Below are positions 1-64,000 of a stretch of 64,000 bases of DNA, piece after piece. Source of the DNA: Deltaproteobacteria bacterium. Its GTDB lineage: Bacteria > UBA10199 > JACPAL01 > JAHFST01. The stretch lies in the NCBI GenBank assembly GCA_023265625.1, contig JAHFST010000001.1, forward strand, positions 97,265-161,264. The letters are read 5' to 3'. The notes beneath the pieces are model-generated. The model saw nothing but the letters and a program-made list of their open reading frames with translations. It was not told the DNA's origin and did not search any database. The position numbers and the translations under genes are program-made. Every line of letters starts with the position of its first letter. The stretch's first letter is position 1.

Positions 1-1283
1 CCTCGGCGCAAGAGATTGAAATGATGATTGAGCGGCATTATGCCCCCCAGCGTTCGGAGGGGGAGGATATCGAGGTTAGCCAATATTTTAGCGAGCGCAG
101 CTGGAATGAGCCTCAAGAGAAATTGGAGGAGGTGGCCACGGGGCCCAAGGTCGTTCAAACCGTCAATCAAATCATCGCCAAGGCCTATCAGGAAGAGGCC
201 TCCGATATTCATATCGAACCTTCGTTTCAGGGAGTGCGCGTTCGTTATCGAATTGACGGATTGTTGGAGGAAAAACTGCAGTTGTCGCGGGAGATGCAAC
301 TCCCCATCGTTTCCCGCATCAAGATCATCGCCGGATTGGACATCGCGGAACGGCGTGTACCGCAGGATGGCCGGGTGCGTCTGCGTCTTGGGGGTAACCC
401 GCTAGACCTGCGTGTGTCAACTTTTCCGACCCTCTATGGTGAGAAGGTGGTGTTGCGGCTCCTGTCTCGCGGGGGGATTATTGGCATCGAGAAGCTGGGG
501 TTCAATTCCCGTGATCGCAAGATATTTGCGGACGTCATCGGACGGAGCTACGGGATTTTTTTGGTGACGGGACCGACCGGTTCCGGCAAGTCGACCACGC
601 TTTATGCGGCTCTCAATCGGCTCAATTCTTCCGAAAAGAATATTATCTCCGTGGAGGATCCGGTTGAGAGCGAAATCCCGGGCGTGAATCAAGCGCAAGT
701 GAATCTCAAGGCCGGGTCCACTTTTGCCAGTTCGTTGCGCGCGATCCTTCGGCAGGATCCGGATGTCATCATGATCGGTGAAATTCGCGACTCTGAAACC
801 GCGGAAATTGCCGTGCGATCCGCCATTACGGGGCATCTCGTGCTTTCCACCCTCCATACCAACAGCGCCGTCGGGGCTATTTCCCGATTGGTGGACCTCA
901 AGGTGGAGCCTTTTTTGATCGGGTCGGCCTTGATTGGCGTGTTGGCGCAGCGTCTGGTGCGGCGGATTTGTCCCCATTGCAAGGAGCAGACGGTGGCGGA
1001 TCTGGAAAAGCTGGGCCCCCTGAAGGATCAGGTTCACACGGTGTGGCGCGGCAAGGGGTGTCCGACCTGCCGCATGTCGGGTTATTTGGGACGGTTGGGG
1101 ATCTTTGAATTGGTTCCGATTAATGATGCCATCCGACGTCTCATTAACGCCCGTGCCTCCGATACCGAGATTGAGCAAGCGGTCAGAAAGATGGGGGTTG
1201 GGTCGATTACGGAAGAGGGGATTGAAAAGGTGAATGCGGGCGTGACCACCATTGAGGAAGTGCTGCGGGTGACGCAGGAATAA
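1..1283 (+). CDS. pilB: Type IV pilus / type II secretion assembly ATPase (PilB/GspE family). The window holds only the C-terminal ~420 aa. The frame is open from nt 3, so the true start lies upstream of the window.
   Basis: Walker A GPTGSGKST. GspE-type Asp/His boxes. Tetra-Cys zinc motif CPHC...CPTC. No stop between the window edge and the ATG at nt 21. Confidence 0.85.
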   Translation, partial: SAQEIEMMIERHYAPQRSEGEDIEVSQYFSERSWNEPQEKLEEVATGPKVVQTVNQIIAKAYQEEASDIHIEPSFQGVRVRYRIDGLLEEKLQLSREMQLPIVSRIKIIAGLDIAERRVPQDGRVRLRLGGNPLDLRVSTFPTLYGEKVVLRLLSRGGIIGIEKLGFNSRDRKIFADVIGRSYGIFLVTGPTGSGKSTTLYAALNRLNSSEKNIISVEDPVESEIPGVNQAQVNLKAGSTFASSLRAILRQDPDVIMIGEIRDSETAEIAVRSAITGHLVLSTLHTNSAVGAISRLVDLKVEPFLIGSALIGVLAQRLVRRICPHCKEQTVADLEKLGPLKDQVHTVWRGKGCPTCRMSGYLGRLGIFELVPINDAIRRLINARASDTEIEQAVRKMGVGSITEEGIEKVNAGVTTIEEVLRVTQE

Positions 1284-1289
1284 CATCCC

Positions 1290-2516
1290 ATGCCAACATT
1301 TTCTTATCGCGCGTGTGACCCGCAAGGGGTCGTGGTTATTGGTGAAGCGGATGCCGCGCGCGCCGATGACCTGAAGGAGTTGTTGCAGCGTCAGGGATTG
1401 ATCCCTCTCGCGGTTCAGCCATGCTCGTCTGGATTTAAATTCGCCAATATTTCATTGCGGGATATTTTTGATAGTTATGTGGACCCGCAGGATATCTTGG
1501 TGCTCACCCGGCAATTTTACACCCTGTTCAAGGCGGGGGTGGGGATGGAGATGTTGCTGGGCACCTTGTCGCGGCAGTCTAGTAATCGCAAACTACGTGA
1601 GACGCTCCTAAAGATTCGCAATGATATCCTTTCCGGCGAAAACCTGTCCAAGGCCTTTGCGAAGCATAGCGCTATCTTTGGGGATCTCTATGTCAACATG
1701 CTGGTGGCCGGTGAAGAGGCGGGTATCTTAGAGGAGGTTTTGAAAAATCTCGCCTCCCTCTACGAAAAAGAGTTAGAGACCAAGGCCTCGGTAAAGTCAG
1801 CGGTCCTTTATCCCAAAATAGTTGTCTTCGTCCTCGTGGTGGCCACGGCGGTTATTATGGTGACGGTGGTGCCCAAGTTTGCTTCTTTTTATGGGCATTA
1901 CAAGGCGGAGTTGCCGTTACCGACCAAGATGTTGATGGCGATTAGTAATTTCTTTGTGCATTTTTGGTGGATGATGGGCCTGGGCGGCATGGTCGCTTAT
2001 TATTCGTATCTCAAGTACAGCCACACCAAGCGCGGCAAGCTCAGGCTCGGGCACCTCAAATTTCAACTCCCAGTCTTTGGCCCGTTAAATCTCAGGATCG
2101 TCAACTCGAGATTTTGTCACATCCTCTCAGCGCTTTACCGGAGTGGACTTTCGATGACTCGTTGTTTGGAGATAACGAGCGGGACAATTGAAAACGGCGC
2201 TTTTTCCCGGGAGCTGGAGATTTTAAAGAACGAGATCAGCGAGGGAAAGACGCTGTCCGAGGGGATGCAGCGTTGTTCTTATTTTATGCCGATTATTGTG
2301 GAAGCCACGGCCGTGGGTGAAAAATCAGGTTCGATCGATGACATGTTGGAAAGTATGGGGGCGCATTACGACATGGAGGTGCAGCACATCGTGAAAAACC
2401 TCACGACCTTGTTGGAACCCATCTTGTTGTTCTTTATTTTTGGGATGGTCACGTTGTTTGCGTTGGCGATTTTTCTTCCGATTTGGAATTTGTCCCGGGC
2501 CGTCCAGGGGTCTTAA
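1290..2516 (+). CDS. pilC: Inner-membrane platform protein PilC/GspF
   Basis: 408 aa with two GspF-type repeats and three predicted TM segments. Lies 6 nt after pilB. Confidence 0.85.
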   Translation: MPTFSYRACDPQGVVVIGEADAARADDLKELLQRQGLIPLAVQPCSSGFKFANISLRDIFDSYVDPQDILVLTRQFYTLFKAGVGMEMLLGTLSRQSSNRKLRETLLKIRNDILSGENLSKAFAKHSAIFGDLYVNMLVAGEEAGILEEVLKNLASLYEKELETKASVKSAVLYPKIVVFVLVVATAVIMVTVVPKFASFYGHYKAELPLPTKMLMAISNFFVHFWWMMGLGGMVAYYSYLKYSHTKRGKLRLGHLKFQLPVFGPLNLRIVNSRFCHILSALYRSGLSMTRCLEITSGTIENGAFSRELEILKNEISEGKTLSEGMQRCSYFMPIIVEATAVGEKSGSIDDMLESMGAHYDMEVQHIVKNLTTLLEPILLFFIFGMVTLFALAIFLPIWNLSRAVQGS

Positions 2517-2568
2517 AGAGCGGTAAATCTCGAATATTATTCATATAATTAAACTTAACATATTATTA

Positions 2569-2597
2569 TTGCTAATGTTTTAAGTTTAATGTAAGAT
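2569..2597 (+). promoter_or_regulatory. Candidate sigma-70 promoter for the major pilin gene: TTGCTA, 17 nt spacer, TAAGAT
   Basis: Lies in the AT-rich 134-nt intergenic region. Strong RBS AAGGGGGG upstream of the ATG at 2651. Confidence 0.3.
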
Positions 2598-2650
2598 AAA
2601 TTTCTCAAAATAATAAAATTTAACAGGTAATCTTTTACCAAGGGGGGATT

Positions 2651-3121
2651 ATGATGAAAAAGAAGCATAAGAAGAAAGGGCAGAAGGGCTTCACACTCAT
2701 CGAACTCGTGTTAGTCATCACGGTGCTCGGTATCTTGGCAGTGGCAGCCCTGCCGTCCTTTATCAACGTGGCCCAACAGGCCCGGAATGCGTCTCGTGAT
2801 GGGGTGGTGGGTGCGGTCAGGTCAGGTTTGGCCATGTTCCGTGCCAACGACCTGGCGAACAATGGCCCTCCAGGGATCTATCCGGCGACTTTGGATGTGG
2901 CGGTCGCCGGGGCTGCGGCTCCGGCCAATCTGTTATTTACCGGGCCGGCGGCTTGTCCGGCCAATATAGCCGCCTGTCCACTCTTGCAGCAGGGGATCAG
3001 CGATGCCGCCTGGAGCAAGACCGATGACACTACGTACACCTTTACCTCCGCGCCTGGAGCTGTTTTCACCTACACCTACGACCCGGCAACTGGATCATTC
3101 ACGAGCCCGACGGCGCCGTAA
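2651..3121 (+). CDS. pilA: Type IV major pilin / GspG-like pseudopilin with N-terminal methylation motif
   Basis: KGQKGFTLIELVLVITVLGILA prepilin leader plus hydrophobic helix. 156 aa. Confidence 0.8.
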   Translation: MMKKKHKKKGQKGFTLIELVLVITVLGILAVAALPSFINVAQQARNASRDGVVGAVRSGLAMFRANDLANNGPPGIYPATLDVAVAGAAAPANLLFTGPAACPANIAACPLLQQGISDAAWSKTDDTTYTFTSAPGAVFTYTYDPATGSFTSPTAP

Positions 3122-3151
3122 CGGTCTCGCAAAGACCGATTTCAATCTTGC

Positions 3152-3182
3152 AAGAGGGGAACAGGTTGCCTGTTCCCCTCTT
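3152..3182 (+). terminator. Perfect 14-bp stem hairpin (AAGAGGGGAACAGG-TTG-CCTGTTCCCCTCTT) directly after pilA. A smaller hairpin sits at 3123..3137.
   Basis: Inverted repeat read directly. Followed by TTGTCATTTGT. The position is typical of a pilin-gene terminator or attenuator. Confidence 0.55.
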
Positions 3183-3200
3183 GTCATTTGTAGGGGGGCT

Positions 3201-3710
3201 ATGAACAAACATCACGGCTTTACCCTCATTGAACTTGTCCTGACCCTCTCGTTGCTCTCGATCTTGGGGGTATCGGCGATCACGGCGATGGTCAATGTGG
3301 GGACGATGAAGGCGGATGTGGCGGCGCAAAAATTAGTGGCCGATCTGAGCTATGCCCGGGAATTGGCCCGGAGCCACAATGCCATTCATGGGGTGTCTTT
3401 CAACGCGGCGGCCGACACCTATACCGTGTATCAATTTGATCCGAACACCGGACTTGAGACCGCGGTGACGAGCCCTCATACCGAAACGCCCATGCTGATT
3501 AATTTTGCGACGGCCCCCGGTTTGACGGGGGTTGATATCCAGGACCCAAACTTTGGCGGCGGGAGCAATATTCGTTTCGCCCCCATCGGCACCCCGCAGC
3601 TCCCCGGAGGCGCGGCCCTGGTGGCGGCCGGAACGGTGGTCTTGTCGCAGGGGGGGCGTGCCCGGACGGTGTCTGTGCAACCCAATACGGGTGAGGTGAA
3701 CAAACAATGA
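3201..3710 (+). CDS. Minor (pseudo)pilin, FimT/GspH-like
   Basis: MNKHHGFTLIELVLTLSLL prepilin N-terminus. Start reassigned from the 3003 ORF to the ATG at 3201. Confidence 0.7.
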   Translation: MNKHHGFTLIELVLTLSLLSILGVSAITAMVNVGTMKADVAAQKLVADLSYARELARSHNAIHGVSFNAAADTYTVYQFDPNTGLETAVTSPHTETPMLINFATAPGLTGVDIQDPNFGGGSNIRFAPIGTPQLPGGAALVAAGTVVLSQGGRARTVSVQPNTGEVNKQ

Positions 3711-4231
3711 AAGCGAACCATCAAGCGGGCTTTACCATGGTGGAGATTGTCTTGGCCATCGCCCTGATGGCGATCTTGTACCCGTTTTTGATGAGTATGT
3801 TCGCCGAGACAACCGTGAACACGGCCCGTGTCAATATCACCCCCACGGCATCGGCCCTGGCCACCGAATTGATGGAGGAAATCAAGTCGCGAAAGTTCGA
3901 CGAGTTGGCCGCCAAGAATGCCAATGGCAATTGGAGCGCTCCCTTGGGGGTCGATGCGGGAGAAACGGCCAACGACAAGAATACCTTTGATGACGTGGAT
4001 GATTTTAGCGGCTGGAACCAAAATTTTGCGCCCAATTTTACCAACTACACGGCCACTGTCTCGGTGAGTTATGTGGCCTCGAACAACCTGAATGCCCCCT
4101 TGGTGATTCCAGGTCCTGTGCCCAACAATTGGACCCCCAGCTACAAACGAATCGTGGTGACGGTCTCGAACGCCGGTCTTGCGGCCAATATGCAATTGGT
4201 AACCATTGTGACGGAGTATCAATCATTATGA
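3707..4231 (+). CDS. Minor (pseudo)pilin, PilV/GspI-like
   Basis: HQAGFTMVEIVLAIALMAIL N-terminus. ATGA overlap with the upstream gene. Confidence 0.65.
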   Translation: MKANHQAGFTMVEIVLAIALMAILYPFLMSMFAETTVNTARVNITPTASALATELMEEIKSRKFDELAAKNANGNWSAPLGVDAGETANDKNTFDDVDDFSGWNQNFAPNFTNYTATVSVSYVASNNLNAPLVIPGPVPNNWTPSYKRIVVTVSNAGLAANMQLVTIVTEYQSL

Positions 4232-4731
4232 AAAGGACTTCACACAGGGGTTTTACGATGATTGAATTAGTCCTGACCATGACCCTGCTGGGCATTATCG
4301 CGGCGGTGGGATCGGTTACGATGATGCCGGCCCTTAATTCCTGGATTCTCGGCAGTGTGCGTACCAGCACGACCAATACCGCCACCTATGCGATGGATCG
4401 CCTCTTAAGTGAGATCGGCGGTCTGAAAGATAAAAAAAGTGTGGTCGCGGCCTCGGCTACTTCCTTCCAATTTGTGGATGCAGGTAACAACAATATCACT
4501 TTTAACCTGGCCAATGGCAATTTGATGCGTAACAATAATATCTTGGCCCGCGGCGTGAGCGGTTTGACGTTTACCTATTGGGATGTGAACCAGGCGACGG
4601 TAGCAAATCCTACAGTGTCTCCCGCCGATACGAATATCTGGCGCATTGGTGTTCAGTTGACCAGCCAGGTCAGTAATCAGACCATTCGGATGGAGTCGGA
4701 AATTCATCCGAGAAACCTAGCCAGAACATGA
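4228..4731 (+). CDS. Minor (pseudo)pilin, PilW/GspJ-like
   Basis: SHRGFTMIELVLTMTLLGII N-terminus. Start at ATG 4228, ATGA-coupled to the upstream gene. Confidence 0.6.
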   Translation: MKRTSHRGFTMIELVLTMTLLGIIAAVGSVTMMPALNSWILGSVRTSTTNTATYAMDRLLSEIGGLKDKKSVVAASATSFQFVDAGNNNITFNLANGNLMRNNNILARGVSGLTFTYWDVNQATVANPTVSPADTNIWRIGVQLTSQVSNQTIRMESEIHPRNLART

Positions 4732-4739
4732 GGTGAGTT

Positions 4740-5867
4740 ATGACGATCCTCAAAAAGATTTTTACGGCATTCATGCAGGGTGAAGAAGGGATGGCCTTGG
4801 TGGCCGTCATTATGGGGATGCTGATCTTGTCGGCGATCGGCGTTACGATGACCCACTTCGTTTCGAGTAATGCTGCCAGCGCCTCCGATGATTTGCAATC
4901 TTCCCAAGCCTTTTATGTCGCCGAAGGGGGCATGCAGTACGTCCTGATGAACCAACTGAATGGGGATAGCGACTATAGTAACAATGTCTCTCCCACGGCA
5001 GCTCCCTTTGGGGCGCCTTCCATTAGTCTCAACCCTGGACAATTTTGGGTTGAATACCTCAACGAAACATCGACGAGCATGACGGCGCGTGTGACCGCTC
5101 GGGTTGGAAATGCGACTCGTGCCGTGCAGCAGGCGGTGACACTCGGGGGGAGTGGTTTTAAATATGTTACGATGGCCAAGGGGAATCTCAGTATTACCAA
5201 TACGACGGGTACGGTGTCGGGGGATGTGGTGATGTCCGGGAATTATTCGATTGCGCCTACGGTGACCATGTTGGGCAACGTCACCTCCAACCCCAACCTC
5301 ACCATTCCTCCCCTGGACATGTCGGTCTACCGGAACATGACCACATCGACCTATACCGGAACCATGACCATCAGTGGAAATTACACGGGCAACACCTACA
5401 TCACCAAAAATTTGAACATCAACGCAGGGTCGACGATCAACGGCGTACTCTATGTACACGGCAATGTGGCCTTCAATGGCAACAATATCGTGGTGAATGG
5501 GACCATTGTGACGGATGGGAATCTTAATTGCGCCAATCGGACCGGGTTGCAATTTATTTCCCAGCCCATTGACGCGAACCATCAAATGCCCGCCATTGTG
5601 GTGGACGGCAACGTCGGCGATTTCACCAATGCCGACAATATGAAGGTCCGCGGGTTGGTCTGGTCCACGGGAAATCTCAGTCTCAACAATACGGACAATC
5701 TGGATTACGTGGGGTCCTTCATGGTGGATGGCAATGCCTCATTTGATACGATGACCAATTTCAAACTGTCCTTCAATTCCACCTATGTGACCGGTGTGCC
5801 TGGCATGACCGACTTGGGTGGGAGCAATACGGCCTCGATGGTGCTATCGGGTTGGCAAAGCTACTGA
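4740..5867 (+). CDS. PilX-like pilus assembly protein (PilX_N-type N-terminus), Asn/Thr-rich beta-repeat body
   Basis: GMALVAVIMGMLILSAIGVTM...QSSQAFYVAEGG matches the PilX N-domain pattern. Good RBS GAGGTGAG. Confidence 0.6.
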   Translation: MTILKKIFTAFMQGEEGMALVAVIMGMLILSAIGVTMTHFVSSNAASASDDLQSSQAFYVAEGGMQYVLMNQLNGDSDYSNNVSPTAAPFGAPSISLNPGQFWVEYLNETSTSMTARVTARVGNATRAVQQAVTLGGSGFKYVTMAKGNLSITNTTGTVSGDVVMSGNYSIAPTVTMLGNVTSNPNLTIPPLDMSVYRNMTTSTYTGTMTISGNYTGNTYITKNLNINAGSTINGVLYVHGNVAFNGNNIVVNGTIVTDGNLNCANRTGLQFISQPIDANHQMPAIVVDGNVGDFTNADNMKVRGLVWSTGNLSLNNTDNLDYVGSFMVDGNASFDTMTNFKLSFNSTYVTGVPGMTDLGGSNTASMVLSGWQSY

Positions 5868-5884
5868 TCTTTTTTTGGTGCTTT

Positions 5885-7009
5885 ATGGTGAATCTCAAAA
5901 AGATGTATTCAACATTGGTGCAAGGTCAGGATGGAATGGCCCTAGTCGCCATTATCATGGGGATGTTGATCTTGTCGGCGATAGGGATCACTATGACCAA
6001 CTTTGTTTCGAGTAATTCCTCCATAGTCTCTGATAATTTGCAGTCCTCGCAAGCCTTTTATGTCGCTGAGGGAGGCATGCAGTATGTATTGATGAATCAA
6101 CTGAATGGGGATAATAACTATGCTGATAATGTCTCTCCCACCGCGGCCCCCTTTGGGGCGCCTTCCATTAATCTAAGTCCGGGACAGTTTTGGATTGAGT
6201 ATCTCAATCAGGCGCAGACGAGTGTGACGGTGCGTGTGACGGCTCGTGTTGGCAATGCAACTCGAGCCATTCAGCAATCGGTGGTGCAGGGAGGAAGCGG
6301 TTTTAAGGATGTGACAATGGCCAAGGGGAATTTGAGCATCAACAATTCTACGGGCATCGTATCGGGGGACGTAGTGCTGGGGGGTAATTATAGCATTGCT
6401 CCGGCGGTGCAAGTGTTGGGCAATATCACCGTGGATCATAATATTCAAATTCCAGCGATTGACTACGCCCCCTATCTGGCCATGGTGACTACGACTTTTA
6501 ATGGAAATAAGACATTTTCGTCAAACTACAGCGGCAATGCTCGTGTGACCGGAAATGCCACAATCAATGCAGGGATTACCATTACGGGGCTATTGTATGT
6601 GGATGGTAATGTGGCCTTTAACGGCAATAATATTGTGATCAATGGCAGTTTGATAACCAAGGGAAATCTTGGTTTGGATGGCCGCAGCGGGCTACAATTT
6701 ATTTCTCAAACGATCGACAGTAGTCATCATATGCCGGCCATTCTCACTAAGGGTAACATTGGGGCCACGAACGCGGATAATATGAAACTCTACGGGGTGG
6801 TCTGGACGGGTGGTAACTTGAGTTTGGCCAATGCCGATAATTTAGACTATCTTGGTTCTTTTATGACGGGTGGTAATGTGAGCTACGATAATATGAAAAA
6901 TATCAAGATGACCTTTGATCCCGTTTATGTGACCGGTGTGCCAGGTCTACCCAATTTGGGAGCGAGCCAAACCCCTTCGGTGGTGTTATCAGGTTGGCAA
7001 AGTTACTAA
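5885..7009 (+). CDS. Second PilX-like protein, tandem paralog of 4740..5867 (~75% aa identity by eye)
   Basis: Start set at ATG 5885 (MVNLKK...) by alignment with the paralog. Shares the C-terminus VTGVPG...VLSGWQSY. Confidence 0.55.
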   Translation: MVNLKKMYSTLVQGQDGMALVAIIMGMLILSAIGITMTNFVSSNSSIVSDNLQSSQAFYVAEGGMQYVLMNQLNGDNNYADNVSPTAAPFGAPSINLSPGQFWIEYLNQAQTSVTVRVTARVGNATRAIQQSVVQGGSGFKDVTMAKGNLSINNSTGIVSGDVVLGGNYSIAPAVQVLGNITVDHNIQIPAIDYAPYLAMVTTTFNGNKTFSSNYSGNARVTGNATINAGITITGLLYVDGNVAFNGNNIVINGSLITKGNLGLDGRSGLQFISQTIDSSHHMPAILTKGNIGATNADNMKLYGVVWTGGNLSLANADNLDYLGSFMTGGNVSYDNMKNIKMTFDPVYVTGVPGLPNLGASQTPSVVLSGWQSY

Positions 7010-7199
7010 TATATTCAGGGGGAAGATACCCTCTCCCCCCTGAGGACCCCCCATCTGGTCGTCACTGACTCATCATTCGCTCCGCTTAACCGGCCGGAGT
7101 AAATCCGTCCGGTTAATGCTCGTTCACTATTGGGGAAAGTGTTGAAAGTGTTTGCTGAAATGAGAATAATCGAGTAGTACAGAAGCGCGGGGGGGCTCT

Positions 7200-8081
7200 G
7201 TGTATCTTGATTTTTTTTCATTGGAAGAAAAACCGTTCAACATCACGCCCGACACGCGTTTTTGGTATCTTTCCACGCAACATGAAGAGGCCGTCGCGAC
7301 CATGCTTTATGGGGTGCAGGAGCGGCGCGGCTTTGTGCTGCTGACCGGCGAGGTTGGCACCGGCAAGACGACCTCGATTCGAGCCCTGCTCAACCGGCTG
7401 CAGCAAGAGGATCCGACCGGGCGCAAGGAGATGGTTGAAACGGCCTTGATTGTGAATCCCCTGCTTTCCGTGGTGGAGTTGATCAAGGCGATCAATAAAG
7501 ATTTTGGTTGTGACCGGCCCGAGTTGGATTCCGTGCAGGGACAATTGGAGGTCCTGAATCAGTTTTTGTTGGACAATGATCGCCGTGGCGGAAACGCGGT
7601 GGTGATCATTGATGAAGGACAGAATCTCTCCTTGGAATCGCTCGAGATGTTGCGTTTACTTTCCAATCTCGAGACCGAGAGTCACAAACTGATCCAGCTG
7701 ATATTGGTAGGGCAGCCCGAGTTGGAAAAAAAACTGGAAAAACCGGAACTGCGGCAACTCCGGCAACGGATTCAGTTGCGTTATGTGTTGCAGCCTTTTA
7801 GCGTGCAAGAGACGTCGGATTATATCACGCATCGCATTCGCCGGGTGTCTCCCAAGAGCTGCATCGCCTTTCGTCCGAGTGCGGTCAAAAAGATTTATGA
7901 ATATTGTTCCGGGGTGCCGCGGATGATCAATTCCTTGTGCGATTTTACGTTGATGGCGGCTTACACGCATGAAACCCATGTCGTGACCAAACAGATTGTG
8001 GACCTGGCTTACGAGGAGATGTCGATCGGTTCCGGGCAAGCGCCCCGTCGGTTTTGGTATTTGCGTCGGAGGAGGGGATAG
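7200..8081 (+). CDS. ExeA/GspA/MshM-family AAA ATPase
   Basis: GTG start. MYLDFFSLEEKPF...FVLLTGEVGTGKTT is diagnostic of ExeA/MshM. Confidence 0.8.
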   Translation: MYLDFFSLEEKPFNITPDTRFWYLSTQHEEAVATMLYGVQERRGFVLLTGEVGTGKTTSIRALLNRLQQEDPTGRKEMVETALIVNPLLSVVELIKAINKDFGCDRPELDSVQGQLEVLNQFLLDNDRRGGNAVVIIDEGQNLSLESLEMLRLLSNLETESHKLIQLILVGQPELEKKLEKPELRQLRQRIQLRYVLQPFSVQETSDYITHRIRRVSPKSCIAFRPSAVKKIYEYCSGVPRMINSLCDFTLMAAYTHETHVVTKQIVDLAYEEMSIGSGQAPRRFWYLRRRRG

Positions 8082-8083
8082 CC

Positions 8084-8815
8084 ATGTCGCTGCTACACAA
8101 GGCCCTGAAGAAGGCGGAGCGTGACCGGAATGTCTCACCCGAGGGAGGGGTGGTGGATAGTGCGGAGCATGACGAGCGTGGAGTCTCCCGATCTCGCGTC
8201 TATATCTTGGTGTCCCTGGTGTTCGTTAGCGCCTTAGTCTTGGCCTATGTTCGTCTCTGGAAAACACGCGGCGATTCTCCCCCAGTCGCGAGTTCCATTC
8301 CTTCTGCAGTCAATGTTGGGGATTCATCAGGGAATAAGACGCCTGCCGTGAACGCCGTTGATAGTTTGGAGGTCGATCGACTGCTGCAACAAAAGAGATG
8401 GACTGAGGCCAAGACCTTGTTGGAAAAAATGTTGTTACAGGAGCCAAGGAATCCGGAACTTTATAGCAATTTGGCAATGACGTATCGTCAAACCGGAGAT
8501 CTGGCGCAGGCGGAGCAGCAGTATCAGAAGGCCTTACTCTTACAGGCAGATTTTCCGGAGGCCTTGAACAACTTGGGGGTGGTTTATTTGGCCAAGCGGC
8601 AGTTGACTGATGCGGCGGTTAACTTTCAAAAGGCGTTGAGCCTGCGCCCCGATTATGCGGAACCGCACTTTCACTTGGCCTTATTGGCCGAGTCCGAGGG
8701 AAAGATCGATGAGGCCAAGCAGCACTATTCTCGCTATATTGAACTCGTGAAAGGGGCTGATGCGACCTTTCTGCTCAAGGTTCAGCAGAGAATGGCCAGC
8801 CTAGGGGGGCGATGA
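8084..8815 (+). CDS. TPR-repeat membrane protein (MshN/ExeB-like partner of the ExeA-type ATPase)
   Basis: Start reassigned to ATG 8084 after the GGAGGAGGGG RBS. One TM helix, then at least 4 TPR repeats. Confidence 0.6.
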   Translation: MSLLHKALKKAERDRNVSPEGGVVDSAEHDERGVSRSRVYILVSLVFVSALVLAYVRLWKTRGDSPPVASSIPSAVNVGDSSGNKTPAVNAVDSLEVDRLLQQKRWTEAKTLLEKMLLQEPRNPELYSNLAMTYRQTGDLAQAEQQYQKALLLQADFPEALNNLGVVYLAKRQLTDAAVNFQKALSLRPDYAEPHFHLALLAESEGKIDEAKQHYSRYIELVKGADATFLLKVQQRMASLGGR

Positions 8816-9783
8816 GTTTTCTTAGCCGGTTTTCCAAAAGGGAAGTGGTGGGGATGGATCTCGGCGAAGCGTCGGTAAAGTTTGTTTTTTTGCATAAAGG
8901 CGAGGATGGCAGCATTCGGCTGAAGAGAAAGTTGTGTTACCGCCATCCCATCTTGCCCGAGGCCAAAAAATGGGAGGCCTTCAAGATATTTCTGCGGCAA
9001 GAAAAGTTGGATCATATCGCGATGGCCACGAATGTGGAGCATTCGAGTTTGCGGATTCGCAAGGTTGACCTTCCCAAAATGGATGCCAAGGACTTGCGGG
9101 ATGCGTTGGCTTGGAAGATGCGGGAATTCTTGGAGGGGCCGGTGGAAGGCCATGTTATTCGTTACTCGCCATTAGAGGAGTATGCCGCCGGGGAGGCCAA
9201 GAAGGTTTCACTCATCGCCTTTGCGATTCAAAGAAAGGTCGTGGAGGATCGTGTTGATTTTTTAAAAAAACTGGGGTTGAGACCCCTGGTGGTGGAGCCG
9301 ACCGCCGTGTCGACGACCGCCGCGCTGCAATTTGTCGCGCGCCCCGAAGAGGGGAAGCTGTGCGCCCTGTTGGATCTCGGTCAGGCCAAGACGAGGCTGA
9401 TTGTGGTGAATAGGAATAAGTTGCTCTTTTCACGGCCTTTCCCCAACTTTTCCCTCTCGGATATTTTTCGACTGTGTAAAATTGAATCGCCCACCGATGC
9501 CCCGGAGCAGAATAAGATCCTGCTTTATGAGGTCTATACTCAGATCGCCGTTGAGATACAACGTTCGTTGGATAATTTTTCCCTCCTATTTGGCAACCAT
9601 CACATTAATAATCTTTATCTTTGCGGTGGCGGCGCGGAATTACCGCAATTTGCGCAACACCTGACAAACAGCCTGGGATTGAAGTCCGAAATTATTAACC
9701 CCCTGAGTCACTGGAAGTTGCCGCCGGAGCAGGGTCACCTTTACATGGCGGCGCTGGGATTGGCGCTCTACGCTTATGGTTGA
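8812..9783 (+). CDS. pilM: PilM (actin-like pilus assembly protein)
   Basis: ATGA overlap with the upstream gene. PilM-like N-terminus VVGMDLGEASVKFVFL. Sits first in a PilM-N-O-Q gene order. Confidence 0.75.
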   Translation: MSFLSRFSKREVVGMDLGEASVKFVFLHKGEDGSIRLKRKLCYRHPILPEAKKWEAFKIFLRQEKLDHIAMATNVEHSSLRIRKVDLPKMDAKDLRDALAWKMREFLEGPVEGHVIRYSPLEEYAAGEAKKVSLIAFAIQRKVVEDRVDFLKKLGLRPLVVEPTAVSTTAALQFVARPEEGKLCALLDLGQAKTRLIVVNRNKLLFSRPFPNFSLSDIFRLCKIESPTDAPEQNKILLYEVYTQIAVEIQRSLDNFSLLFGNHHINNLYLCGGGAELPQFAQHLTNSLGLKSEIINPLSHWKLPPEQGHLYMAALGLALYAYG

Positions 9784-10336
9784 AAGAATTAATTTTATCG
9801 AGAGACGGCCGTTTACGATCAATTATCGGATTGTCGGATTGCTCTTTACCGGGGTACTGGTGTTGCAGTCGGTGGTTTATGGATATCAAGCCACACGGAT
9901 CCATTGGCTTGAGGAAAAACACGCCGTTCTCACAGTTGAGTTGTCGGAGTTGAGAGAACAACAGCAAAAAATGTTGGCGGTGCAGGCCCCTCAACCAGTG
10001 AGCAATGGCTCAGAACAGGCGCAGTTGATTAAGGCCCTGGAAGCGTCTCCTGTTTGGTCAAAATTGTTGGGGCGGGTGGTTCAAGTGATGCCTGCCAACC
10101 TCTGGCTTACCAAGATAAAAACACACAATAAGGATGAAAAATCTGAGGCCAACGCCTTTCTGATTGAAGGTAAGGCTCGCGAGCCCGAGCTGGTCGCTTT
10201 TTTTGTGCAACGGTTGGTGCAGAGTGGGTTTTTTTCTCATGTCTTGCTCACCTCATCAATCTTGGATAAGCCCGGTGTGGGGGCGGTATTTAACTTTTCC
10301 ATTAATGCCGATGTGTCCCCCGGAGGTTCGTTCTAA
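9776..10336 (+). CDS. pilN: PilN
   Basis: Single TM segment plus coiled coil. 8-nt overlap with pilM. Confidence 0.65.
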   Translation: MVERINFIERRPFTINYRIVGLLFTGVLVLQSVVYGYQATRIHWLEEKHAVLTVELSELREQQQKMLAVQAPQPVSNGSEQAQLIKALEASPVWSKLLGRVVQVMPANLWLTKIKTHNKDEKSEANAFLIEGKAREPELVAFFVQRLVQSGFFSHVLLTSSILDKPGVGAVFNFSINADVSPGGSF

Positions 10337-10929
10337 TGGGATTCGATTTTCGCAAAGATGTCATCCCGCGGGAGCAAGCTTTATTTGGGCTGTTGCTCAT
10401 CGCGGTAATTGTGCTTTTTCTCCGGATGGTTTATACCCCCAATGCGGTACGGTTGATTGACCTCAAACAAAGGGTTGCCAATTTGCAAATGGAAAAAGCG
10501 GCGCTGGAAAAGTTTCAATTGTCAACGCCCAAGATTAGGCCGAGTGTCGTCCCCACCAAAAATATTCAGGCGAGGGTTTTGTCGGGGGATATTCTGTCAG
10601 AGTTTCATGATGTGAGTGCCCTGTTGTCCAAAGTGACCGAGCCGTCGTTTCGGGGTGATTTAACGGTGGGAAGTTTCAACTACCAGGCTCCTGTTGTGAC
10701 AGAATCGCCGATCCAGACGGTTGATTTTATGCTGAAGCCTCATGGAAGGTTCTCCAGTCTTTTGGAATACCTCCAAAGACTCGAGCAGTTTCCGGCGGTT
10801 TTCAAGATTAAAGATATCTCGTTAGAAATGAATCGGACCGATCACCAGATTTTGGGGGAGATAGGCGGCCGTTTTTTTGAGATACATCCAGTCGTGAAAG
10901 GGAGCGGGATTTCTCCGGCAAAGAAATGA
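10336..10929 (+). CDS. pilO: PilO
   Basis: TM segment plus coiled coil. 1-nt overlap (TAATG) with the upstream gene. Confidence 0.6.
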   Translation: MGFDFRKDVIPREQALFGLLLIAVIVLFLRMVYTPNAVRLIDLKQRVANLQMEKAALEKFQLSTPKIRPSVVPTKNIQARVLSGDILSEFHDVSALLSKVTEPSFRGDLTVGSFNYQAPVVTESPIQTVDFMLKPHGRFSSLLEYLQRLEQFPAVFKIKDISLEMNRTDHQILGEIGGRFFEIHPVVKGSGISPAKK

Positions 10930-12500
10930 CCATAAAATCTTACCGGGTTTTTTTAGGGTGTTTCTTGAGCTGTTTGCTGCCCTTGGTGGCGGCGGCGGTG
11001 CCTGTTTCGGATTTGGCGACGGAAGACTTTGACAAGGGCCCGGCGGCCTTGGCTCCCGGGACCCGCGATCCATTTGCCCAATCTCCCCTGGGGAAAGAGG
11101 TCGATATTCGTTCCTTGCATGTCCAAGGACTCATTATCGGGGGCAAGCTGAAGATGGCCCTGTTGTCCGGCCGGATTGTCCGGGAGGGGGATTCTTTAGG
11201 ATCTTATCTTGTGAAGGAGGTTAAAGAAGACCATGTGACCCTAGCTTCGGGTGACCAGCTTTATAATCTTACGGTGGATAATTATCTCCCCGCTGCGCCC
11301 AGATTGGCGGGGAACGGATATCTGGTGGAATTTAACGAGGCGGGTATCCGGGAGAGTTTGACTATGCTTGCCAAGGCTTCGGGAATTAACTTGATGCTCC
11401 CCAATGACTTGAGCGGGGCGGTGAGCGTCAGTTTTCGGAATGCCGATTTGTTGTCCACATTGCACTCAATCCTTCAGGCCAACGGATTTAGTTACAAGAA
11501 TAACAACGGGATCTATCTGATGGGCAAACCGGAGGATTTTGTCGGGGGTTCGGACCTGAAGACGCGCATTTTTAAATTGGAGTATGCCCCTGCCAGGGAT
11601 CTGGCGGATCGGGTCAAGAAGATCATGTCCGAAAAGGGCAATGCGATTGCGGATGAGCGATCCAATGTCTTGACGGTGCGCGACTATGAGCCCGTGATTG
11701 AAGACATCGAAAAATTGGTGGCGATGGTGGATAAGCGCGACCTGCAGGTTCATATTGAGGGTCGGATCATTGATGCCACCGAGACCTTTGCGCGCGCCTT
11801 GGGGGTTCAGTGGGGCATCTCGGATTCGACGGGAACCTTTCGGGCTTCCGGCACCACGGAAGTGGGGACCAACTCTAACAGCGGTAACCCATTTAACGTC
11901 AATCTGGGGGCGGCGACCCCGACGAGCGGTATTAGCATGATTTTGGGGCGATTTGCCAGCGGTCTTCAGGTGGAGAATAAACTCTCGGCGGCCGAACAAC
12001 ATGGAGATATCAAGATTATCTCCCGCCCCTCCATCACGACCGTTAACAATGTGCCCGCCAAAATACGGAGTGGGGCCAAAATTTATGTTAAATCGACTTC
12101 GAGCATTTCGGTGGGGACTTCGAGCGCCAGTTCCAGTACTTCCCAGTCGGGGCTCCAGGAGATTGACACGGGCATCGACTTGACCGTGACCCCGCAGATC
12201 TCCTCGGATGATATGATTCGGCTTAAAATTGAGGCGAAGGAGAGTGAGCCGGATTTTTCCAAGACGGTGGATGGTATCCCCTCGGTGCTGGATAACTCGG
12301 CGGACACCGTGGTGTTGTTGGTGGATGATGAGACCGTCGTGATCGGTGGACTCTACAAGGTGACCAATAACCTTTCAAAAGGCAGGGTGCCCGGTATCAG
12401 TCGTGTGCCTGTCTTAGGAAACCTGTTCAAGAACAAGAGCAAGACTAAGGAAAATCGCGAATTGTTGATTTTTATCACCCCCAAACTGATCAAGATGTGA
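10926..12500 (+). CDS. pilQ: Secretin PilQ/GspD (short form, no AMIN domains)
   Basis: Signal peptide. C-terminal secretin signature VPVLGNLFKNKSKTKENRELLIFITPKLI. ATGA-coupled to the upstream gene. Confidence 0.85.
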   Translation: MTIKSYRVFLGCFLSCLLPLVAAAVPVSDLATEDFDKGPAALAPGTRDPFAQSPLGKEVDIRSLHVQGLIIGGKLKMALLSGRIVREGDSLGSYLVKEVKEDHVTLASGDQLYNLTVDNYLPAAPRLAGNGYLVEFNEAGIRESLTMLAKASGINLMLPNDLSGAVSVSFRNADLLSTLHSILQANGFSYKNNNGIYLMGKPEDFVGGSDLKTRIFKLEYAPARDLADRVKKIMSEKGNAIADERSNVLTVRDYEPVIEDIEKLVAMVDKRDLQVHIEGRIIDATETFARALGVQWGISDSTGTFRASGTTEVGTNSNSGNPFNVNLGAATPTSGISMILGRFASGLQVENKLSAAEQHGDIKIISRPSITTVNNVPAKIRSGAKIYVKSTSSISVGTSSASSSTSQSGLQEIDTGIDLTVTPQISSDDMIRLKIEAKESEPDFSKTVDGIPSVLDNSADTVVLLVDDETVVIGGLYKVTNNLSKGRVPGISRVPVLGNLFKNKSKTKENRELLIFITPKLIKM

Positions 12501-14452
12501 CCTTCGTGATGTTATTCCGAATTTTTGCCATTCTTTTGATTCTGCTGCCAGTTGTTGGAGAAGCTAAAACCGACCCGTCGGGTTTTTCCCGCGGGTTTCG
12601 CAGTTTTCAGGTGGAGGAATATCAAAACGCGGTCGGTGAATTAAGCAAACTGCGACACGATAATTTTCTCCTGCAAGATTATACTCTTTATGCCCTTGGG
12701 GAATCGTTGTCAGAGCTGGGGCGTTGCGCTGAGGCCGTCCCGGTTTTGCAAAAGGTTGTGGATCAATATCCTGACAGTATTTGGGTGAAAAAAGCCGCCA
12801 GTGCCTTGCTTCACGCCCTGATTTGCGAAGGAGATAAGGACAAGTTGACGGGAATTGCCGAGGGGGACCGGATGCATGGGGTCTCGGATACCGATCAGGC
12901 GACCTTTTTTTTAGAACGGGCCAAGCTCCTCATCACCGATGGCAAGATGCAAGAGGCCAGCCGAGATCTCAGCAGGGTCATCGAGAATTATCCGGGCAGT
13001 CAGGCGGTTCGTGAATCCTTGGCCTTGATGAAAGCAAGGGGATTGGTTCGGGGGGGGGATGAATGGGAGAAGATAGCCGAGACGTTGTTGAAGGCGGACA
13101 ACTGTCGCATGGCCGAGCAGTCTTTGACGGAGATTGATAAGTTGTCGGCCTTGTCCTATGCGCGCAAGGAGGCTTTGGCCGATTGCTATTTTTCCAAAAG
13201 AAACTACGCGGAGGCCAAGGAGATTTATCAGAAATTGTGTCGGGGCTCCGATGCGGATGCGGCGTGTTTGGGCCGTCTTTCGCAAGCGGCGGCACGTTCC
13301 GATGATGTGGCCTTGGCGGTTCACAGTAATGAACAACTCATAAAACTCTTTCCCCGCGCCCCTCAGGCCAAGAAGGCCCTTGCAAAGATCGCTTTTCTTT
13401 ACGAGGACTCCCATCAATATGCCAAGGCCTTACCTGTCTTGAAGCAGCTTTTGCAGCGCGAAAAAGGACAACAGCAGCGAGAGAAATTGTTGGAGAGCCT
13501 GTCTTGGGTGGATTACCGCCTGGGTAAATTTCAGGAGGCCTTGCAAGTCTTGGAACAAGGCGAGGCGTCCAGCTCGGACGGATTTTTTCCCTATTGGCGC
13601 GGGCGCATTTTGGAGAAGTTAGGTCGCAAGAAACCAGCTCAAGCGGTTTATGACCAGCTCATGGAAGATCATCCCGGCACCTATTACGCGATCCGGGCCG
13701 CCGAACACAGGGCCAAGGGGGGCATGTCCGCGACCTATGCCCGTTGGTGGTCGCCTCTGGGCAAACCCCAATGGATCAAGGAGGTGCAAGATATTCCGCA
13801 TAAATCGGATGCCTTAAAAAAGGCTCAACTGTTAATGACCTTGGGGTTTGATGATAAAGCCGCTGCCGAGTTGCGGCGTTTCCGCGCGGAGTGCCGTCGA
13901 TGTGAATTGTATGATGCGACGGCGCTGCCTGATTTTACCAAGCACGGGGTTTATTATCGCCGATCCGTGGGCCGGCAGGATGCCAAATTTCCGCTCCCCT
14001 GGGCCGATGTGCTGTTGCCGGCCGCCGAGGCGTCGCATCTCGATCCCTATCTCGCCTATGCGATCATGCGTCAGGAGAGCCGCTTCAATGTGAGGGCGAA
14101 TTCCAGCGCGGGCGCCAAGGGATTGATGCAACTCATGCCTTTCACTGCCAAGCGCATTGCTGAACAGGCCGATTGGAGCGAATTTGATCCGGAGCAGGTC
14201 TTCGATCCGGAGGTCAATATCCGTCTCAGTTTGGAGTATCTCAAGGTTCTCCACGGTTATTTCACCGACCCACTGTACTCCGTGGCCTCCTACAACGCCG
14301 GCGAAGAGGCCGTCAAACGCTGGGCCAAGACCCGCGGGGAGATGCCGATCGAAGAGTTCATCGAAGAGATCCCCTACGCCGAGACGCGGGACTACGTGAA
14401 AAAAGTCTATGCCAACTGGCAGGCGTATCGGTTTATTTATTCGGGGAGGTAG
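12497..14452 (+). CDS. slt: Soluble lytic murein transglycosylase (Slt family) with a superhelical TPR-like N-domain
   Basis: SLT motifs MRQESRFN...GLMQLMP...YNAGEEAV. GTG at 12497 overlaps the pilQ stop. An alternative ATG lies at 12506. Confidence 0.8.
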   Translation: MTFVMLFRIFAILLILLPVVGEAKTDPSGFSRGFRSFQVEEYQNAVGELSKLRHDNFLLQDYTLYALGESLSELGRCAEAVPVLQKVVDQYPDSIWVKKAASALLHALICEGDKDKLTGIAEGDRMHGVSDTDQATFFLERAKLLITDGKMQEASRDLSRVIENYPGSQAVRESLALMKARGLVRGGDEWEKIAETLLKADNCRMAEQSLTEIDKLSALSYARKEALADCYFSKRNYAEAKEIYQKLCRGSDADAACLGRLSQAAARSDDVALAVHSNEQLIKLFPRAPQAKKALAKIAFLYEDSHQYAKALPVLKQLLQREKGQQQREKLLESLSWVDYRLGKFQEALQVLEQGEASSSDGFFPYWRGRILEKLGRKKPAQAVYDQLMEDHPGTYYAIRAAEHRAKGGMSATYARWWSPLGKPQWIKEVQDIPHKSDALKKAQLLMTLGFDDKAAAELRRFRAECRRCELYDATALPDFTKHGVYYRRSVGRQDAKFPLPWADVLLPAAEASHLDPYLAYAIMRQESRFNVRANSSAGAKGLMQLMPFTAKRIAEQADWSEFDPEQVFDPEVNIRLSLEYLKVLHGYFTDPLYSVASYNAGEEAVKRWAKTRGEMPIEEFIEEIPYAETRDYVKKVYANWQAYRFIYSGR

Positions 14453-14472
14453 GGGTTCAAAATTTTGAACCC
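14453..14472. terminator. Perfect 20-bp palindrome GGGTTCAAAATTTTGAACCC, lying exactly between the convergent slt and vapC stop codons
   Basis: The sequence is its own reverse complement. Confidence 0.5.
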
Positions 14473-14913
14473 TTAATCCTCAGGATGGATGATTTTAATC
14501 TCTGCGGCGCCGCTCAGTCGCAAAAAATCCCGTTCGTTCCAGGTCAATAGGGTAGAAATTTTTTCCCTGAGGCAGGCCTGTAAGATGAGGGAGTCGAAGA
14601 TTAAATTTCCCCGGAGGTTGCGATCGATGGTTCGTTGCAGCGCCTGATCGTAGTCGTGCGAGGAGATGTGGATGCGGCGGAATTCCCGCAAGTTTTCATC
14701 GATTAACTGGCCGGCGGTCGCGGGGAGGATGGCGGGGGTGAGGGGGAGGGTGGTCAGGACGGCGTAGGTCTCGGCGATGATTTGCGAGGAGATGACCCCC
14801 TGGATTTTTCCCTGCTGGGCTTCGGCCAGTTTTGTGCGTGAGGGCTGATGGTGCGGATGGGTTGCCACGCAGGCGGCGACCAGGACATTGGTATCGAAAA
14901 AGACCGGTTTCAT
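14473..14913 (-). CDS. vapC: PIN-domain toxin VapC
   Basis: MKPVFFDTNVLVAA PIN signature. Confidence 0.8.
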   Translation of the reverse strand: MKPVFFDTNVLVAACVATHPHHQPSRTKLAEAQQGKIQGVISSQIIAETYAVLTTLPLTPAILPATAGQLIDENLREFRRIHISSHDYDQALQRTIDRNLRGNLIFDSLILQACLREKISTLLTWNERDFLRLSGAAEIKIIHPED

Positions 14914-15189
14914 TTAGCGGCCCGTTTGAGATTGGGTGCGTGCGGCCCTGATCCGGCTAGTCCAGTCCTCTTCCGGCAAAGGATCGCCGCTAGTGACCAC
15001 CAGGACCCCGTCGCGTTTTTCCAAGGTCGGTGCCTCGGGGAGGGGGACGAGACGGATCTCCCCGTCCCGTTCATAGATCTCAAAACGGGTCCCAGGACTA
15101 AGCCCCATCAGGTCGCGGATCGGTTTTGGCAGGACCAGTCGTCCCGCCCGGTCGATCATGGTCTCGAGTTCAATCGCTTCTTTGGCCAT
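14914..15189 (-). CDS. vapB: AbrB/SpoVT-type antitoxin VapB
   Basis: GRLVLPKPIRDLMGL swapped-hairpin motif. Its stop directly abuts the vapC ATG. Confidence 0.7.
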   Translation of the reverse strand: MAKEAIELETMIDRAGRLVLPKPIRDLMGLSPGTRFEIYERDGEIRLVPLPEAPTLEKRDGVLVVTSGDPLPEEDWTSRIRAARTQSQTGR

Positions 15190-15209
15190 TTCAAAAGGGT
15201 AAGGGAGTT

Positions 15210-15257
15210 AATGGTATTTGTCAATGGTATTTATTATTACCATTTATAAATACCATT
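15210..15257. promoter_or_regulatory. Candidate vapBC operator: four copies of AATGGTA/TACCATT (two direct, two inverted, 13-nt spacing), overlapping a TATAAAT box
   Basis: Read directly from the sequence, immediately upstream of vapB. Confidence 0.45.
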
Positions 15258-15354
15258 GAGAGATATTTCCTTAAGATCGAAACAGATCACTATGACTTCC
15301 GGTTCGTTCAAAACGGACATGGTGATGTTCCTGGGTGTAGGTCAGAATCCCCCC

Positions 15355-16089
15355 TTAATCTGTATCTGGGGGTGATTTCGTTATGGATCCTTTTGAAGAG
15401 AAAAATAATGATGTATTTGCAACCCGGGCATCCGACTGTTCCCTAAGGAGAGCAGATAAATCTGGCATATGAAGAGTAGGCAGGAGGGGCACCTTGAACT
15501 GTATGATTCTGTAAGGATTCAGATCCTCCCGCCCCATCGCCTTGGCGAGTTTTGATTGTGCGCTTTCCTTGTTGAGATATGCAGTCACATGCCGGAAGTC
15601 ATCGCCAAAAGCGAAGGCATCTGTGCTGCCAACGGCAGCCGCGCCCATCCCCATCCCACCAGCAACACGACTAGCACTCCTTTTTGGGGTGATGGCAGCG
15701 GCACCTCCCAAAGGCCCTTGTGTCATGGCCTCGGCTGCCGCTAAGACCCCTTCGCCGGTGCGCAGGGCCATGATGACCAAGGCGATCTGATCGAGATGAT
15801 CCAAGACGACGAAGCATAGGGCCTGATTCTCATTTGTAGGTTTGATATCCAAAGACATTTGGGTGGCGAGGGGGTCGGCACGGAAACGGTCTAACGCGTC
15901 CTGATGGTCAGGACCCGTTCCGATATGGGTCAGGATGGCATAGGCCTGACGGATCAATTCGGTGGTGACGGCCCGTGTGGGGCTCGTTTCCGAAAGGGGT
16001 GCCATGCGCCCCTGGGCGCCCAAGATGGCCTCGACAAGCCCAGTTTGGGCCATCGCGAGAGGTGATAATCGTGAGGTCAGTGTGTTCAT
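15355..16089 (-). CDS. Hypothetical protein (244 aa), no confident family assignment
   Basis: Long ORF. The antisense ORFs look spurious. Confidence 0.4.
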   Translation of the reverse strand: MNTLTSRLSPLAMAQTGLVEAILGAQGRMAPLSETSPTRAVTTELIRQAYAILTHIGTGPDHQDALDRFRADPLATQMSLDIKPTNENQALCFVVLDHLDQIALVIMALRTGEGVLAAAEAMTQGPLGGAAAITPKRSASRVAGGMGMGAAAVGSTDAFAFGDDFRHVTAYLNKESAQSKLAKAMGREDLNPYRIIQFKVPLLPTLHMPDLSALLREQSDARVANTSLFFSSKGSITKSPPDTD

Positions 16090-16186
16090 AGTGGGCTCCC
16101 TAGTTTCAATAATTGTCTTCTTACATCCTTGTCTGTTATCGGCAGTGGGACAAAAAAGTTGTGTGTTTTTTTGGGTTTTTTTCGAG

Positions 16187-16729
16187 TCACCTTAAAAACG
16201 GATTGTTAGTCCGCTCAAACCCGATCGTAGTCTTGGGGCCGTGGCCGGGGATGACGATGACCTCGTCGCCCAGCGGGAGGTACTTTTTTTTGATCGAGGC
16301 GATCTCCTGGTCGTAGTCCCCCTGCCAGAGGTCGGTGCGGCCGATGCTGCCGGAGAACAGGGTGTCGCCGGGGAACAGGGTGCCGGGGCCTTGGAGTTTG
16401 GGGAAGAAGAAGCCGCAGGAGCCGGGGGTGTGGCCGGGGGAGTGAATCACTTGTCCCTCCAGGGAGCCGGCTTGCAGGGCGTAGCCGTCGACTAAAAATT
16501 CATCGACGGGGACGGGCTGTTGCACTTTGAAGGATGGGATCCTTAAAAATTGGGCCTGGAGGGGCATGTTTTCGTAGAGAAAGAGGTCATCCTTGTGCAG
16601 CATGACCCGGCCATTGGTGGCTTTTTGCAGGGCCGTCGTACTCCCAATGTGGTCGATGTGGGTGTGGGTGTGGACAATGGATTTGACCGTGAGGCCATGC
16701 AAGGTGAGGCGCTTGACGATCTTTTCCAC
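16187..16729 (-). CDS. MBL-fold metallo-hydrolase (GloB-like). The N-terminal ~39 conserved codons continue in frame to ~16846 with no canonical start codon.
   Basis: HTHTHIDH and GHTPGS motifs. The in-frame upstream peptide IIEIFPVGSFQCNCIILGD...VIDPGDD is the canonical MBL N-terminus. Confidence 0.7.
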   Translation of the reverse strand: MEKIVKRLTLHGLTVKSIVHTHTHIDHIGSTTALQKATNGRVMLHKDDLFLYENMPLQAQFLRIPSFKVQQPVPVDEFLVDGYALQAGSLEGQVIHSPGHTPGSCGFFFPKLQGPGTLFPGDTLFSGSIGRTDLWQGDYDQEIASIKKKYLPLGDEVIVIPGHGPKTTIGFERTNNPFLR

Positions 16730-16929
16730 GTCGTCACCCGGGTCGATGACGATGGCCTCTTTGGTGATTGGGTCGCCGAGGATGATGCAATTACATTGGA
16801 AGGAACCGACTGGAAAAATTTCGATAATTTCGTTGATAACACCCCCTAACCCCCTCTTACTTTAAGAGGGGGAACCCAACTATCATTTTAACCCTTGATC
16901 TTACCACCCTTTTTTAGGATACCCGCCCC

Positions 16930-18114
16930 ATGCCATCGTATATTGATCCGGAAGGATTCGAGCCGGGACAGCTCCAGCGCAAGGGGTTTGGGCTCAAGGA
17001 CCAGATCCGGGACGATCTGACCCGGGATTATTACAGTAAGATCGTGGAGCAGATTATCGCCTCCGATTACGAGCATCATGATAAGGGAATTTCCTTTCAT
17101 TTGGCGAAGTCGTTCGGCTTTTGTTACGGTGTGGATCGGGCGGTTGACATGGCCTACGAGACGCACAAGCGTTTTCCCGACCGGAAGATTTATCTCACGG
17201 CAGAGATCATTCACAACCCGCGGGTCAGCGAAAATCTGGAAAAAATGGGGGTGGAGTTTTTGACTGATTACCAAAAGGTGCAGCGCGAGGATGTGGTCCT
17301 GCTCCCCGCCTTTGGGGCCACGATGGGACAGATCGAACGGTTGAGGGAGAAGGGCTGCCTCTTGGTGGACACCACCTGTGGCTCGGTTTTGAGTGTTTGG
17401 AAGCGGGTGGAGGGATACGCCGAGGACGGATTTACGTCCGTCATTCACGGAAAATATTACCACGAAGAGACCCAGGCCACGAGCTCCCGGGTGTTGGGCT
17501 ATCCGAAGGGAACTTATTTGGTGGTCCTGAATATGGACGAGACCCGCTATGTGTGTGATTACATCCGCCATGGCGGCGACCGGGAGGCCTTCCTGAAGAA
17601 GTTTTCCAAAGGGGTTTCCGCCGGTTTTAATCCCGATGAAGATTTGAAGAAGGTGGGGGTGGCCAATCAGACCACCATGTTGATGAGCGAGTCGTTGGCC
17701 ATCGCCGCAGAAATTAAAAAAGCCATGATCGACCGCTATGGGCAGCCTCATGTGGATGCCCATTTTCGTAACTTTGACACCATTTGCAGTGCCACCGAAG
17801 ATCGTCAGGTGGCGATGTTGGAATTAACCAAAAAACCGCTGGATATCATGATGGTTGTGGGGGGCTTCAACTCGAGCAACACCGCCAATCTCTCCGCGAT
17901 CGCCTCCAAGGCGGCCACGGCCTATCACATCTCCGATGTGAGCGACCTCATTTCCAATAGCCAGATCCGTCACAAGCCCGCCGGAAAATTTGATCCGATT
18001 GTCACCGATAATTGGCTCCCCGCTGGACCGCTCCAGATCGGTATCACCTCCGGGGCGTCGACCCCAAATCAGGTGTTGGGTGGGGTCATCGAGAGGATTT
18101 TGTCGTTCCGGTAG
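16930..18114 (+). CDS. ispH: 4-hydroxy-3-methylbut-2-enyl diphosphate reductase, long form with an N-terminal extension
   Basis: FGFCYGVDRAV ... HNP ... motifs. 394 aa. Confidence 0.8.
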   Translation: MPSYIDPEGFEPGQLQRKGFGLKDQIRDDLTRDYYSKIVEQIIASDYEHHDKGISFHLAKSFGFCYGVDRAVDMAYETHKRFPDRKIYLTAEIIHNPRVSENLEKMGVEFLTDYQKVQREDVVLLPAFGATMGQIERLREKGCLLVDTTCGSVLSVWKRVEGYAEDGFTSVIHGKYYHEETQATSSRVLGYPKGTYLVVLNMDETRYVCDYIRHGGDREAFLKKFSKGVSAGFNPDEDLKKVGVANQTTMLMSESLAIAAEIKKAMIDRYGQPHVDAHFRNFDTICSATEDRQVAMLELTKKPLDIMMVVGGFNSSNTANLSAIASKAATAYHISDVSDLISNSQIRHKPAGKFDPIVTDNWLPAGPLQIGITSGASTPNQVLGGVIERILSFR

Positions 18115-18134
18115 GGGCGCCATGAATGGCGCCC
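18115..18134. terminator. GC-rich hairpin GGGCGCCA-TGAA-TGGCGCCC between the convergent ispH and queA
   Basis: 8-bp stem with a tetraloop. No clear U-tract. Confidence 0.35.
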
Positions 18135-18185
18135 GGGCGTGATATCCGCCAGAGGCGGATCAGTCCTTCGGCTGAAATCACGCCC

Positions 18186-19004
18186 CTACAAAATCAACAT
18201 ACAATCCCCATACGAAAAGAGATGGTATCCATTTCGGATGGCCTCCTGATAGGTGGCCATGATGAATTCGCGCCCGGCGAAGGCGGAGACCATCACGAGG
18301 ACGGTTGATTTGGGGCGGTGAAAATTGGTTAATAGGGCGTCGACGATGTTAAATTTAAAACCGGGTTGAATAAATAAATGCGTAAATCCCCCTTCATCCC
18401 CCTTTTTCAAAGACGCCCACGATTCCAACACCCGCACCGTCGTCGTCCCCACCGCGATCACCCGTCGTCCCTCTTCCTTGGCCTTCCGGATGGCTTGCGC
18501 CGTCTCTTCAGAAATCTCAAATTGCTCCCCGTGCATCGGATGTTCCTCGATTCGTTCAGTACGAATGGGTTTGTAAGTATCGTAACTGACATGCAGGGTG
18601 ACGTAGTGAATATCCACGCCAAGATTTTTAATTTTTTCCAGCAATGATTCCGAAAAATGAAAACCAGCCGTGGGTGCCGCCTTGGATCCTGGGACCTGCC
18701 CATAGACAGTACGGTATCGGACGAAGTCTTCCGGTGTGAAATCGGTCACTTTTTTTCGTTTGATGTAGGGCGGAAGGGCCGGGACGAGTTTGTCTTCGAA
18801 GGGGACTAGATCGGCCAGGGCATTGTTGAGTATGAGGACATCGCCGGGGAGCAGATAGTCGAGCAGGTCCGGAATTTGATGATGGGTCCAGTTTTGTTGG
18901 CCGCGGTCCAGGACCATCATGCGTGCCTCTTCCCGATTGGAGGGCGGATGCTGGGCGACTAGTTCCTTAGGAAAGGTGTAATCAAACAGCGAGGTATCCA
19001 TCAC
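18186..19004 (-). CDS. queA: S-adenosylmethionine:tRNA ribosyltransferase-isomerase QueA, short form (272 aa) apparently lacking the central beta-barrel domain
   Basis: PPYI ... AAPTAG ... AVGTT ... FFSYGD motifs. Confidence 0.75.
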   Translation of the reverse strand: MMDTSLFDYTFPKELVAQHPPSNREEARMMVLDRGQQNWTHHQIPDLLDYLLPGDVLILNNALADLVPFEDKLVPALPPYIKRKKVTDFTPEDFVRYRTVYGQVPGSKAAPTAGFHFSESLLEKIKNLGVDIHYVTLHVSYDTYKPIRTERIEEHPMHGEQFEISEETAQAIRKAKEEGRRVIAVGTTTVRVLESWASLKKGDEGGFTHLFIQPGFKFNIVDALLTNFHRPKSTVLVMVSAFAGREFIMATYQEAIRNGYHLFSYGDCMLIL

Positions 19005-20062
19005 TCTGGGTCCGTCGTGCCTGGTTTGAGTGAGTCGATGTCCATGGGTTTCGATTCAGGTCTTGTCTCTGGCATCGTCTCCGGTATCGTCTCTGGGATG
19101 GGCTCTGGTATTGTTTCTGAATCTGTCTCAGGGAGTGCCGCTCCGTTTGTGACCAGATGGCTCCCCGGGTAATAAAATTGCAAAATTTCCTGATACGTCT
19201 TTCCCTCATCCGCCATCCCCTTGGCCCCCCATTGGCAGAGGCCCACGCCATGGCCAAAACCATGGCCGGTGAAAACCACTTCATCGGGAAGATCCGATAA
19301 ATCAAAGAAGGTGCTGGGGAGTTGCGTGTAGCCCAAGGCCTTGCGGAAGGCGTTTCCCGTGATGATTTTTTTGCCATGATGCTTGGTTTGAACGACCAGC
19401 TCAGAGACTCGTGCGGAAGGATAACGACGGTCGATTTTGATATGTTCGATGACCTCGGAGGGGCCTATCCAATTGGATAACAATTCAGCCAGCTTGGATT
19501 TTTCGATGCGGTATTCCCATTGATAGCGGGGACAGGCCTCACAGTAAGGATCAGCATGGAGTTGTTGTACCGCATCTGCGGAGACAGCGGGCCAGACATT
19601 ATCACTGCTTTCGGATTGTCCCCCGCAACAGCTGTGAAAAAAAGTGGGAAAGAGTTCGTGATGTTCGGTTAAAACCACCCCGGAGGTTTCGGAGACCGCC
19701 TGCTGGATGGATCGACTTGGCTTGTTTTTGTGGCCGTAGACTTGATCGGATACGGTGGCCTCGATGTCATACGCCTTGGAACGAGGATGGGCCTTGCGGT
19801 ACAGGGCATAGGTTCGACTCGCAATCGCTTGCGCCTCAAGGGCCTCCAGGGGCCAATTCCCCGGGACTTCGTGGGCCAATACCCCCAAGAGATACTTTTC
19901 GATCGGGACTTCCTTGACTTGGAGTTTTTTTTGAGAGGCGACGGCTACCCGTAACGTAGGGGAAAATGTGCCTCCGCAGGCAGTGACCAGTAGTAGTGGG
20001 AGTAAGAGTAACCATTTACCCATAAGAGCCAGGTTCCTAGTGTAATCCGAGTGTCTTGACAA
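19001..20062 (-). CDS. SpoIID/LytB-domain protein (peptidoglycan amidase enhancer family) with a C-terminal PETxPE-type repeat tail
   Basis: LEALEAQAIASRTYAL motif. N-terminal lipoprotein-like signal. Confidence 0.7.
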   Translation of the reverse strand: MSRHSDYTRNLALMGKWLLLLPLLLVTACGGTFSPTLRVAVASQKKLQVKEVPIEKYLLGVLAHEVPGNWPLEALEAQAIASRTYALYRKAHPRSKAYDIEATVSDQVYGHKNKPSRSIQQAVSETSGVVLTEHHELFPTFFHSCCGGQSESSDNVWPAVSADAVQQLHADPYCEACPRYQWEYRIEKSKLAELLSNWIGPSEVIEHIKIDRRYPSARVSELVVQTKHHGKKIITGNAFRKALGYTQLPSTFFDLSDLPDEVVFTGHGFGHGVGLCQWGAKGMADEGKTYQEILQFYYPGSHLVTNGAALPETDSETIPEPIPETIPETMPETRPESKPMDIDSLKPGTTDPE

Positions 20063-20092
20063 GGTGCGTTATTTTCCTTACTCTGCTCCGAT

Positions 20093-21601
20093 ATGTCACT
20101 CAAAAGACTTTCCCTGGGGATGAAGATGGCCCTCGTGGCGAGTCCCGTGCTGAGTTTGATTGTTGTGGGTCTGACTTCTATTGTTTTTTCCCCAAAAATT
20201 CAATTGATTACCCAAATTAGCTGGCATTTTTTTCTGCTATTTTTGGTGGTGGTCACCATCTTGTTGACGCTGTTGAATTTTACCTTCCTGTCTTACTTCT
20301 TTGTCGATCGACCGCTGAAAGAATTGATCGCGATCATGGCGACGGCGGAAAAGCGCGATTTTTTGGCCCGGGCCCCGGTTCGTTCCACGGACATCATCGG
20401 GCAATTGGCGCAAAATTTTAATCACCTCTTGGAGCGTATTACGATCCTCGACGCGTTTAAGATTGAAACGGAGCGTGAGCTGATCTCGGCCCAGGAGGAG
20501 TTGAAATACAAAAAGACCATGGAAGAGAACAGCCGACTTATTGAAAAAACAAATTTGGAACTCCAGGACCGGCTCAAGGAACTTTCCCTGCTGCATGAGT
20601 TTTCCCAAAAAATCACGTCCACTTTGGAGGTGGACGAGTTGTCGCATATTTTGTCCGCGTTTATTGTCAAGACGCTCGAGTTTAAGGAATTTGTTTTTTT
20701 AGTCCTGGATGAACAGGAAAAAAACCTGACGGTGCGGGCGGCAGAAGGTTTTGATGAGTCATCCGGGGTTTACGCGATGAGTTTCCATCCGGGGGAGGGG
20801 ATTACCGGTCGTGTTTGGAAGCAGAAAAAGACGGATTATATCCCGGACACGCGCATGGAGCGGCATTATCTATATTACAAAGGCGAGAAGCGTCAGGACG
20901 GTTCCTTTTTGTCCATTCCGTTGGTTTTTAAAAATCGGGTCCAAGGGGTGCTGAATTTTTTCCGTCCCGGTTTCAATAGTTTTTCTCCGGAAGAAATCCA
21001 ATTCCTCAACACCTTGGCCGTCGAGATCGGGATTGCCTTGGTGAATGTGAAGCTCTACTCCAAGACGCGCGAGTTATCGGTGCGTGATGAATTGACTCAG
21101 CTGTACAATCGACGCCATTTTCAAACCGTTTTCCCTTTAGAAATAAAGCGGGCGCAGCGGTTTGGCAAGTCACTGTCCTTGTTGATGATGGACTTGGACC
21201 ATTTCAAAAAATACAATGACTCTCATGGGCATTTGGAAGGGGATGAGTGTTTGAAGGAGTTTGCCAATCTGATTTTGGGCAACATTCGTGAGGTCGATTT
21301 TTTTGCCCGGTTTGGTGGGGAAGAGTTTGTCCTGGTGTTGCCCAATACCCCCAAGGAGGATGCCGTCAAGGTGGGGGAGAAATTACGTCTGGCGGTTCGG
21401 GAACGTCCCTTCCATAAGGCGGAATCGCAGCCGAGGGGAAGCCTGTCGGTCAGTATGGGGGTTTCCTCTTTTCCCGAGGATGGTGATGCGATGGAAGAAA
21501 TCATCGATGCGGCGGATATCGCCCTGTATCAGGCGAAGGGGGCGGGGCGGGATCATGTGTTGGGGTATTGCAAGGACGATTCTGTCAAAAAGTTGGCGTA
21601 G
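20093..21601 (+). CDS. Membrane-anchored GAF-GGDEF diguanylate cyclase
   Basis: TM segments, HAMP-like linker, GAF domain, then RFGGEEF with an intact active site. Confidence 0.85.
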   Translation: MSLKRLSLGMKMALVASPVLSLIVVGLTSIVFSPKIQLITQISWHFFLLFLVVVTILLTLLNFTFLSYFFVDRPLKELIAIMATAEKRDFLARAPVRSTDIIGQLAQNFNHLLERITILDAFKIETERELISAQEELKYKKTMEENSRLIEKTNLELQDRLKELSLLHEFSQKITSTLEVDELSHILSAFIVKTLEFKEFVFLVLDEQEKNLTVRAAEGFDESSGVYAMSFHPGEGITGRVWKQKKTDYIPDTRMERHYLYYKGEKRQDGSFLSIPLVFKNRVQGVLNFFRPGFNSFSPEEIQFLNTLAVEIGIALVNVKLYSKTRELSVRDELTQLYNRRHFQTVFPLEIKRAQRFGKSLSLLMMDLDHFKKYNDSHGHLEGDECLKEFANLILGNIREVDFFARFGGEEFVLVLPNTPKEDAVKVGEKLRLAVRERPFHKAESQPRGSLSVSMGVSSFPEDGDAMEEIIDAADIALYQAKGAGRDHVLGYCKDDSVKKLA

Positions 21602-21623
21602 GGGCGGCCCTGTGTGGTTGCCC

Positions 21624-22304
21624 CTACAGTCCCATCTGTGCCATCACCAATTTCAAATCCTCCCAGCATGGTTTTTTCATATTGGGATTTCGCAGCAGAA
21701 AAGCCGGATGGTAGGTGGGCATCAGTTGGCTCCCATGAAAATCGTGAAACTTCCCGTGAAGCTGGGTGATACCGACCTTGGTGGCGAGGAGCGTCTGGGT
21801 GGCGAGGTTGCCCAGTGTGATGATGAACCGGGGCTGAATGGCGCGTATCTGTTGGAGGAGGAATGGAAAGCATTCCGCCGACTCCTCGGGCAAGGGAAGG
21901 CGGTTATCGGGAGGTCGGCATTTGACGATATTGGCAATGTAAACCTTTTCTCGTGACAACCCCATCGCCTCAATCATCTTGGTCAAGAGTTGGCCCGCCC
22001 GGCCGACAAAAGGTTCCCCTTTCAGGTCTTCATCCCGCCCCGGGGCCTCTCCGATAAACATCAATTCGGTCTTGGGGTTGCCGGTGCCAAAGACAATATT
22101 GGTTCGTCCCTCGCAGAGCCGGCAACGTTTGCAGTCGCCGATTTCTTCGCGGATCGATGTTAATGTAGGGGCAGACCCATGTGTCTGCCCTTTTTGGGTA
22201 GGCGCGCCCCTACGAATCGGCAATTCGGTGATCCCGGCCTCCTGAAGGTTTTTAAGGTGCACCGTGATTTGTTGTCGGATGACCGCTAATTGTGCTTGAT
22301 TCAT
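21624..22304 (-). CDS. Family-4 uracil-DNA glycosylase (Fe-S)
   Basis: GEAPGRDEDLKGEPFVGRAGQLL motif. Cys cluster CKRCRLC. Confidence 0.8.
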   Translation of the reverse strand: MNQAQLAVIRQQITVHLKNLQEAGITELPIRRGAPTQKGQTHGSAPTLTSIREEIGDCKRCRLCEGRTNIVFGTGNPKTELMFIGEAPGRDEDLKGEPFVGRAGQLLTKMIEAMGLSREKVYIANIVKCRPPDNRLPLPEESAECFPFLLQQIRAIQPRFIITLGNLATQTLLATKVGITQLHGKFHDFHGSQLMPTYHPAFLLRNPNMKKPCWEDLKLVMAQMGL

Positions 22305-22331
22305 AGGATAACCATCACTAAATCTCGTGGC

Positions 22332-23243
22332 ATGTCTTGCTTCTTGCTTCTAGTCTCTTGCCTCTTGTTTTTTCCCCGCTCCCTCTTCGCCTGGGGCCCC
22401 ATCGCGCACTTGGACTACGCCAGTGCCATGCTGGAAAACGTAGCGGCTTTTACCCCGGCGGTCAAGCTTCTGCTCACGCGATTTCCGTTTGATTATCTCT
22501 ACGGGACCTTGGCGGCGGACATCACTCTGGGCAAGGCCTATGTGGATTATATCCATAACTGTCACAACTGGCGGGTGGGATTCTTGATCCTGAATGATGC
22601 GGAGGATGACCGGCAGCGGGCCTGCGCCTACGGGTATCTCTCTCATCTGGCGGTGGATATCATCTCTCACAACTATTTTGTCCCCTTCAAGACGATTCGC
22701 AGTTATCCCACCCGAACCCTGGGACATGTTTATTGGGAGATGCGTTTTGATGCCCTCCGTCCCAAACCGGTTTGGGACCTGGCAAAAAAAATTTCCACCA
22801 TGAGTTTTCCGCATGACGATGTCTTGTTTCGAAGGATGCTGAAAAAAACGCTCTTTTCCTTCAAAACGAACAAGCAGATTTTTAATAGTGTCCTGACGTT
22901 GCATCGGTTTGAACATTGGAAGACGATGATGAATAAACTTTCGGATATCTCGCGTTGGAAGTTTGGGGTGGAAGACGCGGATGACTATCGCCAATTGGCC
23001 CTCGATTCGGTCAGCCGCTTTTTAAAGGATCCCGAAAAGGCGCCTTGCACCTTGGTGGACCCGACCGGGGCGGACAAACTGCTCTATGCCAAGGAACTGC
23101 GGCATGATTTGAAGGATCTGGTGCGGCGCCGGATTATTTCGGAGCCGGAGGCCAGTCGATTTCTCACCAAGGTCAAAAAGGCCCTGCGCGATACTATCTA
23201 CCATCCCGGGGCGGAACTTCCGAGTGTTACTGAATTGATTTGA
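22332..23243 (+). CDS. Secreted zinc-dependent phospholipase C / S1-P1 nuclease-fold protein
   Basis: Signal peptide, then WGPIAHL...SHLAVDIISHN. Start moved to ATG 22332 because the 22290 start would overlap the divergent UDG gene. Confidence 0.55.
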   Translation: MSCFLLLVSCLLFFPRSLFAWGPIAHLDYASAMLENVAAFTPAVKLLLTRFPFDYLYGTLAADITLGKAYVDYIHNCHNWRVGFLILNDAEDDRQRACAYGYLSHLAVDIISHNYFVPFKTIRSYPTRTLGHVYWEMRFDALRPKPVWDLAKKISTMSFPHDDVLFRRMLKKTLFSFKTNKQIFNSVLTLHRFEHWKTMMNKLSDISRWKFGVEDADDYRQLALDSVSRFLKDPEKAPCTLVDPTGADKLLYAKELRHDLKDLVRRRIISEPEASRFLTKVKKALRDTIYHPGAELPSVTELI

Positions 23244-24534
23244 CGGCGTAAAAGGGGATGGATTCGACCTTGTCGTGGGTGGCAAAATTGGCCGCCGAGA
23301 TCTTATAGGCCTTGTAAATGAATGCCTTTTTTTCCTGCAAAAAGAAGTGCAGACTTTTGAGCCTGCCCTCACGGGCGCTTTTGACCTCGATGGGGACGAC
23401 TCCCGATGGATTCTCCAAGAGAAAGTCGACTTCCGCCATCGCGGATCTTTCCTCGCGGTGCCAATAGAAGAGTTGCGGCGCTTGATTGGGAGGTGTCATA
23501 CTCACCAACTCTTGGGCGACGAACTGTTCCGCGATGCCTCCCCGGTGCGCCAGCATGGTTTTTTTTTCGAGATAGAGTTGGGCCAGGCTGAGACCTAACA
23601 GGCGTTGGCAAAGACCCACATCCAGAAAGAAAATCTTGAATTTTTTCGGATTAATCTGGGCCCCGAGCGGTAGGCCGTTGGCCGAGGAATGGCAAGTTCT
23701 ATAGGCCAGTCCTGATTTTTCCAGCAAATGGAGGACGGAGGCCAGTTCCCGGGATTTTACATCCGGATCCACATGGCTATATTTCCACTTTTGTCCCAGG
23801 AGACGTGGGATCGATTGAAAAGAGATCTGCAGGTATTCGATGTTTGTTTTTGAGGCGTATTTGTAAAAATCCTCCCGAAAACTGGCGACGAGCACCTGCT
23901 GTACCTCCTGGCATCTTTGTAAATTTTGTGTTTCCACGTAGGCCTTGACCGCTTCCGGCATGCCTCCGATCAGGCAATAAAGGGCCACCGCCTCCAGGAG
24001 CTTTTCGTGGATGGGTTCGGGGAGGGGAGTTTTGGCATGGGCGTTGTGAATGGTATCTAACCAATCATCGTGGGAAATGGCGGTAAGATATTCCTCGAAG
24101 TTCAAAGGAAATAAGTGAAAAAACTCGATCCTGCCGACCGGGTAACTGAGATCTTGGAAGGAAAACTCCAGCAGTGATCCTGCTGCGATGACATGAAGTT
24201 CCGGTAAATTTTCCTTAAAATATCGTAGTGACAAAATGGCTTCTTTGGAGTTTTGGATTTCATCGATAAACAAAAGGGTTCCTGGCTTGATTTCTTTTCC
24301 GCTCAGGAACGACAGGGCGGCGATCAGTTCTTGGGGTTTGCCAAAAAGTTCCTTAAAAATTTTGCGATAATCGGGTTCGGCCTCCAGGTTTATTTCTACG
24401 AAGTTCGGGTAGGATAAGCCATGTTCCCTCACCAACCAGGTCTTTCCGACCTGACGAGCCCCTCGGATCAGCAACGGCAGGCGCTGGGATTTCTTTTTCC
24501 AGAGGTCGAGATGGGTAGAGGCAAAGCGGTACAT
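23227..24534 (-). CDS. AAA+ ATPase with a DUF4143 C-terminal domain
   Basis: LIRGARQVGKTWL Walker A. Lies 65 nt downstream of the giant gene on the same strand. Confidence 0.75.
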   Translation of the reverse strand: MYRFASTHLDLWKKKSQRLPLLIRGARQVGKTWLVREHGLSYPNFVEINLEAEPDYRKIFKELFGKPQELIAALSFLSGKEIKPGTLLFIDEIQNSKEAILSLRYFKENLPELHVIAAGSLLEFSFQDLSYPVGRIEFFHLFPLNFEEYLTAISHDDWLDTIHNAHAKTPLPEPIHEKLLEAVALYCLIGGMPEAVKAYVETQNLQRCQEVQQVLVASFREDFYKYASKTNIEYLQISFQSIPRLLGQKWKYSHVDPDVKSRELASVLHLLEKSGLAYRTCHSSANGLPLGAQINPKKFKIFFLDVGLCQRLLGLSLAQLYLEKKTMLAHRGGIAEQFVAQELVSMTPPNQAPQLFYWHREERSAMAEVDFLLENPSGVVPIEVKSAREGRLKSLHFFLQEKKAFIYKAYKISAANFATHDKVESIPFYAVKSIQ

Positions 24535-24578
24535 CCTTGATATATATCCACATTACGGACAAAGTACAAGGGTATTTT

Positions 24579-24593
24579 ATCCATAATATGGAT
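24579..24593. promoter_or_regulatory. Perfect 15-nt palindrome ATCCATA-A-TATGGAT, 7 nt downstream of the giant gene stop. A third ATATCCA half-site lies at 24544..24550.
   Basis: Read directly from the sequence. Confidence 0.35.
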
Positions 24594-24599
24594 ATAATT

Positions 24600-27500
24600 C
24601 TATCTTGTCTGTGTTGTCGTACCGGTCCTGGTGCTCGTGGTCCCGGTCCGGGTGGTGGTTTGGCGGGTTGTGGAGGTGTCTCGGGTGGGGGCGATGGTTG
24701 GTGTACTGGTTGTCGGGGTTGGCGTTGCGGTGGGGGAAACGCTGGGGGCTGCTGTTGGTGCAGTGGGTGCGACGGTTGCTGGAGCGCTGGCCTCCGGAGT
24801 GGCCACTTGAGGGGAGGTTATTGGTGCTGGCGCCGCTGCGGGTGTGGTGGGTGCCACAGAATTTACCGAGAAGATATCGGCTAGCGAATTGATCACCGCT
24901 TGATCGGCGGCGGTATCTACCGAGGTGGAAACCCGGGTGGAGAGGTCGTTGCGAGTTTGTTCCGGGATGGTTGTATCCGCCGAGATGGCTTCCTGGGTGG
25001 CGGTGACGACGATGTCATTCATCTGATCCTTGAGGCTGGCCCCGCCTTGCGTGGCCGCCGAAGAGACCACATCGTTGGCGCTGCTGGGAGCGGCGTTAGC
25101 CGCTGCCGCCTGATCTGTCGCCGCAGTTGGCAGATCTGTGACGGCGCTTGGCTGAGCTGTTACGGCATTGGGCTGAGCCGCCGCCGCTGGGTTGGTAATC
25201 GCCTTATTCGTGGCGGCTTCTGCGGATTGTTTAATTTCCTCGATACCCGCTTTGACCCCCTCTTGAGTTGCTGCGGCAATCGAACCCGCCAGGTCATTAT
25301 TGATCTTGCCTAAGACCTCTTGTTTGAGACTATCTTGTTGTTGCGGGGTGAGATTGGAGGTGGCCTCAATTTGTTTGCTGACATTCGTTTTGATGTCGGT
25401 CATGGCCCTTTGGCTGGTTTCTGCCAGGGCCCGGGCGGTGTCTTCCATCACCCGCTGCATCTCTTGTTGCTGCTGGATGGAAAGGACGACCTGCGGGCCG
25501 GTGGTCATCTGTCTCTGGAACTGCTCCACCACATTCACACGGATCTTCTCCTTGATGGCGGCGTCAATGACCCCGCCGCTGGTACGCAGCGCATTGGAGA
25601 GGTCTTGCAGGAACGGATCTTGGACCTTCTCGGGTACGGCAGTTGTACCGGCCGGGGCCTGGACTTTTTGGTCCAGGTTGCCGATATCCTGGGATTTTGC
25701 GCCGTCCTGGAAAGAGCTCTTCGGGACACCACCTGGGAAGGGGGGGATTGGATCAATGCCCTTGTCAGGTAAGCCCTCTTTTGTATCGATGATAGGGCTT
25801 TTGGAACACGCCGAGGACTTTGCCTCATAGGCCCCGAGGTCGTAGAAGCACCCCTGGGGACGCGTGACCTGGTCCAGATCTAGAATTGGATTATCAAACA
25901 TATACCCCTTGTATTCGAGGACCTGTTTGTATTCAGTTGTTTCAGAGTCCCCCTGGTCGATAGCGATTGAGTTGGCAATATTCTTGAGGTGATAATCACC
26001 CTTTTGATGATCAACGAAGTTTCCTGGGAAGTCGCTGTCGTATCCGAATTCATTTTTCTCCCCAGGGCTGTTTGATGTGATCATGCAGGTGTTCTTGGGT
26101 TCATCGGTTCCGAAGAAGGCATTGTGATGAATATTCTTCAGTCCCGTTATTTCCAGATTCGATGGGTTATGATGCATCGAACACACGGGACCGCTCAGGA
26201 GGTTGTTGAATATCTTAGGCATCGGTATCTTCTGGGTGGTTGGACTATCCTTGTACACCTTCTCAACGCATTGGTCGTATTGCTGGTAAGCGACGGTGTC
26301 GCATTGGTCGAGATATTTCTGGCACTGGAGTGTTTGTTCCAAATAGGGTTTAAGCACTGTTTTAGCATCAGATGACTTGATGGTCTCTGGGCAACCTTCG
26401 GGAGGGATAACAGCCGCAAAGCCAAAGAGATTCATGCAGGATAAGGCTACCCCTGCGTCTTCGAGCTTCTTGCAAGAGGAAATGCCTGTTGCATCGGGGT
26501 AAACGGCGAAGAGTTTCTCGTTTGAGCCAAGAAAGGCATCTCCCTTATTATCCTGACACTGGGAATCAACGGTGTTCTGCAGGAGATCGACGCCCGCATC
26601 CTGCAGCTCAACTCCGTGACAGGTCTTCTTGCCAAGGGCCTTGATCAAGTTGTTGGAAATAACGCGATTGCGGAGACCTGGGAATCCCAGGCCATGCCAG
26701 GAGACACCGTAGAAGTCCTGGTCCGCCTTGGCCGTTGCCTCGATCTTGTTTCGGTCGAGGACGAGGGTGGGGGCGTCTCCGGCCAGGAAGCGGGCGAGGT
26801 CCATGCAGCCCGTGCTGAGGCAGCTCGAAAAATTTTCCGTATCTTTGGAGCCGGGGATCGGACGCTCACATGTTTTACAGGCTGGAAAATCGGAATGTTT
26901 GGGACATTCATCGGGTCCCAACATCCAGCCAAGCTCGATCTGTTTGAGGCATTCGGAGAGGCTTGGAGTGGGTTCCTTGGGCAGGAAACTGGCAAGATAA
27001 TTGTTAGCCCAATCCTTGCAAGACCCTTCACCACGGAATCCATAAGTCTTCACAGCCTTTCCTCCCTCGATAGTATTACCCCGGATCAAAAAATCTAGGG
27101 GGGAGCAGGAGGCGGTTGAGACATAGATCCCGGTGCTGGCAACTAGCGAGGTCCCCGCGTGGATCTGGTTATTTTCCAGGACCGGCTTAGCCCTCTCGAG
27201 AGAGGACGACTTGATCTCCAGGGCGGTGCTGAACATGTTCGGGTAGGATGTGTTGGTGTTTCCTTCGATGGTATTGTCGCGGATCTGTGGCGATGCATTT
27301 TCCCCAATCTTGATCCCGGTCGGGGTGGCTATCGACGTGTCCTTATCCGGCAGATAAGCCAGGGCCACGATTTCGTTATGGGCGAGTGTGGGAGAGGCAT
27401 TGGCAATCGAAATGGGGACGCAATTTGCTCCGAATGTGAATGTGAGAGACTTGTCGGGTTTGAGCGTTATCCGGAAGCCGTCAATCAGGCTGTCCGGGCC

Positions 27501-30500
27501 CACGGGGGAGGGGACCATCGTGCTGTCGATTTGGAAGACATTCGTGTCACAAGAGGTCCCAACGATCTGGGTTGTGTAGCCCTTTTTGTCCGGAAGATTC
27601 GCGATGACAGATAGGTCAGGTTTGTTAGGGTCAACCTTCACATCCATCCCAGCAGCTAGATCGATGCAGAGAGGGCCGATGCAATTCTGTGCTTTCAGGG
27701 TTCCTTTTACTGGGGCCTTTGGTTCGTCTTCGTATTTTACGTACCGCATCAGGCACTGGTAGTTCTTGCTGTCCTGGGTGAACTTCTTCAGTTTGAAGCC
27801 ACCCCAGATTCGGGTTGAGGCCGGTAGCGTCAGGCCCTGCTCATGGTACTCATAAGACTCCTGCACATCGTTCCCTTGCAGAACGATCACATCGTAGGGC
27901 TGTTTGGTGCATGGGGTTTTGCAGGACTCGTAGGATTGTCGACAACTCGACTGCCAGGAAAAGGGACAGGAAATTCGGTCTTCAGTGCACTTTTGCTGGC
28001 AGGGCGCCGCTGCCGTCTGACAAAGTCCCGTTGGACTGTTGAGGCAGGCACCGAAGGCATTGTTGCAGCCTTTTAGGCACGGATAATACGTATCCGCGTA
28101 ACACGTCTTTAGCCCTGACGACAGGGGATCATTGGTGTCAGCGCACTCCTTTTTCATCGGTTGACAGGCCTTGTCACAGGTCTCCTTTGCCTGATCGCAG
28201 GTTGTTGACAGGAATTTGAGGCTGATATCCTTGCACTCTGGTTGATTGGCGCAGTTCTCTGTTTTACAGGTTGACTCCACGACATCGCAGGTGCCTGAGG
28301 TGCCAGCCTTGCAGCCCTCATATTTTCCATCGCAGTTTTGCTGGATCGCCTCGCAGAGGAAGGGGGGGGCATTGTTTTTCTGACGCTGTGTGATTTTGTC
28401 CAACGCATCCTTGAGACTATGGAACGGATTTCCGAGGGAGCCCAATGGTTCGGTAATATCCACTGCCTTATTGTAAGAGTTGTCCACTATGTCCAGCTTA
28501 TCGGGAATAATTTTGTCGATGAGACATCCGATGCCGACACAAGGAACGACCGCTTTTATCGGTGGTTTTGCGGTCACAAAGAAGGTGGTGCGCAGATTAG
28601 TCGGGATACCTTCCTGCAGGAGGACATTGTTGAGTATCTCCGCATGGGTCGGGTCCCAGACGGCATAATCCAACTTCCCATCCTTGTCGGCATCATATCC
28701 ATCCGGCTTATCATCATAGTTTGTGTCGAGGGTAGGGGGACAGGAGATAATCGCACACTTATTGTTGTTGATATCATAAACCTGTCCAGCGGGACAGGTG
28801 ATCTTGGCGGGATCTGTGCAGGTGCCGCTGTAGCAGACGGAACCACTGCTACAATCGTCCTTCTTGGTGCAGCCGGATTCCCCCGGAGACATTTTGCATA
28901 CCCCGAATTCGCAAATACCGGACTGACATTCCTTGGTTGCCTGGCAGGAGCTTCCCGCTGGTGACCCTGGGGGACATTGATCCGTCGCGTCCTTGGGACA
29001 CTTGTCTTCACTATCGGGGATCCCATCCCCGTCGGTGTCAATCCCGTTGGTGCAGGACCCACTGGTACAGGTTTGGCTTGGGGCACACTCAGAGACGGCC
29101 GTGCAGACCTTCTTTGATTTACCGACCAACTGGAAGCGCCCCTTGACCAGGTTCTGTTTGGCTCCGTTGCTCGTCTCGACCGTCAAGAGGGTATTGAGGG
29201 TGATGGGGGCGTCATAGGGTACGACCAAGGTGGACTGATAACCCTTCTCAGGAGGGGTGCCTAGATCGATGCACGCTGATTGGCCAGAGATTGTGACTGC
29301 GTTGTCACTCATCCCCGGATCTCCTACCTCCAGTGTTGCCGCCTGCGGGCAGACGCTCTTACCGTCTCGGTCAAAGAAGCGGACCTTGTAGAGGTACTCG
29401 CCCTGATTTGCCGTTGGTTCAACGGTCGGATAGGTAAAGTATAATTGGTAGGTGTATATCTGCATAGCCAAGCTGACGTCGATGGAATCGGTCTTGGGAT
29501 TGAGTGGGGAACCACCGCCGTAGCCGTTGTAGTCTCCCAGCAACTCGAGGTCGGGAGATACCCCCTTGCCATAGGAGGGCTGGGCCACCTTCTTCGGATT
29601 CTCCTTGTCTCCCTTATTGACATCGGAGGTGAGGGCCGAGACGTCATAGGGATCAAAGCCACCCTTCTTGGCCTGAGCGTTTTTATCGTCATCGCCGTAG
29701 TTTTTGACACCACCCGGATCGACAATGCCAGTACCGGCTGTAATCGCAGAGTCCGGTGAGAGTGTGGTACCGGCCGGAGACCCATCATCCACGACGAGAT
29801 TGATGGTCCCGGCAAACCCGGTCCAACCGGTCTTAACTTTATTGATGGGGATGATGGCCAGATCGACCATCCCGGTGGCGCCCCCCGAGTAGCCCCCGGC
29901 CACCACTAGTTGCTTGTTCGTACTATTGGGGATGAGTATTGCGTTGGCGCTTGGATTGCTGATCCCGGCGACGGGTATTGCCTTTGTGGTGTCAAACTCC
30001 ACGACGCTGGAATCATAGTTGATGGTAAACCCAAAGGTCTTGAGGGGTTTGTCCCCGACGTTGGCCCGGAAGGTGATATTTGGACCGTTTCCATTAGGGA
30101 TGACCGGGACAAAGCGGCCCGTTAAGGGACCCAGATCGAGATCGCCCACGTTGGCGTTCATGTTGACAGCGGCATGGTAGGTCAAGCTCTTGCTACCCAC
30201 AGAGAAGGTCAGTTTCACCGCCCCGTTTTTCTTTGGGGTGAGTTGCAATTGATCTGGTGGAAGGTTGGGGACCTCGGCGGATGGAGCGAGGGCAGGTCCA
30301 TCGTAGGCAGGCAGCGCCAGTTCGTCAATCTTTGTCGTCAGTAAGGATGTTTTGAAGGCGTTCCCATCCCCAGAGGTCAGGATCATTCGAGTCCCATCGG
30401 TGAATTTTCCAACGACCGTTAGGGGGTAGGAGGACTCGGCGACCCCGGAAAGGGTGGTGTCGAAGGCGACATCACCATTTGTTACTGGGAGCGATTCGTT

Positions 30501-33500
30501 GTCGAATCCCTGGAAGCCCTTTTCCTTGGGAACATTGGCACCCAGGTTGGATGTCTTGCCCCGAATGATGAACCCATCGAGGGTCGTGTTATCAGGCTTG
30601 CCTGGTTCAGGCTTGGTCTGGAAGGCGACCTCTTGCTCTTCAACGGTTAGTCCCAGGGTGGCATTGAGTTCCTTCCCAACGAGGGGTGGGAGAAACTTAA
30701 CTAGAATGTCCCCCGATTGACCCTTACTCCCATCGAGTGCGAAGCTGCCCGGCCATTTTGAATTGGAATTTCCATTGACTGGGATAGGTTCCGTAAAACC
30801 AGCGGGTACGGCGAGACTCGCCTTATCAGTTGGCAATTTGGCGGCCTCGTCTCCCCCAAGAAATATCGAAGACCCATCGGTCCATTGACCCGTGACGACC
30901 AGACGTAGCAATTGTTTCTTGTCATTCTGCCCTTCAATCTTTGAGAGGGTTGTATCCTTTACGGCATTGGCAAAGGTCCCATCCTTGGCAGGATTGTATT
31001 GGGGGAGTTTGGCCGGGTCGTAGTCCTCGTAGGTCTGGAGTGAGATCTTGGTGAGGGTATTCACAGGGAGTTTGCACGTCTGTTTCGGGATCCCCAGATA
31101 GTCGGGCTGGAGCTCAATCGTGACCCAGCCACCATCTGATGGTGGTGGGGTGTCTTGGACCTCCACCGTGTTAGTACTGGCCAAGACCTTGGCCGGTTGA
31201 CCGCTCAGATCCTTTCCGTCAATCGTCTTGATGAGGTTGGCCCCTTCCGTGACGACGTACTTGATCTTCGCTGGGTCCACCACATCCTGCTTCACTCCCT
31301 GTTTCAGAACCAGTGGACTGGTTGTTTTGAGAGCCAAGAGTTTCGCAGAGGCATCCTCGGTGCTGAGTGCCAGGGGATCACAGCCAGTGAGGGTTGCCGC
31401 AGGTGCCGGGATATTGATGGCGACCGTTGCGGCACCCTCTATGCCCTTGCCAAATTTGGCGGAAACATTTGTGGTCTTTTTGCCTGAGGTGGCCGGATGG
31501 ATCATGAGTTGGCCGGAGGCATTGACGTCGACTTTGATCACGGAGGGATCACCGATGGTAAGCAGTGCCGGTTTTTGCTGATAGGCCGTCAGGAAATTTG
31601 CAGTGACGTCATAACGGGAGTTGTCCTTGGTTATGAGCAACAGGGTAAGAGGGGTGCTGTCATCCAGAGAGGTGAAGGTGTTGAAGGCCATGGCCTCCAA
31701 GGTGTTTTTCTGGCTGACGTCGCCGGTCAGGGCCCCGAGGGTTGCGGGTGATTCGGTCTTGGTCATTTTCACGTGGGCTGGGACGACTAGGAGGGATTTA
31801 AAATTCTCACTCTCTGCTGAGACGGTCAGCTCTTTGGCGGCAATGGTTTTGTCTGCAACAACGATGCGGATCTCGGCTTTTCCCGACTCGAACGGGCTGA
31901 TGAGTCCTGCCTCCGTCACCGTGAAGACAGCTTTATCCGGGTTCTTGAAGGTCACATAGGGTGTGAGATCAAGGCGGATCTGGCCGTTATTCCAATAAAG
32001 ATGCGCCTGCACCTTGGGGTAGGCATCGTTCCCGTCCAGGTTGAGACCCTTCAGTTTGGGGATGGTGTCTGTTTTGGAGTCGGTTTCGACGATCAGCTTG
32101 GCCGGGTCTATCGAGGTGACATGGACTTGCATGTTGCCAACCGATTTTCCCGCATAGGTGGCGGTGAGATTGGCATCGCCTTCTGCCTTGGATTTTACCT
32201 CACACTTGACATCTGTCCCGACGGCGGTTGCACCGGACTTGTCTTCACACTTGAGGTTGTTTAGGTCGGCCCCTGTGATGAGGTTCATGCTTCCATCGTT
32301 TTCCACCTTCAATGTCCTGACCACGGTTGTTTGTGGGACACTGGCAGGGAGGACCAGTCCTGGAATCTTATCGTTCGAGAAGAGTTGGCCATTTTCAACA
32401 AATCCCAGGATGCCGCGAACTTCTTTGTTCAGGACGGCGATATTTCCCGTACCCGGTCCGGACTTATCGGCAATGAGTAGGGGTTGTTTCTCTCCCGAGA
32501 GCGACTTCTGTGCCGGATCGGTGTAGTACAACTGATTGGGTGTTCCTGAAATTGCGGTCGTCGCCGGGAGCGGTGTGGCTGTGGATTTAACCCGGAGGTG
32601 GAGGGTCGCGACTTTTTCTTTATTCGATGAGATCAGGAGATTGCCTGTGGCTGCGGAGGTGAAGGTGATCGGGGTGTTGAGGCTGATACCCTCAATGTCC
32701 CCGAAGCCTGTCGCAACCTCGATGGGTTTGGTTGCCTTCGGATCAAATTCGATCATGGTGCCATCAAATTTGATTTCAAACTGGAATGCTTGGAGACCCT
32801 TGCCCCCCGTATTAACGAAGAGGTCGGCAGCGAAGGATTCACCGGCTGTGAGGGGACGCTTGGGTAGTTGAATCCCAGCCTGGCCAGCGGTCAATTGCAG
32901 GTCCCCAACGATCCCCTTGAGGGTGATGTTTGCCGGGTCACCCGATGCTTGCAGGCTGTTCCCGTCGAGTTTTAACTTGACCGAGACCATTTTATCCAAA
33001 CCTGGTTCAAAGAGGGAGGGATCGAATTTGATGTCGCCACTGTAGATCCCCGGTTGTTGAGTCACACTGAGGGGGTTCGAGAAGAGGGTATTGCTATCCT
33101 TGGTGATTTCAGCCTCAGGGAGTAACCCACCCTGGTAAGGTCGGCCATAATCGTCGGTTACCAGGGCAAAGACCTTGACGGTGGGCAGATCGGAGTAGAC
33201 GTCGCCACGGGCCAGGATCACCTGGGCCCGGGTGGCGGCGCTATTCAGTTTGATCTCCAAGGGCTTGCTGTCTGCGACATTGCCACCTGCGCTGGCCTTG
33301 ACGGACACAGTCCCGGGTAAGGCCAGGTCTTCGAGGAGTCCCTGGTAGGTCCCGCCTTTGCCGGCTTCCTGCCACCAGAGTCCATCCCAGAAACCGCCGA
33401 CGAAACCGTCGGTTCGGCTTGGGGTAAAGGAAACATGTGCCCCACTGACCGGGAGGGCACCCTCTAGGAGATTACCCAAAATCTTGATGGTGACTGGAAG

Positions 33501-36500
33501 GGTGGACTGCTGAGCTTGAGCGTCCTTGGCGATGAAATTAAGATGGTAGGTTGTTCCTTCAGGCGCCCCCGTGGTGTTCCAATTAAATTGACCTGTCGAT
33601 GGGACAAAGGCTGTGTCTGGGACCTTGTTCGTGTCGCTTGCAACCTCGTTCCAAGAGAGGCCGGCATTACCCGCCGCCACCTGGAAGGAAACGATGGCCC
33701 CTGCGGCGACCTCGTAGCTGGTCTGGGTGGGCGAGGTGAAGACGGGGAGTTGATTCTTGATTGTCGCATCCGGGCAGAAGCCGTCCACCGGTGGTTTTTG
33801 ATCCGGGCAGGAGGCAGCCATGCAATTGGGTGGTTGCGCAGCATCACAACATTGATTTGCATCGTAAGTCTTGTCGGCAGGGCAGCTGGTGGGTATGCAA
33901 CCGGCCTTGCCAGCGACGACCTTGCAGGTGGTTCCGTTACAGGTGATTAAGGAACAGTCTTCGGGGGGCTGGCAGCTGCTTCCATCAGCGTTGCAGCACT
34001 GCTTATTGATCGGGTCAAACTGCATGGCCTCCGGGCAGGTATCATTTTTTTTGCATTGTTTGGTGTCAGGCTGGTAGGTGGTGTCTATCGGACAGGTGCC
34101 GCAGTAGTCGAAGAGACCGTCGGTTGGGATGCTGTTGTCGATGGGATTCAGGCCCCCCTGACAGCCTGTTGGATCCTTGCTGCAGTCACCGCTGGCATCA
34201 CAACACTTGGTGGCCTGTCCGGCCGCCCCTTTGCATGTCAGCCCCACATCACACACGATTCCGTAACAATAGTCGACGGCCTCTGGATTGATGGTGACCT
34301 TTTTGACCGGACCTGAGCTTAGGTATTCTTCCATCCAAAGATTTTTTCCTTGGGCGTCAAATTGACTGATCCTGACCTTGACGTTGAGTGTGGGCAATTT
34401 GGGATTGAGATCCGATTTGATAAATTCGTAGACCCCTTGTGCCGTGTCCGCTGTCCCCACCAGCTTTGCCTCGACCGTCTGCTTCAAGTCTTCGAGGATA
34501 AACTCCACCTTGATATTTTTGTTGATCGATTTCGAGGGTTTTGCGCCGGGGCCGCTTACCGTAGCCGTCAAACGAATGGTGCCGAGGTTATTCTGATAGG
34601 GGTATTGAGCGTCAACATCGACCCACAAGGCATTCCCCACCAGGATCTTTTGCAGGTATGACGTGTCGTTCGAATCGACGGCTCCGTTAAAATCGGCGTC
34701 GGCATCGTAGAGGGGAAATTTTTCCGGGGTGACACTGTTGGTCACGATGGCGTTTTGGAGGCTCTGGATGTCATCGGAGGAGAAGCCTTCGATACTGTTC
34801 ATATCCGCTCGCCACCCGCCCGGTGGGTCCATTTCGCCCATCCCGGCGACAATCGGTCGTCCCTCCACGGGGATTGCTGCGCCGATGGGGTTGTTATCCG
34901 GATCATAGAGGGCCTTGATGATCCCTGACAGCTTGGTGACCTGTTTTTCTTGCTTGGTCGGGATGAATTTGATCTGAGCAATCTCCAAGAGGCCTTGTTT
35001 TTTGTTGAGCCCACCGGAGAAGGTGCTGACGATCTTGATGGTTCCAGTATCGGGGTCGGCACCCGGTGTGAAGGTGTAAGCGGAATTTTGGAGATCCTTC
35101 CCAGGGAGGATGGAATTACCAGGTTTGCTATAATCGGCGATCTTGAGAACGTCCTTATCGTATAGGATCTGGATCTCAAAGTTCCCGAGCGGTGTTTTGT
35201 CGGTATTAACCCGAACGGGCAGCGTAAATTCGCCGCCGGACTGGTCGGGGAAGGGGACTCCCAATTCTGGGCCGATGTCGATATCGCCCACGGTGGGGGT
35301 CTCGTTGATGGCCAGCTTGAGTTCCTCTTTGGTATCCAAGGTGAGTTTGTTGCTTGGATTGATGTTGGCACTGAGCTTGACGGCGCCATTTTCGTGTGCG
35401 GTGAGTGTCAGTTTGTTGTTGGCCTCACTCAAGGTGGCAAAGTCCTTCAATTGATACTGATTAGGGGGGCCGGTCTTCAGATCACCGGCCGTGACATCCA
35501 GGAGCCCCGGGACTTCGATGGTTCCATCGTCACTACGGACCAAGAGGGCCTGGGTAGCGTCCTTGTCATACTTGGTAATAATGTTGACGAAGTGTGGACT
35601 TTCATCGGAGGCGCTCAAGGTCTTATCGGTCAGGGGAGTGACCTTGCTATTGCCCGCGGTGAATTCGTTGCTTTGAATGTGGAGCTCACTGATGTCGTCC
35701 GGTATGGGATCGATTGTGAGCTCCAGGGACTTTTTCTTGTTATCGTAACCTTGCCAACCCAAGGCAATGGTGGCCTTGTTTTCATTCGTATCCGGGATGC
35801 CGCGCACAAACATCCTCGGTTTGTTGAGGGTTGCCCCACCGGTCACATCCAACTGGAGTGACACGTTGTCCTTGAAGGGGGTGAGGTCGAGGCTGTCACC
35901 GTCGGTCAGAATAGCCTTCGCCCAGAGCCGGACCCATTGGTAGGCGCTGGATTTGGCGATCTTGTGCAAGGTTGTTTTCGCTGGTGCGTTGTCATTCTCG
36001 GGGTAGGGGGCGAGGGTCTTGAGCTCAAACCCTTGGAGTGTCACAATATCAATAGTCAATTTACGAGCCAGTCCCATAGCCTTGATGTTTAGGGTGGCGG
36101 AACCGCTATTTTTGGCTCCCTGATTCATCATCAGGGTCAGCGCTCCGTTAAGATCGATAAAAAATTTCGGGCTACTGACATTGGGTAAGGCGCTCATGGT
36201 AGGTTCGGCCTGCTCGGTGACATCGATTTCCTTGGATCCAAATTTGGCAAAGATCTTGAAGCTTTCTTTGGTGGAGTACTGTTTGAGGATTGTTACAGGA
36301 TCATTCGGCGACAGGGCCAGTTTTAGATTTTTTCCTACCGGAATGATCTCGTTCGTTGGGACCTTTTTCAGGATTAGCTCTCCAGCGGGAGGGATGACCT
36401 CGACCAAGGTGTCACTATCCGTGGCAATTATTTTTGTTGGGTCGTTCTGGTCCGGCAGCTCCGCCTTCAGGTGGACTTTGCCTGGCAGGGTGGAGCTTAC

Positions 36501-39500
36501 CTTTGTTCCTTCGATTGTTACCACCCCCGCCGTTTCACCGTCTTTGGGTGTGATTGTGATCTTCCCTGAGGTGACAAGTTCCGTCAGGTCCTGAGGGGTA
36601 TCTTTCGGATCATTGGTCAGTCCCAGGACCCGGAGCGTGGTACTTTGGCCGATATTGGAGAACACCGTTGTCACCTTGGAGCTCAAGTTCTTTTGGGTGG
36701 CATCCTTGCCGTCGCTCAAGGAGCTGCCCACCGAGGCCGGGACGACGAGGTTGAGTTCGGTTATGGTTTTTTCGGCGGCGCCCACCGTGACATAGAACCC
36801 GGCACCCAGGCCGGCGACGGGATTCTTCATTGCGATGATGGATTTGCTGGAGGGTGTGGTCGCGTCAGGTGCCCAGAGCAGGTGGTTGGGCTTGTCAATC
36901 TTCACCACGCCTTCTTTGAGGATGTCCTCCGAATCCATGCTCTCCAGCTCGACCTGGTCTGTCAGGTCCCGAATGGTTCCATCATCGTAAGAGGCTTCGA
37001 CATGGTAAGGGCTCTTCTGGAAAGGTGTCCCAGGAAGATTGCTGATCTTGTCGAGATCCTGATCGGCAATCTTGAGTTGGAGGTCTTTGACGGGGTGGAC
37101 AATGGTGGTGGTTGTGGCGGAGCAGCCACCGCAATCCGGATGAGTGATGGTGAACTGAGCTGTTTGAACATCGACAACTCCCTTCTGCTTAACGGTATGG
37201 AAAGACAATGGTGCCGCGTCTGGTTGCATCGCAGTTGACGGGGTTATGGCCACTGCATCTTTGAGATCCACCAGTGTGCCATTTTCACTCAAGCCTTTGA
37301 CAATGATATTGAAGCTTGCCGGATTTACATCATCGTAGATCACCGGCCGCGAACTCCAGGCGAAGAGTTTGGTGAGGACGGCTTTCTTGATCGTAACCGA
37401 GGCTTGGCCCTCTTGGAATCCGTTTTTATCACGAACCTTCATGGCGGTTTCTTGCGCGAAGATGGGGGTGTTGCCCGTTAGTATCTTTTCGTACAGGCTG
37501 GTCACCTTTCCGGAGAGGGTGGTATCGAGTGTCGCCAGATCCATGGCCTTGGGACGGAAGGTGATCTCTGCCAAGGTGATGGCGGGATCTTTCAGATTCA
37601 AGGTGTGCGCGGTAAAGCCGACGTAGCCCACGGTCTTGGGTTGGAATTGCAATTCTTGTGAGCTATTGTCAGTAGAGTTGGGTAGTTTGGTCGCAAGCTT
37701 GATGAAATCAAACTTAGCTTTGTCGAAATCAACCTGAGCCTTGAAGTTGTCGATCGTCTTGCCGGCGGGATTTAACAAGATCACCGGCACCGTGAATTCC
37801 TGTCCGGCGAAGTTGCTTGTCGTTGGGAAGACAGGGCCGAAGGGGGTCTCAAAATAGACACAGGTCTTGCCTCCACAATCAGGTTTTGCCGGTTGCTTCT
37901 TGGTGGTGATGTCCGCGGTCTTGTTGGGGATATTGATGTTGAACGTCAGTTTTCCATCGCCATTCGGCAGGTTGAATTGATCGCTTTGTGGATCGACTGA
38001 TAAGAGTGATGGACCGAACCCTGATGGATCGGTCGTCAAGAACAGTGGTTGGCCCCCTATGACATTGGCTGGAATCACCTTCCCTTTGCCGACCGGTTGT
38101 TGATTGCCGCCGAAAAATTGAGTCACGAGCGGGGTCGACAAGATATTTTGATACAGGGTGTTGCGGCTCACACCCAACTCGACGCTCGCAGGGTCCGGGG
38201 AGATGGCATATTCCTGGGCGATGGAATTGGGGCCGCCTATCACGGTGGCGCCGGCCTTCCCCATCCCCGCGGGGACGAGGTTGATGACCTGACTGGCGTA
38301 TGTACCATCGTTATTATCGCTAACGAGACCGGAGGATTCGCCGACCAGGTCCACCCCTTGGGCCGCCTCGATCTTGTTGGTGCCGGTCGTCAGCTTGGCC
38401 CCCTTGACCGGCTCGCCTGAGATTGTGTTATCACAGACGTCGCCGATGTTATCAACATCGCCATCCAACTGATCGGCGTTGGCATTTTGAGGACAGTTGT
38501 CCTTGGGGTCGGTGACACCGTCCTTATCGGTATCGAGACCCAGCATGCACTGGCCGGAGTTTTCAGCAGGTTTTAGGTTGCAGACTTGATCCTTGGGGCA
38601 TTGGCTGTCATCTTTACAAACGGTATTTTGGTCGCAGGCATCGCCGATACCGTCTTGATCCGAGTCCTGTTGTTTGTCGTTGAAGACGTAGGGACAATTA
38701 TCGCAGAGATCCCCCAGGCCATCTTGGTCTATGTCCGCCTGATCCGGATTGGCAATCTGAGGACAGTTGTCCGTAAAATCTGGGATCTTGTCCTGATCAT
38801 AATCTTTGACGCCGCAGGCGTCCCCAACCCCGTCTCCGTCCGAATCCATTTGGTCAGGATTGGCAACCTTTGCACAATTATCACAGGGGTCACCGATGCC
38901 ATCTTTGTCTTCGTCCGCCTGATCCGGATTTTTCTGTGCGACACAGTTATCCGTGCTGTTGGAAAATCCATCTCCGTCGGTGTCAAGGACGCAGGCCATC
39001 TTCTGCGGATCATTCACCTCACCGGCTGCACATTGATAACAGAAACCTTTATCCGTGTTGCACTGGCTTCCGACGGCGCAATCTAACGGGACGTTGCAAG
39101 TCGGTTTGCAACCCTTCACACTGAGGTCGCATTTCTGCTTGGCACCGCATTGGGTGTCCTGCGTGCACGAGGGTCCATTCTTGCCGGGGATGGTGATCGT
39201 TTGCCCAAAGTCAAATGAGGATACACCGTTGGCCATGGTGGAATCGACATGGACTGTGAAGGGCACTATCTTGTCGTTATCGAGATTGTCCGGCAGGGGG
39301 ATTATTTTTTCACCGCTGATGGCATCGAAGTTTGTTGAATCGAGAGTGATCCCGTTTAAAAATTGAATGAAGTTGTCACCGGTGCTGAAGGTCAGTTTGA
39401 CGTTGTCCGGGACCTTGTTTTCCGTGTTGGCGACGACCACTTTTAGGGTGTTGTTACCGGGTAGCCCCTTGATGACATCCGCGGTGACAAAGTGATAGGC

Positions 39501-42500
39501 CTTGCCGCTGATTTTGAGCCCGTAGTAGACGTCGTTGATATCCACCCCGTTGTTGTTGTAATCGCCTTGCGGTTTTAAGTTCCCTACCCCGCCAATGGCA
39601 TCTCTCAGGGCCACAATATCATCGATGTCATAGATCCCTTTGCCATCGTAGTCTTTGAATGCCGTTGGGTCGACGAAGCCGGCGGCGGCCGTCAGCGGGT
39701 TTTCATAAGTCTTTGCATTGGTAGCAACCTTTGAAGTGCCGGTAAATTCTGTCACCGGGTTTTGCGCGGGATCATCGGTCTTGGTCTGCGCTAGGAAGAT
39801 AAGGGTGCCGAGGTTGATATCATTGCCAGTGGGGTAAGGTTCCGCTAACGACCCATGGAAGATTAATTCCGCAGTTTTGTCCTTTGCAACGCCCTGTTTG
39901 TAAGGGGGAAGCTCTGCGGTAATCGTGCCCGCAGGTGGGTTTTTGATGAGCAGCTTGGTCGGGTCTGCCGGATCCGTGGCCATTTTGAACATGTCTTTGT
40001 CATAGAAGAGGTGGATCTCAAAGCCCTTGAGTTTTTCGTTGCCTACATTGGCACGGAAGGGGAGGAGTGCGCTGCCACCCTTAGGAAAGATTTCGACAAA
40101 ACGTCCCGAGGGTTTTCCTAGATCGACCTCACCCATGCCAGGTTTGAGGTTGATGGCCATTGTGAAGTCTTGCATTGGGGGTGGGATTGGTTTGGCGGCA
40201 TCGCCGGTATCATCCTTGTTAGGATCGATCGTCCAGGTGGTCTTCAAGGCCCCGTTGGCATTTACCATGACCTTCCCGTCAGAGAATACGGCGGCCGGCG
40301 TTGCCTTCATTGTGGTTCCCGCAAATTGGATTTCGGAAGAGGAGACATTGAGGAGAGCTGTCCCGATCGGGTTGCCCTTGGTTATGAGCAGGGCCCGTGG
40401 ATTACCTGTCTTGCTCAGGTTATTGGCATCGACCCGATCCGAGCCAAAGGTGGCAAAGGCCCGCAAGGTGACGGTCTCTCCCTTGATGGCCTGGACGGTG
40501 GCGTCAAATTTAACCTCATCGTTGGTGGGATTGTTTTCCACCTTCGCCTCGCCGGAGAGTCCCAGATTGGTGATTTGGGCATGATAATTGCTGTCAATCT
40601 TGAGGGTTGTCGTCTTCTGGTCTTCCGGGATTGCCGGTGAATTTGAAATGATTGCACTGATTAAGGCCGCTCCATCATTGATGGGTGTCAAAAGGTAGTA
40701 ATCGGGCCACGGAAAATCTGGTTGAATGATATTCTCAATATTCAGAAAACCCGGGGGTATTGACCACTGAGGAACTCCGATTTCAATTTTATTGATTGCC
40801 TGGGGACCCAAGTGGATCTTTGTGTTGTCCGACCAAGTCCCCTCGAGGAACATCCGCACCTTTTGATAGGTCTTGGTATTTTCGATATAGGAGAGGTAAC
40901 TGTCTTCCACCTTGTCATTGAAGTTGCCGCTGTTGAAGTCCTCGTAACTCTTGATGGCGAGTCCGGTCAATGTCATGACATATTTATTTTCACAGAGGAC
41001 ATCCGCCACATCGCTGTGGATCTTGATTGTGAACTTTCCTCCTTTTGCGTCTGGTGCGGCCTTCAGAAGGCAGGTCTTTAGGGCATTTTGGTCAATGACG
41101 GAGTTGCCATCTTCTACCACGCTACAGGTCACCTTGGTGCTGTTGTTAGGCAGTGTGGTGTTCGAGTCGGTCAGTAAGATTTGGAGTTGTCGCTCGGCAG
41201 GGAGTCCCAACAGCATCTTGGCTGGGTCATTGATCGCCCGGGCGATGGGGCCGCAATTATCAGATACGGCATTCATCGGATCCAGCTTGATGATAACCGG
41301 TGAGTGGGTGGTTTGTCCCACTAGGGATGCATCCACATAGACCGTGTTGTTGGGATTGCTCGTTGGTTTCAAGACCTGGAACAAGAGGGGATTGTTGACA
41401 TCTTTTGCTGCCAGACTGGTGACATCGTTGGTGCTGATGCCACCCTTTCCACCTGGTTTGAACAGGTCTTCGGGAAGATCTCCTTCTTCCGTAATGATGG
41501 GGCTATTCGGGTCTAGCGGGTTTTCTTTGTAGGTCAATGTCCCCAGCACCCTAACCTTCATGACCTGTTGATACTTGTTGAGGACATTGGTGACCGTTGC
41601 CCCGCCTCGGGTGCTGCCAAAGGTCTTATCTGCCAACGAATTTAAGGTGACTGCCTTGGCGGAGGGTTGGACGACCGAGCCGGGGGTTACCACCTCCATC
41701 TTGGTTAAGATCAACGGATTGGCTGGATCGGTGGCTGAAACGGTGATGGGGAGGGTGGCGATCGTTTGGGCGGAAATTTCCTTGGTATTAGCCCGGAGTT
41801 TTCCATCCTTGCTCCCGGCGGCGGGACCTGTGACGACTTGGAGGAGTCCCTGCTCCGCTTTGACATCAATGCCCCCCACCGGTTGAATATCCACCTCATT
41901 GATGAGATCGATGACAAGGTCACCTCCCGAGATATTTTTCATCTCGGGGACCGTCCAAGAGAGGTGGAGCCGAGCCGTCTGGAAGGAATCGGTGCCGTCG
42001 ATCTTTTGCAGGTTGGTATCGCTTGCCGTCAATTTCACCTCGTCGGGATTGTCCCAGTTGGGTGTGATTGTCTTGACGAAGATCTTCCTAAATTCAAAGG
42101 TTGATTCGGGATCGATCGGGGTTTTTTTGTAGGAGACAATCAGCTCTGCGGTACCCGATTTTTTTGCCTCGGTCTGGAATTCTCCCTTGCCGGGGTCGGG
42201 GATTGTGATGCCTATCGTAGGTGTAAAAGAGGTATTGGTTGCCGCAAAGTTCAAGGCCTCTCCGGCCGGGGCGGTGATCGAATCATCCGACCGGATCAGT
42301 CGTGTGGCAATGGTTCCCTTCGTTTGATTGAGCGGTGCCGCTGCCCCCGGCACAAAGACCAAGAAAGGATCCGAGGCCCAGGCAAAAAGACCAACGACCT
42401 CCGGTTTGGCCAACGGCAACTTTCCTTCTGCGGTTGTCGAGCCCGTAAAGTCGGCGACCAGCAACGCTTGTTTCTCGCCATCCAATGAGACCTGGACGCC

Positions 42501-45500
42501 CTTTTTACCCGCGAGTGTGGTGATGTGTCCTCCGAATTTTGCTACCAGTGGAGGATTTTCGCCTTTAACGACCTTGAATTTGAGCCGGGCCATTTCGAGG
42601 GTCTGGGGGCCGGTTGGTTCGGTGCTTCCTTCCAGATAGGAGTTGAATTTGACGGATTGATTAAAAAGGATATTACCCTGGGCGTCTTTCTCCTCGGCAA
42701 TGTCAACCTTATGTCCATCTACCTTGGCAAAGTTGACTTTTTGGATATCTTTTCCGTTACTAGTCGCTTGGTATTGCAAGAGATCCTTGTTGAAGTAGAC
42801 GGAGATATCAAAGCTGGTGAGGTTGTCTCCCTCCTTGAGGTGGATCATCACCGGCACCTCGATTTCGTAGCCGGGCATTGGGAGCCGATCAGGGAGCTGG
42901 AGGCCGGCGAAACTCTTCTCCTGGCCGGCATTGTCCTGCGGCCAGGCGAGCTTGGCAACCTTTGGTTTCAAGGTGACCGCCGTGGGTTGCGTCGCCAGGG
43001 CCTTGCCGATGGCTTCCAGGTTTACAGCAACTTTTTTCCCTTCACCCACCGCCAATTTTTGGTACGTGGTGTCGAAGTTGACCTTGGCCTGGTAGATTCC
43101 CTTGTCTGGCGTGGGGCTGGCAGCAACCGAATCCGCACCGACCTTGAGGGAGGGTGGGTTGGAAACGGCCAATGGTTGTCCCTGCTCATCGGTCAAGAAG
43201 ATATAGGCGGTGAGGTTCGAATCATCTTCGTAGACCTCGCTTCGAGAGAGGGTGAGATAACTCCGGGCTGGGTTATCCGTGATAGTGAATGGGGCCGACG
43301 TGCTGTCTCCCGAAATTTTGGCGGTGACCTGCCCAGCCCCTGGGGTGGTGATATCGAGAAAGAGGGCGGTGTAATTCCCATTAAAGCTATCGCTATCCTG
43401 GAGGATTCCCTGCCAGATTCCGGGGAGGATGGAGAAATCAACCAGGGCATGTTTGACCGGGGTTCCGTCTAGGGCGGAATCCTTGATCACTTCGATGTCG
43501 ACTGTAACGTTTACCTTGAGTTTGGTGACATCGTCATGCACCGAGAAGGTGGACTGGTAGACACCCGCGGGTGTCTGGTCGGTTGGTGCCCAGGTGTAGG
43601 TGTTTGTTGCAAGATCAAGCTGGGATCCTGGTGTGGCGGTGTTGTCGACCACCGAGTAGGTCAAGGGATCGCTTTGATCATCCTTGGCCTTCAACAGAAT
43701 CGAAAGGGTGCTTCCCTGGGAGACGGTGTATTTTTTGCCGAATTCGTCGGGCCAGTACGGGGGGGTGTTGCTGAGGTCACCCGTGCAATCGCCGACTCCA
43801 TTGAAGTCTGGGTCTAAGCATTTTTGTCCCGCGGCGCAGCCATTAGGATTCGGAGGCTGAATTGACGGATCGCAGGTGCCCCCACCGAGGCAGACGCTAT
43901 TGTTGACGCAGGTCTGGCCATTTGGACAGCCGGACTGGCTGTCGCAGGGCTTGGGGGGCATACAAACACTATTCAGGCAGGTTTCTCCGTCTGCAAACTT
44001 ACAGTCGGTGTTCACGCTACATCCCTTGTTGGGGCAGATGATCTGGTCCCCCACTTGTTTGCAGGCCTGGCACTGCTGGCCATCGCAATACTGACCCTCC
44101 TTGCAGTCGGATCCTTCATCACACGTGATTCCGGGATCGACGCAGAGTTTGTTGACACAGACCTGCGGGGCACATTGGCCATTGTCTTGGCAGGAGGGAG
44201 GGGCCTTGCAGAACCCGTTCAGACAAATTTCGCCATCCTGGCAAATATCGGTGGGTTTGCAAGGTTCATTGTCCTTGAGCTTGCATTGATTGCCTTGGCA
44301 AATTTGATTGGCGTTGCAATCGCCATTGTCAGCTGCGTCGCAGACTGATCCAACATCCGTGCAGGTTTTATTGACACAGGTCTTGCCGAGGCCGCATTGA
44401 TCGTTGTTGTCACAAGGTGGACCGGGGATACATTGTTTATTCTGACAAATTTTACCGACATCGCAATCGCTGGTCTGCGTGCAGGAAGGCGGACCGTTGG
44501 GATCGACGTCGAAGGAGGTGAGCCCGATGGTGTTGGAACCTTGCAATCCCTTTGCCTCGCGGAAGGCATTTTCCTGTTTGGTGTCTCCATTCTTCTCTAG
44601 GGTACGGACGACGACGGCCACTGGGATATTTTTCTCAACGGCACCGAGTTTTTCCGCCGTGACACCGTAGCGTCCTCCTCCCAGGGGTTTCGCCTTGACG
44701 TCGGCGAATTGAGGGCCGGCATCGGGTTCTTTGCCAGCGTCAGGATAGACCCAGTTTTGGGCGTTGCCAGAACCAATCTCAAAGAAGACCTCCGTGGTGG
44801 CCGGATCCGGCGGGAGCTGGACGGACTGGGCATTGAAATCTCGGCTGTGGAGTTCCACCACGAACTGGGCCTTGGTGTAATCGTTATTGTAGGGGTAATT
44901 AACTATCGGTTTGGCGACCCCCGTGGTCGGGTCGATCTCCCCCGTGACAAAGTGGGTGGCCCCAACCCCCATGCGGTTGAGATAATAGGCGTCCTGCCAG
45001 GTGAGGTCGCCGTCGGTGTAGATATCGTAATATTTGAGGAGCGATGGATTGGCGATCAGGTTATTTTTTGCGTCGGTCTTGGTGGAGACATTCAGGGCCG
45101 CGGCGGCATCGCTGATGTCTACTTTTGGAAACTTGCCTTCCTCAAAGAAGGCATCGCCAAAGAAGGTGGTGGGGTCGATGTCACCGGCGCCGGCAACGAT
45201 TTGTTGCACATCTTTTGCGAGCATTGGTTGGCCATCGGGCGCCACCACTTTTTCCAAGCCGCGGATGGGACTCCAATTGGCGGCCTTCTGGTCGAGGGCC
45301 GCCTTGGTGATGAAATTGATGTCAAAGAGGGAGAGTGCGTCGTTGGGGGCGAGTGGGGTGGCATTTAAGAAGCTGACCTTGATGCCCGCCAAACCTTTCC
45401 AATCTTCTGGAATATCCGAGTCGTTGGTTTGTTGTGAATTGTCCCAATACTCACAGGCCAGTGAACCGGAGAGGCCCTTTGCCAAGGTAATGGCATTGGA

Positions 45501-48500
45501 GCAATCCGCTAACTTTTGTGCCACATCGATGATTTTCTTATCGTAGAAGAGCCGTAGGTCGACGCCCTGGGTTGGTCCCGCAAACCCGGTGGTGGCGATG
45601 CGCACGGGGAGGGTGAAGGTTCCTACCTTGGCATTGAGATCAAAGGCATGGCCCAATGGATTTCCGAGGTCGATGTCGCCCGTGGTCGGGATGAGATTGA
45701 CCGGGAGCTTTTGGTTGACACTGACCTGGAAGGCTTCTCCCTGATCGACCTTATCTTTGAGATTCATCAAGATACGGCCCACGCCGTTGTCGTGGGCCTG
45801 GATGCGGCCGGAATTGAGGTCGAGTGCGGTGACAAAATCTTTGCGCTTCAGGTTGACAAAATTGGTGGCGGACCCGGAGACATCCTCCGTGGTAAAGGAC
45901 ACCATGTCGTCATAATCGTGTTGGCCATTCTGGGTGATGAGGGTGTGGACGTTGTCGTCTGAAAAGGTGGCGTAGGTGATCATCCTGACTTCGTTATTTG
46001 GGTCCTTGACGCCGCGGTAGGTCGGGTTGGTGGGGTCGCCGTTGCAGGTGCCGCCCAAGGTGATGGTGTTGTTGGCCTCGCAGGTTCGTTTCCAATCGAT
46101 GCGCAGCTCCTTAATGTTGACCGGTTCTTTGGAGACGGTGATGGGTAGCCCGAGGCTCTTCATCTTGCCCAAGATCGCGATGAGTCCGATTTTTCCGTCG
46201 TCGATTTTGGCCTTGATGCGATTGGTGGGGGTAAAACCATCGATGCCACCTACCTCGATGATCCCTTGCAAGTCCGACTGATCGGCGATGGTGTCGTCCC
46301 CGCGCAGAATGACCTGGGGATCATTTTCGTCGTTGCGGCTGGCGGCGATCTTGTCTGAGACATCGAGTGTGGAATTATCCGAGAAAGTGACGATGACCTT
46401 GGCATCGGCCTGTTGATAGTAAGGACCGTTCTCGATCTTGGAGAGGAAATTTTCTGGTGTCGGATTCAAGCTCGGAGGGGTGTAGGTTTCGTAGCTTTTA
46501 AGCGAGAGCGATTGATAGCTCACCACATTCACCGTGAAGGGGAAGGTGAGCGCGGGCCAGAGCGAGATGTTGAGGGACATGGTTTCACTTCCGGTCCCGG
46601 ATGGCCAGTTGTTGATCGTTTTAATGGAGGCGAAGTGAAATTCCGTCCCTGCTTCATTTTGGGTGAAGCCGACCAGGAAGTCGGCGGGGAGCATCTTGGG
46701 ATCGTGGTTCCAGCCTGAGTTGTAGGTAAGATCTTGGCAGCCGTCCCCTGTGACCTTTCCGTCCGGGGTGATCGCGCAGACTCCTCCCTTCATGTTTCCC
46801 ACCACCCGATAATCGGGATTTTGCGGGATCTGTTTCAGGGCGGAGGTAATCTCGTCGCCATTCAGGGCGATGGTGTAGGCACCGGTCGTTTTGGCATACT
46901 GGCCAGCCGTTCCTTTCACCCAGATTTCCACCTTCTTCGGTTGGGCGAATTGGACCTTCACAGTGGCCGCCTGTTCAGGGAGATCCTTCCACTTGGCCTT
47001 GAGATCGGTTGTTCCACTGCCGACGGCGGTGACCTTGGTGCCGTCCACCGAGACCACATTCGGGTTGCCCGAGGCTAGCGCACTCTCGCCGGTTACATCC
47101 ACCCGGTTACCGTTGGGAAGGATTCCATACACCGTGGCCTGGACCGTCTGTCCTATTTCGGTGAAGAGGGAAGAGACACCCGCCTTGACTTCCATGTTGT
47201 TGGCCGCCGGATCAAGCGTGTCCGGGGGAGGGGTGATGGGACTGACCCCGACATGGGCTGGGACGACCACCTGGAGCGAAGCGGGGACGGTGGATGCATT
47301 GGGATCGTAGCCCAATGTGAGTTTGGCGGTTTGCGGGAGTTTTGGATCGGCGGTCAGGAAGGTGAATTCACAATCGTTTTGTTTCGCCCCGCCGGAGAGG
47401 CTCACATAGCCCGCCTTGAGCGTGATATCGCCTTTGTCGCAATTGGTGACTTGGAAATCGGAACTGTCGAGCTTCCCGGTGATGTTCCGGTTTACGCTTT
47501 GGAGATCCCCCGTATATTCTCCCACGACACGGAATTGGAGGAGTTCGTCTTTGCCCAAGGTGATGGGTTTCTTCAGGTCAACGGGGAGCGCCTCTACCCA
47601 GATTTCGTGGAGTTGGAGGTTGCGCACCGGCAAGGTGTTGCTGAGGACCTGCTCTCCCTGCTTAACGGTCAGGTCGGTTTTGCCTTCCTGCGCGCCGTTG
47701 GTGAAACGATTTTTGGGGGATTCTTGCGCGACAATTATCTGGGGATTGCCGGAGATCAGTTTGAGGTCTTGATCGAATGGATCTTCCCCGAACGCCATGG
47801 AGTCGCCGAGTGGTTGGTTCGGGTCGTTGGTGATATGTCTGACTGAGACCTCGCCTACCTCTTTACCGGATTCTCCCTCTAGGGGGCTGCTATCAAAGAG
47901 CTGATTGCTGTTCGTTGTCAGGAGGAGGCCGCGGAGTGTCTTGGCGATGACATTGACTTGGCCGGAATTGTCGATCCCTCCGTTGCCGTCCCAGACCTTG
48001 AGCGGCGATCCTTTGGGGACGGTGAGAGGTCCTGCCACCAGATCGGCTGTCAAGGCTCCGGAGAAGTTGAGCGCTCCCGGGGCGGTTTGTGCGTTGACCA
48101 TGAAGGTGGCCTCGCCCAGGGTGATGGTCCCCTTTTTCGACGGCACATCATCCGTGGCGCTGAAGGTGATGTCGGTGGCATTGGCAGACGCCGATTTTAG
48201 GGTGAAGGGGTCGGGAATTTGCGGAGCGCCGATGACGCTCACCAAGGCGGGGTCAAAGTTGATCTTGGCCCCGTATCCTTTCAGGGGACTGGCCACGTTG
48301 GTTCGGATGGCGGCTTGAAATGTTTCTCCGGGGATCATCGCCTTGTTCGGCAGTTCCAGCCAAATGTCACCCGCTTGTTCAATGAAGGCGGGGGAACCGA
48401 TGCCGGTGACGGTGATCTTTTGCGAGGTCTTCGCCTGAGGCGTTTCCGGCAAGGCGGTGGCGGAGAGGAGAAACTTGGTGCCGTCGGGGAAATCAATGTA

Positions 48501-51500
48501 CGCTATTTTTTTCAGGGCGATTCCGTTCGTGTCGGTGGTGACGGTCCCTTCATCCAATTCTTGTCCCCCCGCAACATTGGTAAAGGCGCAGGGGACACCC
48601 GCCACCGGATTGCCCAGGGCATCGGTGACATAGGCGTACAGGGAAACGGACGATTTCGTGTCGACCGCCTTGTTTTGCACGTAGAGTTTGTCGGTGCTGG
48701 CGATCAGGGTGATTTGATCGACCGCCCCCGCCTTGGTGGCGAAGGGAAGAGTCCCGCTCCCTCCCTGAGAAACATCGGCGGTCACCGATCCTGACCCGAC
48801 CGTGGTGAGATTCAGGAGGTGGCTTTGGTAATAGCCTGGTTGGGCCGGGTTGGCGGTGGTTAGTTCTTCGACCAAGTCGTTGGGTAGTCCAAGGGTGGCA
48901 TTGAAGCCGAGGTTGGCCCCGGAGACCGCGAGGTTCCCCAGATCGGTGGCGGCATCACAGGCATCTCCTACCCCGTCGTTGTCACTGTCGACTTGGTCAT
49001 TGGCCACGTTGGGGCAGTTGTCCTTATCGTTCGGGACACCGTCCGCGTCGATGTCATCATTGCTCTTGTCGCAGGTATCTCCGATCCCGTCCCCATCGGC
49101 GTCGTCTTGCACAACTTTGGGAGGGACGATTGGGTTCGAGGTGGCGGGGCAATTATCTATATTGTTGTTGATCCCATCCCCGTCCTGATCCTCATCGCAG
49201 AGGTCTCCGATCCCATCTTTGTCGGCGTCGGATTGATCGTTGTTGGCGACCGATGGACAGTTGTCGGCGGCGTCGGAGATTGCGTCATTGTCACCATCCC
49301 CCACGCACTGCGCGGGGTTGAGCTGGGTATCGCACAACGGGGCATTTGCGGGACAATTGACTCCCGGAGTGTCGCAGGGAGGCAGGCAGATTCCCCCCTG
49401 GCAACTGGTCCCGGTGACGCATTCCTCGTTGGCCACGCAAGAGCCACCCGAGTCCGTTTTGCAGACATTCTGCTCACATTTTTTCCCCTGGCCACAATCG
49501 TTATCCACTTGGCAGCTTCCCGGTTTGATGGCGCAGGCGTTGTTTTGGCACGATTGACCAGCGCCACAATCCCCATCCACACTGCAAAACTTGGCAACAC
49601 AGCTTCCCTTGCCGTCGGCCCCTATTTTGATCTTGTCGCAAGATTCATTGGAGGCACACTGTACCCCGGCGCAAGGATCCGGTGGTATCTTGCAGACGTA
49701 GCCCGCGGCAATATCGCATTTCTCACCCACCAGTAGGTTGCAATCAGCATCCAGCTCACAGGCCACCGGCTGGCAGGTCTTGCCGCCGCCAACCTTATCG
49801 AGACAGGCCTCTTTGTTGACGGGGCAGTCCACATCCCCTTGGCAGGATTTGGCACCATTGATCCCCTTGACGGCTAAGGCCTTGGTGACTGTCACCAGGT
49901 TACCGACCGTCTTACCGGCCACGATGGAGAGATGCTCATAGGTGATTTTCACTGTAACGGCGGTGTCGTTTTGAATGTCCGCTAGCGGGGCTTGGTAGAC
50001 GGCGAAAATTTTTCCCGCCACATTTTCGTCCTTGGTCTGTGTGGCGGTGAACTGGGTGGTGCCGTCGCTGAATGTGAAGAGAGGCTTGCCTTGAGCATCC
50101 GTCTCCGTCAGTTCAAAATGGACGTTGGTATCTTGTTTAATCGGCTGGCCCTTGGCATCGGTAAGGTCGGTGAAGACGCGGTATTTTCCAACACCGTCTT
50201 CCTGGGCGTAGATGTCGACGAAGGAGAAGGCCCCTGAAACTACTTGGAGGGCGCTGCCGGTGTCCGGTGGCAACACCTTGCCATCTTGGTCGAAGTCGGC
50301 CTGGTCGCATTTTTCAGCAGGGTTGATCTTGGGACAGACGAATTGGCCGCCTTTATCTTGGATAAATTTCTGGATCTCGACGACGTCGGTGATGGTGAAG
50401 CCCCCCTGGCTGTTGAAGTCAAGGACCGGGGCGGGATCGATCCATCCGGCCCCCGCCTCCATGACCCCCGGCTTGTCCCCCGCTACGGAGAGGGTGAAGG
50501 TGCCGCTCAGTTTCGTGTAGGGGGCGGCGGCCTTTTTGAGGATGTTGAAGCTCAATTCACCCAGCTTGACCTGCCCCTTGTTGCCTGCCGGCACGAGTCC
50601 GGAGAAGTGGACGTTGGCCCGCAGGTTGGGTTCGGGATTTTGCGGATCGAAGTTTGGTGTGACTGATGGCGGGGCGCTCCCGGCGGGGAGATTCTTCATC
50701 GTGATGGAGGCGAGCTCCATGAATTCGGGGTTGAAGAAGAGGGTGATGTCGTAGCCGTTCAACTCCTTGGCGGGATCGCCGGTGGAGGCAAAAACGGGAA
50801 GATCGATCGAACCGGTCGCAAGGACGTCGACAAACCGACCGGTGAAGGGTCTTTTCGTGGTTGGTCCTATATTGCCAATGTCAACGTCCAGTTTATTCGT
50901 CTTGAGATTCGTGACTAACGCGTAGTCCTGCGTTGGGGCCGCGGCCCCCACATTTTTGTTCAGCGTGACGGTGATCTTGGCGGCCCCGTTTTCGAGGATT
51001 TGCAGCATGGCCTTATCGTTGTCGACCACTTTGATCGGCTCACCGATTAGGGCGGGAGCCACGTCCTTCATGGCCGGGAGGGGGATCACGCTGGACGTCA
51101 GATTCAGGAGTCCGGTCACGGTGATATTGGTCAGGTCGCGATGCGTCCCGTCGGCCAAGGTGGCGATGACACCGAGCGGGGTGACGGACAATTTGGGAGC
51201 GGAAAAGGTGGCGGCAAATGGGCCATCCTGCAAATTAGTCGGGATGGGGAATTGGTCAATCGACCCGAGGGGAAAACTGATAACGGCCAAGTTGGTGATG
51301 TCCACCGATCCCTCCTCCACGAGGATGGATGTCTCCCCTTGGATTGGGTTGAGGGACAGCGTCTTACCCGCAATGGAGAGCATGATTTTACCCGCAGGAT
51401 CGCCCGAGCTGTTGCTTGGGATGATAAATAAGGTGAAGGGCCAACTGGTGCCGGGATAAGCTGGGACTATTCCAAATGGGTCCAGATAGTTGGGAAAGCT

Positions 51501-54500
51501 CAGGCTGAGTCCCGCTTGTTTCAGTTGGACGAATTGATTTGCGGTCAAGATCAAGGGGGCATTAGGGACACCGGGAAGGTCATCGCTCCAGACCGGTCGG
51601 AGGGTGAGTCTGCCCCTTTGGAACCGGTCCGCCTGGTTGGCTCCCTCGATCACCCGAAACAGGAAGGCGCCGTCTTTCTTGGGCTGGGCGACTGCATTTT
51701 TGAAACTTGCGGGGCCTCCGAGGTCAAAGTCCTCCCAGACCTCCATCTTGAGATCCTTGAGGGTCACGACCTGAAATTCACAGGTCTGCGGGGTGACGCC
51801 GAAGAGTCCGCCGACGTCGAGCTCCAGTTTGACCGGTCCGACCCCGGTCCCTTTGCTGGTGACCGTGACCTTTCCAGCCAGATCCGGTGCTCCCACGGTG
51901 ATAAGGTCTCCTCCAGAGATTGGAGTGACCTTCACAAGGGGGAGGATGGTCTTTGCGTTGGTCTGAACGACGAGGGTAGCCGTGGTCGGAAGTCCGCGCA
52001 GGAGTGCGGATGCATCCCCCGCCGTAACCGCCATCCCTCCCGTCGGGCACCCCTGATTCGGATTGAGATCCGGTTTGGGGATGTCAATCACTACCTGGTT
52101 CTGGTGGGGAATCTTGAGCGTCTCCCCGAGATTTTTCAAGTTGGCCCGGACGAAATAAGGTTTGTCCCCGTTGGAGGCGAGCGCCTTGATCCGCGTGTGG
52201 GTGTTGTCGGTGAATGTGGCAAAGGGCTGTGGATTGCCCACCTCGTCAACCAGCGAGATCTCATCCGGTGAGAGCAGGGGAGTGATATCGCTCCAAATTT
52301 CCTTCCCTCCCTCGTCAAACAAGGCCCAGAAGCTGAGCGGGACCTCTTGGAACGGTTGTGAAAGGTAATTAGTGACCGTCGCTAACCCCTCTCCCTTGCC
52401 AAAATTGGGATCGGTCCCATCAAGGATGGAGAGCGGAAGAGGTGGCTTAAGGTCGACATGCCCCGGGATGGTGACATAGATGGTGGCGGGCTGTTTTTCC
52501 ACCTGCGTGATGGCAATGGTGGTTTTGGTTGCGTTGACGGGGTTTCCGTTCAGTGTAACCACCACGTTTTCGCTAGATTCTGCCCCAGGCGCCCCCTTCA
52601 CGCCGATCAGCGAACCATACAGGGGATTTGCGGCATTGACCTGAGAGAGAGAGAGAGAGTTCGAGACCTGGAGTCCGATCTTGGCAAGTCCGGTAAGGTT
52701 GATTGGCTCCACCGCGCCGCCGAAATCGGTGTAGACAAAGGCGCGGGCGGTCTGCCAGAGGGACGGGTTGACCCCGCTGAATCGGTCCAGGGTGGTGTCA
52801 CTCACAAAGAGTTTGATCTGATCGGAGGCCAGTTTCCAAGCCGTCACGCCAATCCCGTCAAAATTCTGTGCGTTGTTGTAGACCGCTTTCAGGGTATCGT
52901 TGCCGCTCTTGGCGACGCTGTAATTTCCCTGATCGGTTTGGATGACTTGTCCTAATGGGATGAGCGAGATGGTCTTTGCCGAATCAGGATCGAAGATCCC
53001 CTTGCTGGTGACCACCCGGAGTTCCACGGAGGAGGCCTTGGGGGGTGCGCCGGCCAGGGAGAGATCGATCAGGTAGCTGTCCTTGGCCCAGGCGAAGATT
53101 CCGCGGTCGACCACTGGCTTGACGGTCACCTGGCCGGAGGCGTCGGTGACCCCCGTCTGATCGGCCACGGAGAGGGTAGCCGAACCGTACTCGGGGAAGT
53201 TTCCTCCCGTTTTGTGGTAGAGGGTGGCACCCCCTGTGGCGGTTGGTGTGACGATGGCCATCACCTTCGGATCGACTTGGACGGTCAGGAGGGCAACCTC
53301 GAGTTTTGCGCCCGGCCCGATCGTGTCTGGGCAGCTACTTGTGAAGGCGACGGAACCGGTATTCAAACCGTTGGGTGTATAAGCCTGGAAACAGCTGGCA
53401 TCCTTCCCCTTGTTGATCTGCGTGACGGTCAAGGGGGGAGTAAAATCAATCTTGAAAAAGAAGCTGTGGAGGTTCTTATCTCCCGTATTGACATAAAGCG
53501 GGACGGTGAAGGTCTCACCGGGAAGCAGCGGGCGTTGCGGGAGCTGGATCCCGGCGGTCTCTGCGGGGAGCTGGAGTAGTTCCTTGGCAGGGATGAAGGT
53601 GATCGGGACCTGCTGGGCCGGGTCGAGTTTGATGGCCCCCTGGTTGGCCTGGACACTCAAGGTCCCGTTTTTGGAAAATAACATCTCCTGTTGGTAGAGA
53701 CCGGCGGTCGTCTTGGTGGCGTTACCGGCCGGTTGGCCATCCACCAGAAACTGAACGGAGTCGGGATCGACCGGCCGTCCGCTGCTGTCGGTCACAAAGG
53801 CGAAGGCCTTGATCTTTTCTCCACCTGGTGCCGATGATTCCGGCGTGTAGACCTCGCCCCGATTGGTCAGGAGGTGGAGCTTGGCCGGTGTCCCCTTGAC
53901 CAGCCAGGGTTGTGGCACGGCGGTCCCGCCGGCTGGGATGGTGGCCTGCAAAAAGGCGGAACCGGTCCGAGCGACATCCAAGATTTTTTCTTGATAGCTT
54001 CCGGCCTTTTCCTGAAGCCAGAAGGCCTGATGGGGACGTCCCAGATCGGGATCCTTGCCGGCGATGTCTTTGATCGCGAAGTCGAGCGTGGCCCCCTTGA
54101 CCGGTGACCCCTTCACGGTGGATCCTTTGGCGACAACATTGATGGTGAAGGTGACGGTGATCTTGTCTTTCGGTTTCCCGGTTGGATCCAAATCATTGAT
54201 GGTGAGGGTGAAGGTTTTTTCTCCCAGGTCCTCCTGTGTGACGGGCCCCCAGGCGAAGACCCCAGCCGGGGTGATTTGAGCCTTGATCCCTGGTGGCGGG
54301 GTCACCTCGAAGAGGAGCCCATCCTGGTCAGGATTCAATGTCTGGGCGCCAAAATCGATCGAGACGGTGGCGTCAACTTCAAAAGGTCCGAATTTTTTGG
54401 GGCCCTGATACACGGGGAGTTGATTGGAGTTCGGGAGTTGGCAGCTGCCGTTTATCTCTCCCACGGGGATGTTGCAGACCTCTTCCCCTTTGCAGTCCTC

Positions 54501-57500
54501 TTTCTTTTGACAACTTCCACCCCCTTGGCAGCTTCCACTCACGCAGACTTGCCCTGGACATTCACTCGAATCCTTACAACCGGTCCCGCCAGCGCATTGA
54601 CCTGCCACGCAGGTCTGGGTCCCGGCACAATCGGCAGGCTTTTGACAGGTTCCCCCGCCTTGGCAGGTCTTATCGACGCAAATCTGGCCGAAGTTGCACC
54701 CATCCGCGCAATCGTTGCCTCCAGTGCAGCTTCCCTGGAAGCAGGTTTGGGGTGCGACGCAGTCGAGCTTCGAATCAGCGCAGGTGCCGCCGGAGCAGTT
54801 ACCATCAGGACAGGATTCGCAGGTGCCGGTGGCGTTGCAGAGCTTGCCGGCGCCGCATTGACCGTTGACGGTGCAGGAGAGGGCGCATTGCCCGGTGTTG
54901 AGATCGCAGCTCTCTCCGAGTCCCTTGCAAACAACCGAGGTACATTTATTTTTACAAATTCCATCCAGGGGATCGCAGGTGTCCCCCGCGGCGCAGCCCT
55001 TGCCGGCACAGAGGTTGGGTAGGTCCGCACACTGCCCGGTGGCGGGGTTGCAGACGAGATTGGCGGGGCATGGTGGCTTGTCAGTGCAATTGTTTTTGCA
55101 GACCCCCAAGTTATTTTCCACGAGACAGATCTCTCCCAACGGACAGATCTTTGCCTTACAGGGGCCGTCCTGTCCCGTGGCACCGTTTAGCACCTTCTTG
55201 TCAAAGTCTGTGGGGGGGAGGTAGACGACGTTCTTGTCCTCTCCCGTCTTGGTGAGTGACGAGACCTTGGCCTCGAAGGTGCAAGTGTCGTTGGATTGCA
55301 GATTGAGCTTGAACTCCAGGCTACAGTCGACCGGATTGAAGACGCCACCGCTGCTGTCGGTATATTCCTTACTGGCGTCAGGGTTGCCAGGGCAGACGGC
55401 GCTCAATTTTGCGGCCACGTTTTTGGCACATTCGAGCTTGTCTGGTCCGCTTTGATCATTCTTTGGTTGGCCCAATTTCAGGAAGACGCTGTATTGACCG
55501 CCTCCGTTGTCCTTGATGCTCAGGTCGGAGAGGAAGAAGACCTGGTTCACAATCTGAAGACAACGGGTGACATCCCCCAACTCGAGGAAGCCGTCCGGAT
55601 AGTAGTCGGCCTTGGAGGCGGGGACCTCCCCAGCTGTAATTTTGTAGGGAGGGGAATAGGTCGAGAGGAGCCCTTGTTGGAGTTTGAGACAATCGAAGCC
55701 GGTCAGTTTGTTATCCGCGTCAAAGTCCCAGGCCGTGATATCCAGCACATCCGGATCGACCAAGCCGGCACCCGCGACAATTGGACGTGGGAGGTTACCG
55801 CCGATCGGTTGATTGCCCGGGTCGACCAGGTTGAAGACCGTACCGGTCATTGCGGCGATCTTGGCCGCGCCCTTGGTGGCCTGGAAGGTAAGGGTGCCGA
55901 GCGTGACCATTCCGTCTTTATCCCCGGTGGCGGGGGTGCCGAACAGGCCGTCGAGCAGGACGGAATTGCCTTCAATATTTGGCGAGACCTTGAGTGAGGG
56001 GTCACCGGCCGGGACAAACTTGACCACCTTCAAGACCGACGCCGGGTTCCAGGCGAACTCGATCTTAAAAACCGACAATTTTTTATCTCCCACCTTGACG
56101 CGGACCGGTGCGTCAAAGGTTTCTTGATCCGTTAAGACCGGAAAGAAGCGTCCGCCGATCTTGCCGAGGTCGACATCTCCGACCTCTGGGAGGAGATTCA
56201 AGGCCAGCGGGTAGTCCTGGTTGGCATTGGCGCTCTTGGCGGTGATAACGGTCCCGCCGTTGCCGGTGATTGTTACCGTCCCTAGTGCGAGGTCTTGCCA
56301 TTTCGAAAAGCTGTTGTCCTCTTCGGGCGTGTTGGCATCATTGGGAAGGTTAAGATTCTTTTTGGAGAATTGGATGATTCCCGGGATGACCGGTCCGGTG
56401 GTATCGACCAGGCGCGTCCGTGTCCCGTCCTCAAAGGTCCCGACGACCCGGATCTGGCTCTTGCCACCTACCGGTCCCGAGAGGGTGTCTTTAAAAGTTA
56501 TTTCATCCGACGCGCCGATCCCCTCGGTGCCGCGTAAATGCAAGGTCGCCAAGGCCTCGGCCTCCCCGACGATCTGGATGGAATGCTCGCTCTTGAGAGA
56601 GCTTTCCCCCTTGGCCCCCACGCCCGGATAAGTTGCCTGGATGGTAAAGGTCGCGACCTGTTGCGGCAGGATCCGCCAGACATTGTTTTCTTTCACGACC
56701 TTGAAGGGGTTCGCGATCGTCTGGTCTTTCATGCCCTCGTTCAAGGTCAGTTTGCTTTCCGGATGATTCAAGAGGTCGATTTTTGGGTAACCCGGATCGC
56801 TCCACAGGCCACGGACGGTGAGCCGTCCCTTTTGCCACTCCGCGCTCGCTTCCACCTTGGAGAAGAGGGCGTCTTCAATATTTTTGCCATCGATCGCGGG
56901 GGTGAATTGACCCGCGTCGCCTAATTCCTGCGCGCTGAAATCCTCCGAGGTCTTGATCTCGAGCCCGGTGAGGCCCAACACCTGAAGATTGGTGGAGGCT
57001 ACGAAGGAACCACCGGGGAGGCCGCTGATCGAACAGCTGAGGGTGACGACGCCGGTGGCGGTGTCGGTCGATTCGATGTTTCCTTTTTGTGGCAACGTCA
57101 CCAGGTTGCTCGAAGGGGCACAGGTGGTCTGCGCCTCTTGCGTCGCATCCCAGGTCCCGCCTCCCTTGAAGTGGACGATCACCTGGTAGGTGGTTCCGGT
57201 TGGAATTTTTTCCATGGTGGCGGCCGGGTCGGTTGCGTTGATGGCGATGTGTGTTGCCCCCAGTTTGACCTCAACATTGTCCGCATCGGGGACCTTGACC
57301 TGGACGCCCCCTTTGCCGATTTTACCGGTTGCAGTATGAGTGGCTGCGATCACGGTGGCCCCCGGTCCCTTCGGTTTGATGACTGTAATCATTTTTTGCT
57401 GCTCATCGGTGAGGGGGACCACGACGGAGTTATTGTCGCTGGCCAGGGTGATCTCGGAGCCGACCAGGGAGGTGAGGTTGAATTTTTTCACACCGTCCGC

Positions 57501-60500
57501 CTCGGCGGCATATCCCCAGACCTCGACCGGCGCGGTGTCGGCCATCGAATCGATCTGATTGGTGACGTAGGCGAAGGCCTCGGTGGTCCCTGCATCGAGG
57601 TTGGTCACGGGCGAGGGGTTGATGGCATTCCCTTGGCCCGATTTGCCCAAGAAGATGGTGGCCGGGACCAGGACCTTGAGATCGGTCAGCGCGACTTCTT
57701 CATCGGTGCGCGCGACGGTCTTTTGCTGCGCCTCGGGAAGCCCCGGGACGGAAAGGGTTGTTGGCCCGTTCTTTGTGCCCGGGATAATCTTGCCTTTTTC
57801 CACGGTTGCCACCGCCGGGTCGCTACTGCTCCAAGCGGCGTACGGGGCGAGGTCAATCTTGAGCCCTGGGGTGTTGGGGTCGCTCCAGAGGAGTCGGGCC
57901 CGGGTCTGTTGATATTGATTGGAACCTTGAATCTTGTTGAGGGTGAGATCTTCCAGCTCTAAGGATAGATCCTTCGGGTCGGCCACGGAGGAGGTAATTC
58001 GCACCCCTCCTTGCGAGAGTCCGCTGAATGTCGCCTTGAAGAAGTCTTGCCCGCCCTTGGCTGGGGCGTAGCCAGCCCCCTGCAAGGTCACGATCCCGCT
58101 GTTGGCCCCTGCATAAGCAAACGAGGTCTTTGCGGTGACATCGTCGGGATCGGAGATCCGATTGTAAAGGGCCCGTGCCTGGAAGGCCCCTTTGACATTG
58201 AGCGAAGCGGCCAATCCCCCCTGGTAAACATGTTCACGGTCGGCCCAGGCCAGCAGGGTCTTGAGCTGTTGTTCAATAACTTTAATACTCCCTTGGGGAG
58301 TCTCACCCGCGACGTTGCCCGTGAGGTCGGCGATGCGGAGCGGTACTCCTTGAACACCCAGGCTGGTTCCTTTTGCGGCGAGTTTTTGGAGCTGGATCTT
58401 CTTGCCAGAAAAGGCCTGTTGCGTGCCCCCCTTGGCCTCCGGTGTGACTTGAAACAGGATGGTTGCCAGTTGGAAAAATCCCTTGGGGCTTGCGGCGTTC
58501 GGGGCTGGGTTGGTCGCACTGAAACTTAGTTTGCCTGGTTGGAGCAGATGATTGTTGTCGTCCGGGGTCCAGGCGAGTGGCCAATTGACCAACGTGATTT
58601 TGGGGAGACCTTTTTGCGTGACGGGGGCGACTAGGTCCTTGCCGAAGTTAATTTCTACCTGAAAGCCGTTGACCACTTGGTCTAGGCCGCCCTCTTTGGC
58701 GTTAACCCAGAGTTGGACCGGAAAGGTCTCGCCGGGGAAATGAGGTTCTTGGGGAATGACCAGTCCCATCTCTCCTTCGGCCAAAACAATCGGTTCCGCC
58801 CGTTTCGCCAACACCAGGTCGGTGGAGACCGGCAGCATGTTGGGGGCTGAGACGGTTAGTGTGCCGGGACGATCAGTGTCATTCTTGAAGGCGTTTTGCG
58901 GGACGGAGAGGGCTTTGTAAAAAATCCCCTTGTCTTTGTAATCGGCCGAGAGGTTGATCAGACCGGCCATGGGCACTCCGGAGACCGAGAGCGTGAATTT
59001 CACTGCGCCGCTGCTGCGCTCATCCAGCGGTCGTCCGGCGGCATCCCGCAGGAAGGCGTAGGCCACCACGGTTGGCTGCGAGGCGTAGTATCGAGGGAGG
59101 CCGCCTGAGTCGTCCCCTTGTAGCACCAAATTGACCTGGGTGGGGAGCGTGTCCACAGAGACATTTTTGGCAGCGGCGGTTTTTTTGCCGGCGGGGATCT
59201 GGGCGTTGATCGCATCAAGCGCGACATCGTTCAGCCCATAGATGGTCCCCTGATAGTTTCCTTGCCCTGCCTCTACGAGCAGGTTGGACCAGAGCCCCAG
59301 GCTCGGGAGAAACTCGATCGGGACCCCCTCCACCCCTTCGCCAAAACTCTCCGGTGCAAATTTTACGACGATCAAGATTTCCTTGATGCCGCTTCCCCCC
59401 TTGCCGTCGCTCAGGGTCAGTTGGGCGGAGTAAGGATCGGCCGATACCTCTTTGGCCTTGGGTTTCCAATTAATTTTCCATTGAGTGCCTTGGTCGGTCT
59501 TGGTGGGCGACGAGAGCTCGGCACTCGTTCCTTCCAGGCCGCTAAGCAGCAGTTCCAGGGTGTCGTTGTCTGCATCGGTTGCGGTGAGCGTCAATTCATT
59601 GTCTTGATCGGCGAAGAATTCAACCCCGCTGGGCGCGGTCAAAATCGGGGCGTGATTGGTAGGGGCGACGGGTGTGACGCAGACCCCGGCGGTCAGGTCG
59701 CAGACCTGGTCAGGCCCACATTTTGTCAGATCGGTCGCCGAACATTCTCCCTTGGTCTCATCAGCATCTTTTACCCCGTCTCCGTCATCATCATCGTCTG
59801 TGATGTCCGGGATCCCATTGTTGTCATCGTCGGTGTCAATGTTGTCGGGGATCCCGTCTCCATCGGTGTCTTGGTTCCCATCGTCGATCGGCCCCTTGCT
59901 GACACAGACATGGTTTTCACTGCACGCGAATCCCTCGTTGCACATACTGTCTTCCGTGCAGTCCTTGCCGCCGATGGCGCATTTCAAGTCGGGTTGGCAG
60001 CTTTGCTTTTCAGGGCAATCATTGTGTTCCGCGCAAACCTTGCCTCCGGGGAGGCAGGTGCCGTTGGTGCAGGTGGTGCCGCCTGTGCATGTGTCGAATT
60101 GACTGCAGGGCGTGCCTCCCTGAATGCAATTCTCCCCGGAACAAAAGGAGCCCGAGGCACATTGGCTGTTTTTGCTGCAGGTCCCGCTGGAAGAGACGCA
60201 ACTGCCGTTGGAGCAGGCCTCGCCGATCGGGCACTCTCCGGTGCTTTTGCAGAGCGAAGCGGCCACCTGGCAGATTTTACTGGAACAAAAATGTCCCTGC
60301 GGGCAATCGCTGCTGATGATGCAGCCCTTTTTACCTTCGATGAAGTCAGGGGGCAGCGGCGGGGCGCAGGCCTCATTGATACATTGGGAACTGTCTGCAC
60401 AGTCCTGAGCGGTATGACAGGTCGCCTGACCCGACTGGCAGACCTTGCCCGAGCAGTAGGCCCCGGTGGGGCATTGGCTGTGAGTTGCACAGGGAATCAC

Positions 60501-60866
60501 GGGTAACCAACAAAAACCAGCCAAACATTGTTCCGAGGCACGACAATCGCTGACTTGCTTACAGGTGCGAGATCCCTCACCTGGATCACACGCAGAGCCA
60601 ATTCCATTGTTATTTAAATCGCTTTGTTCCGAATTTGGGAGGAGGGGGCAATTGTCCGTGGGATCGACGATACCATCGCCATCGGTGTCATTTTTGAATT
60701 CATTAGTCCCGATGATCTCGGACCCGGGGTTTTGCGCGTTGTCTGAACCACCGTCTTTCGAACAACTACAACCGCCCCCTTGGGCGGACATCTGTCCGGA
60801 GAGGAAGAGAAAACCGTTCCCCAGTAAGAACAGCAATAAAATTTGTCGTGCTATCCGTGCTCGCAA
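24600..60866 (-). CDS. Giant secreted modular protein, 12,088 aa. Signal peptide, cysteine-rich repeats, thrombospondin type-3 Ca-binding repeats, many cohesin-like and Ig-like beta-sandwich modules, dockerin-like modules, a C-terminal right-handed beta-helix, a Q-rich coiled segment and a Pro/Thr-rich tail.
   Basis: Single uninterrupted 36,267-nt frame. TTG start with RBS. Domain motifs read from the translation. Confidence 0.9.
24603..24900 (-). repeat. Low-complexity Pro/Thr/Ala-rich C-terminal tail of the giant protein. No LPXTG, PEP-CTERM or RTX motif.
   Basis: [15 protein letters not shown]...[19 protein letters not shown] at the end of the ORF. Confidence 0.7.
25815..27700 (-). other. 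Right-handed parallel beta-helix (PbH1-type) domain of the giant protein, ending with a DLGAYE motif
   Basis: [25 protein letters not shown] and NRVISNN rungs. Terminal [10 protein letters not shown]. Confidence 0.6.
27950..29110 (-). repeat. Cys-rich knot 7 with thrombospondin type-3 repeats
   Basis: C-codon-dense stretch. [17 protein letters not shown] and [15 protein letters not shown]. Confidence 0.6.
33770..34280 (-). repeat. Cys-rich knot 6 (no TSP3 repeats)
   Basis: [16 protein letters not shown]...[14 protein letters not shown]. Confidence 0.6.
34625..34860 (-). other. Two-segment dockerin-like Ca-binding module: (GF)[13 protein letters not shown] and [24 protein letters not shown]
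   Basis: Reverse-complement codons read directly. DxDxDGxVDxxD loop followed by a helix, twice. Confidence 0.55.
38430..39200 (-). repeat. Cys-rich knot 5 with a thrombospondin type-3 repeat cluster (at least 6 repeats)
   Basis: [37 protein letters not shown] and similar repeats. Confidence 0.7.
39510..39700 (-). other. Two-segment dockerin-like module: [22 protein letters not shown] and [18 protein letters not shown]
   Basis: Reverse-complement codons read directly. Confidence 0.55.
43780..44510 (-). repeat. Cys-rich knot 4 (no TSP3 repeats)
   Basis: [40 protein letters not shown]... Confidence 0.6.
48960..49870 (-). repeat. Cys-rich knot 3 with a thrombospondin type-3 cluster
   Basis: [40 protein letters not shown]... 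Confidence 0.7.
54430..55170 (-). repeat. Cys-rich knot 2 (no TSP3 repeats)
   Basis: [27 protein letters not shown]... through ...GSCQLP. Confidence 0.6.
58670..58762 (-). other. Example A-type cohesin-like module core ([31 protein letters not shown]). At least 5 further copies follow later Cys-rich knots.
   Basis: Pattern LPxRPLxPGETFxVxLxVNT...F.F.I.FD recurs through the protein. Confidence 0.5.
59680..60700 (-). repeat. Cys-rich knot 1 with flanking thrombospondin type-3 repeats, at the N-terminus of the giant protein
   Basis: [25 protein letters not shown]. About 10 CxxxxDCxxGxxC units. [22 protein letters not shown]. Confidence 0.7.
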
Positions 60867-60897
60867 AAGACACCCTTGCCCTTTTGCGGCTTAATAG

Positions 60898-60915
60898 AAG
60901 CAAGAAATGTGCCAA
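60898..60915 (-). promoter_or_regulatory. Sigma-54 (RpoN) -24/-12 promoter TTGGCAC-ATTTC-TTGCTT for the giant gene
   Basis: Exact TGGCAC-N5-TTGC spacing on the minus strand, ~45 nt upstream of the TTG start at 60866. RBS AAGGGCAAGGG. Confidence 0.6.
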
Positions 60916-60994
60916 TGGAATATTATTTAAATTCTTGAAAAATAATGACTTTTTGGAAGATGGGGAGGGCGAAAGTGTTGTTTTTTTGACATGT

Positions 60995-61708
60995 TTATCG
61001 TTTTGATAATAATTTTTTGATATGGCGGAGGATGAAGCGGGCGATGAGGCGCTTGGAGGTTAGCGGGCTACGGGTGATATTTTTGTCCCGATCCAGCAAA
61101 AAAACTTGGTTCTGATCGCTTGCAAAGCCTTGGTGGTTTTTGCCAACCTGGTTGGCGACAACCAGATCGCAATTTTTTTTCAGCAGTTTGTCACGCGCAT
61201 TTTTAATGAGATTTTGTGTCTCCGCCGCGAACCCGACCAGTAGGGGCGCTGCTTCAGCCGGAGGCTGATCCGCCTCTGGCGGATGCTGCGCCCTTGCCCG
61301 TTTCATTTTTCCCAACGCCGCCAAAATATCCGGGGTGCGGACCAATCGGATCGTCATCGGTCCGGGACGTTTTTTCACCTTGTGTGGGGATGTTTTTTCG
61401 GGGCGGTAGTCCGAAACCGCGGCGGCCATGATGAGGATGTCGGTCTGTTTGGCGTGCTGCATGACGGCGCGGTACATTTGTTGGGCGGAGGTGACGGGGA
61501 TGACGCGCATGGGTGGGGGCGTATGGCAATACGCCCCTACAGGCCCCGAGATTAACATCACCTTGGCCCCTTGTTTTTGGGCCTCCTCCGCCAAGGCGTA
61601 CCCCATCTTGCCTGACGAGGGGTTGGAGAGAAACCGGACCGGATCGAGGTATTCCCGGGTGGGACCCGCGGTGATCAAGATGCGTCGGCCTTTGAGAGGT
61701 TGTTTCAC
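60995..61708 (-). CDS. coaB: Phosphopantothenate-cysteine ligase (CoaB), encoded separately from CoaC
   Basis: RILITAGPTREYLDPVRFLSNPSSGKMG motif. Confidence 0.8.
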   Translation of the reverse strand: MKQPLKGRRILITAGPTREYLDPVRFLSNPSSGKMGYALAEEAQKQGAKVMLISGPVGAYCHTPPPMRVIPVTSAQQMYRAVMQHAKQTDILIMAAAVSDYRPEKTSPHKVKKRPGPMTIRLVRTPDILAALGKMKRARAQHPPEADQPPAEAAPLLVGFAAETQNLIKNARDKLLKKNCDLVVANQVGKNHQGFASDQNQVFLLDRDKNITRSPLTSKRLIARFILRHIKKLLSKR

Positions 61709-62268
61709 GCGGGTTTAATTTTTTTGACCTTTAGGATCTTTTCCATTTCTTGTAACAGCACGGCCGTCTCCGGCAGGCGACCCTTGCCGGTATAGCCGCA
61801 GGCCAGCGATCCGGAGTCAGGCTCCAAGACTCGAAATCCATGTTTTTGCAGCTGCGCGACATTTTCCTGGGTGATGGAATTTTTCCACATGTGCACATTC
61901 ATCGAGGGGGCTACCAAAATCGGGGCGCGGGTGACGCAGACCAAAGTGGTTAACAGGTCATCGCAGATTCCATGGGCCATCTTGGCCAGGATGTCAGCCG
62001 TGGCGGGGGCGATCATGACCAGATCCGCCTTATCAGCTAGCGCAATATGTCCCATCTCCTGCTCTTCGGTCAGGCTGAAGAGTTCGGTATGGACCGGGTT
62101 GCCACTCAAGGCCTGGAAGGTGAGGGGGGTGACAAACTGTTGGGCTCCCTTGGTCATGACCACATGGACCGAGGCCCCTTGTTCCGCGATGCGCCGCACC
62201 AGATCACAGCTCTTGTAGACCGCAATTCCGCCGCTCACGCCCAATGCGATGTTTTTCCCTTTGAACAT
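61705..62268 (-). CDS. coaC: Phosphopantothenoylcysteine decarboxylase flavoprotein (CoaC)
   Basis: KNIALGVSGGIAVYK flavoprotein N-terminus. ATGA overlap with coaB. Confidence 0.8.
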   Translation of the reverse strand: MFKGKNIALGVSGGIAVYKSCDLVRRIAEQGASVHVVMTKGAQQFVTPLTFQALSGNPVHTELFSLTEEQEMGHIALADKADLVMIAPATADILAKMAHGICDDLLTTLVCVTRAPILVAPSMNVHMWKNSITQENVAQLQKHGFRVLEPDSGSLACGYTGKGRLPETAVLLQEMEKILKVKKIKPA

Positions 62269-62336
62269 AAGTCATCCTAGCCAATAAAATTGGGGATGAC
62301 AAGGTGTCAGATGAGCGGTTTGATTAGGATGGAGCG

Positions 62337-63962
62337 CTAATCGTTTACCAACCGGCATCCCCGTTCCCAGGGTTGGGGAGACCACCGGTCTGCATTTCCT
62401 GCCTGGAGCAAGCAATCAAGCCAGTCCTCGTTAAACGGCGCCTGCTCCGCAAACAATCCAAGGCGGGGATCAAACGGGGTCCCAGGGGTCTGCCAGCGTT
62501 CCGCCGTAACCCTCTCAGGGTGCTGATTGCGCATCCCCGTGACCTCTTTCTCTTGATGGATCCGGGTCAGGGCGACAAAATAGTGATGGAGGATCGGGTC
62601 GATCTCCCGGAGGCGTTTTGGGTTGGTCCAGTAGGTCACCAGGCCGTCGGCGCGCCATTCCCCTGTCGACGATGGGGACCGGCTTAAAACTTCCGGATGA
62701 TTTGAAACGGTCTGTGGATCGCTGGCCAGGGAGTGTGCCTGGGCCTGGTCGATCTTGGCGAGCCGTTTCGGAGAGAGGATTCCGGCATCTCGTCGCACCT
62801 TTTCATCGGCATGAGCCAGTTCGTGGAGAAAGAGTTCCCGGATGTTCGCAATGCCGTGCCGTTTTTGTCCCTGCAAGTTGGTCAAGGCCTCTGCGGAGAG
62901 GAGTATTTGCCGTGTCTTGCCGAGGTACATTCCCGCCGCATGGTAGGAGAACTTGGTGGCTGCCGCCTTGAGGAGGCCGATGGCCGCCTCGGGGTCCTTG
63001 GCGAAACGCTCCCGGCCTTGCCGGGCCAGATCCGCCCCTTCACGAGACAGCAGCGCGTCCAGGTGGGCTTGCGGGACGATCACGATCTCATTCACCCCCC
63101 GCCGCGCCAGTTCCGAAAGATAGCGATTGCCAAAATCTTTGTGCTCAGTGACGAATGATAACCCCTGCATCAGAATCTTTCGCCAGGCTTCTACCCGGTC
63201 CGCGCCAGCCACCCCCCGGACCGCCAATAGTGGGACCTTTCGGTCCCCGAAGGGGATGGATCCTTGCCGGTCGGTTCGGAGGGGTTCTGGCTGGACCGGA
63301 TCAAATCTCTTCTCCACCTGCCACTGACGCAGCACCAGCTTCCAGTCGCGCGCCAGCTCGTGCCGGCCATCCGCCTTGGCCAGGCTGGCCATATTGAGCT
63401 CCACCCCGCGCGCCAGCGCACGCGTCGGGAGGTCGATCGTCACGGAGTCGATCTGTGGGAGGTAGCCCCCCCGTTGGAAGGGGGATCCGGCCGCCATGAG
63501 GGTGATCGGTCCGGTGGGTTGCGCCCGAAGGGTGCGCGCCGCCCTAGCAAGGCTCGTGTTATTCGGTTGGGCGGCCAGGGCCGTTGCGACGATCCTGCGG
63601 ATGGTGTCGGCCGCTCCGGCCTCGATACGCCCCAATGGGGCCTCCGTCAGATCCCCCGCCTGTTGCAGGGCGGCTTCAAACTGGGACCGAACGGCCGCCC
63701 TTTCTTGTAGATCTGGGATGGCCGGGAGGACCACCTCGTAGACCACGTGGGTTAGATCGATGACCTCCCCCCCTTCGATCCAAAGGTTGTCCGCCGGGGC
63801 CTCGATGGAGCGGTAAGGCCTACTCTGGGCACAGTCGGTCAGATGAATGGGCCCCTGCGGTTGGGAGGAGAGGATGGCTTGGGCCTGGAGCACATAGGCG
63901 TAGGATGGAAGCCATTGGTTCATCTCGTTTTTTAAGGAAATCAATGCCTTGGTCCTGGCCAT
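62337..63962 (-). CDS. Hypothetical 541-aa protein with a HExxH motif (LHELAHADE). Possible metallopeptidase-like fold.
   Basis: Long ORF with no recognisable family. Confidence 0.4.
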   Translation of the reverse strand: MARTKALISLKNEMNQWLPSYAYVLQAQAILSSQPQGPIHLTDCAQSRPYRSIEAPADNLWIEGGEVIDLTHVVYEVVLPAIPDLQERAAVRSQFEAALQQAGDLTEAPLGRIEAGAADTIRRIVATALAAQPNNTSLARAARTLRAQPTGPITLMAAGSPFQRGGYLPQIDSVTIDLPTRALARGVELNMASLAKADGRHELARDWKLVLRQWQVEKRFDPVQPEPLRTDRQGSIPFGDRKVPLLAVRGVAGADRVEAWRKILMQGLSFVTEHKDFGNRYLSELARRGVNEIVIVPQAHLDALLSREGADLARQGRERFAKDPEAAIGLLKAAATKFSYHAAGMYLGKTRQILLSAEALTNLQGQKRHGIANIRELFLHELAHADEKVRRDAGILSPKRLAKIDQAQAHSLASDPQTVSNHPEVLSRSPSSTGEWRADGLVTYWTNPKRLREIDPILHHYFVALTRIHQEKEVTGMRNQHPERVTAERWQTPGTPFDPRLGLFAEQAPFNEDWLDCLLQAGNADRWSPQPWERGCRLVND

Positions 63963-64000
63963 GCGATCATCCCAATCGTTACTGCACCGGTTGCACCAAT

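Follow-up and report, generated by a model that had tools for sequence, protein, structure and literature searches.

Primary scaffoldins commonly carry a dockerin, and the binding of a scaffoldin dockerin to the cohesin of another scaffoldin is established (PMC5590126). In R. bromii, the protein Amy4 carries both a cohesin and a dockerin, and in experiments its cohesin binds its own dockerin to give multimers (PMC4611034). Adaptor and adhesin proteins with both modules have also been described in Planctomycetes and sulfate reducers. The preliminary description of the locus reported here took cohesins and dockerins to be housed in separate proteins. This premise does not hold, since the two often occur together, in scaffoldins and elsewhere (PMC5590126, PMC4611034). 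Proteins with these modules but no cellulosome are known from Archaea as well as Bacteria (Peer et al. 2009, as cited in PMC6461901 and PMC9012536), and Archaea that have them lack multi-cohesin scaffoldins, according to a source cited in PMC9012536. For the giant proteins of Omnitrophota, a role in attachment has been proposed, and their gene has a type II secretion-like locus in its vicinity (bioRxiv 10.1101/2023.11.21.568195). The 64-kb stretch of DNA analyzed here, referred to as the window, encodes a giant protein in which both module types do recur within one chain, with 12 cohesins and six dockerins in a single ORF.

Organization of the giant protein

The whole feature is one ORF of ~36 kb (Table 1). 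All six peptides quoted in the preliminary description were located in its minus-strand translation where they had been placed, including DYDGKG... (39588-39653), DYNNNG... (39510-39563), and DADADFNG... (34635-34706). There are no long DNA repeats within the ORF, indicating that it is not an assembly artifact. By Kyte-Doolittle analysis, the sole hydrophobic stretch of the 12,088-aa protein is found at aa 5-27, and there is no other membrane segment.

Each cassette opens with a Cys-rich/TSP3 spacer and beta-rich domains. Cohesin A follows, and a further ~710-775 aa of beta-rich domains separate it from cohesin B, to which a dockerin is fused directly; the A and B modules alternate ~870 aa apart. 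Further spacers similar to the Cys-rich one at aa 7225-7500 are found at aa 1800-2200, 3600-4000, 5400-5800, 8800-9100, and 10580-11000. Matches to Pfam TSP_3 (PF02412) lie above the gathering score (74.7-109 bits), identifying genuine TSP3 repeats; they are confined to the Cys-rich spacers and are distinct from the dockerin modules, with none after a B module. The C-terminal beta-helix-like domain, which is conserved in four relatives (P0003, P0005, P0006, and P0023), terminates in DYHL...RP...YDLGAYE, and the tail beyond it has no recognized sorting signal and no family match.

Table 1. Features of the giant ORF and their positions in the window
Feature	Residues (aa)	Position	Strand	Evidence or content
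Giant ORF	1-12088	24600..60866	-	Signal-like N-terminus, then six cassettes of ~1,740 aa each, followed by a beta-helix domain and a low-complexity tail at the C-terminus
N-terminal signal-like segment	1-29	60780..60866	-	Kyte-Doolittle scan
N-terminal Cys-rich/TSP3 calcium-binding spacer	30-400	59667..60779	-	Pfam TSP_3, Cys density, TSP3 motifs
Cohesin-like A1	701-857	58296..58766	-	External-only HMM 17.1 bits, cross-type HMM; no Pfam match
Cohesin-like B2	1572-1708	55743..56153	-	External-only HMM 94.3 bits; no Pfam match
Dockerin-like D2	1709-1781	55524..55742	-	External-only HMM 34.3 bits; loops 5/5 and 4/5 ligands
Cohesin-like A3	2439-2579	53130..53552	-	In-protein and external-only HMM; Pfam Cohesin 14.3 bits, sub-threshold
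Cohesin-like B4	3343-3481	50424..50840	-	In-protein and external-only HMM; Pfam Cohesin 12.1 bits, sub-threshold
Dockerin-like D4	3482-3551	50214..50423	-	External-only HMM 24.7 bits; Pfam Dockerin_1 13.0 bits, E 0.13
Cohesin-like A5	4169-4303	47958..48362	-	External-only HMM 13.8 bits; no Pfam match
Cohesin-like B6	5072-5235	45162..45653	-	External-only HMM 51.3 bits; no Pfam match
Dockerin-like D6	5236-5308	44943..45161	-	External-only HMM 22.9 bits; first Ca loop degenerate
Cohesin-like A7	5988-6149	42420..42905	-	In-protein and external-only HMM; Pfam Cohesin 17.8 bits, sub-threshold
Cohesin-like B8	6921-7070	39657..40106	-	External-only HMM 47.2 bits; no Pfam match
Dockerin-like D8	7071-7128	39483..39656	-	External-only HMM 19.2 bits; quoted in preliminary description
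Cys-rich spacer, seven TSP3 repeats	7225-7500	38367..39194	-	Pfam TSP_3 109 bits, 7 stretches; Cys density
Cohesin A9	7677-7821	37404..37838	-	Pfam Cohesin 24.3 bits; in-protein and external-only HMM
Cohesin B10	8536-8684	34815..35261	-	Pfam Cohesin 39.1 bits
Dockerin D10	8685-8750	34617..34814	-	Loops 4/5 and 5/5 ligands; quoted in preliminary description
Cohesin A11	9331-9474	32445..32876	-	Pfam Cohesin 26.1 bits; in-protein and external-only HMM
Cohesin-like B12	10250-10387	29706..30119	-	External-only HMM 45.9 bits; no Pfam match
Dockerin-like D12	10388-10479	29430..29705	-	External-only HMM 6.4 bits, weakest copy; both loops degenerate, with insertions
C-terminal Cys-rich and right-handed beta-helix-like domain	~10636-11700	25767..28958	-	Weak Pfam Beta_helix, weak NCBIfam choice-of-anchor Q
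Low-complexity Q/A/T/P-rich C-terminal tail	11700-12088	24603..25769	-	Sequence

Cohesin modules

An iterative in-protein HMM converged on exactly 12 cohesin-like modules of two alternating types (A and B), in agreement with the earlier count of at least 12. An HMM built from the A modules only finds the B modules and vice versa, with scores of up to 28 bits, whereas the best score after shuffling the protein 20 times is 0.1. A second, external-only HMM, built from 34 outside relatives without any sequence from the window, recovers the full set of 12 cohesins at 13.8-115 bits (maximum after shuffling, -1.3) and of six dockerin-like modules at 6.4-38.4 bits (maximum after shuffling, 3.5), with no further match. 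The Pfam searches that had been proposed as a check succeeded only in part. Pfam Cohesin (PF00963; gathering score, 24.1) passes for three of the 12 modules, falls below threshold for another three, and has no match for the other six, and Dockerin_1 (PF00404; gathering score, 22.9 bits) passes for none of the six dockerin-like modules, the best being D4. When a profile of the 12 modules was searched against the PDB, the best 8 matches were all cohesins, as were the best 23 Foldseek matches of the predicted structure. The fold is a nine-stranded beta-sandwich (jelly-roll), nearest to that of type I cohesins.

Dockerin modules and the fused unit

A dockerin-like module after each B-type copy had been claimed, and in all six cases a helical module made of two segments (58-92 aa in total) does begin within ~6 residues after the B module. 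A profile of these modules matches dockerins first in the PDB, before calmodulin-type EF-hands (best match, 4fl4_A; E, 4e-4). Both segments, each with a Ca loop and a helix, align to solved dockerins, and the predicted fold is the three-helix dockerin fold, type I-like. Each 12-residue loop was scored for Ca ligands at positions 1, 3, 5, 9, and 12. The calcium-loop pattern previously ascribed to every segment is near canonical in four modules (D2, D4, D8, and D10, following B2, B4, B8, and B10), where both loops retain 4-5 of the 5 ligands, but ligand residues are lost from loop 1 of D6 and from both loops of D12, which follow B6 and B12. The degenerate first loop of D6 is also found in its ortholog, and D2 has a conserved Cys pair across its two helices. 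The span 34625..39700 that was originally assigned to the paired modules does contain D8, D10, A9, and B10, but it covers only those two dockerin-like modules and two cohesins. In type I dockerins, positions 10 and 11 of the loops mediate cohesin recognition, and at these positions no residues are common to the six dockerins.

The linker between cohesin and dockerin is at most ~6 residues, in contrast to the long linkers of scaffoldins. At the junction, A139, D145, and P146 are at least 90% conserved over 40 units, and G142 is invariant in the six units of the window. The AF2 model of the pair (pTM, 0.54; pLDDT, 79; linker pLDDT, <50) does not fix the mutual placement of the two domains. On this evidence, the modules are truly homologous to cohesins and dockerins.

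Relatives and conservation

The fused cohesin-dockerin unit is matched by 388 proteins at an E value of ≤1e-3, and the best 150 of these contain 60 full fused units in 48 proteins, mostly giant metagenomic ones that share the cassette layout. The alternation CohA ... CohB-Doc is common to six relatives (P0001-P0006). Among 40 fused units of the family, Pfam Cohesin is detected in 20 and Dockerin_1 in 7 (best E, 4.4e-8). One relative (P0044) has both modules above threshold in the fused arrangement, and another (P0026) also passes the Dockerin_1 threshold. When the dockerins of P0003 are compared with D2, D4, and D6, the scores are 140, 91, and 102 on the diagonal and 19-46 off it, and its cohesins display the same position-by-position pattern. 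This positional orthology shows purifying selection on each single module. By these comparisons, each cassette retains its own identity between species, and the six cassettes are ancient and non-equivalent. In the literature searched, no account was found of a [CohA ... CohB-Doc] cassette repeated six times and showing positional orthology.

Genome neighborhood and host

No other cohesin- or dockerin-bearing ORF was found in the 64-kb window, nor was any enzyme domain, carbohydrate-binding module, or cell wall anchor. The giant protein itself lacks a carbohydrate-binding module, an SLH domain, and a sortase signal. The neighboring genes are housekeeping genes, and a type II secretion-like locus lies ~10 kb from the giant ORF. 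The host is an uncultured Myxococcota-like bacterium; the nearest relatives of its IspH (66-69% identity) come from metagenome-assembled genomes labeled Deltaproteobacteria, Myxococcota, and Pseudomonadota.

Possible roles of the giant protein

We put at roughly 0.5 the probability that this is a secreted, apparently non-catalytic, calcium-stabilized giant scaffold or adhesin whose dockerins bind cohesins in trans. It is related to the scaffoldins of cellulosomes but is itself non-cellulosomal; it probably builds or decorates a fiber outside the cell, and self-assembly or partner recruitment is plausible. Following Sec export, the chain would extend as an extracellular fiber, and its dockerins would bind cohesins either on neighboring chains or in distant cassettes of the same chain. 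Such binding could cross-link fibers in a manner reminiscent of a scaffoldin dockerin on another scaffoldin or of Amy4 multimers, and with 12 cohesins for six dockerins, surplus cohesins may be free for other dockerin-bearing proteins. The single 36-kb ORF and its lone N-terminal hydrophobic segment argue for a secreted scaffold. The cohesin and dockerin identity of the modules, the cassette layout shared across the family, the positional orthology, and the precedents of scaffoldins and Amy4 for binding in trans also favor this reading. The failure of Dockerin_1 in all six modules, the lack of any enzyme domain, carbohydrate-binding module, cell wall anchor, or partner dockerin protein in the 64-kb window, the ligands lost from D6 and D12, and the absence of shared residues at loop positions 10 and 11 count against it.

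The short linker is equally compatible with a fixed composite domain and with a binding pair. It is possible, if doubtful, that cohesin B and its dockerin form a rigid, Ca-stabilized two-domain unit in which the dockerin, packed in cis, acts like a strut or clasp, with the A cohesins serving as mere spacers in an adhesin stalk and no partner being bound. Such a bead is consistent with the conserved junction, with the inheritance of the fused unit in one piece across at least 48 proteins, with the retention of D6 and D12 despite decayed Ca loops (in D6 the decay is ancient), and with the lack of conservation of putative cohesin-recognition residues among the dockerin copies. However, AF2 gives no confident mutual placement, four of the six dockerins keep near-complete ligand sets in both loops, each dockerin is under separate purifying selection, and the A-type cohesins, which have no adjacent dockerin, stay unexplained. 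It is unlikely that the 12 cohesins instead recruit dockerin-bearing hydrolases encoded elsewhere into a surface multienzyme complex for degrading polymers or prey, with the six internal dockerins attaching to an anchoring protein. A secreted, non-catalytic chain with so many cohesins does resemble a scaffoldin, and a comparable "planctosome" model has been proposed for Planctomycetes (PMC6461901). Furthermore, 56 of the best 150 matches have stretches that cover the dockerin part only, many of those listed being 250-1,100 aa long with several stretches each; such dockerins thus occur on their own in other proteins, which may come from other organisms. Against this stand the absence of any further dockerin or cohesin gene in the 64-kb window, the missing carbohydrate-binding module, SLH domain, and sortase signal, and the divergence of the cohesins, which are only 18-28% identical to B10, so that one common dockerin specificity is not expected.

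The modules are not the TSP3 wire that the preliminary description had named as a contrary outcome. It is highly improbable that the Ca loops are D/N-rich motifs arisen by chance or a generic calcium wire of the TSP3 or EF-hand kind, with beta modules that are generic Ig-like domains. The complete failure of Dockerin_1, the six beta modules with no Pfam Cohesin match, and the abundance of real TSP3 repeats in the protein would fit that reading, but those repeats sit apart in the Cys-rich spacers. That reading is ruled out by the PDB profile matches to solved dockerins, by structure prediction, and by the external-only HMM, in which each of the 18 modules is recovered and the shuffled controls score far lower.

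Comparison with known systems

Like cellulosomal scaffoldins that have several cohesins and a dockerin (for example, C. thermocellum CipA, A. cellulolyticus ScaA/ScaB, B. cellulosolvens ScaA1, and R. flavefaciens ScaA), the giant protein is a secreted non-catalytic chain in which many cohesins share one polypeptide with dockerin modules. It differs from them in having six dockerins rather than one, each fused to a cohesin almost without a linker, in its highly divergent, position-specific modules, and in the TSP3/Cys-rich spacers and ~700-aa beta-rich stretches between its cohesins. It also lacks a carbohydrate-binding module, X-module, and SLH/sortase anchor, and its host is Myxococcota-like rather than a cellulolytic clostridium, with no associated dockerin enzymes in the 64-kb window. 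Neither the protein nor the window has the partner dockerin glycoside hydrolases together with a carbohydrate-binding module or wall anchor that define a cellulosome scaffoldin system.

The "Dockerin-type giant proteins" of Omnitrophota (West-Roberts et al. 2023, bioRxiv 10.1101/2023.11.21.568195) are likewise giant and extracellular, with dockerin/EF-hand and TSP3 repeats. However, they are 30,000 aa or longer and have SecA-like domains as well as membrane segments at the C-terminus, whereas the 12,088-aa protein has an N-terminal hydrophobic segment only and no SecA match, and so falls outside that group. Their dockerin-like helices flank a CBM35-like barrel with no cohesins reported, whereas genuine cohesins are found here, in a lineage labeled Myxococcota/Deltaproteobacteria rather than Omnitrophota.

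The best precedent for self-assembly is Amy4 of the R. bromii amylosome (PMC4611034). Amy4 is a 1,356-aa GH13 enzyme with a single pair, whereas the giant protein has no catalytic domain and carries six putative pairs plus six extra cohesins. Cohesin and dockerin modules are also shared with non-cellulosomal proteins from organisms that have no link to cellulose, namely those of ANME archaea and their sulfate-reducing partners, of the "planctosome," and of Chlorochromatium (Cag_2037/2038). These are often large and adhesin-like, with Ig-like domains and TSP3 repeats, and among the arrangements reported are "adjacent cohesin/dockerin domains" and an adaptor bearing both modules. In those reports each protein has one module or a few, whereas the giant protein has 12 cohesins and six dockerins.

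Repeat architecture of the giant protein

The whole feature is contained in a single minus-strand ORF, which encodes a giant protein with abundant G, T, A, D, and P. Its sole hydrophobic segment (aa 5 to 27), preceded by Arg residues, has a sequence compatible with either a Sec signal peptide or an N-terminal anchor. Self-comparison of the protein reveals a diverged super-repeat of ~1,740 aa in six copies (cassettes), mostly 25 to 40% identical where detectable. The gene contains no long DNA repeats, and the paralogues are 18 to 40% identical, with the exception of one A3/A11 pair (60%); this excludes a collapsed or misassembled repeat.

Starting from a single module, an HMM iterated over the protein retrieves exactly 12 cohesin-like modules, in which two types, A and B, alternate (A1 to B12). 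Directly after each B module is a two-segment module of 58 to 92 aa (D2 to D12, numbered according to the B module), and an HMM of these six dockerin-like modules finds no additional copies in the giant protein. The A-only HMM detects B modules and the B-only HMM detects A modules, with scores of up to 28 bits compared to a maximum of 0.1 for 20 shuffled proteins. The most independent test used HMMs built from 34 units of other proteins only, with the window sequence left out. These recover all 12 cohesins at 13.8 to 115 bits (shuffled maximum, -1.3) and all six dockerin-like modules at 6.4 to 38.4 bits (shuffled maximum, 3.5) and have no further matches in the giant protein. Both the iterated and the external-only HMMs bear out the preliminary description of at least 12 cohesin-type modules with a dockerin-like module after each B copy. 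All six peptides that it quoted are present in the translation at the places it gave, but the span it assigned (34625 to 39700), which does hold such modules, takes in only part of the feature.

In each of the six cassettes, 710 to 775 aa separate cohesin A from cohesin B, and these stretches are colinear with one another. Pfam and PDB sequence searches gave no match for them, and they are probably Ig-like beta domains. The conserved C-terminal domain is Cys-rich and right-handed beta-helix-like, and it terminates in DYHL...RP...YDLGAYE. It has weak scores for Pfam Beta_helix (25.6 bits) and the NCBIfam choice-of-anchor Q domain (20.2 bits), the NCBIfam search having given weak matches only, and no PDB sequence relative. 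This domain could be the functional head of a fibre.

Features of the window discussed in the text
Feature	Coordinates	Strand	Remarks
Type II secretion/type IV pilus-like locus	21..14452	+	GspE-type ATPase, GspF, pseudopilins (N_methyl/GspH, PilX_N), AAA_22 ATPase, PilM, secretin, TPR-SLT transglycosylase; ~10 kb from 3' end of giant gene and convergent with it
Giant ORF	24600..60866	-	12,088 aa
C-terminal domain	25767..28958	-	aa ~10636 to 11700
Inter-cohesin A-B stretch (example)	35262..37403	-	
D2	55524..55742	-	One Cys per helix (GFDCLKLQ ... GDVTRCLQ)
CoaB (DFP) and CoaC (Flavoprotein) domains	60995..62268	-	Two ORFs with a 4-nt overlap, directly upstream of giant gene
541-aa ORF	62337..63962	-	No Pfam match

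Identity of the cohesin and dockerin modules

Pfam searches of 4,000- to 4,500-aa chunks missed nearly all of the modules, and scanning them one by one was needed. Three of the 12 cohesin-like modules pass the Pfam Cohesin gathering score (B10, 39.1; A11, 26.1; A9, 24.3), three are below the threshold, and six have no score. A PDB profile search with all 12 returns cohesins only (best E value, 0.005), and the cohesin assignment proposed from sequence inspection is supported. The corresponding dockerin assignment is not supported by Pfam Dockerin_1, for which none of the six modules scores (best, 13 bits), but it is supported by the PDB profile of the six helical modules: solved dockerins rank first (best match, 4fl4_A; E value, 4e-4; both Ca-loop segments aligned), with calmodulin-type EF-hands below them.

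An AlphaFold2 model of B10-D10 has a mean pLDDT of 79, with 83 to 95 in the helical module, when units from 34 relatives are added to the alignment; the alignment of the six paralogues alone gave an unusable model (pLDDT, 51). The best 23 PDB matches in a Foldseek search with the former model are all cohesins. Among 40 fused units (B module plus dockerin) of the family, 20 have Pfam Cohesin scores and 7 have Dockerin_1 scores, and in P0044, a metagenomic relative, both domains exceed the threshold and are arranged in this fused order. The preliminary description had named Ca loops in a helix-free TSP3 wire as an outcome that would refute it. The AlphaFold2 and profile evidence for dockerins shows that this is not the case, and genuine TSP3 repeats, which reach 109 bits with Pfam, are located in the Cys-rich spacers between cassettes. 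Both a TSP3 wire and chance motifs are ruled out by the matches to solved dockerins and by the external-only HMMs compared to shuffled controls. Overall, the cohesin-dockerin character of the giant protein is genuine.

State of the dockerins

Across the family, loop 1 has the consensus D-x-N/D-x-D-G-x-F-S/D-x-x-D, and loop 2 has D-x-[D/F/Y]-x-D-G-x-V-D-x-x-D. D2, D4, D8, and D10 keep four or five of the five ligand positions in both loops, D6 has lost ligand residues in loop 1, and D12 has lost them in both loops. The D6 loss is old, since its ortholog has the same loss. Loop positions 10 and 11, through which type I dockerins recognise their cohesin, have no common residues among the six dockerins of the window. 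Both helix Cys residues of D2 are kept in its positional ortholog (aa 1590 to 1668 of the metagenomic relative P0003), and a disulfide specific to this cassette may therefore link the helices. Speculatively, the Asp-Pro conserved immediately ahead of the Ca-binding module may be a Ca-triggered self-cleavage site of the FrpC type.

Relatives and genomic context

Searched exhaustively with HMMER, the six fused units matched 388 proteins at an E value of ≤1e-3, and 48 of the best 150 of these matches contain a total of 60 complete fused units; a metagenome scan with the B10 unit had no matches. The named relatives are annotated as "hypothetical protein" or "cohesin domain-containing protein" and come from MAGs labelled Deltaproteobacteria or Myxococcales. 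Six relatives (P0001 to P0006; 4,254 to 7,894 aa) have the CohA ... CohB-Doc alternation two to four times. P0003 (6,646 aa) aligns colinearly with residues 1 to 5,550 of the giant protein at 31% identity and has the same C-terminal beta-helix-like domain. Its three dockerins score 140, 91, and 102 against D2, D4, and D6, respectively, versus 19 to 46 against the others, and cohesins of both types are also orthologous by position. Each cassette has thus kept its place and identity from before the species diverged; the cassettes are old, non-equivalent, and individually maintained. P0003, P0005, and P0006 share the N-terminus, cassettes, and C-terminal domain of the giant protein but have only two or three cassettes. 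The three in P0003 correspond to cassettes 1 to 3; lineages thus differ in how many cassettes they have but not in the order and identity of these.

The window IspH is 66 to 69% identical to those of MAGs labelled Deltaproteobacteria, Myxococcota, and Pseudomonadota. Ordinary chromosomal genes flank the giant ORF, and no other ORF within the 64-kb window encodes a cohesin or dockerin. CoaBC is a fused gene in most bacteria; here, the two ORFs may represent either a true gene split or a frameshift. Giant genes of Omnitrophota adjoin type II secretion-like loci similar to the one in this window (West-Roberts et al. 2023).

Proposed function and alternatives

The giant protein appears to be a secreted non-catalytic chain in which 12 cohesins and 6 dockerins are combined with TSP3 spacers that bind Ca, and it would form an extended extracellular fibre. 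Its dockerins would bind cohesins in trans, either cross-linking chains or closing loops, and the surplus cohesins would stay available to other proteins. By analogy with known systems, trans binding within such a fibre is the most likely reading: scaffoldin-to-scaffoldin docking provides a precedent (PMC5590126), and the Amy4 cohesin binds Amy4's own dockerin (PMC4611034).

The main rival to trans binding takes the fused unit to be a rigid bead with a structural role, as the linker of ~6 residues or fewer, the conserved cohesin B-dockerin junction, and the decay of Ca loops in some dockerins would suggest. However, AlphaFold2 leaves the two domains unfixed relative to each other (pTM, 0.54), a weak counter to tight packing in cis. 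Cellulosome-like recruitment of enzymes by the cohesins found no support within the 64-kb window. A bolder extension of trans binding, which we consider unlikely, is that the six cassettes represent six orthogonal cohesin-dockerin specificities, with chains docking in register or folding back at defined points. If so, an extracellular lattice or fibre bundle would assemble itself, with genetically set addresses and calcium as the switch, in contrast to a generic sticky scaffold, and the family would amount to a natural collection of pairs, mutually orthogonal, inside single proteins.

Comparison with known systems

The role of cohesins and dockerins outside cellulosomes remains unclear (PMC9012536). 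The giant protein and its ~388 metagenomic relatives provide a compact test case for such modules, with 12 cohesins and 6 dockerins in one chain, a fused unit, and cassette identity conserved between species. Binding by these pairs would show how bacteria other than Clostridia build very large extracellular assemblies and would make the family a potential source of orthogonal pairs for use in protein engineering; in the opposite case, the tandem would have been co-opted for a structural role only.

No description of the six-cassette family was found in the literature searched. The initial premise that cohesins and dockerins sit on different proteins is incorrect: scaffoldins (PMC5590126), Amy4 (PMC4611034), a planctomycete adaptor, and adhesins of sulfate reducers combine both. 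Giant proteins with many dockerin and TSP3 repeats are also encoded by Omnitrophota (West-Roberts et al. 2023), but their size, topology, domain composition, and host are all different, and membership of the window protein in that class is ruled out by the IspH relatives, which come from MAGs with other labels, and by the single N-terminal hydrophobic segment. Compared to scaffoldins, the giant protein is unusual in its fused cohesin-dockerin unit.

What the first reader, a model, noticed from the sequence alone, without database searches (positions are those of the whole stretch)
60866..60915. Giant gene driven by a canonical sigma-54 promoter with a TTG start
The minus strand reads TTGGCAC-ATTTC-TTGCTT, a TGGCAC-N5-TTGC match. 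It lies ~45 nt upstream of the first in-frame start, a TTG at 60866, which is preceded by AAGGGCAAGGG. There is an in-frame stop at 60891..60893, so no ATG start is possible. Sigma-54 promoters strictly require an enhancer-binding activator, so expression of the mega-protein would be signal-gated. This fits a costly, conditionally deployed structure. No enhancer-binding protein is encoded in this window.
Basis: seen in the sequence. Interest (0 to 1): 0.6.

Follow-up and report, generated by a model that had tools for sequence, protein, structure and literature searches.

The report
Conserved sigma-54 promoter before giant gene
A 36-kb gene for a 12,088-residue secreted protein in an uncultivated bacterium is preceded by a textbook sigma-54 promoter and a rare TTG start codon, both kept in a distant relative, so this very costly protein is probably made only when a dedicated activator switches it on.

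Summary
On the minus strand, TTGGCAC-ATTTC-TTGCTT (60915..60898) is the only exact TGGCAC-N5-TTGC in the window. It lies in the 128-nt coaB/giant-gene spacer and points at the gene. The in-frame TAA (60893..60891), the AAGGGCAAGGG box and the TTG at 60866 are all as described.

The decisive evidence is comparative. A divergent lineage (L011/L092; CoaB 62% identical, giant-protein N-terminus 39%) keeps the coaC-coaB-giant gene order. At the same position it has TTGGCAC-GAAAG-TTGCTT. The two boxes are 13/13 identical, the spacer is 0/5, and the rest of the spacer region is about 42% identical. It also has a TTG start and a G-rich ribosome-binding site.

A scoring matrix built from 29 ChIP-supported Salmonella sites gives 16.3 bits for the window site, the top score in the window. 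It gives 22.0 bits for the orthologs. Nothing in 491 kb of unrelated loci reaches 16.3.

The TTG at 60866 is better supported than the public gene call at 60836.

Three things are untested: rpoN in the genome, the activator (none within about 84 kb), and the real transcription start. The organism's taxon was not determined.

Verdict: a well-supported new example of a known promoter class; moderately interesting.

The parts
60898..60915 (-). Sigma-54-type promoter: TTGGCAC (-24 box, 60915..60909), spacer ATTTC, TTGCTT (-12 box, 60903..60898)
   Evidence: Sequence. Unique exact match in the window. PSSM score 16.3 bits, the top of 127,966 positions. Boxes 13/13 identical to L011/L092, spacer 0/5.
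60886..60890 (-). Predicted transcription start (+1 at about 60888, 12 nt downstream of the -12 C at 60900), giving a 5' UTR of about 22 nt
   Evidence: Inferred from the fixed -24/-12 geometry of sigma-54 promoters (PMC3844500). Computed. Not measured.
60891..60893 (-). In-frame TAA that closes the reading frame upstream of the start
60873..60883 (-). G-rich Shine-Dalgarno region AAGGGCAAGGG, 6 nt before the start codon
   Evidence: Conserved as AAAGGGGCAGGG / AAAGGGGCAAGGG in L011 / L092. Other genes in the window use similar G-rich boxes.
60864..60866 (-). TTG start codon of the giant gene
   Evidence: First start codon after the in-frame stop. TTG at the equivalent position in L011 and L092, and the protein alignment begins at residue 1 of both.
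60777..60866 (-). Signal-peptide-like N-terminus [30 protein letters not shown], followed by the conserved GGCSC
   Evidence: Translation. Aligned with MKKRIFAQLAFLGLLSYGFVIFSGQAFG-GGCSC in L011. The n/h/c regions were judged by eye, not by a predictor.
60834..60836 (-). Second in-frame TTG (codon 11), used by a public gene call (12,078 aa); judged the less likely start
   Evidence: coordinates mapped. No SD upstream. It would remove the positively charged n-region.
24600..60866 (-). Giant ORF of 12,088 aa. Cys-rich DUF7107 modules and thrombospondin type-3 repeats; otherwise unannotated
   Evidence: Pfam. 309 Cys and an Ala/Pro/Thr-rich C-terminus. No DNA tandem repeats.
60995..61009 (-). Candidate upstream activator site: palindrome TTATC-AAAAC-GATAA straddling the coaB stop, centred at -114
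   Evidence: Centre at -114/-115/-115 in the window, L011 and L092, although the coaB stop codon is shifted by one codon. Present only in giant-gene loci among the 100 loci fetched. It overlaps coaB codons, so function is not shown.
60983..60990 (-). Conserved block GTCAAAAA, centred at about -99
60928..60939 (-). Conserved A/T-rich block TTCAA-N4-TTR, centred at about -46. It is one mismatch from the IHF consensus WATCAANNNNTTR (consensus recalled from memory)
   Evidence: This is a weak lead, because the region is AT-rich.
60995..61708 (-). coaB (phosphopantothenate-cysteine ligase domain), the upstream neighbour
   Evidence: Pfam DFP, 4.6e-72.
61705..62268 (-). coaC (flavoprotein decarboxylase domain), a separate ORF overlapping coaB by 4 nt
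   Evidence: Pfam Flavoprotein, 1.4e-35.

Best explanation
The 128-nt spacer between coaB and the giant gene carries a functional sigma-54 (RpoN) -24/-12 promoter at 60915..60898. This promoter is dedicated to the giant gene.

The proposed mechanism is as follows. RNA polymerase with sigma-54 would sit there in a closed complex. It would fire, at about 60888, only when an AAA+ enhancer-binding activator encoded elsewhere in the genome hydrolyses ATP. The activator might bind the conserved TTATC-N5-GATAA palindrome at -114. The conserved A/T block at about -46 might help the DNA loop.

The resulting mRNA has a 5' UTR of about 22 nt with a G-rich Shine-Dalgarno box. Translation starts at the TTG at 60866. 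The product is a 12,088-aa pre-protein with a Sec-type signal peptide. Its Cys-rich, calcium-binding-repeat architecture suggests an extracellular or surface protein.

Shown: the motif, its statistical rarity, its conservation pattern, and the conserved TTG, SD and signal peptide. Inferred: sigma-54 dependence, the transcription start, the activator site, and signal-gated expression.
For: - The exact motif is unique in the window. It is very unlikely in a 128-nt spacer: about 4e-5 to 1e-4 by shuffling.
- A PSSM was built from 29 ChIP-supported Salmonella intergenic sites (sequences from PMC3844500). The window site scores 16.3 bits and ranks first of 127,966 positions. It falls within the leave-one-out range of real sites (14.2-22.8).
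- The ortholog site scores 22.0 bits and beats 27 of 29 real sites. No position in 491 kb of unrelated loci reaches 16.3.
- Orthologous loci L011 and L092 (CoaB 62% and 58% identical; giant-protein N-terminus 39% identical from residue 1) keep TTGGCAC and TTGCTT at 13/13. The spacer is 0/5 identical and the rest of the spacer region is 42% identical.
- The distance from the -12 C to the start codon is 33/36/36 nt. The distance from the coaB stop is 80/84/81 nt.
- No sense-strand sigma-70-type promoter was found in any of the three spacers.
- The upstream blocks keep their positions to within 1 nt.
- TTG is the first possible start in the window and L011 (in L092 an earlier in-frame TTG lies within the promoter region). 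It is conserved, has an SD like other genes in the window, and is the only TTG among 17 public gene calls on this contig.
- Relatives that lack the giant gene lack both the motif and the palindrome.
- A bacterium with a related stand-alone CoaB encodes an NtrC-type sigma-54 activator next to coaB. So sigma-54 machinery exists among the bacteria whose CoaB is most similar.
Against: - rpoN could not be looked for in this genome. The taxon was not determined.
- No enhancer-binding protein lies within about 84 kb.
- Only two independent lineages could be compared, because L011 and L092 are close to each other.
- There is no intrinsic terminator after coaB, so read-through transcription from coaCB cannot be excluded.
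- Sigma-54 binding sites do not always act as promoters. The title and abstract of PMC4591121 report widespread non-canonical binding.
- The candidate activator site overlaps the last coaB codons, so its conservation could be due to coding constraint.
- There are no transcript data.
Confidence: 0.7

Rival explanations
1. The giant gene is transcribed mainly by read-through from the coaC-coaB operon, from a sigma-70-type promoter upstream of coaC. On this view the sigma-54-like element is a non-productive binding site or plays only a minor role.
For: No intrinsic terminator was found between coaB and the giant gene in any of the three loci. A weak sigma-70-like site, TTGTCA-17-TAGGAT, lies just upstream of coaC at 62302..62274. 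All three genes are on the same strand.
Against: An AT-rich spacer of 128-135 nt is kept in both lineages. Within it, the conserved islands are exactly the -24 and -12 boxes, while the bases between them are free to change. The giant gene is a lineage-specific insert next to coaB, so operon membership with a housekeeping gene would be accidental. Constitutive co-expression of a 36-kb gene with CoA biosynthesis seems costly (inference). Read-through and a dedicated promoter are not mutually exclusive.
Confidence: 0.15
2. The conserved TTGGCA is the -35 element of an ordinary sigma-70 promoter, not a sigma-54 -24 box.
For: In L011 and L092, TTGGCA is followed after 17 nt by TATATA (L011 3659-3664 and 3682-3687; read). 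That is a passable -35/-10 pair.
Against: In the window the same TTGGCA is followed after only 13 nt by TATTAA, so the spacing is not conserved. The GG-N10-GC spacing is exact in all three sequences. The sigma-70 scan reports no sense-strand promoter in any of the three spacers. A sigma-70 reading does not explain conservation of the full TTGCTT box at exactly the sigma-54 distance.
Confidence: 0.07
3. The motif is a chance match, or it is conserved for an unrelated reason such as a site for another DNA-binding protein, an RNA element in a longer transcript, or a small ORF.
For: Only two lineages are available. AT-rich spacers hold many short conserved words.
Against: Chance is about 1e-5 to 1e-4 per spacer, and the match recurs independently at the same position. 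No Rfam match. No covariation, and folding energies are no better than shuffled sequences. The only small sense ORF (21 aa, 60992..60927) is not conserved in L011. The conserved bases are exactly those contacted by sigma-54, and the non-contacted spacer is the part that varies.
Confidence: 0.05

Closest known systems
Classical sigma-54 (RpoN) -24/-12 promoters, e.g. Salmonella gltI TGGCACGTCTATTGCTTT and yeaG TGGCATGAGAGTTGCTTT (PMC3844500)
   Same: GG and GC exactly 10 nt apart, with the flanking T-GGCAC and TTGC-TT. The PSSM score falls within the range of bound sites. The site is intergenic, in the sense orientation, and 33-36 nt ahead of the start codon. A candidate dyad-symmetric site lies in the usual 70-150 bp upstream range.
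   Different: The organism is an unidentified uncultivated bacterium. rpoN and the activator have not been seen. The target is a single 36-kb gene for a secreted protein, rather than nitrogen, flagellar or stress genes.
Sigma-54/activator control of surface and secretion structures, e.g. type IV pili, T3SS, T6SS and biofilm (listed in PMC12316311), and FleQ-type control of the large adhesin LapA in Pseudomonas (my own knowledge; the search returned a FleQ-regulon paper, PMC6120874, which I did not read)
   Same: An enhancer-dependent switch placed in front of a cell-surface or adhesion function.
   Different: No activator, signal or phenotype is known here. No paper in the searched library links sigma-54 with a giant protein.
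Giant genes of Omnitrophota, in particular the thrombospondin/dockerin-type class (bioRxiv 10.1101/2023.11.21.568195)
   Same: A very long single ORF with an N-terminal signal peptide and thrombospondin type-3 repeats. A T2SS/type IV pilus-like locus is nearby (window 21..14452). That paper cites proteomics showing that another giant protein rises about 3-fold on prey attachment, so conditional expression has a precedent.
   Different: This protein is 12,088 aa, against 30,000 aa or more for the named class. No dockerin hit was found in Pfam. The secretion locus is about 10 kb past the 3' end on the other strand, not upstream. The phylum of this window was not determined. Neither giant-gene paper mentions promoters or sigma factors.
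Sigma-54 control of very large biosynthetic genes (PMC7910581; title and abstract only)
   Same: Sigma-54 promoters placed ahead of unusually long, costly transcription units.
   Different: Those are PKS/NRPS enzyme genes in cultured bacteria, supported by experiment. This is a structural or secreted protein known only from metagenomes.

Membership tests
Sigma-54-dependent promoter | Conserved GG (-24) and GC (-12) dinucleotides separated by exactly 10 nt, within TGGCAC-N5-TTGC | tested here: met
   Exact match in the window, in L011 and in L092.
Sigma-54-dependent promoter | Overall similarity to experimentally bound sites (PSSM score) | tested here: met
   16.3 bits for the window site and 22.0 bits for L011/L092. 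Real Salmonella sites score 14.2-22.8 by leave-one-out. The window site is the top score in the window, and no position in 491 kb of control DNA reaches it.
Sigma-54-dependent promoter | Placed upstream of, and oriented toward, a gene, at a workable distance | tested here: met
   In the coaB/giant-gene spacer, on the sense strand, 33-36 nt from the -12 C to the start codon, leaving room for a 22-25 nt UTR with an SD.
Sigma-54-dependent promoter | Purifying selection on the boxes but not on the spacer between them | tested here: met
   Boxes 13/13, spacer 0/5, rest of the intergenic region 49/117. Only two independent lineages were available.
Sigma-54-dependent promoter | rpoN present in the genome | not testable with these tools
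   Only 64 kb plus gene lists for 10 kb on each side are accessible. Circumstantial: a bacterium with a related CoaB encodes an NtrC-type activator.
Sigma-54-dependent promoter | A cognate enhancer-binding activator and an upstream activator sequence | tested here: inconclusive
   No Sigma54_activat protein or GAFTGA motif in the window or its 10-kb flanks. There is a candidate site, TTATC-N5-GATAA, at -114/-115. It is conserved and specific to giant-gene loci, but it overlaps coaB codons.
Sigma-54-dependent promoter | Transcription start about 12 nt downstream of the GC, dependent on rpoN and on an activator | not testable with these tools
   No transcript data.
Omnitrophota thrombospondin/dockerin-type giant proteins | Many thrombospondin type-3 repeats | tested here: met
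   Pfam TSP_3, E = 2e-22 and 1.5e-21 in the first two thirds of the protein.
Omnitrophota thrombospondin/dockerin-type giant proteins | Dockerin/EF-hand repeats and discoidin domains | tested here: not met
   Pfam reports no families other than TSP_3 (E <= 1e-5) and DUF7107 (8.9e-08).
Omnitrophota thrombospondin/dockerin-type giant proteins | Encoded by a member of phylum Omnitrophota | not testable with these tools
Sec-dependent secreted protein | N-terminal positively charged n-region, hydrophobic h-region, and small residues at -3/-1 | tested here: met
   MRARIARQ / [16 protein letters not shown] / QMSAQG|GGCSC, aligned with the same layout in L011. Judged by eye; no predictor was run.

The most novel reading that the evidence does not exclude
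The giant gene arrived as a self-contained cassette in a variable slot next to coaB. It carries its own enhancer-dependent switch: a sigma-54 promoter, a position-fixed activator palindrome that overlaps the coaB stop codon, an A/T-rich bending block, and a deliberately weak TTG start. If so, this would be the first regulatory handle on a bacterial giant gene. The protein would be produced only on a specific signal, such as contact with a surface or a prey cell, sensed by an activator encoded elsewhere.
Probability: 0.3. Interest if true: 0.5.

Novelty: new member of a known kind. Interest (0 to 1): 0.38.

Why it matters
Giant bacterial genes are a recent and poorly understood discovery. The two giant-gene papers I checked do not discuss how they are transcribed. 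No paper in the searched library connects sigma-54 with a giant protein.

A sigma-54 promoter is silent without its activator. That would explain how a cell can afford a 36-kb gene: it keeps the gene tightly off until it is needed.

The prediction is specific and cheap to test. One can look for 5' ends near 60888, search the MAG for rpoN and activators, and run a reporter assay with a promiscuous activator.

The work also corrects the public start-codon call, from 60836 to 60866. That restores a complete signal peptide.

The promoter class itself is textbook, so the advance is a good regulatory lead rather than a new mechanism.

Tried and rejected
- **Large protein search with the N-terminal 500 aa.** It was swamped by thrombospondin type-3 repeat proteins covering about 7% of the query. 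The three hits with wider coverage (P0040, P0064, P0114) have unrelated N-termini.
- **Metagenome scan with the window+L011 N-terminal alignment.** The tool chose thrombospondin-repeat patterns, and no new ortholog appeared. The 80 loci did serve as negative controls.
- **Protein search with a repeat-free chimeric N-terminus.** No hits.
- **Taxon assignment via cluster members.** Names were absent or cut off before the organism. P0121, the NCBI copy, could not be retrieved.
- **Other stand-alone CoaB relatives, L094-L099.** None has the giant gene. Ten further relatives lack the characteristic CoaB tail, so I stopped.
- **The 1,451-aa protein that occupies the same slot in L097.** It is not homologous to the giant protein.
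- **RNA-level explanations.** No Rfam hit. No covariation. Folds were no better than shuffles. An SD-sequestering hairpin in the window's UTR (z = -1.9) is not conserved in L011.
- **Longer inverted repeats upstream.** None is conserved. The 15-nt repeat at 61134..61164 inside coaB is specific to the window.
- **Other sigma-54 sites in the window, e.g. ahead of the pilin genes.** None found.
Full report
**What is in the sequence**

Reading the minus strand, the spacer between the coaB stop (60997..60995) and the giant ORF is 128 nt long and 36% G+C. It contains TTGGCAC-ATTTC-TTGCTT at 60915..60898. This places GG at 60913-12 and GC at 60901-00, exactly 10 nt apart, which is the geometry of a sigma-54 -24/-12 promoter (PMC3844500).

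- An in-frame TAA lies at 60893..60891. The eight codons after it include no possible start.
- The TTG at 60866 opens a 12,088-codon ORF that ends at 24600.
- AAGGGCAAGGG lies at 60883..60873, 6 nt before the TTG.
- The upstream genes are coaB (Pfam DFP, 4.6e-72) and coaC (Flavoprotein, 1.4e-35). They are separate ORFs overlapping by 4 nt.

**Is the motif more than chance?**

- The exact TGGCAC-N5-TTGC occurs once in the window, against 0.08 expected over both strands.
- Matches with one mismatch are at chance level (6 found, 4.3 expected). All of them lie inside the giant gene on the antisense strand.
- Within the 128-nt spacer alone, the exact motif arose in 11 of 300,000 mononucleotide shuffles and 33 of 300,000 first-order Markov sequences.
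- I built a position-specific matrix from the 29 ChIP-supported intergenic sigma-54 sites listed for Salmonella in PMC3844500. With it, the window site scores 16.3 bits. That is the best of 127,966 positions in the window (the next is 13.7 bits). It lies inside the leave-one-out range of the real sites, 14.2-22.8.

**Comparative evidence**

Exact-protein look-ups showed that the window comes from a metagenome population assembled several times (ENA contig of 342,707 bp, NCBI contig of 396,004 bp, Logan fragments). Those copies are identical across the spacer, so they carry no phylogenetic information.

The CoaB search found two closer relatives, P0122 (62% identity) and P0123 (58%). All other hits were at about 50%.

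- P0122 lies on L011. There, coaC-coaB is followed after 135 nt by a large gene that runs off the contig. Its product aligns with the giant protein from residue 1, at 39% identity over 381 residues (E = 4e-60).
- P0123 lies on L092, from Rifle groundwater. L092 includes the spacer and the first 55 codons of the same gene. It is close to L011 but not identical.

Both loci read TTGGCAC-GAAAG-TTGCTT. Their site scores 22.0 bits and beats 27 of the 29 Salmonella sites.

In an alignment anchored on the boxes:

| Region | Identical positions, window vs L011 |
|---|---|
| -24 and -12 boxes | 13 of 13 |
| 5-nt spacer between the boxes | 0 of 5 |
| Rest of the intergenic region | 49 of 117 (42%) |

The motif begins 80/84/81 nt after the coaB stop. 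It ends 33/36/36 nt before the start codon. Conserved contact bases with a freely varying spacer, at a fixed position, is the pattern expected for a sigma-54 promoter under purifying selection. A chance match or general sequence relatedness would not be expected to produce it.

**The start codon**

- The orthologs also start with TTG, at the aligned position: MRARIARQ... in the window and MKKRIFAQ... in L011.
- In both the window and L011, this TTG is the first start codon after an in-frame stop.
- The first in-frame ATG is codon 26 in the window and codon 684 in L011. An ATG start would therefore remove the signal peptide in one lineage and 683 residues in the other.
- The TTG is preceded by a conserved G-rich box. 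Other genes in the window use similar boxes 5-8 nt upstream, such as aagggggg, aggggggcg and gaggtg.
- A public gene call for the 342.7-kb contig starts at a second TTG, 60836, giving 12,078 aa. That codon has no such box, and starting there would delete the positively charged MRARIARQ segment. The call on fragment L008 uses 60866.
- Among 17 public gene calls on this contig, 14 start with ATG, 2 with GTG, and only the giant gene with TTG. A weak start codon kept in both lineages may help limit output of a very costly protein. This last point is an inference.

**Upstream architecture**

Three further conserved islands keep their distance from the predicted +1 (60888) to within 1 nt in both lineages:

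| Element | Window coordinates | Centre relative to +1 |
|---|---|---|
| Palindrome TTATC-N5-GATAA | 61009..60995 | -114 / -115 |
| GTCAAAAA | 60990..60983 | about -99 |
| A/T-rich TTCAA-N4-TTR | 60939..60928 | about -46 |

- The palindrome straddles the coaB stop codon. It is retained even though the stop is shifted by one codon between lineages.
- Among the 100 loci fetched, the palindrome occurs only in those that carry the giant gene.
- Its position fits the usual 70-150 bp range for activator sites (PMC3844500), and its dyad symmetry suits a dimeric helix-turn-helix protein.
- However, it overlaps coding sequence and is a single site. I therefore treat it as a candidate only.
- The A/T block is one mismatch from the IHF consensus as I recall it, and the region is AT-rich, so this is a weak lead.
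- No longer conserved inverted repeats were found.

**Activator and sigma factor**

- No GAFTGA-type motif, activator-type Walker A, or RpoN box occurs in any of the six frames.
- No Sigma54_activat hit appears among the window's ORFs, nor among the called genes 10 kb beyond either end of the window on the source contig.
- I could not test whether the genome has rpoN.
- One CoaB relative, L096, has a sensor kinase and an NtrC-type activator (Response_reg + Sigma54_activat + HTH_8) directly after coaB. This shows that sigma-54 systems occur among the bacteria whose CoaB is most similar. It says nothing direct about this genome.

**Rivals**

- *Read-through from coaCB.* This cannot be excluded, because no intrinsic terminator follows coaB in any locus. 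It does not explain the conservation pattern, and it may coexist with a dedicated promoter.
- *A sigma-70 reading.* TTGGCA-N17-TATATA is possible in L011/L092. In the window the corresponding spacing is 13 nt. The scanner finds no sense-strand sigma-70 promoter in any of the three spacers.
- *RNA-level or small-ORF explanations.* These found no support.

**Context of the gene**

- More distant relatives with stand-alone coaC and coaB share a block coaC-coaB-PLPC-UDG-GGDEF-SpoIID-queA, as in L095.
- The window has the same block. The giant gene and an AAA_14/DUF4143 ATPase are inserted between coaB and PLPC.
- In L097/L098 the same slot holds an unrelated 1,451-aa secreted protein. It starts 8 nt after coaB and has no sigma-54 motif.
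- The slot is therefore variable, and the promoter belongs to the giant-gene insert rather than to the coaB operon.
- In the giant protein, Pfam finds only thrombospondin type-3 repeats and DUF7107 Cys-rich modules.
- The protein has 309 cysteines and an Ala/Pro/Thr-rich tail. It has no DNA-level tandem repeats.
- A type II secretion / type IV pilus-like cluster occupies 21..14452.

**Comparison with the literature**

Giant genes with thrombospondin repeats that lie near T2SS-like loci are described in Omnitrophota (bioRxiv 10.1101/2023.11.21.568195). That paper also cites a roughly 3-fold rise of another giant protein on prey attachment.

I could not establish the phylum of this window. The protein lacks the dockerin repeats of the named class, so I do not file it there.

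Neither giant-gene paper mentions sigma factors or promoters. No paper in the searched library pairs 'sigma-54' with 'giant protein'.

**Verdict**

This is a new, well-supported example of a known promoter class in front of an unusual target. The start codon is corrected relative to a public call, and there is a candidate activator site. The main gaps are rpoN, the activator, a measured transcription start, and the small number of lineages compared.

- Confidence that this is a functional sigma-54 promoter driving the giant gene: about 0.7.
- Interest: moderate, 0.38.

Noticed in passing
window 18186..62268 compared with L094, L095, L097/L098: The giant gene and an AAA_14/DUF4143 ATPase (23227..24534) sit in a variable slot between coaB and a conserved PLPC-UDG-GGDEF-SpoIID-queA block. 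The slot is empty in L095. In L097/L098 it holds an unrelated 1,451-aa secreted protein. In L094 the AAA_14/DUF4143 gene lies between coaC and coaB instead.
   Followed up: partly
window 60834..60836 and 60864..60866: Public gene calls disagree on the start of the giant gene: 60836 (12,078 aa) on the 342.7-kb ENA contig, and 60866 on fragment L008. The evidence favours 60866.
   Followed up: yes
window 60986..61013 (+ strand): A strong sigma-70-like site, TTGACA-16-AATAAT (11 of 12), points antisense into coaB. It overlaps the conserved GTCAAAAA and palindrome blocks. It is not called in L011 or L092, where the -10 hexamer is degenerate.
   Followed up: partly
L096 6626..9401: In a bacterium with a related stand-alone CoaB (54% identity), coaC-coaB is followed directly by a HisKA sensor kinase and an NtrC-type sigma-54 activator.
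   Followed up: no
window 60995..62268: CoaBC is split into separate coaC and coaB genes that overlap by 4 nt. This stand-alone form also occurs in its closest relatives, whereas most database hits are the fused 400-aa bifunctional form.
   Followed up: partly
window 60765..60779 (giant protein residues 30-34): GGGCSC directly after the hydrophobic segment is conserved in both lineages. It could be an atypical lipobox, with the Cys as a lipid anchor, rather than a plain signal-peptidase I site.
   Followed up: no
window 21..14452 and 10 kb beyond the left edge: A large T2SS / type IV pilus-like cluster: MshE-type and PilT-type ATPases, T2SSF, four N_methyl pilins, PilM/PilN, a secretin, and a TPR-SLT transglycosylase. 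A stand-alone receiver-domain protein sits among them. TolB and ExbBD-TonB genes lie beyond the cluster.
   Followed up: partly
window 16930..18114: IspH/LytB spans 333 residues for 264 profile positions. This implies an insertion of about 70 residues relative to the Pfam model.
   Followed up: no
window 27343..27357: This is the only other exact TTATC-N5-GATAA in the window. It lies inside the 3' part of the giant gene and is probably a chance match (2 matches with up to one mismatch, 0.83 expected).
   Followed up: no
window 60855..60888 (-): The predicted 5' UTR of the window copy can form a hairpin of -10.8 kcal/mol that covers the SD and the TTG (z = -1.9). It is not conserved in L011.
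   Followed up: yes
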